Of a stretch of 37,590 bases of DNA, positions 1 to 37,590 are shown piece by piece. The position numbers were made by a program, and so were the translations under genes. The DNA comes from Candidatus Bathyarchaeum sp. (GTDB taxonomy: Archaea > Thermoproteota > Bathyarchaeia > Bathyarchaeales > Bathyarchaeaceae). The notes below the pieces were generated by a model. That model did not search any database. It saw only the letters and a list, made by a program, of their open reading frames with translations, and was not told where the DNA came from. The stretch spans positions 1-37,590 of the forward strand of contig JAOZIF010000080.1 in NCBI GenBank assembly GCA_026014495.1. The letters are read 5' to 3'. The stretch's first letter is position 1. Every line of letters begins with the position of its first letter.

Positions 1-221
1 GTTGAGCCATTTATAGGAGTGTCTCAGGAACTATAAGTGATTAAGGCTAGAAAGCATCAAGACGTTGCCGTTGATTTAATGCGTTTATTATTGTGATGTG
101 CGTGTTTGAAACCAACTGAGGCGGTTTCTCCCTATTTTTTGAGGAAAAGTTTTTTAAATAAAGTCTGTACATTTATTAATTAGTCCTGTGCGAAACCAAC
201 GACACACAAAAATATCTGCTC

Positions 222-252
222 CCGCCGTCCTTTTTGCTGGGGAGGACGGCGG
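222..252. other. GC-rich perfect hairpin
   Basis: CCGCCGTCCT (222-231) and its exact reverse complement AGGACGGCGG (243-252) flank an 11-nt loop in AT-rich DNA. Function unknown. Confidence 0.6.
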
Positions 253-343
253 ACATCTCCTTTAGTTTTGTGAAAACCCTCTTTTGTTATAACAGGAATA
301 CTTATTAAGATTATAACACATCACTTTTTTATGGAGAGATTCA

Positions 344-514
344 ATGCCACAAAAAGAAACTCGAAAACTTGTTGCTATTGGGAACAGTTTAGGCGTAACC
401 TTGCCTAAAGGTTGGATTGATTATTTTGATCTAAAACTAGGAGATAAACTAGAAGTAATCACTAATGGTAACGTTACATTAAAGCCAAAACAATCCAAAA
501 AGAAGGGAACTTAA
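344..514 (+). CDS. AbrB/MazE/SpoVT-family DNA-binding protein, 56 aa (absent from the ORF track)
   Basis: Hand translation: MPQKETRKLVAIGNSLGVTLPKGWIDYFDLKLGDKLEVITNGNVTLKPKQSKKKGT. The pattern GNSxxVTLPKxW...LxxGD is the swapped-hairpin signature. GGAGAG lies upstream. Confidence 0.85.
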   Translation: MPQKETRKLVAIGNSLGVTLPKGWIDYFDLKLGDKLEVITNGNVTLKPKQSKKKGT

Positions 515-517
515 ATT

Positions 518-826
518 TTGGAAAATAAAAGAAAGAAAAAAATTTGTTTTACATTAGTAAGAACACTTGATGGAAAGTATGTGCTCGATACTGAGAAATG
601 CCGTTGGGCACAGATTAAAAAGTTTGATTTAGGTATTGAAGATGTGGAGTTTGAAATTAAAGATAGTTACGTTGTATATGCCTCTAAATTCAACTCTGAA
701 TATGCCGAGAAAGATTTGTTTTCATTATCTCCTGCAGAAGAAAAGATAGCAGATGACTTAGCTAAAATGCTTATCGTCATAAAAAAACGTCATCCAAATC
801 TATTTAATTCTGGTAATAATGACTAA
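518..826 (+). CDS. Hypothetical protein, 102 aa
   Basis: Starts 3 nt after the AbrB-like stop and overlaps the next ORF by 8 nt, an operon-like packing. No recognisable motif. Confidence 0.65.
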   Translation: MENKRKKKICFTLVRTLDGKYVLDTEKCRWAQIKKFDLGIEDVEFEIKDSYVVYASKFNSEYAEKDLFSLSPAEEKIADDLAKMLIVIKKRHPNLFNSGNND

Positions 827-1823
827 TATATTGCTCGAAGTTGGAAGAATAAACGTGACGAAAAAGACACAACAGAAAGAACACGGAGATGTTTTGAGGT
901 TAGTAGATTGTTTAGAAAATAAAGGTGTTTTTCTGTCTAAAACCGTGATTGAGTTTGCTTTGGCTCTTTTTGGAGATACTTATAGAGAAGAATTTGGCTC
1001 ACTAATTTTCGCTTCTGCCTGTATCTATGTTTCAATGAATGTTAATGAATGTGTTGTTTCGATGAATACAAAGACTTTTTTAAGAAAAATTGGGTTGAGT
1101 AAACGGTTTGAACGGAAATTTAATCATCATTATCGAAAAATTCTTTCAAAATATAAACTAACGCCAAAAAAGTGCAATTTTGGGATTGCTGCGTCTGTTA
1201 GTTATTTTTGTGATACTTTAAATTTCTCAAAAAGGCTTAAAGGATTTGCATTGAGATTAGCTATAGAAGTTGAAGCTAAAAGGTTACATGTTGGCAAATC
1301 GCCTTCTGCTGTAGCTGCTGGAGTAGTATATATTGCGGGAGCTATTCCTAATAATCGTGATTTATGTATTAGGCAGTTAGACATTAAAAAAATCAGTGGA
1401 GTTTCTACAGTTACAATAAGAAACAGAAGTCAAGCTATTAAACGAAAATTGGGAAATTATATTGAATGTTTTAGAGCCGTCTATAACAAGCCTTCTGTGG
1501 ACCAAAAACAGGTTGAGGAGATTTTTGAACCTGAATTTTTTGGTGATTCTAGAGAACGAAAAGATGTAACTTGTGAAGCAGCGAAAGCATTAGACAAAAC
1601 TTGGGAAGTTTCCTTGATTGAAGCAGGTTTTCCAGTTATCTTTGGTTATTGGGATGAAGAATTTTTAGCGAATAAAGAGAGTCATAAACAAACGGATGGT
1701 ATTCGTGTTAAATATTCTTTCGAGATTGACGTTAAAGAAAAAGAAGAAGAGTATATGTTATTTCACAGTGAGGGTAACGTTACGTCTAACGATTCTAAAA
1801 AGTCTAAACAATCAGAGAAGTAA
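819..1823 (+). CDS. TFB/TFIIB-like cyclin-repeat protein lacking the Zn ribbon, with an unknown acidic C-terminal domain
   Basis: GKSPSAVAAGVVYIAG...IRQLDIKKISGVSTVTIRNR matches the second cyclin repeat and BRE-binding HTH of TFB. FASACIYVS resembles a degenerate first repeat. No CxxC pair at the N-terminus. Confidence 0.75.
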   Translation: MTNILLEVGRINVTKKTQQKEHGDVLRLVDCLENKGVFLSKTVIEFALALFGDTYREEFGSLIFASACIYVSMNVNECVVSMNTKTFLRKIGLSKRFERKFNHHYRKILSKYKLTPKKCNFGIAASVSYFCDTLNFSKRLKGFALRLAIEVEAKRLHVGKSPSAVAAGVVYIAGAIPNNRDLCIRQLDIKKISGVSTVTIRNRSQAIKRKLGNYIECFRAVYNKPSVDQKQVEEIFEPEFFGDSRERKDVTCEAAKALDKTWEVSLIEAGFPVIFGYWDEEFLANKESHKQTDGIRVKYSFEIDVKEKEEEYMLFHSEGNVTSNDSKKSKQSEK

Positions 1824-1824
1824 T

Positions 1825-2691
1825 TTAGGTGGTTTGTTTTGTTTGTGCGTCTTTTTCTATTTCGTTCCAATGGTCTAATAGTTTTTGTTTTGTATATTCT
1901 GCGCGTGTCATTCCTTTGTTTTTTGCTGCTTGGTCTATTGTAGAGCTTCTTTTGGCGTCAAACTCATTTCTTTTATTCCAAGTGATACGGTCAACATCGA
2001 AAGTGCCTTTTTGCAGTCCTCTTTTTTGTTTTCCTGTGCTTAGTGTGTCTATTTGGGTCCAGAATGTTTCGGTTCCTTCTGTTGTTAGTGTTTGGGCTAG
2101 TTCTTCTTGTTTGTCTTTGGTTAGTTTGAGTTTTGCTAGTCCTAGTATGCTGTGGGGGTCGTTGTGGCTTTTTCCTTTGTATGGGATGTCATGTTTTTTG
2201 AGTGCTGTTCTTAGTTGTTGTGAGGTTAATCCTTCTAGGATTGTCATGTATTGGCTGAGTGTTGCGGGTGATAGTCCTATTCTTTCTGCTTTGATTCTGA
2301 TTGTGCCTCTCATTGGGGCTACGAGCTTGTTTAGTTGTTCTGCGTATGTGATTGGGTGCATGGTTCTTTTTAGGTAAGGGTTGTTTTCTGTGAAGCTTGC
2401 TAGTCGCGCCTCTTCTTCTGTGACGTCTTTTATTACTATTTCTTCGCCAACTATGAGGTGCTTGGTGTATTTGCTTCTTAGAATTAATCGTCCAGCTCCA
2501 ACATAAACGCCGTATCCGTCACCTTCTGGACGCGCTTGAACGGGATTTCTGATTCTGTTATGTTTTAAGCTCTCTTCAAGAATCTTATCCTCTTCACTAT
2601 CGCCTCTAGGTTCCCCATACCTAACATTACAAGGGCTAACATGAATCTTGTCAACTGGAAGTTTATCACCTAACTTGGGCAAATTTGTCAT
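1825..2691 (-). CDS. ParB/Srx N-terminal domain protein with HTH and probable C-terminal ribbon-helix-helix
   Basis: LPVDKIHVSPCNVR...LEESLKHNRIRNPVQARP...YGVYVGAGR...SFTEN is ParB-like, followed by the HTH-like KAERIGLSPATLSQY and a C-terminal IDQAAKNKGMTRAEYTKQKL. ATG at 2691 is preferred to the ORF-track start at 2772. Confidence 0.75.
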   Translation of the reverse strand: MTNLPKLGDKLPVDKIHVSPCNVRYGEPRGDSEEDKILEESLKHNRIRNPVQARPEGDGYGVYVGAGRLILRSKYTKHLIVGEEIVIKDVTEEEARLASFTENNPYLKRTMHPITYAEQLNKLVAPMRGTIRIKAERIGLSPATLSQYMTILEGLTSQQLRTALKKHDIPYKGKSHNDPHSILGLAKLKLTKDKQEELAQTLTTEGTETFWTQIDTLSTGKQKRGLQKGTFDVDRITWNKRNEFDAKRSSTIDQAAKNKGMTRAEYTKQKLLDHWNEIEKDAQTKQTT

Positions 2692-2903
2692 AACAAATAA
2701 CCGTTCTTTTTTTGAATTACGGCGCATAAATGTTTTATGTATTCGATAATGAATTAAAACTAAAATCAACAATAGCAGTTAAGCTATAAGTTAACAGAAT
2801 ATCTGTTTAAAAAATAAACTGAACAATTTATGTCCAAACTGGATGGCAGTTTTGGTGTTTTCCAAAATCATATATTATCTTTTTACTGAGAACTTAACGA
2901 GGA

Positions 2904-3293
2904 ATGGTGTATTTGCATAAAATAGTTGTTTTCACAAAAAAGGCTCCACAGCCTGTAGGACCATACTCGCAGGCTATAATTAGTGGTGATTTTGTTTTCG
3001 TTTCTGGTCAAATCCCTATAGACCCAAAGACCTCAAAAGTTGTTGAGGGCGGAATCGAGGTCCAAACAGTTCAGGTGCTAGAGAACCTAAAGAATATCCT
3101 TGAGAGCATAGACCTAACATTAAATGATGTCGTGAAAACCTCCGTGTTACTCAGTAACCTCGACGACTTTCAATCTTTTAATCGCATATACAGCAGATAC
3201 TTTGAGGCTAATCCGCCAGCGCGAACTACAGTACAAGCAGGTCTCATGACTGGTGTATTACTGGAAATTGATGCTATAGCCAAAAAATCTTAA
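2904..3293 (+). CDS. ridA: RidA/YjgF/YER057c/UK114 enamine-imine deaminase
   Basis: APQPVGPYSQAI, VFVSGQIPIDP, NPPARTTVQ and EIDAIA motifs; the catalytic Arg is present in PART. Confidence 0.95.
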   Translation: MVYLHKIVVFTKKAPQPVGPYSQAIISGDFVFVSGQIPIDPKTSKVVEGGIEVQTVQVLENLKNILESIDLTLNDVVKTSVLLSNLDDFQSFNRIYSRYFEANPPARTTVQAGLMTGVLLEIDAIAKKS

Positions 3294-3333
3294 GTTAAAA
3301 CAAAAAAGAGGAGAAAGGGGGGGCGCTTCCCTT
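3294..3333. terminator. Putative terminator between convergent ridA and fae-hps
   Basis: An AAAGGG...CCCTTT stem plus an A-run that reads as an oligo-T tract (CTCTTTTTTGTTTT) on the minus strand after the fae-hps stop. Confidence 0.45.
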
Positions 3334-4782
3334 TTACTCTACGTGTACTCTGAAGAGGTCAATGTCTTGCGCCATTTCTCGTGTGCTCTTTAAGAACTCT
3401 CTTGTTGCCCTCTCTACGTCTTTGGATTGTGTTATATATCGTCCGACAATGATGATGTCTGCCCCGTTTGCCAACGCTTCAGGTGCAGTCTCTGGAGTTA
3501 TCCCGCCAGCAACTGCCACCAAACATTTCTGGTTCTGGAATGTTTGTTTCATCTCTTTGATTATGTCCCAGCGTGTTTTACCTGTTTTTTCAGCATCTAT
3601 GGCGCGATGTAGTATTGCAACATCAGGCAATTTTTTGAGTGAACGCAGTTTTGCTATGGGATCGTCAACGTTCATTAAATCCATTATCGCGTAGATTCCT
3701 AGCCTTTTTGCTTCCTTTATGAATTTGTCTATGGTCTCGGTTGTTGCCAAACCAGCAACTACAACTGCATCGGCTGTTTCCTCAAATGCCATGTCAACTT
3801 CTACTTTTCCAACATCCAGTGTCTTCAGGTCAGCTACAATGAACATGTCCTTGGCAACTTTCCTCAAATCGCGGATGACGTTTACTCCATACTTTTTCAG
3901 CAGAGGTGTGCCAACTTCTAAGATTATTCTGTCGCTCTCTGGTAGTTCAGCTACGATTCTCTTAACGCCCTCCAAATTAGGATTGTCCAAAGCTATTTGC
4001 AAGTAGGGTGGTCTCCATAAACGTGGCACTTTAAAGCCCATTATCGGATGCTTTGCGCGGTCTTTGTCATACATGATTTTATCTAACGACGGATAGTTAT
4101 CTAAAGCCCTTGACAGCGCCAGTTTTGTTGCTCCATAATTATAATGATAGATACTTCGGTAGTCTTTAGCCTGAGGATGAATAAAGACGCTACAAACAAT
4201 TACCCAATCATCAACTTTATCCCACGGAATAACTCCTTCCTCAACAGAATCCGCAACCGCCTTTGCAACAGCTGCCTGAGCAGGACCAAAAATCTTTCCC
4301 GTCTGCTCCATATTCTTCACAGTAACTTTTGGCACAATAAGCGTGTGCGGTTTAGGTGGAAGATTTGGACGTATAACTGCCAAAAGCGGAGTGTGCCCTG
4401 CAGATAAATTCGACAAACCGTTAGCAAAAGCAGTTCCAACAGGGCCGTCTTTGTCACCAATCAGCAAATCCACGTGGGCAACCTCTGTTCCCTCGCCCAT
4501 TAATGCCTCGCCAATCAAATATGTGGATTCTTTGCGTTTTGCGGCTCCTTCAAAAAGCAGATCCCTTTCATCTACATCCGAAAAGTCAACATCAAACTCT
4601 CTCATCCACTGATACAGCGTGTCACGGTGAATTCCCATGATGTCCGCTGTGCCCTTGATTGTCGGTTTAGTTGACCTGCTCCCCCGTGATCTTCTTAATT
4701 GTCTTTCTTCTTTCTTAGCTGTCGCCAGCAATTTTGTGAATTCTTCTCTTGTTTCCGGTTTTTTACCGTCATATCCCGACAC
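3334..4782 (-). CDS. fae-hps: Bifunctional formaldehyde-activating enzyme / 3-hexulose-6-phosphate synthase with an extra N-terminal HTH domain
   Basis: Fae: [53 protein letters not shown]. Hps: [35 protein letters not shown]. Residues 1-87 precede the Fae start and contain [23 protein letters not shown]. Confidence 0.93.
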
Positions 4783-4920
4783 AATATCACTCTCAATGAG
4801 AGCATTTCACTGACCATATATAAAAATGTGTCGGAGCAAATACTGAAATATGTGATGAATCCGACACTTTTTAGAAACAACTCTTTTTCAGAAAGAATTT
4901 TTTCGGCATTTTTCTGTCGG
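4776..4920 (-). promoter_or_regulatory. fae-hps promoter with TATA box, palindrome and TGTCGG repeat array
   Basis: Minus-strand TTTTTATATAT at about 4816-4826. Palindrome CTCTCA-A-TGAGAG at 4790-4802. TGTCGG/CCGACA copies at 4776, 4829, 4861 and 4915. Confidence 0.55.
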
Positions 4921-5090
4921 CTTTCCATATATTACTTAAGAAATTGATTGTAGTTAATGATTAAAGAATTTCAGGTTCATTTAGACAAATACTTTACAAC
5001 TTATGAATGCAACGGACATGCTAGACAACATGTAACATTTTTTGTTTTTTGTGTAACCTGAGTTCGTATGGTTTAACTTTTTTAGTCAGC

Positions 5091-5237
5091 TTATTTTGAT
5101 CTGTGGTTCTTTTCTTCGCGCCTTCTTTTTTCGTCTACTGCTTCACGTATCCATTCTGAAGGCTTACCAACAGTCTTCAAATATTTAAGCTGGTCAGAGG
5201 TCAGGCGTACTCCGTAGTGGAGTTTTCGTTCACTCAT
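5091..5237 (-). CDS. Small ribbon-helix-helix (CopG/Arc-like) protein, 48 aa (absent from the ORF track)
   Basis: Hand translation: MSERKLHYGVRLTSDQLKYLKTVGKPSEWIREAVDEKRRREEKNHRSK. An alternating beta strand (YGVRL), a helix, then S-E-W-I-R-E-A-V is the typical RHH pattern. ATG at 5237, TAA at 5091. Confidence 0.75.
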   Translation of the reverse strand: MSERKLHYGVRLTSDQLKYLKTVGKPSEWIREAVDEKRRREEKNHRSK

Positions 5238-5458
5238 ATCGGTTGCACCACTTAAATCGATATTGAAAATAAAGAAAAGTTTTATGAAATCAAAATATTG
5301 ACTTATACTACAGTCACTTCTTCATGAAACTGTCGGCCAAAAACCTGTAGCTAATGGCGCGGTTGCTACGGTTTTCATGTGAAGAAATATAAATAAGTGA
5401 CGCAATGCTCAGAAAGCAACAAAGTGCCCTGAAGGAAATGTTTGGAGGAAAGCGGGCG

Positions 5459-6802
5459 ATGGAAGATAACTTCTTGAAATTAGCTCTAGGCTTAATAAAA
5501 TCCAGCGAAGACCATGAACGTTACCGTGGAGAAGAGTGCGTAAATCTGATTGCAAGCGAGGGACTCAAATCTCCTGCAGTAGATGAAATGCTAAGTTTGT
5601 CAAAAGACTTGGAATCCAGATACGCAGAGGGAGAAAACGATCTTGCGGGACATGTCAAAGCACGGCACTATCAAGGTCAAAAATTCATGACAAAAATTGA
5701 GGACTACTCAGCCGATTTGATGAAAAACCTGTTCGGTTGTGATTGGTCTGACGTTAGACTTGTTTCTGGTACCCACGCAAATCTTGCCACATTCAAAGGC
5801 ATTTCGTTGGCTACAAAAAATAATCGGATGGTTGTTTTGCCTCTCAGCGCTGGGGCTCACATTACTCACGACTACTCTGGTTTAGCCGGTAAAGTGTTAG
5901 GATTAGAGACTATCAACCATGCCTACAATATAGACGAACTAAACATTGACCCCGAAAAATCTGCAACCATAATCGACGCAGCTAGACCTGGCATCGTGAC
6001 TTTTGGAGGAAGTGTATTCCCGTTTCCGCACCCAGTTAAAGAACTGGCAACAGTTGCTAAAGAAACTGGCGCCTACGTTGTTTATGATGCAGCTCATGTC
6101 TTGGGCTTGATTGCAGGCGGAGAATTCCAAGACCCCTTCGGAGATGGAGTGGATTTCATAACTGCGTCAACTCACAAAACATTTCCAGGACCACAAGGTG
6201 GAGTTATTCTCGCAAACTGTGAAGATGAACGAATGAAAAAAGCAATAAAAAAGGTTCAGCATGCAGTTTTTCCGTTGAGTGCTTCAAACACTCATCTTGG
6301 ACGACTTCCTGCATTGGGCTTGGCTGCATTGGAGCTAAAACTGTATGGTAAAGAGTTAGCTAAACAGACAATTAAGAATGCCCAGACTGCGGGCAAGTGC
6401 CTGTTCGAGAGTGGCGTGAAGGTTTTGGGACAGAAAAATGGTTTCACGTGTTCTCACCAAATCACTGTTGATGTTAGAGAGTATGGTGGTGGACAGAAGC
6501 TTGCGTTTAGTCTTGAGGATGCTCATATTGTTATGAACAAGAATCTTTTGCCCTATGATAACCAGCATAATCATGGCGATCCTTCGGGGCTTCGTATTGG
6601 TTTTCAAGATGTGACCCGCAGAGGATTCAAACCCAAAGACATAGAGTATCTGTGCTCCTTGATTTTGGATGTTGTGAAAGCCAACAGGACTCCCGAAGAA
6701 GTACGAAAAGATGTCATCAAATTAAGGCAGAGCTTTAAGGAAATCAAGTACGGTTTCCAAAGTGTTAGTGAAGCAAAAGAGCATCTTAGTAAATATGTTT
6801 AA
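5459..6802 (+). CDS. glyA: Serine hydroxymethyltransferase, archaeal type
   Basis: NLIASE, RYAEG, YDAAHVLGLIAGG, TASTHKTFPGPQGG (PLP lysine), NKNLLP and SGLRIG motifs. ATG at 5459 follows GGAGG; the ORF track starts at 5405. Confidence 0.95.
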   Translation: MEDNFLKLALGLIKSSEDHERYRGEECVNLIASEGLKSPAVDEMLSLSKDLESRYAEGENDLAGHVKARHYQGQKFMTKIEDYSADLMKNLFGCDWSDVRLVSGTHANLATFKGISLATKNNRMVVLPLSAGAHITHDYSGLAGKVLGLETINHAYNIDELNIDPEKSATIIDAARPGIVTFGGSVFPFPHPVKELATVAKETGAYVVYDAAHVLGLIAGGEFQDPFGDGVDFITASTHKTFPGPQGGVILANCEDERMKKAIKKVQHAVFPLSASNTHLGRLPALGLAALELKLYGKELAKQTIKNAQTAGKCLFESGVKVLGQKNGFTCSHQITVDVREYGGGQKLAFSLEDAHIVMNKNLLPYDNQHNHGDPSGLRIGFQDVTRRGFKPKDIEYLCSLILDVVKANRTPEEVRKDVIKLRQSFKEIKYGFQSVSEAKEHLSKYV

Positions 6803-6966
6803 AACTTCAAGCAGTATTGGCAAGGGCGTACTTTGGAGTCGCCTTTTTGCTCTATTTTTGGTATACGATATTTTTTTATATTGGAAAATAGTTCTTCTGT
6901 CAGTCAAGGAAACTGGGCCTATGAATAGCCACTCGATGACTTCACTAACTGATTCTTCGATGTTCT

Positions 6967-7008
6967 ATAGCTTTAGCTATTTCTTTTATAACTAAGCCCA
7001 GCTAGCTG
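6967..7008 (+). promoter_or_regulatory. Putative ask-asd-aro operon promoter flanked by AGCT palindromes
   Basis: ATAGCT-TT-AGCTAT (6967-6980), TTTTATAA (about 6984-6991) and CAGCTAGCTG (6999-7008). Confidence 0.4.
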
Positions 7009-7056
7009 AAATTTAACGTCTTTAGCTTTCTGGGCTTCTTGGAGTGTTTAGTTGTT

Positions 7057-8304
7057 ATGAACAAAAATATTGAAAAAAACCGCAGAATTGTGGTTAAATT
7101 CGGGGGTTCTAGCCTCGCAGACCACGAACGTATATTGAGGGCAGTTACGGCAGTTGCTGAAGAAGCAAAAAAGGGTACCCAAATCGCCGTTATTGTTTCG
7201 GCTATGGGAAAAACCACTGACACGCTCTTTAATGCAGCCAAAAACAGCTCTAATGGTAGGTTACATAAGAAAGATTTAGATGAGATTTTGGCGATGGGTG
7301 AACGAACCAGCATTAGAATTATCGCTGCTGCATTGAAGGCACAAGGCGTGAACTCATGGTACGTGGACCCACATGACCCTGAGTGGCCTATCATAACAGA
7401 CGACTCATTTTCTGATGCTAACCCAATCTTGGATATATGCTATGAACGGGCTGCAAAGAATGTACTTCCTATTGTTGAGAAAGGTGTCATTCCAGTGATT
7501 GCTGGTTTTGTTGGTAGAACCAAAACCAATCGTGTGACCACTTTGGGCCGGGGAGGAAGCGATACAACTGCCTTCATCTTAGCGAAGGCTTTAGAAGCAG
7601 ATGAGCTTATCCTAGTTACCGACGCTGAAGGAATAATGACTGCTGACCCCAAAGTGATAAATGCTCCTAAGCGGCTTGCAGAGATTGATGTGAATACTTT
7701 GGTTGGGTTAGCTGATTCGGGTACAAAGTTCATTCACAGAAAAGCATTGCGATACAAGGATGCATCTGTAAAAGTTAGGGTAATAAAGAACACTCATGGT
7801 AATCTAACTGCGGAGGGAACTATAATTAAAGGTGCTCTTTCAACAGACTTGGATGTGGAGTTGGCGAGTCCATCTCCTGCTTTGTCAATTACTGTTGTAG
7901 GTAAAGGAGTTTCTGCAAATCCTCAGGTTATAAAAGAGCTTGCGGAAACAGTGAAAGACCACGCAGAACTGCTGGGATTATCATTGAATTATGATTCTAT
8001 GATACTGTACGCCTCGGAGAACTCTAACTCCCAAATACTTCTAGAAAAGGTGCATGATGTAATCTTGAATCACGAGGAGACGCTGGCTATGTCTGTCAGA
8101 AAACAGTTAGCCTTCCTTAAAATCAAGGGCGTTGGCTTAGAAAAAACTCCGGGTCTCACAGGAAGAATATCCGAGGCTCTGAGATTAAATCGTATCAACA
8201 TTTTTGGACTCATGACAATCACTTCTAGCATTCTTCTCTTTGTAACATGGAACGAAAAAGAGAAAGCTCTAACATTAGTTAGAAACGCATTGAAAGGTGA
8301 CTAA
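7057..8304 (+). CDS. lysC: Aspartate kinase with C-terminal ACT domains
   Basis: VVKFGGSS, VIVSAMGKTTD, LAMGERTS, TLGRGGSDTTA, DAEGIMTADP motifs. Confidence 0.95.
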   Translation: MNKNIEKNRRIVVKFGGSSLADHERILRAVTAVAEEAKKGTQIAVIVSAMGKTTDTLFNAAKNSSNGRLHKKDLDEILAMGERTSIRIIAAALKAQGVNSWYVDPHDPEWPIITDDSFSDANPILDICYERAAKNVLPIVEKGVIPVIAGFVGRTKTNRVTTLGRGGSDTTAFILAKALEADELILVTDAEGIMTADPKVINAPKRLAEIDVNTLVGLADSGTKFIHRKALRYKDASVKVRVIKNTHGNLTAEGTIIKGALSTDLDVELASPSPALSITVVGKGVSANPQVIKELAETVKDHAELLGLSLNYDSMILYASENSNSQILLEKVHDVILNHEETLAMSVRKQLAFLKIKGVGLEKTPGLTGRISEALRLNRINIFGLMTITSSILLFVTWNEKEKALTLVRNALKGD

Positions 8305-9343
8305 AATGTTGAAAGCAGCGGTATTAGGTGCAACAGGCAATGTTGGACAAATATTTGTGCAACTGTTAGATGGGCACCCATGGTTTGAGGTTACAACTGT
8401 TGCAGCCTCAGAAAGAAGCACTGGAAGAACATACGGTGAAGCATCTCGATGGAGACAATCAACACCAGTTCCCGAATCTGTTGCATCCATGGACGTTGTA
8501 GACATCGACCCACGCGCAGTTAAGGATGTTGATATTGTCTTTTCGGCATTGCCATCTAATGTTGCAGGAAAGGTAGAGGAATCATTCGCTTCTGCCGGAT
8601 ACGTAATTGTTAGCAACGCATCTGCCCACCGAATGGACCCTGACGTTCCTATGTTGAATCCTGAGATAAACTGTAGTCACATTAGCCTCATTGAGGATCA
8701 ACGCAAACGAAGAAAATGGGACGGTGCTATTGTAACAAACCCAAACTGTAGCACAACAGTTCTAACCCTTCCACTGAAGCCTATATATGATGAGTTTGGG
8801 ATCAATAGCCTCATTGTTTCTACGATGCAGGCAATTTCAGGCGCTGGTTATCCCGGTGTAGCTTCCCTTGACATAGTGGATAATGTTATTCCCTTTATTG
8901 GCGGCGAAGAGGACAAGATGGAAACCGAAACCCAAAAGATTTTGGGCACTGCATCAAAGCCTGCAGACTTTAAGGTTTCATCTAGTTGTCATCGTGTTTC
9001 GACACTTGATGGTCACATGGAGGCAGTGTTCGTTGAGACAAAAAAGCAGGCGGAGCCCAATGCTGTAGCTGAGGCTATGGAAAACTTTGTTGGTGAACCC
9101 CAAAAGCTAAAACTTCCTTCTGCACCAGAAAAACCAGTTGTTGTTACGTGGGAGAATGACCGCCCACAAACACGATTGGATAGGATGGAGGGTAATGGTA
9201 TGAGCACTGTGGTGGGTAGACTACGCAAAGACCCTGTGTTGGGTGGGGTGAAATTTATTGCTCTGGGGCACAATACCATACGGGGAGCTGCTGGATGCGG
9301 CGTCCTTAATGCGGAGTACTTGAAAGTAAAAAAATTCATCTAA
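8297..9343 (+). CDS. asd: Aspartate-semialdehyde dehydrogenase, archaeal/fungal type
   Basis: VLGATGNVGQ, VFSALP, SNASAHRM, TNPNCST (catalytic Cys), STMQAISGAG, DGHME and HNTIRGAAG motifs. Confidence 0.96.
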   Translation: MTKMLKAAVLGATGNVGQIFVQLLDGHPWFEVTTVAASERSTGRTYGEASRWRQSTPVPESVASMDVVDIDPRAVKDVDIVFSALPSNVAGKVEESFASAGYVIVSNASAHRMDPDVPMLNPEINCSHISLIEDQRKRRKWDGAIVTNPNCSTTVLTLPLKPIYDEFGINSLIVSTMQAISGAGYPGVASLDIVDNVIPFIGGEEDKMETETQKILGTASKPADFKVSSSCHRVSTLDGHMEAVFVETKKQAEPNAVAEAMENFVGEPQKLKLPSAPEKPVVVTWENDRPQTRLDRMEGNGMSTVVGRLRKDPVLGGVKFIALGHNTIRGAAGCGVLNAEYLKVKKFI

Positions 9344-9349
9344 AGGAGA

Positions 9350-10144
9350 TTGAAACCTTTGGACTCGGGTAAAAAAAGACGACTAAACAAAATCTTCCAA
9401 AAAGACAACAGGACAGTGATTGTTCCGATGGACCATGGCGTAACAGTCGGTCCAATTAAGGGACTAGTAAACATGCAAAGCATCATAGACAAGCTGCTAG
9501 CTGGTGATGTTGATGCAGTTGTAGTCAACAGGGGAATAGCAAAGACTGTTGATGCTGGAAACGCTGGCTTGATTGTTCACTTGTCAGGCATTACTATGCA
9601 TTGTCCTGACCCAAACAACAAGGTGCAAGTTTGTTCTGTGGCTGATGCTGTCCGTTTGGGCGCAGACGCTGTTTCGGTGCACATTAACATTGGCGCTAAC
9701 GAGGAAGCACAGATGCTTTCAACGTTGGGTATGGTAGCTTGCGAATGCGACGATTATGGAATGCCCTTGTTGGCTATGATGTATCCCCGAGGACCAAGCA
9801 TCAAAGATTCTCATGCCGTGGATGTTGTTGCTCATGCAGCCCGTTTAGGAGCTGAGCTTGGAGCCGACATTATCAAAACAAACTACACTGGCGATGCCGA
9901 ATCATTCAAAGAAGTTGTAGACAGCTGTCCCGTTCCAGTTATTATCGCTGGTGGACCTAAAGCTGAAACCACACAGGACGTTTTGCAGATGGTGAAAGAC
10001 TCCATATCTGCTGGCGGAGCAGGGCTTTCTATTGGCAGAAATGTGTTTCAGCACAATGACCCCGCAAAGATGGTGAAGGCGCTCTCAGCTATTGTCCATG
10101 AGAATGCTACCGTCGCTGAAGCCATGAAGATTCTTGGTGAATAA
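9350..10144 (+). CDS. aroA': 2-amino-3,7-dideoxy-D-threo-hept-6-ulosonate (ADH) synthase, DhnA-type class I aldolase (MJ0400-like)
   Basis: VPMDHGVTVGP, LAMMYPRG, ELGADIIKTNYTG (Schiff-base Lys), IGRNVFQH; directly upstream of DHQ synthase II. Confidence 0.9.
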   Translation: MKPLDSGKKRRLNKIFQKDNRTVIVPMDHGVTVGPIKGLVNMQSIIDKLLAGDVDAVVVNRGIAKTVDAGNAGLIVHLSGITMHCPDPNNKVQVCSVADAVRLGADAVSVHINIGANEEAQMLSTLGMVACECDDYGMPLLAMMYPRGPSIKDSHAVDVVAHAARLGAELGADIIKTNYTGDAESFKEVVDSCPVPVIIAGGPKAETTQDVLQMVKDSISAGGAGLSIGRNVFQHNDPAKMVKALSAIVHENATVAEAMKILGE

Positions 10145-10145
10145 A

Positions 10146-11216
10146 ATGAAAGAACTTTGGCTTGAAATAGATGCTAATCTTCCCGAAAACCAGAAAACCA
10201 AACTGCTCAAGTCTGCGGCTCAGAGTTGTGATGTCTTGTTGGTTGATGGAACTGATGTAGCGAAAGCCAAAACTTTTGGAGTAAAAGTTGCCTCTACATC
10301 AGGTGACGCGGACATAACTGTTCTTTCTGTGTTAGATTCTGGAAAACTTAAAGCTTTAAAGACACAAGACAAAACCGTTGCCGTGAAAATAATTATCGAA
10401 GGCAAAAAAGATGAGCAAACTGCCATAGAGGCGGCTGAGCTCAACTGTGATTATGTTATTGTTGGCACTCCAGACTGGAAAATAATTCCATTAGAGAACC
10501 TAATCGCCAAGACACGCGGCAAAACCAAGTTGCTCGCAGAAGTGTCAAGTACAAAAGAGGCAAAAGTTGCATTGGAAACTTTGGAGCTTGGCTCAGATGG
10601 TGTAGTTCTAAAAACAGCTAGCCTCCAAGAACTCAAAGATACAGCAGAGTTCGCCAAGAAGGCGAATGTTGCTCTTGAATTGGTTGCTGTTGAGGTTGTT
10701 GAAGTAAAAGAGATTGGAACAGGCGCCCGAGCCTGCATTGATACTTGTGAGCTTATGAAGCCCGGAGAGGGCATCTTGTTGGGTTGCCAGTCTAGTGGAC
10801 TTTTTTTGGTTCAGGCTGAGGTTCATGAAAGCCCATACGTGGAAACACGTCCTTTTAGGGTGAATGCTGGTCCTTTATCGTTGTATGCTCTTACTTCTGC
10901 TGCTAGGACCAGATACTTGTCAGAATTAAAGTCTGGGGAAGAAGTTCTTGTTGTGGATCGAGCCGGTATTGTTCGTTTAACTAATGTTGCACGGGCTAAG
11001 ATTGAGTGGCGACCAATGCTTCTTATCGAGGCAGAATATGGCGGCAAAACGTTGAAGTTGATTGCCCAGAACGCCGAAACAATACGTGTTGTGACTCCCG
11101 AAGGCTCTAAAGCAGTAACTGACCTAAAGAAGGGCGACAAGATTATGGCTCGCGTTGAAGAAGGCGGCAGACACTTCGGAACACTAGTAAAAGAAGAAGC
11201 CGTGATAGAGCGTTGA
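10146..11216 (+). CDS. aroB': 3-dehydroquinate synthase II (MJ1249-like)
   Basis: WKIIPLENLIA, ALETLELGSDGV, RACIDTC, RPFRVNAG, RYLSELKSG, RVEEGGRHFG motifs. Confidence 0.95.
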   Translation: MKELWLEIDANLPENQKTKLLKSAAQSCDVLLVDGTDVAKAKTFGVKVASTSGDADITVLSVLDSGKLKALKTQDKTVAVKIIIEGKKDEQTAIEAAELNCDYVIVGTPDWKIIPLENLIAKTRGKTKLLAEVSSTKEAKVALETLELGSDGVVLKTASLQELKDTAEFAKKANVALELVAVEVVEVKEIGTGARACIDTCELMKPGEGILLGCQSSGLFLVQAEVHESPYVETRPFRVNAGPLSLYALTSAARTRYLSELKSGEEVLVVDRAGIVRLTNVARAKIEWRPMLLIEAEYGGKTLKLIAQNAETIRVVTPEGSKAVTDLKKGDKIMARVEEGGRHFGTLVKEEAVIER

Positions 11217-11896
11217 CAATAAGGGTCTGTGTTTCAGTTCCCCCAAAGACCGTTGATGAATGTTTTGAGCTAATAAAAAAAGCTGAGGCTCACAACGCAG
11301 ACCTAATAGAAGTAAGACTAGACAGCCTCAACAACTATGAACGTATCGCAGACATCCCAGCATGCAGCAAGACGCCCCTTATAGCAACAAACAAATCAGT
11401 AGAACAGCATGGCGGTTTTTCTGGAACTGAAACTGAGCGCCAAAAAATTTTGGTTACCGCCGCAAAAAGCGGATTTGCATACGTGGATGTACACTTGGGT
11501 GTACCAAAACAAAAACAGTTAATCATTACTCTAAAGAAAGCTGGAGCAAAAGTCATTGTTTCATTTCATGATTTTGAGCAAACCCCTCCTATAGCCAAAC
11601 TTAACAATGTTTTAGATGAGGAGCTTGCTTTGGGTGCTGATGTCTGCAAGATAATAACCACAGCAAACAGTGTGAAAGATAACCTGACAACCTTACATTT
11701 TGTTTCCGAGGCTTCCAAGAAAGCCAAACTGGTCTGTTTTGCTATGGGTGACCTTGGCGGGCATTCTAGGTTGGTGTCTCCTGTTTTTGGTGCATTTTTT
11801 ACTTTTGCTTGTCTTGACGAAAAAAGAAAAACTGCAAAAGGACAATTAACAATACAAGAAATGAAGCTTGCATACGAGACATTGGGGCTAAAATAA
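11213..11896 (+). CDS. aroD: Type I 3-dehydroquinate dehydratase
   Basis: ADLIEVRLD, VIVSFHDFEQTP, GADVCKI and FAMGDLG..SRL motifs. Confidence 0.93.
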   Translation: MTIRVCVSVPPKTVDECFELIKKAEAHNADLIEVRLDSLNNYERIADIPACSKTPLIATNKSVEQHGGFSGTETERQKILVTAAKSGFAYVDVHLGVPKQKQLIITLKKAGAKVIVSFHDFEQTPPIAKLNNVLDEELALGADVCKIITTANSVKDNLTTLHFVSEASKKAKLVCFAMGDLGGHSRLVSPVFGAFFTFACLDEKRKTAKGQLTIQEMKLAYETLGLK

Positions 11897-12762
11897 TGGT
11901 GATTTCAGCAAAAACTAAGGTTTGTGCCATCATCGGCGACCCTGTAGAGCATTCTCTAAGTCCAGTAATGCACAACGCTGCCTTCAAGGAACTGGGCCTA
12001 AACCTTGTTTACGTTGCTTTCACAGTAACATCCACAGAATTGAAGACCGCAGTTTTGGGCACAAAAACTTTGGGTCTTAAAGGGTTGAATGTTACAATGC
12101 CCCACAAAAACGCTGTTATCAACTACCTAGATGAGGTGGACACGACAGCAAAAAACATTGGTGCAGTAAACACCATCCTGAATAATCAAGGAAAGCTGAT
12201 TGGTTACAACACAGACGGCGCTGGTGCCATGGTTGCCCTACAAGAAAACGGCGTATACCCTGAAGAGAAAAAAATGCTTCTCATCGGGGCAGGTGGCGCA
12301 GCAAAAGCCATAGCCTATCAGGCAGCCCAAGATGTGGATGAGCTTGTTATCCTAAACAGAACTGCAAAGAAGGCAAAACAATTAGCACAAATGCTACAGA
12401 GTTGTGACGCAAAAGTAACAGGAACAGCATTATCGTCTAACGTTCTGAAGGATGAGTTGTCAACTACAGACATTCTAGTTAACGCCACCTCTGTGGGTAT
12501 GCATCCAAGCATTGACTGCAGTCCAGTTCCATCAGATTTACTGCGTTCTGACTTGTGTGTTATGGACATAATCTACAACCCCCTCAAAACAAGGCTCCTA
12601 AAAGATGCACAATCTGCAGGCGCCACGGTTGTTTCTGGGCTTGAGATGCTTATATATCAGGGCGCTGTTGCGATTGAAATCTGGACTAACTGCCCTGCCC
12701 CCGTTGCGGTTATGCGAACGGCAGCATTAAATCAACTGAAGAAACAGGGTGTTCAATGTTGA
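11896..12762 (+). CDS. aroE: Shikimate dehydrogenase
   Basis: IGDPVEHSLSPVMHN, GLNVTMPHK, GAVNT, GYNTDG, GAGGAA, VNATSVGM, DIIYNP and MLIYQG motifs. Confidence 0.97.
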   Translation: MVISAKTKVCAIIGDPVEHSLSPVMHNAAFKELGLNLVYVAFTVTSTELKTAVLGTKTLGLKGLNVTMPHKNAVINYLDEVDTTAKNIGAVNTILNNQGKLIGYNTDGAGAMVALQENGVYPEEKKMLLIGAGGAAKAIAYQAAQDVDELVILNRTAKKAKQLAQMLQSCDAKVTGTALSSNVLKDELSTTDILVNATSVGMHPSIDCSPVPSDLLRSDLCVMDIIYNPLKTRLLKDAQSAGATVVSGLEMLIYQGAVAIEIWTNCPAPVAVMRTAALNQLKKQGVQC

Positions 12763-13631
12763 CTGGAAAAGCTGAAGCAGTATCTCATGGTGCAGCCACG
12801 ATAATTAATGCAATAGCAACTGGAAATGGAGCAGCCGTGGGTGTTGACCTGTGGACAAAAGCTGCTGTAGCCCTCACAGACGAAGTTAGTCACGTAGATG
12901 TTGTTATCCGTTCTGATTCTTCAGAGAATCCTGCTCTGGCACAGAAAACTGTTGAGCGCGTCCTAGGGCATTTTGGTTTAGAAAAAGAGTTTGGAGCCAA
13001 AGTCGAAACAACATCAACCATTCCTGTAGCAAAAGGAATGAAAAGCAGCAGCGCAGCGGCAAACGCCATAGCTTTGGCAACCACAACTGCTCTAAACCGT
13101 AGCTTGGATGATGTTACAGTGGTTAAGCTTGGGGTTGACGCTGCTTTAGACGCAAAAGTTACGATTACTGGTGCCTTTGATGATGCATGTGCCTCATATT
13201 TTGGTGGTGTTGTAATCACAGACAACACTGAACGAAAAATCGTTAAACGTTTCGAGTTGACTGAAACTCCTGCAGTTCTGTTTTATGTTCCACCCAAGAA
13301 AGCCTACACTGTGGGTTCAGATGTGAAACGAATGAAAGCTATGGCTGACGCAGTCAGTATCGTTTACAACCAAGCCTTGGATGGCAACTACTGGGCAGCG
13401 CTAACCTTGAATGGATTGATTTTCTCTTCAGCATTAGGCTACGACCCATCCCCCGCCGCAGATGCCATAACTGCAGGAGCGGTTGCATCTGGTTTATCTG
13501 GGACTGGACCTGCAGTCTGTGCTATTGTTGCTGACGAAAAAGTAGACGCTGTGAAGAATGTTTGGCAAAAGCGTGAAGGCGAAATCTTGGAGGCACGTGT
13601 TAATCTGGAAAAAGCTAGGGTGGTATGCTAA
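12756..13631 (+). CDS. aroK: Archaeal GHMP-family shikimate kinase
   Basis: GAATIINAIATG, IPVAKGMKSSSAA, TGAFDDA and GLSGTGP motifs. Confidence 0.95.
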   Translation: MLTGKAEAVSHGAATIINAIATGNGAAVGVDLWTKAAVALTDEVSHVDVVIRSDSSENPALAQKTVERVLGHFGLEKEFGAKVETTSTIPVAKGMKSSSAAANAIALATTTALNRSLDDVTVVKLGVDAALDAKVTITGAFDDACASYFGGVVITDNTERKIVKRFELTETPAVLFYVPPKKAYTVGSDVKRMKAMADAVSIVYNQALDGNYWAALTLNGLIFSSALGYDPSPAADAITAGAVASGLSGTGPAVCAIVADEKVDAVKNVWQKREGEILEARVNLEKARVVC

Positions 13632-13634
13632 CTA

Positions 13635-14912
13635 ATGGATGTAACAGTCGGGAACACAAAACATTTGGCGGGTGTGGTCTCGGCTCCTCCATCAAAGGCG
13701 TACACGCATCGTATGCTTATTGCCTCTTTGCTGTCTGATGGTACATCAAAAATCTTCAATCCACTAATATCAGACGACACAAAAGCTACCCTTGAAGCAG
13801 TGAAGGCGCTTGGAGCAAAAACAGAATTAAATGAAAACTGCTGGACAGTCCATGGACAACAAACACTCAAAACCCCAGATCATCCTATAAACTGCAAAGA
13901 GTCTGGGTCAACTCTTAGGTTTATGATTCCAGTTGCTGCCCTTGCACCAAAATCATCATTGTTGCTTTTTGATGCGCCATTTAAGCGCAGACCTATAGAG
14001 CCCCTTCTTGAAAGCCTCAAACAAGTTGGCGTAGAATCTAGTGTCCAAAGTGATGGCTCATCAGTTTTGGTTCATGGGGGCGGAATCTGTGGCGGAAAAA
14101 CTTCGATAAGAGGCGACGTAAGCTCCCAGTTCATTTCTGGGCTCCTGTTTGCTTGTCCAAAAGCAAAAGAAGACACTGAAATTTCTGTCACTACCCCGTT
14201 GGAGTCTAGGGGCTACGTTGAGATGACCCTTGAAGTGCTGGTTGAACACGGCATCGAAGGCTCCGTTAATCATGATCTTTCAAAGCTAGGAATATCTGCA
14301 AACCAAGCGTATACTCCATGTGACCACACTGTTCCGGGAGATTTTTCATCTGCTGCTTTTCTTTTGGCATCCGCAGCAGTAACTTCATCAAAAGTGACCG
14401 TGAAGAATCTGGATTACACTACATGTCAGGGCGACAAGTCAATACTGGGCATACTTCAGGAGATGGGTGCAACAGTCAAGGTTGGAGATGACTCTGTGAT
14501 GCTTGAAGGGGGAGAACTTTTTGGTGTTGATATTGATGCGAAGGATATTCCAGATTTGGTTCCTGTTTGTGCTGTTCTTGCGTGTTATGCTAGTGACCGT
14601 TCGGAGATATATAATGCGAAGCGTCTTAGATACAAGGAATCAGATCGTCTTGATTCTGTAAGCACGGAACTGAAGAAGATGGGCGCTGACATCATAGTGA
14701 ATGAGGACGGTTTAACCATAAACGGTGGCGGTCAATTACGTGGAACAACTATCAATCCACACAATGACCACCGTATTGCAATGGCATGTGCTGTTGCGGC
14801 TCTTGGAGCTAAGGGAGAAACTAAAATTCAGGATGTTGAATGTATAAATAAGTCGTATCCACAGTTCTTTAGTGACCTGCGTGCGTTAGGAGCGGATGTT
14901 GTTGGGATCTAA
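13635..14912 (+). CDS. aroA: 3-phosphoshikimate 1-carboxyvinyltransferase (EPSP synthase)
   Basis: PPSKAYTHR, ESGSTLRF, SSQFISGLL, GDFSSAAF, RYKESDR, DHRIAM and KSYPQF motifs. Confidence 0.97.
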   Translation: MDVTVGNTKHLAGVVSAPPSKAYTHRMLIASLLSDGTSKIFNPLISDDTKATLEAVKALGAKTELNENCWTVHGQQTLKTPDHPINCKESGSTLRFMIPVAALAPKSSLLLFDAPFKRRPIEPLLESLKQVGVESSVQSDGSSVLVHGGGICGGKTSIRGDVSSQFISGLLFACPKAKEDTEISVTTPLESRGYVEMTLEVLVEHGIEGSVNHDLSKLGISANQAYTPCDHTVPGDFSSAAFLLASAAVTSSKVTVKNLDYTTCQGDKSILGILQEMGATVKVGDDSVMLEGGELFGVDIDAKDIPDLVPVCAVLACYASDRSEIYNAKRLRYKESDRLDSVSTELKKMGADIIVNEDGLTINGGGQLRGTTINPHNDHRIAMACAVAALGAKGETKIQDVECINKSYPQFFSDLRALGADVVGI

Positions 14913-16041
14913 CTCTATAGGAAAAGAATTTGTTGTAACCTGTTTCGGTGAAAGCCACGGCAGATGCGTCGGAGCAGTAATAGATGGTTGTCCAGCAGGG
15001 CTTCCCCTCGCGGTAGATGACATCCAAAAGGAATTGGACAAACGGTTACCAAAAAAAGAGGAGATTGTTTCTGCCAGACGCGAAGAAGATGCTGTTGAGC
15101 TTCTTTCTGGAACATATGAGGGATTCACAACTGGGGCTCCAATCTGTGTTTTGGTTTGGAACAAGGAAGTTATTTCTGACGATTACGATGCAATACGACA
15201 CACTCCTAGACCCGGACATGCAGACTATCCTGCCAGAATCAAGTATTTGGGCTTTAATGATAATCGGGGTGGGGGAAGATTCTCTGGTAGACTTACTGCA
15301 GCTTTTGTTATGGCTGGTGCGGTAGCCAAGAAGTTGCTGCAACTTGCAGGAATGGAAGTTCTTGCTTATGCTACTGAGATTGGATGTGTAAAAATGCGGG
15401 CAGCACCGTCTCTTGAGGATGTTAAGGAAAAGACTTACGAAAGCTCTGTTAGGTGCCCAGACTTGGCGGTGGCACAGAAGATGGAAGAAGCTATTTTGAA
15501 AGCCAAAAGCGAAGGCGACAGCGTAGGCGGAATAGTTGAATGTGTTGCCTTGAATGTTTTGCCGGGGGTTGGTGAGCCACTTTTTGATTCGCTGGATGCT
15601 GAGCTTGCAAAGATTCTTTTCAGTGTTCCCGCAGTTAAAGGTGTAGAATTTGGCGTTGGATTTGAAGCTGCGCGGCTTAAGGGTTCACAAAATAACGATT
15701 CCTATACGATGAGAGATGGAGAAGTCGAAGCAATAACAAATAATGCTGGCGGCGTTTTGGGCGGTTTATCGTCTGGACTGCCAATTGTAGTTAGGGTTGC
15801 TGTGAAGCCGACACCATCTATAGCCAAGGAACAAAAGACAGTGGATTTGCTGGAGATGAAAGATACAACAGTTCAAGTTAAAGGCAGGCATGATGCGTGT
15901 ATTGTGCCAAAGGCTGTTCCTGTTGTTGAATCTTCTGTTGCCATTATCTTGGTTGATCAGCTACTTCGTGCAGGATTGATGCCTAAAGTTTTGGGAGTTG
16001 AGGCTGTTGGAGAATCTAGTGACGCTACGGAAGAAAATTGA
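14896..16041 (+). CDS. aroC: Chorismate synthase
   Basis: FGESHG, RPGHAD, RGGGRFSGR, NNAGGVLGGLSSG, KPTPSI and GRHDAC motifs. Confidence 0.97.
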   Translation: MLLGSNSIGKEFVVTCFGESHGRCVGAVIDGCPAGLPLAVDDIQKELDKRLPKKEEIVSARREEDAVELLSGTYEGFTTGAPICVLVWNKEVISDDYDAIRHTPRPGHADYPARIKYLGFNDNRGGGRFSGRLTAAFVMAGAVAKKLLQLAGMEVLAYATEIGCVKMRAAPSLEDVKEKTYESSVRCPDLAVAQKMEEAILKAKSEGDSVGGIVECVALNVLPGVGEPLFDSLDAELAKILFSVPAVKGVEFGVGFEAARLKGSQNNDSYTMRDGEVEAITNNAGGVLGGLSSGLPIVVRVAVKPTPSIAKEQKTVDLLEMKDTTVQVKGRHDACIVPKAVPVVESSVAIILVDQLLRAGLMPKVLGVEAVGESSDATEEN

Positions 16042-16273
16042 TTCTGTTGATGAAAAGATTGTCCTTCTGTTGAAGGAAAGAATGGACCTGTGCAAAAGCA
16101 TAGGGGCGTTCAAATTAAAAAATGGTTTACCTGTTAAGGATCATCGTAGAGAAGATGAAGTTTACTTGCATGTTATGGCAAAAGCGCTGGAATCTGGTCT
16201 TAATCCTCAAAAAGTTGAGGCTATCTTCAAAGACATAATTGCTTTGAGCGTTTTTGTTCAGGGTGCTGAATAA
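16007..16273 (+). CDS. Monofunctional chorismate mutase, AroQ type
   Basis: LRKKIDSVDEKIVLLLKERMDL...IGAFK...V.DHRRE. TTG at 16007 follows GAGG; the ORF track starts at 15998. Confidence 0.9.
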   Translation: MENLVTLRKKIDSVDEKIVLLLKERMDLCKSIGAFKLKNGLPVKDHRREDEVYLHVMAKALESGLNPQKVEAIFKDIIALSVFVQGAE

Positions 16274-16349
16274 GAAGGTTTAAAGAGGTATTGCACAATC
16301 CTTCAGTAAAAAACAGTCAGTTCTATGTCCCTTCGGAAGGTGAAGAATA

Positions 16350-17423
16350 ATGCTGTATGAAATAAGCGAAAAAGCAATACAACTTCAGAATCAGGGAAAA
16401 GAGATTATTAAATTCAATCTAGGAGACCCTGACCTGCCAACACCACCTGCAATTGTTGAAGCAGCGTACGAGGCTATGAAGCAGGGGAAGACTAAGTATT
16501 CTTCTGCTGCTGGTGAGAAGGCGCTGCGGGAAGAGTTGGCAGTGATTCATGGGGTGTCAGCAGATAATGTTGTGGTGACAACGGGTTCGAAGTGGGCAGT
16601 TTTTTCCTCATTGTTCTTGTTGTTGAAACGGGGAGAGAATGTGGTTGTTCCGTCTCCTCACTGGACCAGCTATGAGTTAGCCGCAAAGAAGCTTGGAGTT
16701 GAAACAAGGTTTTTGAAAAGTGACCTTGGGTCTAACTGGAAGGTTGACCCTGAAAAGCTTGAGGCTCTAATTGATGACAATACACGCCTGATAATACTGA
16801 ACAGCCCAAACAATCCAACAAGCAAGGTTATTGATTCCAAAACGTTTGCTGAGATTGTTCAAATTGCCCAAAGCAAAGGCGTTACTGTTTTGTCAGATGA
16901 AGTTTACTCGGACATAAGCTTCGTTAAAGCTGACTCTATATTGGATTATGGGAAATCCAATATTTTGGTGAGCGGTTTTTCAAAAGCATTTTTGATGACT
17001 GGATGGAGAATTGGATATGTTGTTGTTGAAAAAGAACTGGCTAAACGGATGATTAAACTAAATCAAATAACCACAACATGTGTTCCAGCTTTTATCCAGT
17101 ACGGCGCCTTGAAAGGCTTGGAGACTAGAAAACAGATCGCAGATGACATACGAAGAACGTTTAAATTGCGGGCGGATGCTGCCTACTCTGTTCTTTCAAA
17201 GTCGAAGATGCAGTTTTCGCGTCCTGATGCGCCCTTTTATTTGTTTCCCAAAGTTGACGGCTTGGATTCTGAACGTTTTGCTTTGGACCTGCTGGATCGT
17301 GGTGTTGCTGTGGCTCCTGGAACTGCGTTTGGAGATTACCGTGAATACTTTAGGATAGCCTTAACTGTTGGCGAGGACAAAATTAAAGAGGGCTTGGAGA
17401 AGCTCTGTGAGGCTCTACCTTGA
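16350..17423 (+). CDS. PLP-dependent class I/II aminotransferase, probably aromatic amino-acid aminotransferase
   Basis: GDPD, LNSPNNPT, SDEVYS, FSKAFLMTGWRIGY motifs; lies between chorismate mutase and tyrA. Confidence 0.88.
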   Translation: MLYEISEKAIQLQNQGKEIIKFNLGDPDLPTPPAIVEAAYEAMKQGKTKYSSAAGEKALREELAVIHGVSADNVVVTTGSKWAVFSSLFLLLKRGENVVVPSPHWTSYELAAKKLGVETRFLKSDLGSNWKVDPEKLEALIDDNTRLIILNSPNNPTSKVIDSKTFAEIVQIAQSKGVTVLSDEVYSDISFVKADSILDYGKSNILVSGFSKAFLMTGWRIGYVVVEKELAKRMIKLNQITTTCVPAFIQYGALKGLETRKQIADDIRRTFKLRADAAYSVLSKSKMQFSRPDAPFYLFPKVDGLDSERFALDLLDRGVAVAPGTAFGDYREYFRIALTVGEDKIKEGLEKLCEALP

Positions 17424-18289
17424 GAGTAGCGGTTATTGGCGCAGGAAAAATGGGTCGATGGTTCGCGAGAGTCTTTAGCACTGAAGGGCTTTCTGTTGTT
17501 GTTTGTAGTAGAACAAAAAGCAAAGCAGAATCGTTAAGGGCAGAGTTTGGAGTTGAGGTTGCCCGTAACAATGTGGAGGCTCTTGACGGTGCTGACTGGA
17601 TTTTGTTATGTGTATCGTTAGATAGTTTAGATGCTGTCTTGAATGAAATTGGTTCGCATGTGCGCCCAGATCAAGTTGTGATGGATATTGGTTCCATCAA
17701 AGAGATTCCAGTAAATCTGCTACACAAGTATGTGGAGCATGGAGTTACGTTAGGTACACATCCTGTTTTTGGTCCAGGCGCAAAAAGCCTTCATGGACAA
17801 AATTTTGTTCTTACTCCAGTAGGCGACGAGGAAAAGCGCTTTGCTGACGAATTCAGAGACTGGTTAGCTAAACGGGGCGCAGTGGTGTCTGTTTTATCTC
17901 CTCGAAAGCATGATGAGTTGATGTCTTTGGTTTTGGGTTTTCCTCATTTTGTGGGTTTGGTTGCTGGCGATGCTTTGATTAATTCCTCTAATTTTGTTGC
18001 TGCTAATGAGGTGGGTGGAGCCACGTATAAGTTGTTGTTGACTTTGGCAGAGGCTGTTTCTTCTGAGGACCCTAGTTTTTACTCGAATCTTCACATGAGT
18101 TTGCCTGAAATGGAAAAAATTGAGGCTTTATTCTTACGTACGGTTGAAGAGTGGCTTAGGCTGGTCAAAACTAAGGATTGTGTGAGTTTTTCGGGTAAGA
18201 TGGAGCAGGTTAAAAAACGGTTGCGTGAATTGGACCCTGAGTATGAGCAAGCTTATCGTGCCATGTATCGGCTTTTTAATGATGTCTAG
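17420..18289 (+). CDS. tyrA: Prephenate dehydrogenase
   Basis: IGAGKMG, DIGSIKE, GTHPVFGP, HDELMSLVLGFPHF motifs. Confidence 0.94.
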   Translation: MRVAVIGAGKMGRWFARVFSTEGLSVVVCSRTKSKAESLRAEFGVEVARNNVEALDGADWILLCVSLDSLDAVLNEIGSHVRPDQVVMDIGSIKEIPVNLLHKYVEHGVTLGTHPVFGPGAKSLHGQNFVLTPVGDEEKRFADEFRDWLAKRGAVVSVLSPRKHDELMSLVLGFPHFVGLVAGDALINSSNFVAANEVGGATYKLLLTLAEAVSSEDPSFYSNLHMSLPEMEKIEALFLRTVEEWLRLVKTKDCVSFSGKMEQVKKRLRELDPEYEQAYRAMYRLFNDV

Positions 18290-19116
18290 AGGCTGAAGTT
18301 TGGTTTTTTGGCTGCCTTGTAGGATCCCAGTATTTTTGTGAACACTGTTTTGTCTTTGATGCTCTCTAGGGCTTCTTGGCACTGTTTGTCAGTTCGGTGA
18401 CCTTCAAAGTCTAGGTAGAAGTGGTACTCCCATGGAGTCTGCTTTGTTGGTCTTGACTCAATTTTTGTCAGGTTTATGTTTCTGTCTGCAAACTCTCCTA
18501 ATATTTTGTAGAGTGCTCCAGGGATAGATTTTGTTGCAAAGATTATTGAGGTTTTGTCTTCTCCAGAGTATGGCGAGTCCTGTTTGTCTAGGACAAAGAA
18601 TCTGGTGGAATTGTTTTTTGTGTCCTGTATTTCTCTTGCGAGTATGGGCATGTCGTAGATTTGGGCTGCTCTTTCGCTTGCTATTGCCGCGGCGTCCATC
18701 AGGTTTTCTTCTTTAATCATCTTTACACTGCCTGCAGTGTCGAATGTGGAGATTGCTTTTAGTTTGTGCTGTTCTAAGAATTTTCTGCATTGGGCTAATG
18801 CTTGGGGGTGACTGTAGACTGTTTTGATTTGGTTTATGCGTGTGCCCTTGTGGGCTATAAGGCAGTGGCTTACTTTGATTATTATTTCGCCGCAGACTTT
18901 GAGGTCATATTCTAAGAAGAGGTCGTATGTTCGGTTTACGCTGCCCTCTACCGAGTTTTCGATGGGAACAACTCCATAGTTTATGTTTCCGTTTTTGACG
19001 TTCTCAAATACGTCATCAAAGCTTTCGCAGGGCTTAACCTCAGCAGATTGACCGAAAAAACTGTAAACTGCCCTCTCACTGTAAGCGCCAAGCTCTCCCT
19101 GAAAAGCAACCTTCAT
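18286..19116 (-). CDS. pheA: Prephenate dehydratase with ACT domain, convergent to the aro operon
   Basis: AFQGELGAYSE, VVPIENSVEG, YSHPQALAQC, NSTRF, PGALY, NLTKIESRP and FYLDFEG motifs. Confidence 0.96.
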   Translation of the reverse strand: MKVAFQGELGAYSERAVYSFFGQSAEVKPCESFDDVFENVKNGNINYGVVPIENSVEGSVNRTYDLFLEYDLKVCGEIIIKVSHCLIAHKGTRINQIKTVYSHPQALAQCRKFLEQHKLKAISTFDTAGSVKMIKEENLMDAAAIASERAAQIYDMPILAREIQDTKNNSTRFFVLDKQDSPYSGEDKTSIIFATKSIPGALYKILGEFADRNINLTKIESRPTKQTPWEYHFYLDFEGHRTDKQCQEALESIKDKTVFTKILGSYKAAKKPNFSL

Positions 19117-19214
19117 GCAAGCTCACCATAGCAACATAATATTTGACTGAGACGCCAGAATAAAATGCTTTACCTCAAAAAGGGTTTGCTTACTATTGTA
19201 TTGTGCCGTGTTGT

Positions 19215-19436
19215 TCACTCTTTTATTTTGGTTGGTTTGTTTTGTAGGTATTTCTTTTTGAAGAAGAGTGTGAGTGTTGGGATTCCGCTTGTTACTGTGA
19301 ATATTATTTTGAATGTTTGATTGTTTATGTGGAGGATGGGGTCTATGGCGCTGGCTGTTATGTACAGTCCAATTAATATTATGAGGGGTATGGCAACGAA
19401 GTCTTGTATTGCCTCGTTTATTTGTCGTTCTCCCAT
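19215..19436 (-). CDS. Small two-helix membrane protein, 73 aa
   Basis: ATG preceded by GGTGA; two hydrophobic segments and a basic tail (FFKKKY); same orientation as pheA. Confidence 0.55.
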   Translation of the reverse strand: MGERQINEAIQDFVAIPLIILIGLYITASAIDPILHINNQTFKIIFTVTSGIPTLTLFFKKKYLQNKPTKIKE

Positions 19437-19527
19437 CGTTCACCCTATACATATATCTTATATCTTACTAAAAAAGATTTTATTTCCTCGCGATACTGCT
19501 AAATATTTTCCTAACTACTGTCTAATT

Positions 19528-19989
19528 GTGGTATTATTGACATCCCAGCTGGATAGCAAAGACAAGAAAATATTGAATATGTTGCAGGAGAATTCAAGAA
19601 CTTCGTATCTGCACATTGCCAGTAAGCTGGGAGTCAGCGAAGCTACAGTAAGATACAGAATCAAAAAACTACTTGACAACCGTGTCATCAGCAGGTTCAC
19701 TGTTTTGCTTGACCCAACAAAGATAGGATATCCTACAACTGGGATATTGATGGTCAAAATAGCTCCTGATCACTTTGAAGAGGCATCTAAACAAATAAGC
19801 GCCTTGGATGAAACACGACATGTTTTGCAAAGCACTGGTGACTATAACCTCGTGGCAGTGGTTAGATCTCACGATTTAGAGCATCTAAGTGATGTGCGAA
19901 AAAAAGTGGAGTTAATATCGGGTGTGAGAGAAGTTACACTCTTTGCAGCAACAAAATTGATAAAAATTGACCCCTCTTTCATGTTGTAA
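19528..19989 (+). CDS. Lrp/AsnC-family transcriptional regulator
   Basis: LDSKDKKILNMLQENSRTSY..IASKLGVSEATVRYRIKKL HTH followed by a RAM domain (STGDYN). Start GTG 19528 or TTG 19537, not 19321. Confidence 0.92.
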   Translation: MVLLTSQLDSKDKKILNMLQENSRTSYLHIASKLGVSEATVRYRIKKLLDNRVISRFTVLLDPTKIGYPTTGILMVKIAPDHFEEASKQISALDETRHVLQSTGDYNLVAVVRSHDLEHLSDVRKKVELISGVREVTLFAATKLIKIDPSFML

Positions 19990-20003
19990 CTAACCCGTTT
20001 TTT

Positions 20004-20016
20004 TGCGAAATTCGTA
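20004..20016. promoter_or_regulatory. Candidate Lrp-type operator upstream of the ybaN-like gene
   Basis: TGCG-AAATT-CGTA, the same ACG-N5-CGT architecture as the sites in the lys divergon. Confidence 0.4.
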
Positions 20017-20082
20017 AATAAATTAGATTTTTTTCATGAAAATAGCAAAAATTTTTAATATCCCAAACCATCAAGTTCTTTC

Positions 20083-20493
20083 ATGCAACCCACATCAAAA
20101 ACATCCACCGCAACAAGCAAAAACAAAATTTTTCGAACACTCTTCTTTATCGCAGGCACAATAACCCTTGCACTTGGAGCTATCGGAATCGTGCTGCCTG
20201 TTTTACCAACAACGCCCTTCCTGTTGTTGTCTTTAGCTTGCTACTTGCGAAGCTCAGAGCGGATGAGCAACTGGATGCTAAATAACAAATATTTTGGAAC
20301 ATACATAAGAAACTACAAAGAAGGCAAAGGAATACCACTCAAAACAAAACTGTTCGCATTAACCCTCCTGTGGGCAACAATACTATACTCCGCATTTTTC
20401 ATAATACCCGTATGGATAGCACAAATAATCTTACTTGCAGTAGCGACTGCAGTAACAATACATCTAGTTAAACTGCCAACATACCGCCACTAA
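20083..20493 (+). CDS. ybaN: YbaN/DUF454-family inner membrane protein
   Basis: LGAIGIVLPVLPTTPFLLLSLACYLRSSERM..W.L....FG.YI motif. Confidence 0.88.
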   Translation: MQPTSKTSTATSKNKIFRTLFFIAGTITLALGAIGIVLPVLPTTPFLLLSLACYLRSSERMSNWMLNNKYFGTYIRNYKEGKGIPLKTKLFALTLLWATILYSAFFIIPVWIAQIILLAVATAVTIHLVKLPTYRH

Positions 20494-20533
20494 TTGCAAC
20501 TTTTGGCAAACAAAAAAATCTGCCGTTTTTCAC

Positions 20534-21652
20534 TTAGTTTTTAGTTCTACGTTTTACAAGCTCTGGCAGCTTCGTTAACGTTTTTCTTAACACTTCAATG
20601 CTATCCAAGTATTCTTGGATGTCAATGTGCTCATTGGGTGTATGATCCAGCCGCGAATCTCCAGGTCCATACGTAACCACCGGAATTTTCAATGCATTAC
20701 CCAGCACATTCATGTCTCCTGTTCCAGTCTTTCTTGAAAAAGAAGCATAATTTAGGGTAGTCTTTCTTATGCCCCATGCCAAAGCCCTGACAATAACTGA
20801 CCTACGGTCAGCCTCAAACGCTTTAGCAACATCTACTGTTTCCACCGCTACTGTGACCTTTGGGTTAGTAGCTTTGTAGCGGTCAATTTTTCGTTTAACT
20901 TCTTCAAACACCTGCTCAGGAGATAGCTGAGGTGGAATGCGCAACTGAACCAAAATTTCACAATTCGACGGAATAAACGAAGCCGAACTGTTACCGCCCT
21001 TAATCCCCGTCAAACACGACGTAATCGAGTAGAATCGGCTCTTTAGTTTCTCTTCACGCATATGAAGCCTGTTAATTTGCTTCCAAAACTCCATGGCTTT
21101 TTCAATCGCATTATCAAACAGCCATGGAGCAGCAGAATGACCTGAAGGCGTCTCAACAGTAACTTTCACGGTCAAGATGCCCTTGTATCCAAAAACAACC
21201 TTCTCTAGGCCGCTAGGTTCACCAAAAATTGCGTAATCGGGCTGGATGCCTTCTTCAACAAAATGCTGAATTCCCGTGCCGCCCTTTTCTTCATCAACTA
21301 CGCCAACAACAAGAATCTTTCCCGGAAAACTGCCGTCAGCAAACTTGGACGCAGCCACAATCATTGCGGCTAGTGGTCCTTTTGCGTCAACTGAGCCTCT
21401 GCCATATAGTTGTCCGTCCTCAACGCGGACTGGTATTTCTCCCTCAACAGTGTCCATGTGTCCGCATAACAAAATAACAGGGGAGCCTTCACCAATCTCG
21501 CCAATAACGTTCCCAACTTCGTCCCTGTGAACCTGAAAACCCAGTTTATTCATTTCGTCAGCTAGGAATAGCGAAATTTCTTCTTCGTTACCTGATGGGC
21601 TGTAAATTTTTATCATACGCGTCAGCAGGTCAATCGCGTAATCTTTGTTCAT
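20534..21652 (-). CDS. lysK: [LysW]-lysine/[LysW]-ornithine hydrolase, M20 family
   Basis: SPSGNE, LCGHMDTV, GRGSVDAKGPL, VVDEE, GTGDMN, YGPGDS.LDHTPNEH; last gene of the lys operon. Confidence 0.92.
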   Translation of the reverse strand: MNKDYAIDLLTRMIKIYSPSGNEEEISLFLADEMNKLGFQVHRDEVGNVIGEIGEGSPVILLCGHMDTVEGEIPVRVEDGQLYGRGSVDAKGPLAAMIVAASKFADGSFPGKILVVGVVDEEKGGTGIQHFVEEGIQPDYAIFGEPSGLEKVVFGYKGILTVKVTVETPSGHSAAPWLFDNAIEKAMEFWKQINRLHMREEKLKSRFYSITSCLTGIKGGNSSASFIPSNCEILVQLRIPPQLSPEQVFEEVKRKIDRYKATNPKVTVAVETVDVAKAFEADRRSVIVRALAWGIRKTTLNYASFSRKTGTGDMNVLGNALKIPVVTYGPGDSRLDHTPNEHIDIQEYLDSIEVLRKTLTKLPELVKRRTKN

Positions 21653-22833
21653 TTGTTCTCCTTCTCCATAGCCGCATCCAATGCCTCTACTACTTTGTCA
21701 ATTTGCGGCTTTTCGATAACCAACGGCGGTAGGAACCTTACAACGTTTCTTCCAGCATCCAAAACAAGAACGCCGCTATTCATGCAGTCCATCAAAATAC
21801 TGTAAACGTCAAAGCGCATCTCCATGCCAATCATTAGACCTAAACCGCGAACTTCTCGAACAATGTTATATTTCTCCTGCAAAGCCTCTAGTTTACCTTT
21901 GAAATATTTTCCAAGAGTTGCTGCACGTTCCGCAAGTTTCTCCTCAACTAGTACCTCTATTGCAGCACTAGCGGCAGCACAAACCAAGGGATTACCGCTA
22001 AAAGTGCTAGAGTGTTCTCCACGCTGAAACGCTGCCATAACTTCCTCTTTTGCAAACGTTGCTCCCATAGGCAAACCGCCTGCAACAGACTTTGCAAGAC
22101 ACATTATATCAGGAACCACGTTCCAGTGTTCACAGGCGAAAACTTTTCCTGTACGACCAAAACCAGTTTGTACCTCATCAAAGATTAGTAGAACATCTTT
22201 TTCGTCACATATTTCTCGCAGTTCTGGAAGAAAATCGTCTGAAGGCAGAAGAATTCCTCCCTCGCCCCTGATTGGTTCCACGAGAATCGCGGCAGTCTTG
22301 TCCGTAATAGCAGCCTTGATTTTTTCCAGATTGTTTGGAGGAACATGTTTAAAGCCCGGAACCAAAGGCATGAACGGTCCACGATACTTCTTTTTCCATG
22401 TTGCAGAAAGCGCGCCCATAGTCTTACCGTGAAATGCGCCCATCATCGCGATTATTTCCGGTTTACCTGAAGCTTTTCTGGCAAGTTTGATTGCACATTC
22501 AACTGATTCGGCGCCACTGTTAGCCAAAAATACTCTGTCCATGCCTTTAGGTGCTAGTCCAATAAGTTTCTCTAGAAGTATTGAACGGGAATCGTTATAG
22601 AATGATGCGTGGCATGCAATGAGTGTTTCAACCTGTTTTTGTACTGCTTTTACAACTTTTGGGTGGCAGTGACCAACAACGGCTACTCCGTAGCTGCCTG
22701 TGCAGTCTATGTATTCGTTGCCGTCAATGTCCCAGACTAGGGCTCCTTTGCCTCGTGTTAAAACTAGGTCTCTTTTGGCGAAAGTTTGTGCCATAATTTT
22801 TTCTTCAAGGTCAATGATTTCTTTTTTATTCAC
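21649..22833 (-). CDS. lysJ: [LysW]-aminoadipate/glutamate semialdehyde aminotransferase, class III
   Basis: NSGAESVE, FHGKTMG, EPIRGEGG, DEVQTGFGRTG, AKSVAGG and TFSGNP motifs. Confidence 0.92.
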   Translation of the reverse strand: MNKKEIIDLEEKIMAQTFAKRDLVLTRGKGALVWDIDGNEYIDCTGSYGVAVVGHCHPKVVKAVQKQVETLIACHASFYNDSRSILLEKLIGLAPKGMDRVFLANSGAESVECAIKLARKASGKPEIIAMMGAFHGKTMGALSATWKKKYRGPFMPLVPGFKHVPPNNLEKIKAAITDKTAAILVEPIRGEGGILLPSDDFLPELREICDEKDVLLIFDEVQTGFGRTGKVFACEHWNVVPDIMCLAKSVAGGLPMGATFAKEEVMAAFQRGEHSSTFSGNPLVCAAASAAIEVLVEEKLAERAATLGKYFKGKLEALQEKYNIVREVRGLGLMIGMEMRFDVYSILMDCMNSGVLVLDAGRNVVRFLPPLVIEKPQIDKVVEALDAAMEKENK

Positions 22834-23632
22834 TGCTTATCACCGTACCGCCTTCATGCTTTAATGCCGAAGAAATTGGAGTTTTCCTGACGCCAGAACA
22901 AATGACAACTTCGCCAACGCCGTTTTTGAGGGCTTCTTTAGCAGCGTAAACTTTTGTTATCATGCCGCCTCCGATTTTTTTGAGTTTACTCTCGACGTCA
23001 TCAACACATAACTCGGGCACCACTTTGTCATTAAACATTAAGCCTTCAACATCTGTTAGTAAAACCAGCTTGTCAGCCTTCAAAGCCCCAGCGATGTTGG
23101 CTGCGGTTCGGTCAGCATCTACGTTTAGTGGTTCAAACTCTTCGCTAACGGCAACAGGAGAGACCAGCGGAACATAACCGTTATCCAGTAACAACTTTAG
23201 TAATGAAGCGTTTACTTGGTTGACTTTTCCTGTGTATCCGCCATCGATAACTTGTTTTCTTCCCTGCTCATTAACTACAATTAGTCGCTTTTTTCGTTCT
23301 GCCCGCAAAAGATATCCGTCCAGTCCTGAAAGCCCAACAACAGGTATCTCCTGTTTTTGTAGTGCAGAAACAAGTTTCTTGTTTATTTTGCCTGCCATAA
23401 CCATGGTGAATATTTCCATGGTCTCTTTGTCTGTGTACCTGCTGCGAAAGCCAGTAGGCGAAAACACGAACTTTTGTTCCTTGCCCAGTTTTGAGGCTAC
23501 CTCGGTTACGCCTTTTCCTCCGCCATGTACCAGAACTAGTTGGTGTTCAGAGAGAACACTCTTTATGTCAGAAACGATTTCGGGTGGCACCTCTTTGAGG
23601 ATGCTCCCGCCAACCTTAACTACAATCAGCAT
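22826..23632 (-). CDS. lysZ: [LysW]-aminoadipate/glutamate kinase
   Basis: VVKVGGS, VHGGG, SRYTD, GYTGK, LNVDAD and GGMITK motifs. Confidence 0.93.
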   Translation of the reverse strand: MLIVVKVGGSILKEVPPEIVSDIKSVLSEHQLVLVHGGGKGVTEVASKLGKEQKFVFSPTGFRSRYTDKETMEIFTMVMAGKINKKLVSALQKQEIPVVGLSGLDGYLLRAERKKRLIVVNEQGRKQVIDGGYTGKVNQVNASLLKLLLDNGYVPLVSPVAVSEEFEPLNVDADRTAANIAGALKADKLVLLTDVEGLMFNDKVVPELCVDDVESKLKKIGGGMITKVYAAKEALKNGVGEVVICSGVRKTPISSALKHEGGTVISSE

Positions 23633-23641
23633 CTTTTTTTA

Positions 23642-24694
23642 TCACATCGGATGATAACCTTGACATTCTAGCCCAGTTTGTTCGTCAAACCCGAGCATAA
23701 GATTCATGCACTGTACGCCTTGACCAGATGCTCCTCTCATAAGGTTGTCAATAGCAGAAAACGCAATAATCCTGTTGGTGCGTGGGTCCAATTCAAAGCC
23801 AATGTCAACAAAGTTTGTTCCCATTGTGATTTTGGGGTCGGGAAGCTGATATGGGCCTTTCTTGAATTTGACGAAGCGTATGAATTGCTCGTTTTGATAC
23901 ATGGACCTGTAAAACTTCCATACGTCTTTTGTGTCTAACGGCTCTTTTAGAAATGCATGAATTGTGGACAGTATTCCCCTGATCATGTTTACTGCATGGG
24001 GAGTAAAGCAGACTGTTACTTTTTCGTCAGTTAGCAAGTTTAGTTCCTGCTCAACCTCGGCTACGTGACGGTGATTGTTTACTTTGTATGGTCTTACACC
24101 GCCTGCCCTTTCAGGATGATGCGAAACAACAGTTGGTTTTGCACCAGCACCTGAAGAACCAATTTTCACGTCAGCAACTATCCTGTTTTTTTCTATGGCT
24201 CCTGCCTTTACAAGAGGTGCTAATCCCAGAATCGTGGCTGTAGACATGCAGCCTGGGCACCCAATTAGTTTTGCTTTCTTGATTTCTTCGCGGTGGAGTT
24301 CAGGACAGCCATAAACTGCTTCCTGCAACAGGTCTGGATGAGTGTGTTTCCATTTATACCACCTGTCGTAGTCTTTTGGGTTTTTCAGACGATAATCTGC
24401 ACCCATGTCGATAATTTTTACTCCTGTTTCAAGAAGTTGCGAAACTATTTCCAACGATTTGCCATGAGGCATTGCAGTAAACACTAAGTCACAGTTTTCT
24501 GCAATTTGGGAAATGTTCGGAGGTGTGAACTTTAGTTGTGTTGCACTTCTGAGGTTTGGGTGAACGGTGAAGATGAATTCTCCGGCATTTGCACGGGATG
24601 TTATTGTTGTTAATTCAACTTTTGGGTGGGGAAGTAGTAGCCTTGCTAGCTCTCCGCCCACGTATCCTGAGCCGCCTATTACTCCAACCTTCAT
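23642..24694 (-). CDS. lysY: [LysW]-aminoadipate/glutamate-phosphate reductase, ArgC-like
   Basis: IGGSGYVGGEL, DMGADYRL, YGCPELHR, PGCMST (catalytic Cys), IDNLMRGASGQ. ATG at 24694 follows GGAGAG; the ORF-track start at 24805 runs into lysX. Confidence 0.94.
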   Translation of the reverse strand: MKVGVIGGSGYVGGELARLLLPHPKVELTTITSRANAGEFIFTVHPNLRSATQLKFTPPNISQIAENCDLVFTAMPHGKSLEIVSQLLETGVKIIDMGADYRLKNPKDYDRWYKWKHTHPDLLQEAVYGCPELHREEIKKAKLIGCPGCMSTATILGLAPLVKAGAIEKNRIVADVKIGSSGAGAKPTVVSHHPERAGGVRPYKVNNHRHVAEVEQELNLLTDEKVTVCFTPHAVNMIRGILSTIHAFLKEPLDTKDVWKFYRSMYQNEQFIRFVKFKKGPYQLPDPKITMGTNFVDIGFELDPRTNRIIAFSAIDNLMRGASGQGVQCMNLMLGFDEQTGLECQGYHPM

Positions 24695-24708
24695 CTTTTT
24701 GCTCTCCT

Positions 24709-25890
24709 TTATTCGGAATCTATTATGCTCTGGGCGCCTTTTAGCAGTGCCTCTGCTATGTTTATGCCCGCAGCCAACCTTGTTTGTTCCCAGAACTCGG
24801 GACAAGCATTAGTTTCATGGAACATGATGTTGTGTTTGTTCTTTTCCATGTTCTCTTCAATGACTTTCTTGATGTTCTGGTAAGCTTCTTGGTTCTTGTA
24901 GTTTTCAAAAGCCGCTTCCAGCTTCTTGTTCCATTCTGGAAAGTCTGTTCTTTTAGTCTTGTCACGCTTTACGTTTTTCACGGCACCAAAAGAAGGCTCA
25001 AGTTTGTCGAACTCTCCTTTAAGGTACTCATCATCAATGTGTTTATTGTTGCCAACATCAACCATGGCGTCAAAGGCTAATAGGTATGCTTTGCTGTCTC
25101 CACCCATTGCTGCGCCACATTTGGCTGAAATGTCTCTGATATGCTTGGGCAAGTTTACTCCAATAACCATGTTGCCCAAGAACGTGTTTGTCCTAAAATC
25201 TTTGAATCCTGCCCGTGCCAGCGCTGTGGGGTAACAGTATGGTTCCTTTCCGTCCTCTTTGGTGACTATTATTCTCAAGTCATAGAACCATTTTTGGACA
25301 AGATTTTGAGCAAGAACTCCTACAGGATTAATTATTGAGGGTTCAACTTCCCTAAGAATTGTTACTAATTCTTCGCGTTCTTTAGCGAGCTTAACACTTT
25401 TTCCATGCGTGCCCGCATCTGGTTTAACTACAATATTATTGACAAGCTCTTTTTCCAACAGGTCAGCTATGTCGTTTTCGTTATGTATTTCGCGTCCATC
25501 TAACGTTTTTTCGTTAGAATCAACTGGAACATAGACTGTGTCAGGAATCCTGATTCCAGCTTGCCAAAAATGAAGCAAGGACCTTAATTTGCTAAAGCAG
25601 GCGTATTCTACACACTGCGGATTTATCACATGTTTACCGAATGCTTCCAGAACGTTGGCTGCAAATAGTCTTCTGTTTTTGCTTTGTGCACGATTTAGCA
25701 CTACTTTGATGTCTTTTAGTGTGTTTGTGTAATCTTTTCCTTTAGTTCGAAGCTTGTAACCGTTTCCATCAAATCGAACTGCAACTTTTCGGAAAGGAAT
25801 GTAAACTAGGTCTATTCCCATCTCTTCTGCAGTTAGGTTGATTCCTTTTTCATCGGTTTCGGAGCTTTCAAATAAAATACCAATACTCAT
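24709..25890 (-). CDS. lysX: Atypical LysX/ArgX-type ATP-grasp ligase with a large insertion, 393 aa
   Basis: VLNR, VINP, KPDAGTHG, DLRI, FRTN, AFDA and HETN..PEF motifs, located between lysW and lysY. Asp274 and Glu359 are 85 residues apart. Confidence 0.8.
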   Translation of the reverse strand: MSIGILFESSETDEKGINLTAEEMGIDLVYIPFRKVAVRFDGNGYKLRTKGKDYTNTLKDIKVVLNRAQSKNRRLFAANVLEAFGKHVINPQCVEYACFSKLRSLLHFWQAGIRIPDTVYVPVDSNEKTLDGREIHNENDIADLLEKELVNNIVVKPDAGTHGKSVKLAKEREELVTILREVEPSIINPVGVLAQNLVQKWFYDLRIIVTKEDGKEPYCYPTALARAGFKDFRTNTFLGNMVIGVNLPKHIRDISAKCGAAMGGDSKAYLLAFDAMVDVGNNKHIDDEYLKGEFDKLEPSFGAVKNVKRDKTKRTDFPEWNKKLEAAFENYKNQEAYQNIKKVIEENMEKNKHNIMFHETNACPEFWEQTRLAAGINIAEALLKGAQSIIDSE

Positions 25891-26001
25891 CGCTGTAATT
25901 TCATCCTCGCTTCAAATGTTTATTATGTTCATGGTGTTTCTCGGTTTACTTCTTCTTTTTTGTTTCGCATGTAAACAATAAAAAGAAATAATGAGGGGAA
26001 C

Positions 26002-26178
26002 CTACTCTCCCCAATCTTCTCCTTCAATTCCAAGCTCTTTAAGTTCGACGCAGTCTCCCTTGTTTTCAGTCACTTCTAGTTCAAGACCGCAGCTTGGGCA
26101 GCTTAGAATCTCTCCTTTCATGACGTCATCTGGGACTTCAATTTCTGCGTCGCAGTCGGGACAGTTGGCTTTCTTCAC
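26002..26178 (-). CDS. lysW: LysW amino-group carrier protein, 58 aa (absent from the ORF track)
   Basis: Hand translation: MKKANCPDCDAEIEVPDDVMKGEILSCPSCGLELEVTENKGDCVELKELGIEGEDWGE. Two CxxC pairs and the C-terminal EDWGE signature; GTG start preceded by GAGGTG. Confidence 0.97.
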   Translation of the reverse strand: MKKANCPDCDAEIEVPDDVMKGEILSCPSCGLELEVTENKGDCVELKELGIEGEDWGE

Positions 26179-26231
26179 AACTTACACCTCTTTGGTTTAA
26201 AGTGAGCCATTATAAAAAATGTTGCTGTTTA

Positions 26232-26415
26232 TAAGAATTTCGGAGTATTAGCTGAGGGTTTTGCAGTTTTTCCAACTTATTATACGAAATCCGTAGGATT
26301 GGTGCTGTAACCGTCAAGCAACTCTTGCCCAACATATCCGAAGTTACGGTGAGAAAAAAGGGAGCCAAGATACGGAAACCGTTGCTAACTTACCATAATT
26401 TGTTCAGAAATCGTT
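26232..26415. promoter_or_regulatory. Array of Lrp/LysM-type operators in the lysW-lrp divergent region
   Basis: TAAG-AATTT-CGGA 26232-26244, TACG-AAATC-CGTA 26283-26295, TACG-GAAAC-CGTT 26371-26383, TTCA-GAAAT-CGTT 26403-26415. Confidence 0.6.
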
Positions 26416-26454
26416 AAATTTTTCCGTAACTGTAGTATAGTGAGGACAAAGAAG

Positions 26455-26865
26455 ATGGACGATATAGACAAGGCGATAATCGAAATTCTAAAGCATGATG
26501 GCCGAGCCACATATAGCGACATTGGAAAAAGAATTGGCTTATCTGAGGGTGCTGTTCGCAAGAGAATCAAAGCCCTTGTTGACTCGGGCGCAATACGAAG
26601 ATTCACTGTCAAGGTTGGGCTCACAGAAGGAGCCGAAGCAATTGCTTTGCTTTCGGTTGACCCATCTTTGCCAACTTCAGAGGTTTCCAAAGCACTAAAA
26701 CAGTTCTCTAACGTGGAAACCGTCTATGAAATCACGGGCGAATACGACATCGCTGTTACCATATCTGGCTTGAACATAACCGAAGTTAACGAGTGCCTCG
26801 AAGAGATACGGCGCCTTACGGGTGTTGCTAACACAAACACAATGATTGTTCTGCGTAGCTGGTAG
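26455..26865 (+). CDS. lysM: Lrp/AsnC-family regulator, LysM-like, divergent from lysW
   Basis: MDDIDKAIIEILKHDGRATYSDIGKRIGLSEGAVRKRIKAL HTH and RAM domain (YEITGEYD). The symbol rests on synteny with lys genes. Confidence 0.8.
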   Translation: MDDIDKAIIEILKHDGRATYSDIGKRIGLSEGAVRKRIKALVDSGAIRRFTVKVGLTEGAEAIALLSVDPSLPTSEVSKALKQFSNVETVYEITGEYDIAVTISGLNITEVNECLEEIRRLTGVANTNTMIVLRSW

Positions 26866-26887
26866 GCTTTCTTTTATAACATCAAAT

Positions 26888-26958
26888 TACGTTTTCAGAA
26901 ACAGCAGTAATCTTTTCGTATTCTACACAACCTCTTTTTACATAAAGTATATATATTT
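26888..26958 (+). promoter_or_regulatory. Homocitrate operon promoter with upstream Lrp-type sites
   Basis: TACG-TTTTC-AGAA 26888-26900, half-site CTTTT-CGTA ending at 26920, TATATATA at 26948-26955. Confidence 0.5.
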
Positions 26959-27022
26959 GTGCGTTTTGTATTCTTCCGAAATCTATTTAGTAAAAACAGT
27001 GTGAAAAGGAAGGCTCACCAAA

Positions 27023-28261
27023 TTGGAAAACGAATATGTTAACGAACAGGGGCAAAATCTACTACAAAAACTAAAAAGAGAAGGCGTTCTTCCAAGCCCC
27101 TACAATTTCGCTAACTACAAAGCCCCCTCCCTAGACGAATACATAGTTCACGATAGCACTCTACGAGAGGGAGAACAAACCCCCGGCGTTATATTCAGTA
27201 TAGAAGACAAACTGAGAATCGCCAAAAAACTAGATGAGGTGGGAATACCCCAAATAGAAGCTGGGTTCCCCGCAGCCTCAGAAAAACAAAGAAAATGCGT
27301 TGAAGCATTGGTTGACATTAACCTAGATGCACAACTTTCCTCTTTTGCCCGCGCAAAAAAGGAAGACATTGATGCAGTGGCAGATGTGGGAGCCGACGGC
27401 ATAGTAGTGTCTTTGTCTATTTCGCCCTACCACAGGGAGTACAAATTCAAGGGCATGAGCAAAGAAGCGTATCTAGAGAAGCTTGAGGAGCACATCAGCT
27501 ACGCAGAAAGTTATGGACTCTATGTTATTTACAGCGCAGAGGATACTACCCGAGAAAACGATCTGGATTTCTTGAAGACTGCATACAAAACTGCAGAAAA
27601 AGCAGGAGCAGACCGTGCAAGAGTAGTTGACACGCTGGGATGCGTAAGCCCAAACGGTATGGCGTATCTAGTCAAAGAAATAGGAAGCGAACTAGACATT
27701 CCAATAGAGGTTCACTGTCACAATGACCTCGGATTAGCTCTGGCTAACTCGTTAGCTGCAATAGAAGCTGGAGCATCAACAGTGTCAACGTCCGTTAACG
27801 GCTTAGGTGAACGAGCTGGAATAACAATGACCGAAGAGATTATTCCTGTTCTGCATATGCTGTATGGAACCAGCATCTTTGAGATGAATCAGCTAACTTC
27901 TTTAGCTGACCTTGTTCAGCAGATTTCGGGCATAAGTATGCCTCCTCATAAACCATTAACTGGAGCTAACGTAACTGCTCACAGTTCAGGAATACATCAG
28001 CATGGTGTTCTTGTTAACCCCACGACATACGAATTTTATCCGCCCAGAATGATGGGACAAAAACGAAAAATCTACATCGACGAACTAGGTGGCAGGCACG
28101 GAATCATATATGTTGCAAAAGAGCTTGGAATAGAAATCTCTGATGAGACTGCACGAAAGGTTCTTGAACGTGTAAAAGCATCCTTTTCTTCGGGAGAAAG
28201 GCGTAGTTCCTATACTCCAGATGAAATTAAGCAACTAATTGATGAAATCCAAGCGTGTTGA
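27023..28261 (+). CDS. Homocitrate synthase (DRE-TIM LeuA/AksA family, no C-terminal regulatory domain)
   Basis: HDSTLREGEQTPG, IEAGFP, SAEDTTR, DTLG, HCHNDLGLALAN, NGLGERAG, HSSGIHQHG; adjacent to lysWXYZJK. Confidence 0.8.
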   Translation: MENEYVNEQGQNLLQKLKREGVLPSPYNFANYKAPSLDEYIVHDSTLREGEQTPGVIFSIEDKLRIAKKLDEVGIPQIEAGFPAASEKQRKCVEALVDINLDAQLSSFARAKKEDIDAVADVGADGIVVSLSISPYHREYKFKGMSKEAYLEKLEEHISYAESYGLYVIYSAEDTTRENDLDFLKTAYKTAEKAGADRARVVDTLGCVSPNGMAYLVKEIGSELDIPIEVHCHNDLGLALANSLAAIEAGASTVSTSVNGLGERAGITMTEEIIPVLHMLYGTSIFEMNQLTSLADLVQQISGISMPPHKPLTGANVTAHSSGIHQHGVLVNPTTYEFYPPRMMGQKRKIYIDELGGRHGIIYVAKELGIEISDETARKVLERVKASFSSGERRSSYTPDEIKQLIDEIQAC

Positions 28262-28266
28262 AAAAG

Positions 28267-29505
28267 ATGCCATCTACAATAACTGAAAAAATTTTGGCAA
28301 ATGCTTCACACAAAAAAGAAGTGTCTGCAGGGGACTTTGTGGTAGCAGACGTAAGCTATGCAATGGCTCACGATTCAACTGCACCCTTAGCAATCGAGGG
28401 CTTTAGTAAAATCGCAGACAAAGTCTTTGACAATGACCGCGTAATAATTGTGTTTGACCACTTCTTTCCTGCGCCAACAGTAGCTGGAGCTACGTTGCAT
28501 CAAAAATCAAGAAAATTTGTAATGGACCAAAACATTTCAGGGTTTTTTACTAATGGTGTTTGTCACCAAATTTTGGTTGAAAAATTTGTTTCTCCCGGAG
28601 ACGTAGTTGTTGGTGCTGATTCGCACACGTGCACTGAAGGAGCTTTGGGTGCCTTTACTACTGGTTTGGGTTCAACAGACATTGGGGGAGTTATGGCTAC
28701 TGGAAAATGCTGGTTCAAAGTTCCTGAAAGCCTAAAATTCAATTTGACTGGCAAAACAAAGAAGGGCGTCTACGCTAAAGACGTTATTTTGAGCCTTGTT
28801 GGCGATGTTGGTGCTGCTGGTGCTCTTTACAAGGCTTGCGAGTTTACTGGCGACTATGTGAAGGATGCAACTGTTGCTTCGCGTTTGACTTTGTGTAACA
28901 TGGCTATTGAAATGGGAGGCAAAAACGGGGTAATTGAAGCTGACCAGAAAACTCTTGATTTTCTTGGTGGACGTGTTGGAAAAATCTTCAAGAGCGACAA
29001 GGATGCAGTCTACGCTGACACTTATGAGATAGATGTTGGAGCGGTTGAGCCTCAGGTTGCTCTTCCTCCTGTAGTGGATAATGTAGAGCCTGTTTCTGCG
29101 GTTGTAGGAAAACCTATAGACCAAGCCTATTTGGGAACATGCACTAACGGGCGACTAGAAGACATTGAGGTTGCAACAAAAATACTTAAAGGCAAAAAGA
29201 TTGCCCAAAATGTTCGGCTCCTAGTTACTCCTGCTTCACAGGACATTTACTTTGCAGCCCTCAAGAATGGGTACCTTCAAGCTCTTGTAGATGCGGGTGC
29301 AGCTGTTTGTAATCCCACCTGTGGACCTTGTGTCGGTAGGCACGGTGGAGTGTTGGGTGAGGGCGAGGTTTGTCTTTCAACCCAGAACCGAAACTTCACT
29401 GGTAGGATGGGCGACCCGTCAGCGGAGATTATTTTAGCTTCTCCAGCAACTGTTGCGGCTTCGGCTTTGGCTGGAAAGATTGTTGACCCGAGGGATTATT
29501 TGTGA
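28267..29505 (+). CDS. Homoaconitase / 3-isopropylmalate dehydratase large subunit
   Basis: TITEKIL, DHFFP, GVCHQ, GADSHTCT.GA, LCNMAIEMG, GTCTNGR, CGPCVG and STQNRNF.GRMG motifs. Confidence 0.92.
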   Translation: MPSTITEKILANASHKKEVSAGDFVVADVSYAMAHDSTAPLAIEGFSKIADKVFDNDRVIIVFDHFFPAPTVAGATLHQKSRKFVMDQNISGFFTNGVCHQILVEKFVSPGDVVVGADSHTCTEGALGAFTTGLGSTDIGGVMATGKCWFKVPESLKFNLTGKTKKGVYAKDVILSLVGDVGAAGALYKACEFTGDYVKDATVASRLTLCNMAIEMGGKNGVIEADQKTLDFLGGRVGKIFKSDKDAVYADTYEIDVGAVEPQVALPPVVDNVEPVSAVVGKPIDQAYLGTCTNGRLEDIEVATKILKGKKIAQNVRLLVTPASQDIYFAALKNGYLQALVDAGAAVCNPTCGPCVGRHGGVLGEGEVCLSTQNRNFTGRMGDPSAEIILASPATVAASALAGKIVDPRDYL

Positions 29506-29987
29506 AAGTATGGAAGTTTGGAGACGACATAAACACGGATGTTATCACCCCCGGAAGATATACTGTAACCACAGACAAGAAGCGGTTGGGTGAGATAGCA
29601 TTCATAGAGTATCGTCCAGAATTTGGGAAAGGCGTCAAAGAAGGCGACATAATAGTTGCAGGAAACAATTTTGGTTGTGGCTCTTCTCGTGAGCACTCTC
29701 CTGTTGCGATAAAGGCTGCTGGAATCAGTGCAGTAATTGCCAAGTCTTTTGCTCGTATATTCTTTAGAAACTCGATAAACATTGGTCTTCCATTGTTTGT
29801 GTCTGAGGATGCGGACAAAATTGATGACGGCGACGAAGTTGAAATTGACTTTAAAACTGGCGAGATTAGCGACAAAACAAAGGGCATAGTTCTTAAGGTT
29901 AAGCCGTTGCCAGAGTTTATGCAAAAGATTGTTGATAAAGGCGGTTTGGTTGAGTTTTTGCGGAGTGGTGGTTATGACAACGTATAA
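29502..29987 (+). CDS. Homoaconitase / 3-isopropylmalate dehydratase small subunit
   Basis: KFGDDINTDVITPG, GNNFGCGSSREH, SFARIFFRNSINIGLP motifs. Confidence 0.93.
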   Translation: MKVWKFGDDINTDVITPGRYTVTTDKKRLGEIAFIEYRPEFGKGVKEGDIIVAGNNFGCGSSREHSPVAIKAAGISAVIAKSFARIFFRNSINIGLPLFVSEDADKIDDGDEVEIDFKTGEISDKTKGIVLKVKPLPEFMQKIVDKGGLVEFLRSGGYDNV

Positions 29988-30969
29988 GTTGGCGGTTATT
30001 CCGGGTCCTGGAATCGGCGAAGAGGTTACCTCTGAGGCTGTCAGGTTACTTGAGAGTACTGACCTGAGTTTTGATTGTAGTTACTTTGAGATTGGCTATG
30101 AGGTTTTCAAAAAGACGGGTACTCCTGTTCCTGAAGATGTTTTGGCTGGTGTGCGAAAGACTCAGGCTTGCTTGTTTGGGGCTACGACTACTCCTGTTGG
30201 TGTTCCGGGATACAAGAGTGCGATTATTACTTTGCGGACAGCGTTGGGTTTGTATGCTAATGTTAGGCCTGCTAAAAGTTATCCTAACCAGAAAGGCATG
30301 AAAGATGTTGATTTGGTGATTGTTCGGGAGAACACTGAGGGCATGTATAGTGGTTGGGAGTTTGAGTTGCCTGATTCTGCTTATACTGTTAGGGTTATTA
30401 GTCGTAAAGCGACTGAGCGTATTACACGGTTTGCTTTTGATTTGGCTATGAAGCGCAACAAAAAGGTGACTGTGGTTACTAAAGCGAACGTGCTACGCAA
30501 GTCTGACGGTCTGTTTCTTGAGGTTGCACGCCAAGTCGCACAGGATTATCCTGACGTGGAAATGGAAGAAGCGTTTGTTGACGTTACAGCTATGAGGCTC
30601 ATTTTGAAGCCTAAGATTTTTGACGTGATTGTTACATCCAACCTTTTTGGAGACATTCTTTCTGATGAGGCTGCAGGTTTGGTTGGAGGGCTAGGTTTAG
30701 CGCCCAGTGCTAATATTGGCGCAGATTATGCTTTGTTTGAGCCTGTTCACGGTTCTGCTCCTAGGCTTGCGGGAAAGGGAATTGCTAATCCTATGGCTGC
30801 TATTTTGGCGTCTAAGATGATGCTGGATTATCTTGGCGAAAACCGTTGGGCTGAACGTATTGAAAACGCTATAGTAAACGTGCTAACTGAAGGAAAAGTT
30901 TTGACTCCTGACCTTGGAGGCTCTTCGTTAACAAAGCAGGTTACAGACGCGATAATAGATGCGTTGTAG
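29974..30969 (+). CDS. Homoisocitrate / isopropylmalate dehydrogenase family enzyme
   Basis: LYANVRP, IVRENTEG.Y, VTKANV, NLFGDILSDEAAGLVGGLG, FEPVHGSAP, ANPMA. ATG at 29974. Confidence 0.92.
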   Translation: MTTYKLAVIPGPGIGEEVTSEAVRLLESTDLSFDCSYFEIGYEVFKKTGTPVPEDVLAGVRKTQACLFGATTTPVGVPGYKSAIITLRTALGLYANVRPAKSYPNQKGMKDVDLVIVRENTEGMYSGWEFELPDSAYTVRVISRKATERITRFAFDLAMKRNKKVTVVTKANVLRKSDGLFLEVARQVAQDYPDVEMEEAFVDVTAMRLILKPKIFDVIVTSNLFGDILSDEAAGLVGGLGLAPSANIGADYALFEPVHGSAPRLAGKGIANPMAAILASKMMLDYLGENRWAERIENAIVNVLTEGKVLTPDLGGSSLTKQVTDAIIDAL

Positions 30970-30977
30970 CCTATAGT

Positions 30978-33902
30978 TCAGTCCTTTTTTAGTGTTGCCC
31001 GTTTGTGTAGTGTGGTATTGATTTTTGTTAGTGCTGGGTTGAAAATCTGTTTTCTGTGGGCTATTGTTGCTGCGGTTGCTGCCAGTAATAAGGGAACAAG
31101 AACCCACGCTATATACTCGGATAACACTTGGTAACTGTCCGGTTGACCGTAAAGTTCCTCGGTTGTGATGGTGTTTTCCATGTTGTCTTGTGTCAGTATA
31201 TTGTATGTTACGTTTGTGCCGTGGGTAAACTCGGGAATAATTCCGCTCCAGATGTCGCCTTCTATGTTTGTCATTTCTGTAACTGTCCATGTTTCGTTGC
31301 CGTCAGTGTAATTCAGTGCCACCCAAGCAACTCCACTTAACTCGTCAGTTACTGTGGCGTTAACTATTACCCCGTCTTCTAGCGTTCCATTAGCGTTAAC
31401 TGGAGCCTGAACCACATCCACTATGCTTGGAGGCGTAGTGTCAACAGTAAACCATACCGTGACAGACTCGGTCATGACGCTGCCCGTGTAGTTAGCATGA
31501 ACAGTTAAATGGTGAGTCCCATCTGCAAGACTATACAGGGCTGTTGCGTTTTCTGCGTCTACAATTGTTTGTTCATCCAAGCTGTAACCAAGATAGTTGC
31601 ATGTTTCGTTTTTTGTGAACGATAACAAGATGTCCGCTGTGTTGTATGTTTTGTTCTCGGGTGACAAGATAGACATCTCCACGGGAGCAGGAGCAACCGT
31701 GAAATAAACTGTTTCTGAAGAGCAGACGTTTCCCAGCACATCTTCAACAAAGACTGTGACGTTGTGTGGTCCCTCGGGTAGTCCTGTCAAAGTTGCGTTA
31801 CCGATAACCGTTACGTTTTCTTGTCCATCCAAACTGTACGCAGTCCAGACGTAGTCTTGATTTACTGTGTATACAAGAGGAACGTCAAGTGCGTTGTAGG
31901 TCATGTTTTCTGGAGACAACACCGAAACTGCAGTAGAATCATTTTCTGGAGTAAACACGGCAGTCAAAACTGTGTCATTGTCCACGGTAACAATTCTCAC
32001 TCGGTTGGTGTCGCCATCGTCAAGCCAATGAGACCAAACGTATCCATCTTGAATTTCAGGCATCACAACAGTGTATGTCCCGTCATGAACAGTAACAGAG
32101 CAGGGAGTTAACTGAGATTCACCGTCAATCTCAAACATGATTCCATCTATAGGCAAAGATGCCACAGCAAGTTCATTGCTCTCCAAAATGCTTTCGGAAA
32201 CACACTCGTATGCCGCCTGATAATAGAGACGGCCTTGACCATACTCATGAGTGAAAGCAAAAACATAACCTGAGTCCCACAGCGCCACAACTTGAGTGTT
32301 GTTGCCCATTGACGAAACTGAAGCAGCAGATTTACTTTCTACGCCCAATAGACGTTCATCAACAGAAAGCGATGTGCCAAATGGATTATCAGAAACAAGG
32401 TGTGAATAGCCGCCGACGTTTATGTAATAGTTAGCCCCAAACCAGTCACTTATTGAACTCAAACCGAACCTGTATCCATCAAATTCTGACCCTTCAGCAC
32501 GATAAGGCCACATGTCTTTGCAGTATACTGTAAAGTAGCAAGGAACTCCTGTTAGAACAACTACGCCGCCGCCATCAGACAAGTAATCAGCGATAACTGA
32601 TGCATGTTGGGGTTCAACAGCCCAAAAGGCGTCAATGACAACAAGGTCATAATTTGTTAGAGTTTCAGGTATGTCGCCTGCAAAGTCAACATTGAAGCCT
32701 GCCTGTTCAAGGGCGTATGCTACTGAAAAACGGCGGTTGTCCATGTCTGATTCAGTAGACCATGGGTTCCAATCAGTGCCGTCGGTAAGATGGTGGGCAA
32801 GCCAGTTGTCTTTCCAGTTAATGAACAATGCAGAATTGCCGTTTTCAGCAGCCCATCGGGCTCCGCCTCCAAGAAGTTCTAAAGATGCTGGTACGGATGC
32901 TTCACTATTTTGTTCATCTGTTGTCGGCGCTAGATTAACTTTGAATGTTGCGGTTGCTTTGTTTCCCTGCTCGTCAGTAGCTTTCACTTGGTAACTTCCG
33001 TTGGTTTGGTTCAGGACGCTTATTATGCATGTGAAGTTGCCGTAGCCATCAGAAATGAGTGGGCTTGGAACTGTAGGTATCAGAATGTTGTCCCATGTGA
33101 CAGATATTTTGGAGTTTGGTGCAAATCCTGAGCCCACAATTGTTGTTGCTGCTATTCCTTCTGTGGGAACCAATTCAAGCTTTGTGTCTACTTCTGGACC
33201 AGAGAATATTTTCACGTCGTCAAAGTACACTGTAGCCTCGTTGTAGCATTGACTGACAGAAAACGCTTCGATTCCATAAGAAGGAAAATCTGCTGTTTCG
33301 CCTGAAGTTGTGGTTACGGGCAAGTTGTCTGCTCGTAGTTCTCCGTCAACCCAGACAGAGTATGTTTCGTTGGTTCGGTTCATAACCAGTTTGATGTTGT
33401 ACCAAGTGTTTGGTTTATAATTTTGCAGAATTACACTTCCAGTCACCATTGTGCCGTCATAATGAAAAACAACAGGCGCATACTCACACGAAATTGAGGA
33501 GCTTAACTTTTTGGTGAATGACACGCGAGCGTTATCGCGGCTTTGCCCGTTTGTCTCCTCAACTCTAACTGCTACCTCAAACCCGATTACTTGTGAACTT
33601 GAAGTAAACGGTTTAGCAGCAAAAGCCGCCCATCCGTGCAAGCCATGAAGTTTCAAAGAGTTTGTTGGAGAACCACAAACACTGTCTACTATAATCTGTT
33701 GTTCAGTGCCTGCTCCGTTAAACCATAGCTCCCATCCGCCGCCATAAGGAAATGTTCCTGTAGTGTATTTTTCGAAGTTGTCTTCGAACAAAACCTGTTC
33801 TGCTGCCTCTACTTGAGGTATGACCGTGAAAATAGTAGTGGGGACAATTAAAGAACAAATGATGGAAAGTGCGAAACATGATGCAATGTTCAGGTTAGAC
33901 AC
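30978..33902 (-). CDS. Large multidomain surface glycoprotein (LamG/ConA-like, Ig-like, GATase-I-like, PEGA-like, Big repeats, C-terminal TM)
   Basis: Hydrophobic N-terminus ending VEA, repeated VLSPENxTY...YSLD modules, DTTPP, many N-x-S/T sequons, and a C-terminal LSEY plus TM plus basic tail. The ORF-track start at 33965 overlaps the operator, so GTG 33902 or CTG 33893 is more likely. Domain names are by eye. Confidence 0.75.
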   Translation of the reverse strand: MSNLNIASCFALSIICSLIVPTTIFTVIPQVEAAEQVLFEDNFEKYTTGTFPYGGGWELWFNGAGTEQQIIVDSVCGSPTNSLKLHGLHGWAAFAAKPFTSSSQVIGFEVAVRVEETNGQSRDNARVSFTKKLSSSISCEYAPVVFHYDGTMVTGSVILQNYKPNTWYNIKLVMNRTNETYSVWVDGELRADNLPVTTTSGETADFPSYGIEAFSVSQCYNEATVYFDDVKIFSGPEVDTKLELVPTEGIAATTIVGSGFAPNSKISVTWDNILIPTVPSPLISDGYGNFTCIISVLNQTNGSYQVKATDEQGNKATATFKVNLAPTTDEQNSEASVPASLELLGGGARWAAENGNSALFINWKDNWLAHHLTDGTDWNPWSTESDMDNRRFSVAYALEQAGFNVDFAGDIPETLTNYDLVVIDAFWAVEPQHASVIADYLSDGGGVVVLTGVPCYFTVYCKDMWPYRAEGSEFDGYRFGLSSISDWFGANYYINVGGYSHLVSDNPFGTSLSVDERLLGVESKSAASVSSMGNNTQVVALWDSGYVFAFTHEYGQGRLYYQAAYECVSESILESNELAVASLPIDGIMFEIDGESQLTPCSVTVHDGTYTVVMPEIQDGYVWSHWLDDGDTNRVRIVTVDNDTVLTAVFTPENDSTAVSVLSPENMTYNALDVPLVYTVNQDYVWTAYSLDGQENVTVIGNATLTGLPEGPHNVTVFVEDVLGNVCSSETVYFTVAPAPVEMSILSPENKTYNTADILLSFTKNETCNYLGYSLDEQTIVDAENATALYSLADGTHHLTVHANYTGSVMTESVTVWFTVDTTPPSIVDVVQAPVNANGTLEDGVIVNATVTDELSGVAWVALNYTDGNETWTVTEMTNIEGDIWSGIIPEFTHGTNVTYNILTQDNMENTITTEELYGQPDSYQVLSEYIAWVLVPLLLAATAATIAHRKQIFNPALTKINTTLHKRATLKKD

Positions 33903-33946
33903 CTCTAACAACACAATGAAGTGTCTGTGTTGTAAAAAGGGTTTTT

Positions 33947-33996
33947 GTAAATGTTTCTTGACCAATAATTTAATGCATTAGTCAAACTTTCTTGAC
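33947..33996 (-). promoter_or_regulatory. Tandem GTCAA-N6-TTGAC operator pair, gene 30978-33902
   Basis: In gene orientation: GTCAAGAAAGTTTGAC (33996-33981, extended perfect arms ATTAGTCAA/TTGACTAAT) and GTCAAGAAACATTTAC (33962-33947), followed by AAAAACC-CTTTTTAC. Confidence 0.8.
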
Positions 33997-34090
33997 TAAT
34001 ATTTTGTATAAAATAAAACTTAATTTTGTGTTTAATATTTCCACTAAAGCGTCAAAAAATATTAAAACATTCTGGTTGAAAAAAAGACGT

Positions 34091-34462
34091 TTAGTGTCTT
34101 CCTTTGTGTCTTTGGTTTCTTTGGCTTCTGGTTTGTTTTTGTCGCCAGTCCCGTTTTCTTTGTGTTTCTATGCGTTCTCTTGAGAATTCGTAGTGCTTGG
34201 AACCTCGGTTTCTGTAGTCGTCTAGTTCTTGGTAAAAGCTTGAGTAGCTCATCTCGTCGTTAGAGAGTGCTACCAAAATGTCGTTTACTTCAGCTCTAGT
34301 TTCTGATGTATCTAATGTATCCCATGTTTTAGAATAAGCGAGATAAGCAGCTTGAAATTTAAAGTCGGATGGTTTGTTGTTTGGTAATTTTGTTATTTCT
34401 TCGGTTTGTGTTTCTTCTGGTTGTTGGGTTTCTTCGGTTTGAGGCTTCGTTTCTTTAGTCAT
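34091..34462 (-). CDS. Hypothetical protein, 123 aa, acidic N-terminus and basic C-terminus
   Basis: Clean ATG-start ORF with plausible composition; no recognisable family. Confidence 0.7.
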   Translation of the reverse strand: MTKETKPQTEETQQPEETQTEEITKLPNNKPSDFKFQAAYLAYSKTWDTLDTSETRAEVNDILVALSNDEMSYSSFYQELDDYRNRGSKHYEFSRERIETQRKRDWRQKQTRSQRNQRHKGRH

Positions 34463-34634
34463 AACTTTCTATACCCTGAAACTGATGGCAATACTACACT
34501 CGGCAACAATATAAATACCTATCTAACATCCGCGAAAACACATTTATAACCCAAAAAATCAAAAGAAATAAAAAATGGTGCTATTGTTAGGGTTAAAATC
34601 TTTTTGTGGTGTCCTAACTTGTTGTTGAAGTTTT

Positions 34635-34685
34635 GTCAAGAAACATTGACTGACCTGTATTTGTCGTAGGTCAAGAAACCTTTAC
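34635..34685 (+). promoter_or_regulatory. Tandem GTCAA-N6-TTGAC operator pair, gene 34732-35970
   Basis: GTCAAGAAACATTGAC (34635-34650) and GTCAAGAAACCTTTAC (34670-34685), followed by AAAAAACC-TCTTAAC. Confidence 0.8.
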
Positions 34686-34731
34686 AAAAAACCTCTTAAC
34701 TGATGATTCTAGAACACATTTGGGGGACGAA

Positions 34732-35970
34732 TTGGTGTCGTCTAAAAAGTTGTTGTTTTCCAGCATAGTTGTTCTTGTTTTGCTTAGTTTTCTTTTAGTT
34801 ACTTCAGTTAAAGCGTCATCGGAAATGTGGAACCAACTTTACGGAGGATCAGAATATGACTTTGCTTATTCGATTATTGAAACATCTGACGGAGGCTTCG
34901 CAATAGCAGGTTGTACTGGCTCTTTTGGTGCTGGAGGAGGTGATTTTTGGTTAATTAAAACTGACGAGTATGGTGATGTGGAGTGGAACAGGACATATGG
35001 CGGAACAGGTGTTGACTGTGCATACTCATTGATTGAGACGTCTGACGGGGGATTCGCATTAGCTGGTGTTACTGACTCGTTTGGTGCAGGTGGTAATGAT
35101 TTTTGGTTAATCAAAACTGACTTTTTTGGGAACATAGAGTGGAACCAGACCTATGGTGGATCAGATTCAAACATTGCTTACGTGTTGGTTGAAACGTCTG
35201 ATGGAGGGTACGCTTTGGCGGGTTCTTCGGGGTCTCCGCTATATTTTCCTATTGGCGTTGGAACCACCGATTTTTGGTTAGTGAAAACTGACGCTTATGG
35301 GAATATGGAATGGAACAAAACATACGGGGGACCAGAAGATGAAGTTGCTTACTCGCTGGTTGAGACTGCTGACCGAGGACTTGCATTAGGTGGTTACACA
35401 GAATCTGGTGGTGAATCAGGTCATTTTTGGTTAGTTAAAACGGATGTATCTGGCACCGTGGACTGGAACCAAACCTATGGGGGTTCAAAGTCTAATTATG
35501 CTTTTTCGTTAGTTGCAACATCGGATGGTGGTTTCGCTTTAGCTTCAACTAATTTTTGGTTGATTAAAACGGATGCATATGGAACTGTGGAATGGAACTA
35601 TACGTACGGGATAAAATATGATCACATAGTTTATTCTATGGTTGAAACTTTTGATGGAGGATTCGCTTTAGCTGGAGGTGAAAATGGTTTCTGGTTGGTT
35701 AAGACTGATGCCTATGGTAACATGGAGTGGAACCAAACGTACCAAAGATCAGAATGTGATCGTCCTTACTCTTTAATTCAGACTTCTGATGGAGGATATG
35801 CTTTAGTTGGCGATACTATTAATCTTGCAAGTTCAGATGTGTGGGTAATTAAAGCAAATGAAACTGGCATTATTCCAGAATTTCCTTCAGGGATAATATT
35901 GCCTCTTTTGTTGGTTGTCACTGTGTTTGTGATCGTGTTCAAAAAGAAGCTGTTCCATCAAAAATCTTAA
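34732..35970 (+). CDS. Secreted seven-repeat (probable beta-propeller) protein with PEF-CTERM-like anchor
   Basis: Signal peptide ending VKA, seven WNxTYG...ETSDGGFALAG...FWLIKTD repeats, C-terminal IIPEFPSGIILPLLLVVTVFVIVFKKK. Start TTG 34732 or GTG 34735 after GGGGG. Confidence 0.85.
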   Translation: MVSSKKLLFSSIVVLVLLSFLLVTSVKASSEMWNQLYGGSEYDFAYSIIETSDGGFAIAGCTGSFGAGGGDFWLIKTDEYGDVEWNRTYGGTGVDCAYSLIETSDGGFALAGVTDSFGAGGNDFWLIKTDFFGNIEWNQTYGGSDSNIAYVLVETSDGGYALAGSSGSPLYFPIGVGTTDFWLVKTDAYGNMEWNKTYGGPEDEVAYSLVETADRGLALGGYTESGGESGHFWLVKTDVSGTVDWNQTYGGSKSNYAFSLVATSDGGFALASTNFWLIKTDAYGTVEWNYTYGIKYDHIVYSMVETFDGGFALAGGENGFWLVKTDAYGNMEWNQTYQRSECDRPYSLIQTSDGGYALVGDTINLASSDVWVIKANETGIIPEFPSGIILPLLLVVTVFVIVFKKKLFHQKS

Positions 35971-36088
35971 GGTATGTAATGTTTAATTAACCCACAGGAC
36001 AGAACACCTACTTGTATTATTTGACCTATGTTGATACTGTTCTACCAATAGTTCTTGGAATTTAGGTGATAAATTCCGTTTGAACATC

Positions 36089-37408
36089 TTAACTAGATTG
36101 AACCTTATTGTCGATTTGATGTTTTGGTGAAAATCGTTTTTTGTAGAATAATGCTGCTGATGTTGCTATGACAAACAACGGTAGAATAACTCCTGTTGGA
36201 AACTCTGGGATGTAATCTCCGTGGGCGTTAACGGTGGCAAACCAAATTTTGTATTCTGTTTCATCATCTGTGGGTTTTGTTGTTCCTGTCAGCGCATAAT
36301 CTCCATTATCTGTTTGTAAGACAAAAAGAGCAGTACTGTCGCCTAAACCTAGGTATGTGCTGTTCCATTGGATGTTTCCGTTAGTATCTATTTTTATCAG
36401 AAACATGTAGTTGCTCAAGCCTGGAAAGCTGTTAAGGGAGCTTGTCCACCCTGAGACCATGTACCCTTCGTCATTTGTCTGAATCATACTGCTTGGTATT
36501 GCTGGTTCGCTAGGAGCCCAAGTCATGTTCCATTCTGTGTTACCGTCTGAATCTACATGAATCACCCAGATATCTGAAGAATCAACTATGCCTCTACTTG
36601 CGTAACCAGCTAATGTGTATCCATCGTCACTTGTTTGAATAACAAACTGCAATAAATCACGACCTCCCTGTTCATAGGTTTTAGTCCACTCGACATCGCC
36701 TTCTGCATTTGTTTTTATGAACCAACAGTCATAGAATGTGTAATTACTGAAAGAATTTGTTGACCCTATTATCGCGTATCCTCCATCACTTGTTTGGGTT
36801 ACTGAATATCCCTCAGCTGACCCCAATTCTCCATATGTTTTATTCCACTGTATGTTACCTGTGGAGTCAGTTTTAATCAACCACAAGTCTTCAGTTGAGT
36901 TTGCGTCTGTGGAGTAGCCCGTCATAACGTATCCGTTATCGCTTGTTTGTATCACAGAATTTGCTACTTCTGCTGTTGCTTGGCCATATGTTTTGTTCCA
37001 TTGCACATTTCCAGAGGCATCAACTTTAACTAACCAAAAATCGTTGTCACCTGCACCAAAAGACTGAGTTTTGCCCACCATAGCGTATCCACTATCACTT
37101 GTTTGAATCATGTCCGTTGCAACGTCTGCTTCTGCTCCACCATATGTATAGTTCCACTCTACTGTTCCACTTGAATCAACCTTAATCAACCAAAAATCAG
37201 CATTACCTGCACCAAAAGAATATGTGTTCCCAGCGATAACAAACATTTCATCCTCACTCTCAACAATGCCAACCGATGTATCATTTAATTCTCCACCATA
37301 CAATTCAAACTCTGTAGCTGACGAAGACTCGGCATAGGCACCTGAAATGAACATCAAAAACAAGTTAACTGTAAGAAACGTCGGAATTAGCAACTTGTTT
37401 TTAATCAC
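36089..37408 (-). CDS. Paralogous secreted seven-repeat protein with PEF-CTERM-like anchor
   Basis: Signal peptide ending AYA, seven WNxTY...QTSDxGY...FWLIKxD repeats, C-terminal YIPEFPTGVILPLFVIATSAALFYKKR. GTG at 37408 after GGGGG is preferred to 37426. Confidence 0.85.
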   Translation of the reverse strand: MIKNKLLIPTFLTVNLFLMFISGAYAESSSATEFELYGGELNDTSVGIVESEDEMFVIAGNTYSFGAGNADFWLIKVDSSGTVEWNYTYGGAEADVATDMIQTSDSGYAMVGKTQSFGAGDNDFWLVKVDASGNVQWNKTYGQATAEVANSVIQTSDNGYVMTGYSTDANSTEDLWLIKTDSTGNIQWNKTYGELGSAEGYSVTQTSDGGYAIIGSTNSFSNYTFYDCWFIKTNAEGDVEWTKTYEQGGRDLLQFVIQTSDDGYTLAGYASRGIVDSSDIWVIHVDSDGNTEWNMTWAPSEPAIPSSMIQTNDEGYMVSGWTSSLNSFPGLSNYMFLIKIDTNGNIQWNSTYLGLGDSTALFVLQTDNGDYALTGTTKPTDDETEYKIWFATVNAHGDYIPEFPTGVILPLFVIATSAALFYKKRFSPKHQIDNKVQSS

Positions 37409-37459
37409 ACATTTTCCCCCACACATAAAATGCGTTATTTAATGAATAAAACTATTTTT

Positions 37460-37510
37460 GTCAAGGTTTCTTGACTTACGAACGATACATAATGGTCAAG
37501 ATTTCTTGAT
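37460..37510 (-). promoter_or_regulatory. Tandem GTCAA-N6-TTGAC operator pair, gene 36089-37408
   Basis: In gene orientation: ATCAAGAAATCTTGAC (37510-37495) and GTCAAGAAACCTTGAC (37475-37460), followed by AAAAATAG-TTTTATTC. Confidence 0.8.
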
Positions 37511-37590
37511 ACAAAATTAACTATATGTTTGCTGCCCTCTTAGCTGGGCTACTTTTTTCTCTTTTTTCCACCGCAAAAACGGGTTATTTT

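Follow-up and report, generated by a model that had tools for sequence, protein, structure and literature searches.

A helix-turn-helix-like domain on Fae-Hps and a matching array in its promoter suggest a self-regulating enzyme in Bathyarchaeia

Why should an enzyme of formaldehyde metabolism carry a small extra domain at its N-terminus? The question is raised by a gene in the window, by which we mean the whole 37,590-nucleotide stretch of a Candidatus Bathyarchaeum sp. contig that was analysed. The gene lies on the reverse strand at 3334-4782, runs from a GTG start codon at 4782 to a TAA stop codon at 3334-3336, and encodes 482 amino acids as an HTH-linker-Fae-Hps arrangement; an in-frame TGA (4807-4809) stands 8 codons upstream of the GTG. 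The formaldehyde-activating enzyme (Fae) domain covers residues 88-248 (4039-4521, reverse strand; PF08714, E = 5.9e-72; PDB 1y5y, E = 1.3e-44). The 3-hexulose-6-phosphate synthase (Hps) domain, which has the OMP decarboxylase fold, covers residues 259-482 (3337-4008, reverse strand; PF00215, E = 3.3e-37, with matches to TIGR03128 and to PDB Hps chains). The Pfam spans within the protein are 90-248 for Fae and 259-462 for Hps/OMP decarboxylase, both above threshold. The NCBIfam model for Fae-Hps, NF009833 (PRK13307), scored 614.7 bits against a cut-off of 274, and the protein qualifies as a full-length member: positions 2-390 of the 392 in the model align with residues 88-481, Fae first and then Hps. 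Fae condenses formaldehyde with H4MPT, and Hps releases or fixes formaldehyde with Ru5P. Many of the Fae-Hps columns in an alignment of 57 sequences are invariant, and catalysis is presumed to be that of canonical Fae-Hps. The genome (a 2.19-Mb assembly in 196 contigs, 93% complete) has one copy of Fae. No mobile-element-like features were seen around the gene.

The canonical methanogen Fae-Hps has been characterised in Methanosarcina barkeri and starts at the Fae domain. The whole 392-position NF009833 model is matched by residues 88-482 of the window protein, which therefore adds 87 residues, a folded domain plus a linker, ahead of the Fae start YLIGEAL at residue 88. A preliminary description of this DNA had counted the same 87 in-frame residues, and the alignment of NF009833 position 2 at residue 88 bears the count out. 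It had also taken methanogens as its frame of reference, which does not fit, as the host is a member of the class Bathyarchaeia and not a methanogen. Source databases call these proteins just "bifunctional enzyme Fae/Hps".

One way to account for the additional residues is that they are an annotation artefact or a dead remnant, with the true start at the TTG of codon 89 or the ATG of codon 95 and the upstream frame open by chance or left over from a fused gene. The window does have its TTG at the usual Fae start position, and its upstream start codon is GTG rather than ATG. However, the TTG at codon 89 is absent in most relatives, some of the roughly 100 loci compared lack any start codon close to the Fae start, and no internal start is conserved among these loci. 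By inspection, no SD-like sequence precedes the internal TTG, as the preliminary description had also found. At the upstream position, a spacing of exactly 51 codons separates the start codon from the invariant His52 in almost every one of the approximately 100 loci; many relatives have ATG there, and in several it stands directly behind a stop codon. The reading frame is continuous from the DNA-binding-like domain to the enzyme in about 100 loci. In addition, the long form is preceded by a conserved promoter and SD-like element, and variants in which the domain is deleted retain the upstream start (both described below).

Substitution patterns also bear on this point. Homologs align with a conserved block at residues 2-67, about 20 variable residues and then YLIGEAL. 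Among same-length orthologs, dN/dS by the Nei-Gojobori method was lowest in the enzyme domains (0.04 in Fae, 0.05 in Hps), higher in residues 2-67 (0.11) and highest in the linker (0.40), all rough values with dS near saturation. A dN/dS of 0.11 argues against a frame that is open by chance, and we consider an artefact or remnant highly improbable. We conclude from the comparison of loci that the domain is translated from the upstream GTG and that residues 1-67 are under purifying selection. Annotations in which Fae-Hps begins with the Fae domain need correction, and the name "bifunctional Fae/Hps" overlooks a third domain in hundreds of genomes.

The fusion, first noted in a single sequence, recurs widely. 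The same extension is present in 165 database proteins of about 480 amino acids (48-88% identity), and 338 genomic stretches encode it in species-representative genomes, the complete Ca. Bathyarchaeum tardum genome among them. In the host order, 130 of 201 sampled genomes have the extension. Families f1, f2, f3 and f6-f9 encode both the extension and Fae, and families f4, f5, f10, f11 (0/47) and f12 encode neither; family by family, the extension thus goes with Fae. In the rest of the class, the extension was found in one genome only, which belongs to another order.

What kind of domain is it? The N-terminal domain comprises residues 1-67 (4582-4782, reverse strand), as delimited by the alignments, the structure prediction and its dN/dS. 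Residues P9, T41, G44, H52, R53, D54, T55, L56, Y57, W59, F63 and F67 are invariant in the 57-sequence set. AlphaFold2, supplied with this alignment, predicted helices at residues 12-33 (4684-4749) and 42-49 (4636-4659) and a recognition helix at 53-63 (4594-4626), all on the reverse strand, with pLDDT of 85-91 for the HTH helices and below 50 for the linker; the outcome was identical for the isolated domain and the full-length protein. The linker, residues 68-87 (4522-4581, reverse strand), is predicted to be disordered from its pLDDT and dN/dS, and its length and sequence differ among homologs. The domain is basic, with a net charge of about +4 and a ten-residue basic stretch, and it contains no cysteine.

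Sequence profiles pointed to HTH domains in general. Residues 41-63 read exactly as the preliminary description had given them, and its assignment of these residues to a Fis-type HTH did not hold up: HTH_8 scored 13.6 bits (E = 0.057), below the Pfam threshold of 22. Residues 41-64 of the extension missed the gathering thresholds of all Pfam HTH families. The scan suggested by the preliminary description did return HTH matches, and these were sub-threshold: HTH_28 (20.4 bits, E = 5.6e-4, cut-off 25), HTH_23 (18.1 bits, cut-off 24.6), HTH_17 (15.0 bits, cut-off 27), HTH_Tnp_1 and GP3_package (E = 0.016, 15.8 bits against 29.4). The best local resemblance, again sub-threshold, is to the phage small terminase HTH (GP3_package) and to IS3-type transposase HTHs, in the pattern P(T/S)I.G.A..L.(V/I)HRDTLY.W..EF; the genomic context of those HTHs is wholly unlike that of the window gene.

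Structural comparison gave a similar picture. Among 48,161 chains searched with VIA-align, the best 50 matches were all DNA-binding HTH domains, with a best Z of only 5.8, for sigma-28 region 4 (rmsd 1.7 over 50 residues); other matches were to TetR N-terminal domains, AraC-type domains and the NtrC1 DNA-binding domain. These Z values indicate a fold class and not a family, and helical arrangements of common kinds also reach a Z of 5.8. A Foldseek search of the domain against the PDB found nothing at E <= 0.001, and an ESM Atlas feature search with residues 1-72 gave no usable match. The conserved start, the dN/dS of 0.11, the AlphaFold2 helices and the weak VIA-align matches agree with the proposal that the extension is translated, conserved and HTH-folded.

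Since three-helix bundles are common and none of the matches to HTH families, by sequence or by fold, is strong, the domain could instead be a protein-protein or oligomerisation module, for example one that docks to an enzyme of the H4MPT pathway, and the promoter repeats described below would then be unrelated to it. The identity of the best 50 structural matches speaks against this reading, as do two observations set out below: an unrelated classical DNA-binding fold occupies the same position in other orders, and domain and promoter repeats co-vary. We regard a protein-docking role as rather improbable and take the domain to be a putative DNA-binding HTH.

We also looked for the domain outside the fusion. 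An exhaustive profile search of 1.84 billion representatives returned almost only N-terminal or contig-end fragments of the same fusion, and the distant matches were tandem-HTH repeat proteins and phage terminase small-subunit-like proteins that share VHRDTLY.W..EF. Two apparently free-standing homologs with their own stop codon (P0138 and P0141) come from contigs of 623 and 719 nt, closely resemble the N-termini of f6 fusions and seem to derive from them by truncation. Six sites precede P0138 (in L113); as this promoter is homologous, they were not counted as independent evidence. Three apparent split forms were likewise set aside: one is cut by a contig end (G001), one is a remnant ending in TAG where a sampled search found no Fae (G031), and one is a frameshifted copy (G102). 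By these searches the domain is essentially specific to the Fae-Hps fusion.

If the domain binds DNA, a natural place to look is its own promoter. The preliminary description had suggested binding to a repeat array, and one is indeed present there. All elements lie on the reverse strand, and distances are given from the GTG. The SD-like sequence GAGAGTGAT stands 4-12 nt upstream (4786-4794), forms a conserved block in an alignment of 26 upstream regions, and is conserved at -12 to -4 in the Bathyarchaeum family. The TATA box TTTTTATATAT lies 34-44 nt upstream (4816-4826), in line with the earlier placement at about 35 nt, and its spacing to the start codon is the same in all of the 57 non-redundant loci. 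The proximal site of the array, TCCGACAC (4828-4835), is 2 nt upstream of the TATA box, at the BRE position, and CGACA occurs 2-4 nt upstream of the TATA box in all 57 non-redundant loci across the order. Its inverted partner GTGTCGGA lies at -84 (4860-4867); together the two form a perfect 8-bp inverted repeat with a 24-nt spacer that is unique in the genome. A distal CCGACA is found at about -137 (4915-4920), where relatives have TGTCGG at about -126 instead, and a distal copy is present in 56 of 57 loci. Extra copies hold family-specific conserved positions, inverted at -84 and about -126 (f1, f6 and others) or direct at about -103 (f9), and the TGTCG at -84 is kept across f1, f6 and other families.

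A further copy, TGTCGG at 4776-4781, overlies codons 1-3 (GTG TCG GGA). Ser2 is encoded by TCG, followed by G, in 53 of 57 loci; elsewhere in these genes, TCG makes up 15.7% of 922 Ser codons. This codon choice suggests that the TGTCGG over the start codon is maintained. The aligned loci thus show an array that brackets the TATA box and the predicted mRNA start.

The enrichment of the motif is large. From -160 to -1 in the 57 loci, which are related and not independent samples, CGACA occurs 155 times against a mean of 11.9 and a maximum of 45 for 29 same-composition 5-mers, and excluding the TATA-adjacent copy leaves 90 against 8.4. The 2.19-Mb genome has a single match to the pattern CCGACA-N2-3-TTWWATA, compared with 1378 TTTWATA sites, and this promoter is the sole intergenic cluster of the hexamer in the genome. 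CCGACA was considered as a general BRE and dismissed: it is present at 1 of the 1378 TTTWATA sites. Five other genomes contain the combined pattern once or twice each, and it marks the HTH-fae-hps promoter in four of the five; two extra matches in other genomes are within coding sequence or isolated. The control region of the gene therefore holds an enriched, genome-unique array that the domain may bind, and a predicted DNA-binding domain and an enzyme share one polypeptide.

Are these sites tied to the domain? Three comparisons bear on this, all of them, like the rest of our evidence, comparative. The first uses two variants, the only two found, in which the HTH is cleanly deleted and the same start is kept: L107 (from G064) and L108 (the second copy in G108) retain the first 8-10 residues (MSGTEVKKPE... 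and MSEFEVKK...) joined to the Fae start. In L107 the site adjoining the TATA box reads CCGGCA and a distal copy is missing, and L108 retains not one of the sites. Codon 2 is TCA in L107 and TCT in L108, so that both have lost the TGTCGG at the start codon. The TATA-adjacent site is also altered in two HTH-bearing loci, to CCGGCA in L114 and to CCGATA in L130. As CCGGCA is found in HTH-bearing L114, the mutated site of L107 alone proves little.

The second comparison is with plain Fae-Hps genes (about 400 amino acids) of other Bathyarchaeia orders, from which the array is absent. The third is with a different fusion. Fae-Hps proteins of other orders carry an N-terminal extension of about 55 amino acids, MSEEKGLIRAPGRIT.EQY.FLEELV..G.Y.SVSEAMRAA, in f21 (4/4), in many f24 genomes and also in f15, f18, f33 and f34. 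It matches RHH_1 at 25.9 bits in L152 (cut-off 20.5) and scores near threshold in the others, and by this profile the extension is a ribbon-helix-helix (RHH) domain. In 23 RHH-type promoters GTGACAC occurs 42 times against 0.52 for 300 same-composition 7-mers; a copy near -135 is accompanied by a pair, GTGACAC-N6-GTCACA, that closely precedes the TATA box. HTH-type promoters have GTGACAC 0 times and CCGACA/TGTCGG 125 times.

The deleted, plain and RHH forms agree, and all three say that the sites belong to the DNA-binding domain. A switch of the DNA-binding fold together with a switch of the promoter repeat is as autoregulation predicts and is hard to explain by an unlinked factor. We conclude, from profile matches and alignments, that the Fae-Hps fusion has arisen with two different DNA-binding folds, HTH and RHH, and that the array in the gene's own promoter tracks the presence and the type of the domain.

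We next consider how far the sites extend beyond this promoter. The preliminary description had proposed regulation of other C1 genes, which found no support. The TGTCGG at 5331-5336 upstream of glyA, examined as a second target, is not conserved in 22 related loci, 1 of which has a TGTCGG near glyA at a different position. Genome-wide, there is no other intergenic cluster of the hexamer, and the searches revealed no regulon outside this one promoter. A neighbouring 48-aa RHH gene (5091-5237) was considered as the repeat binder and rejected, as it is a neighbour in 41 of 110 loci and the repeats are order-wide; outside the genus and its close relatives, neither this gene nor glyA adjoins the fusion gene.

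The lack of a wider regulon is one of three points that fit a different reading, in which the HTH does bind DNA and CCGACA is the operator of an unlinked factor. The HTH might then, for example, tether a formaldehyde-trapping enzyme to the nucleoid non-specifically, which would shield DNA from the formaldehyde that Hps or the breakdown of methoxy-aromatics sets free. The basic character of the domain (net charge about +4) would suit such a role, and formaldehyde detoxification has been proposed for Bathyarchaeia Fae (PMC10321748). However, an invariant recognition helix across the order exceeds what non-specific binding needs, the repeat type follows the domain type (CCGACA with HTH, GTGACAC with RHH), and the sites decay where the HTH is deleted. 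We therefore hold an unlinked operator with nucleoid tethering, taken jointly, to be unlikely.

The reading that we favour, and think probably correct, is that the window gene encodes a self-regulating enzyme-regulator fusion, made up of a three-helix HTH, a disordered linker of about 20 residues and a normal Fae-Hps, with its array in its own promoter. The HTH domains would bind the CCGACA/TGTCGG sites, and several HTHs of one enzyme oligomer would occupy sites two to five helical turns apart. Fae is a homopentamer, and the Fae part matches PDB entries with five chains each, structure 1y5y having 10 chains in 2 entries. Flexible linkers on such an oligomer could allow sites 32-54 bp apart to be occupied together. 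The earlier idea of an oligomeric enzyme that displays several HTHs is consistent with both the flexible linker and the five chains per entry.

Because sites lie at the BRE position and at the start codon, binding would most likely block TFB/TBP or RNA polymerase, and autorepression of the kind exerted by PutA and BirA would follow. Repression is thus the most likely outcome, as guessed from site position alone, with activation as an alternative. That occupancy by formaldehyde/H4MPT or by Ru5P/H6P alters DNA binding is speculative, an idea made attractive by the analogy to PutA, BirA and NadR. It is possible, and in our judgement somewhat doubtful, that Fae-Hps is both an enzyme and a metabolite-sensing transcription factor, in which active-site occupancy would change how the array is engaged and formaldehyde flux would set transcription. 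Overall, the earlier observation of an HTH-like extension on Fae-Hps is confirmed, and its interpretation is partly supported.

Enzymes that regulate their own genes provide the closest parallels. PutA of enterobacteria is a trifunctional enzyme and autorepressor with an N-terminal RHH domain. Like the window protein, it places a small N-terminal DNA-binding domain on a metabolic enzyme and has short repeated sites in its own control region, and it shares its DNA-binding fold class with the RHH-Fae-Hps proteins of other Bathyarchaeia orders. PutA differs from the window protein in its unrelated enzyme domains, in having RHH rather than HTH, and in that its DNA binding is known where ours is predicted; its switch, by flavin reduction and membrane binding, has no counterpart shown in the window protein. 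BirA (HTH plus biotin ligase), NadR (HTH plus NMN adenylyltransferase) and RbkR (an archaeal riboflavin kinase-regulator) are further cases, in which the ligand state of the enzyme sets DNA binding. They too have an N-terminal HTH fused to an enzyme of the regulated pathway, as predicted here. In contrast, their HTHs are winged-helix domains and their enzymes are different ones. The window oligomer is also probably larger, since the Fae structure 1y5y comprises 10 chains in 2 entries, and its sites lie two to five helical turns apart with no compact palindrome.

HxlR of Bacillus subtilis is a formaldehyde-responsive activator of the hps-phi operon that senses via its own residues. As in the system proposed here, transcriptional control is dedicated to a hexulose-phosphate synthase gene. 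Unlike the window domain, HxlR is a separate HxlR/MarR-like winged-helix protein; residues 1-90 of the window protein gave no Pfam match to this family at E <= 10, and the window domain is fused and has no cysteine that could sense formaldehyde directly. In the full-text literature, including the B. tardum genome paper, we found no description of an HTH or RHH domain on Fae-Hps. Enzyme-regulator fusions are thus already known, and, by our searches, the HTH- or RHH-Fae-Hps form is new and is widespread in a major archaeal class.

In anoxic sediments, few archaea are as abundant as Bathyarchaeia, and to our knowledge almost nothing is known of gene regulation in this class, which has one cultivated representative. 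One proposal is that these archaea use Fae to deal with the formaldehyde that comes from lignin-derived methoxy-aromatics (PMC10321748). If our reading holds, the fusion would offer an experimentally manageable regulator and its operator, in the form of a single protein and a promoter fragment of roughly 150 bp containing defined 6-bp sites, and a second, independent pair in sister orders (RHH and GTGACAC) that is suited to swaps. The protein would then be a natural enzyme that measures its own pathway. If metabolite sensing is true as well, no formaldehyde- or C1-responsive regulator would have been described in archaea before this one, and the coupling of enzyme to promoter would have been valuable enough to evolve on two or more occasions, through an HTH in one order and through an RHH domain in others.

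Loci from other Bathyarchaeia orders (L149-L172) encode Fae-Hps proteins in which an N-terminal ribbon-helix-helix (RHH) domain of about 55 amino acids replaces the helix-turn-helix (HTH) domain found in the Fae-Hps of the window; an example is L152:39-272 on the minus strand. GTGACAC repeats are conserved in the promoters of these RHH-type genes, and the RHH-type protein is present in about 31 of the 301 genomes sampled across the class. The HTH domain itself has weakly related counterparts in two proteins, P0143 and P0146, each built from an HTH unit (AAKAE.LYR.NKLT..EIAKKLGI...TLY.YL) that is about 50 residues long and is repeated seven times in tandem.

We also found Fae joined to a different partner. 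Many genomes of the order Bathyarchaeales carry a second Fae paralog of about 492 amino acids, consisting of a DHDPS/DapA-family aldolase with a C-terminal Fae domain (L102:1089-2564, PF00701 E 1.7e-82; also L109), which is another unusual Fae fusion. A paralog of this type is absent from the genome of the window. Among known structures, residues 120-286 of a 290-residue chain named Avd (PDB 8ub7_B) match the Fae domain with an E value of 1e-44, a match that covers 9 entries and 45 chains. The Avd chain may be a Fae-containing pentameric fusion.

Between fae-hps and glyA, the neighboring SHMT gene, lies a 48-amino-acid ORF (5091-5237, minus strand), for which a Pfam search returned no RHH match. 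It is 71-94% identical in 41 related loci, all from the genus and its close relatives. The glyA gene (5405-6802, plus strand) has a strongly conserved promoter block of its own, GAAGAAAT(A/G)TAAATAAGTGA(C/G)G. Because this block lies immediately 5' of the start codon, the sequence suggests that the glyA leader is very short or absent. Elsewhere in the window, a 334-amino-acid protein (819-1823, plus strand) has a single weak TFIIB repeat match (E 7.7e-10) and no counterpart among the related loci fetched.

Several loci have altered HTH regions. L105 (genome G102, contig C13) is a second copy with a frame-shifted HTH region, and L104 (G031, C54) is an HTH remnant with TAG at its end, from a genome in which a sampled search found no Fae. 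Both are possibly pseudogenes or assembly errors. In L107 (G064, C5) and L108 (G108, C58), the HTH is precisely deleted and the start codon and first 8-10 residues are retained; these natural Fae-Hps variants would be ready-made controls.

Follow-up and report, generated by a model that had tools for sequence, protein, structure and literature searches.

Paired palindromes upstream of three surface-protein genes

Why would three surface-protein genes, lying on both strands of a 37,590-nucleotide stretch of a Candidatus Bathyarchaeum genome (hereafter, the window), share the same pair of short palindromes? The preliminary description of this DNA had reported two 16-bp palindromes before each gene, 34–35 bp apart. 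All six were recovered at the positions given below with zero or one mismatch, and the pair distances measured 34, 35, and 35 bp.

For the gene initially read as a 995-aa open reading frame (minus strand), the distal site at 33981–33996 (GTCAAGAAAGTTTGAC, no mismatches) is kept in eight homologous promoters of the genus, and the proximal site at 33947–33962 (GTCAAGAAACATTTAC, one mismatch) lies 34 bp from it. It is directly followed by A5-CCC-T5 (33931–33946), a putative BRE/TATA kept in orthologous promoters, whose T-run begins 8 nt past the site. The longest open reading frame extends to 33965, reaching into the operator, and orthologs start 52–53 nt past the site; translation probably begins at the GTG at 33902, and the gene (30978–33902) encodes a multi-domain surface protein of ~974 aa, which is secreted, carries a membrane anchor at its C-terminus, and lacks a PEF motif. 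Before the 416-aa propeller gene (plus strand), the distal site at 34635–34650 (GTCAAGAAACATTGAC, no mismatches) and the proximal site at 34670–34685 (GTCAAGAAACCTTTAC) are 35 bp apart, and an A6 run is followed by CCTCTTAAC (34686–34700), a putative weak BRE/TATA-like element that departs furthest from the canonical form among the three in the window. The gene (34720–35970), which probably starts at TTG 34732 or GTG 34735, after GGGGGA, encodes a secreted protein of beta-propeller repeats that has an apparent PEF tail, a membrane helix, and a basic end. For the 445-aa propeller gene (minus strand), the distal site at 37495–37510 (ATCAAGAAATCTTGAC, one mismatch) and the proximal site at 37460–37475 (GTCAAGAAACCTTGAC, none) are also 35 bp apart, with A5-TAG-TTTTATTC at 37444–37459 as the putative BRE/TATA. 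The product of this gene (36089–37426; probable start GTG 37408, after GGGGGA) is likewise secreted and apparently PEF-tailed, and it is a beta-propeller protein of the SBBP type (NF047494 match, E 1.2e-15). Profile TIGR03024 scored 17.4 bits for the 416-aa protein, under its cut-off of 23, and gave no match for the 445-aa one; the PEF motif is visible in both.

The two propeller proteins share 38% identity, and the 995-aa protein is, as had been proposed, no close paralog of them, being unrelated outside the C-terminal anchor (E 0.13). The inter-site spacers of the three loci are unrelated in sequence, which means that they are not copies of one duplicated promoter. The intervening gene (34091–34462), originally described as lacking the motif, indeed carries no copy; 172 nt separate it from the closest pair, which is upstream of it and faces the other way.

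Genome-wide distribution and architecture of the site

Within the 2.19-Mb genome, the 16-bp palindrome GTCAAGAAANNTTGAC was found in 56 copies with at most one mismatch (24 exact, 32 with one), 51 of them in non-coding DNA (p < 1e-11), and the exact core occurred 33 times against 2.5 expected. Sites with two or three mismatches behaved as background in the genome-wide scan; in the window, seven matches at up to two mismatches compare with 0.71 expected from shuffles, none of which reached seven. The extended consensus of the 56 sites is ttTTnGTCAAGAAAcnTTGACnAAaa; the complete palindrome, TTTT-N-GTCAA-N6-TTGAC-N-AAAA, spans about 26 bp and has an asymmetric (GAAA) N6 spacer. The reported orientation of this spacer, GAAA first, holds for the three window promoters but not genome-wide, where only 12 of 30 promoters are GAAA-first and 18 are TTTC-first. 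Similarly, the A5 run and TATA-like element said to follow the downstream copies are present in the window, where A5–6 and then a T-rich element follow each gene-proximal copy, but an A-run flanks nearly every one of the 56 sites, distal copies included, so it is not solely a core-promoter element.

About 30 site copies form a composite promoter consisting of the site, A5, two bases, and (C)TTTT. Of 29 regulon promoters, 24 have a T-run that begins exactly 7 nt past the site and only two contain a canonical TATA word; the composite element differs from the general TATA of the genome, TTTAAATA. A5-NN-(C)TTTT occurs in 35 of 1,020 upstream regions and is almost confined to site-bearing promoters; it is a putative BRE/TATA. 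Start codons follow ~45–55 nt past the site and element, with short Shine-Dalgarno leaders, a distance that would suit a core promoter, in which the TATA box, preceded by a purine-rich BRE, lies about 25 nt ahead of the transcription start. The whole dyad precedes the T-run and never covers it or the expected start, and distal copies have no T-run. Archaeal activators usually sit directly upstream of BRE/TATA, and the sites here directly precede the BRE/TATA-like element.

Tandem dyads adjoin A5-NN-TTTT in 23 of the 30 promoters, and the other seven carry a single site. The 23 tandem modules of the genome are all in direct orientation, and no spacing other than 34/35 or 44/45 bp occurs among them. 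Across 22 relatives, 184 pairs were found vs none with the reversed pattern, and, with a search range of 18–48 bp, all 75 pairs listed fell at 24–25 (10), 33–35 (54), or 42–45 bp (11). The arrangement first described, two sites about three helical turns apart, therefore stands for the window but is one of three phasings, single-site promoters aside. Both sites and an A5-N3-T4 element are kept in the eight homologous promoters of the 995-aa gene, where the flanks have diverged, site orientation is the same in all eight, and the distance between the sites is either 34/35 or 45 bp, a change of one helical turn. The motif is present in all searched genomes of the genus and in four genera of a second family, in which sites are likewise linked to secreted, anchored proteins; spacer lengths are quantised by helical turns in both families. 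In the other genomes of the class that were searched, it was not detected. Consistent with the suggestion that GTCAA-N6-TTGAC is an undescribed archaeal operator, we found no publication on the motif, and literature searches on its context, PEF-CTERM regulation, and DUF7347 returned nothing relevant.

Genes associated with the site

A PEF-tail pattern fits 32 genes in the genome, and 18 of these are preceded by a site (odds ratio 167, p 5e-27). Three further PEF genes are covered via an operon or a miscalled start, bringing the count to 21 of 32, with 11 lacking a site. Proteins that are both secreted and C-terminally anchored are encoded by 25 of the 35 site-bearing genes. When scanned for tandem sites, the genome contained them almost only in promoters, with strong enrichment before genes for PEF-tailed or other secreted, C-terminally anchored proteins; they are also present before a regulator-type gene. 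The original proposal that a shared operator defines a surface-protein regulon is thus borne out by the concentration of sites in non-coding DNA before PEF-tailed or other secreted, anchored proteins, and we regard it as highly probable that these dyads are a transcription-factor operator. Two archaeosortase genes were identified by PF09721, at C161:10206–11024 (119 bits) and C59:17101–17901 (40.7 bits); neither contig contained a site with up to two mismatches in the genome-wide scans.

A candidate regulator family

The preliminary description placed the regulator elsewhere, which holds for the window, and a candidate family can now be named. Its members begin with a winged helix of DUF7347/ArsR type, which is followed by a beta-sandwich, predicted to be outside the cell, with one membrane helix on either side. 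The site-bearing member in the studied genome (C102:6578–7651) matches DUF7347 at 36 bits (cut-off 27.6), HTH_20 at 34.7 (27), and HTH_5 at 30 (22); a profile search returned no HAMP domain. A structure model (pLDDT 83.7) places the winged helix at residues 4–89, membrane helices at 102–127 and 322–356, and the beta-sandwich at 130–318, which, lying between the two membrane helices, would be outside the cell. The N-terminal domain resembles SmtB, CzrA, HlyU, and BigR (Foldseek probability 1.00, target TM-score 0.66–0.78 over ~95 residues). A membrane-tethered factor would need access to about 30 scattered loci, a point against such a regulator.

Within the order, the family was detected in 20 of 21 genomes with the motif and in 7 of 46 without it, a comparison among non-independent relatives that amounts to about two clade-level contrasts. 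A site lies 38–123 nt upstream of 17 of 46 family genes, against ~0.8 expected (~25 genomes), and in genome G177 one of only three sites genome-wide adjoins a gene of this family. In G191, which has the motif and is 96% complete, no match to the family was obtained. The seven family-bearing, motif-lacking genomes have almost no consensus sites, and a relaxed search with one mismatch yielded background-level matches there, so that no variant motif could be defined in them. A paralogue of the candidate, on contig C104, has no site upstream, and recognition helices are alike in site-bearing and site-free family genes, thus not discriminating between the two. Since membrane and surface proteins make up the regulon, the candidate, itself a membrane protein, could be just another target. 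Co-occurrence and self-association nonetheless suggest that this membrane-anchored DUF7347/ArsR family may be the regulator, an assignment that we see as a serious possibility falling somewhat short of probable.

Other genes located next to modules were considered as regulators, and the first two below were rejected. A 157-aa winged-helix protein with two membrane helices (contig C65; module 226 nt upstream) belongs to a family present in 63 of 68 genomes of the order, motif-free ones included, and a site was found at none of 15 orthologs. A 741-aa ‘HTH’ protein on contig C42 turned out to be an anaerobic ribonucleotide reductase carrying a winged helix and an ATP-cone at its N-terminus, and the module from which its gene diverges serves the propeller gene on the opposite side. 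Finally, a DtxR-like gene on contig C9 is 124 nt away from a module, but the signature of that promoter is directed at the gene on the other side.

Proposed mechanism and alternative explanations

The account that we consider probable overall is one in which a dimeric winged-helix factor would bind the 16-bp dyads and, in Candidatus Bathyarchaeum as well as a few genera related to it, control a cell-envelope regulon. One to three sites lie on one helix face in direct orientation, with starts 24–25, 33–35, or 42–45 bp apart, the gene-proximal one adjoining a fixed non-canonical core (A5, two bases, (C)TTTT), and dimers bound cooperatively upstream of a weak BRE/TATA would recruit TFB and TBP. 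As an activator, the factor would co-induce about 30 transcription units, the three window genes among them, with products that are mostly signal-peptide proteins carrying PEF-type or other C-terminal membrane anchors. The regulator would be the membrane-anchored one-component family, represented in this genome by the C102 protein, and since candidate-family genes carry the same site, autoregulation would follow. Dimer binding is suggested by the dyad symmetry and the fold family, and an activator appears likely, rather than a repressor, from the position of the sites upstream of the BRE and the weak TATA boxes.

The same operator and regulon could instead be served by a repressor, whose dimers beside the BRE would block TFB and TBP until an outside signal arrives. 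ArsR/SmtB proteins, among which the candidate DNA-binding domain falls by sequence and fold, are typically repressors, and the A-rich stretch beside the proximal site falls on the presumed BRE, so that occlusion is possible; both points speak against activation. Repression nevertheless seems unlikely to us, because the dyad never reaches the T-run or the expected start, because weak cores would be unusual where a promoter fires on repressor release, and because helically phased tandem sites upstream are the pattern of known archaeal activators such as ArnR (PMC6396743). A special promoter class read by an extra TFB or TBP paralogue, with the dyad as an extended basal element, would draw on the three full TFB genes, a divergent one in the window (819–1823), and at least three TBP genes, and would fit the near-confinement of A5-NN-(C)TTTT to site-bearing promoters and its rigid spacing from the site. 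A dyad repeated 24, 34, or 45 bp upstream, however, exceeds known TFB/TBP footprints, the distal copies have no T-run, and dyad symmetry and helical phasing point to a cooperatively binding dimeric protein, which makes this reading very improbable.

The modules might also stem from a promoter cassette that is mobile or has been duplicated, or might serve as sites of recombination, without any dedicated regulator. Some are near-identical over more than 60 bp, e.g., on contigs C43 and C97 before paralogous genes, and modules are found in both orientations relative to the gene. Most promoters, however, share only the dyads and the A/T element, with unrelated spacers and flanks, no linked terminal repeats or transposase were found, and neither the single orientation kept in all eight orthologous promoters nor the helical-turn quantisation in two families is expected of such copies, so that we give this explanation hardly any credence.

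Comparison with known regulators

Activation through operator-bound dimers next to a weak core, as we propose, has parallels in Ptr2 (Lrp family, Methanocaldococcus jannaschii) and TFB-RF1 (Pyrococcus furiosus), soluble proteins that activate by recruiting TBP or TFB from paired palindromes or a BRE-adjoining site immediately upstream of the core. Both belong to other families, and we know of no helical-turn arrays over dozens of promoters and no surface-protein link for either. ArsR/SmtB proteins are dimeric winged-helix proteins on dyad operators, and the candidate's DNA-binding domain is alike in sequence and fold to SmtB, CzrA, CadC, HlyU, and BigR (PDB 8qkf, 1r1v, 1u2w, 4k2e, 3pqk). These are, however, soluble, mostly metal- or redox-released repressors with operators overlapping the promoter, whereas in the candidate the winged helix is joined to two membrane helices and a domain outside the cell, and the sites precede the putative core promoter.

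In Methanococcus maripaludis and Pyrococcus, EarA is described as activating a surface structure via several upstream copies of a short motif (PMC6396743, PMC13286277); unlike the system here, this is a 6-bp motif present four times at one operon, read by a soluble regulator of another family. ArnR is a membrane-bound one-component regulator with an N-terminal HTH and positive control of cell-surface structures, has two inverted-repeat boxes upstream of BRE/TATA (−43 to −84) that are both required for binding, and belongs to a set of paralogous regulators with one common DNA-binding domain (PMC6396743). The candidate likewise has an N-terminal HTH (the winged helix), and two inverted-repeat boxes precede the putative BRE/TATA of surface genes. 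The ArnR box reads TCGAC-N5-GTCGA as opposed to GTCAA-N6-TTGAC, the ArnR protein combines a cytoplasmic HAMP/sensor part with two membrane helices at the C-terminus in place of a modelled extracytoplasmic beta-sandwich between two helices, and its targets are a few type-IV-pilus promoters rather than ~30 promoters of putatively sorted surface proteins. ArnR is described from a different archaeal order, and the likeness is one of architecture and site layout, with binding presumed here.

Implications for the Bathyarchaeum cell envelope

Bathyarchaeia are among the most abundant archaeal groups of sediments, and to our knowledge almost nothing is known about their gene regulation. The present analysis provides a defined unit, i.e., an operator of ~26 bp with strict helical-phase rules, about 30 target promoters, and a named candidate regulator family, and the target list spans two thirds of the PEF-tailed surface proteins. 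Bathyarchaeum cells have an S-layer and an unexplained outer sheath, and an enrichment culture of the genus exists (PMC10477458), which makes transcript mapping and binding assays feasible. The regulon thus offers a route into envelope remodelling by Bathyarchaeia, and the candidate would add a different domain layout and a regulon of far greater size to the few known cases of membrane-bound archaeal transcription factors, such as ArnR. More tentatively, and with considerable doubt, we suggest that a family of membrane-spanning one-component sensors, with the ArsR-type winged helix on the inner side of the membrane and the beta-sandwich on the outer, may read an outside signal and directly switch on most of the archaeosortase-sorted surface proteome, with paralogues sharing one DNA-recognition helix and acting through helically phased arrays beside weak cores. 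If true, this would constitute a master switch for the Bathyarchaeum cell envelope.

Paired putative operators and surface-protein genes in the window

All six palindromes that the preliminary description had placed in the window are present, each with 0-1 mismatch to GTCAAGAAANNTTGAC, and they form three tandem pairs: 33947 and 33981 on the minus strand (34 bp apart), 34635 and 34670 on the plus strand (35 bp), and 37460 and 37495 on the minus strand (35 bp). With up to two mismatches allowed, the window holds 7 matches vs 0.71 expected, a number reached by no shuffle. Each of the three genes downstream codes for a secreted protein anchored in the membrane at its C-terminus. Two of these are beta-propeller repeat proteins, 38% identical to each other and each ending in an apparent PEF tail (a PEF motif, membrane helix, and basic end), while the third (the 995-aa-track gene) is a multi-domain protein of ~974 aa that has the anchor but lacks the PEF motif. 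Because the inter-site spacers of the three promoters share no sequence, the sites alone are common to them and a duplicated promoter is not the explanation; the earlier argument against simple duplication also holds for the proteins, the third being unrelated to the propeller pair. As originally noted, the intervening gene (34091-34462, minus strand), which encodes a 123-aa, highly charged protein without a family match between two regulon genes, has no site of its own.

The start of the 995-aa gene differs from that of its orthologs, which begin at an ATG preceded by GAGG and lying 52-53 nt past the site. In the window this ATG is replaced by a CTG at 33893 (minus strand), and an in-frame GTG at 33902 (minus strand) overlaps the GAGG. 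At this start (33891-33902, minus strand), 4-5 of the 8 orthologs retain a small hairpin, GTTAG and CTAAC enclosing a six-base loop with the Shine-Dalgarno sequence; one of its pairs covaries. Elsewhere in the window, amino-acid biosynthesis genes at 20534-30969 (LysX-type ATP-grasp, homocitrate synthase, aconitase-family, and isocitrate/isopropylmalate dehydrogenase-family) are consistent with an alpha-aminoadipate-type lysine route; these and a Fae-Hps fusion (3334-4782) appear ordinary.

A probable genome-wide regulon, mostly of anchored surface proteins

The assembly holding the window contig (2.19 Mb, 196 contigs, 41% G+C) contains 24 exact consensus matches and 32 with one mismatch; the core by itself, GTCAA-N6-TTGAC, is present 33 times vs 2.5 expected. 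Most of the consensus matches (51/56) fall within the quarter of the genome outside long ORFs, and at 2-3 mismatches the distribution is that of background. In each of the 23 tandem modules the sites point the same way, and their starts are separated by 34, 35, 44, or 45 bp and by no other distance. Good upstream sites belong to 35 genes, 30 of which have a signal-peptide-like N-terminus and 25 a C-terminal anchor as well. The genome-wide scan, a check named beforehand, revealed promoter sites enriched at PEF-tailed genes (18/32 with a site; odds ratio 167, p 5e-27), three more of which are covered via an operon or a miscalled start. It also recovered a regulator-type gene which, with a radical-SAM/SPASM gene and a polyferredoxin-like membrane protein, represents the non-surface members.

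A radical-SAM/SPASM gene follows a 45-bp tandem module and a short ORF beside a paralogous radical-SAM/SPASM gene (G000:C193:37298-38667), and the surface regulon may thus include a unit for peptide maturation. At G000:C65:9202-9479, a tandem module that is perfect and has the promoter signature is separated from the next gene by 226 nt in which no ORF is convincing. Its product may be a small protein or a non-coding RNA; elsewhere, the orthologs of that next gene have no module. Divergent from another regulon module is an anaerobic ribonucleotide reductase NrdD with an N-terminal DUF7347 winged helix and ATP-cone (G000:C42:4421-6646).

The exact motif is abundant across the genus (18/18 and 6/6 sampled genomes, 2-64 copies each), was not found in the sampled genomes of sister genera of the same family, and reappears in a second family within the order, where four genera have it; in the rest of the class (~180 genomes sampled) it stays at control level. 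Within these samples the motif is thus restricted to a single order. Second-family arrays, including loci in genomes G191 and G162, are often triple (24 plus ~35 bp) and also precede secreted, C-terminally anchored proteins.

Phasing and promoter architecture

In 22 related genomes, a search allowing 18-48 bp returned 184 core pairs and none of the reversed control pattern. The 75 listed pairs occupy 24-25 bp (10), 33-35 bp (54), and 42-45 bp (11) only. The proposed distance of about three helical turns is one of these three phasings, and single sites also occur. The flanks of eight homologous 995-aa-family promoters from across the genus have diverged, yet all eight retain the two sites and the A5-N3-T4 element; their spacers measure 34/35 or 45 bp, i.e., a one-helical-turn indel. 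This pattern provides strong evidence that the bound proteins would sit on one DNA face and touch each other.

Next to the gene-proximal site come A5, two or three further bases, and a (C)TTTT(A/C) run, which starts exactly 7 nt past the site in 24 of 29 promoters. This signature occurs in 35 of 1020 upstream regions and is nearly confined to site-bearing promoters. The genome's general TATA word, TTTAAATA, is enriched 30-50 nt before start codons; a canonical TATA word is present in only 2/29 regulon promoters. Regulon start codons lie ~45-55 nt past the site, often just behind GGGGGA or GAGG, a spacing compatible with a short leader and a presumed transcription start ~25 nt past the T-run. 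The matrix of 56 sites yields the extended consensus ttTTnGTCAAGAAAcnTTGACnAAaa, which makes the A-run a flank of every site, with a T-run mirrored opposite. The A-run initially assigned to the downstream copy is thus not specific to that copy. A winged-helix dimer that places its wings in the minor grooves on either side would select A/T flanks of this kind.

The GAAA asymmetry of the spacer holds up, and it is always the same in the two copies of a module. GAAA comes first in the three window promoters, as reported, but genome-wide the asymmetry can point either way with respect to the gene: among 30 promoters, 12 are GAAA-first, all tandem, and the 18 that are TTTC-first comprise 11 tandem promoters and all 7 single-site ones (Fisher p 0.024). 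The half-site beside the A-run, on the promoter side, is mostly TTTAC in GAAA-first and mostly TTGAC in TTTC-first promoters.

Candidate regulator and proposed mode of action

The regulator-type gene (G000:C102:6578-7651, 357 aa) has a single site and A/T element 44 nt before its start. Its product matches Pfam DUF7347, HTH_20, and HTH_5, all over cut-offs, and is modeled (pLDDT 83.7) as a winged helix (4-89) resembling SmtB, CzrA, and HlyU, a membrane helix (102-127), a beta-sandwich (130-318), and a second membrane helix (322-356); related proteins have either no name or the label "ArsR family". In 67 further genomes of the order (E below 1e-24), the family occurs in 20/21 motif-bearing vs 7/46 motif-free genomes, a co-occurrence that amounts to about two clade-level contrasts rather than 67 independent points. 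A site lies 38-123 nt upstream of 17 of 46 family genes (~25 genomes) vs ~0.8 expected, including genes from genomes otherwise nearly motif-free, and paralogues with differing outer domains share a conserved recognition helix, SSHLTYHLENLG or DSGHLSYHLENLG. The family could alternatively be just one more membrane-protein target of the regulon; its co-occurrence with the motif, its own upstream sites, and its conserved recognition helix make this membrane-anchored DUF7347 family the best regulator candidate. A winged-helix gene beside the C65 module was also considered, and was rejected on both co-occurrence and own-site grounds.

In the mechanism we propose, dimers would bind cooperatively just in front of a weak core element that lies at a fixed distance. 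The archaeal activator Ptr2 also has sites directly upstream of the core promoter, and the regulon shares this activator-type layout. The likeness to ArnR, a membrane-bound factor that requires both of two inverted repeats at -43 to -84 and has surface-structure targets (PMC6396743), comprises both tandem dyads directly upstream of the core element and surface targets. Since the layout matches archaeal activators such as ArnR, the factor probably acts as an activator, and ArsR-style repression through BRE occlusion seems unlikely. A special pair of basal factors (TFB/TBP paralogues) may contribute to the odd A5-NN-TTTT element, given three to four TFB and at least three TBP paralogues in the genome and one TFB-like gene inside the window. 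The latter (819-1823, plus strand; PF00382, 39 bits) is a fourth, divergent one; the three full TFB and at least three TBP genes besides it are unusual and relevant to promoter classes.

The literature that we searched contained nothing on the motif, on PEF-CTERM protein regulation, or on DUF7347, in line with the initial view of GTCAA-N6-TTGAC as an apparently undescribed operator. Operator arrays in upstream positions are known in kind, as are one-component regulators bound to the membrane. The novelty lies in the motif itself, the phasing rule with its three steps, how large the regulon is and what it contains, and the candidate's domain layout.
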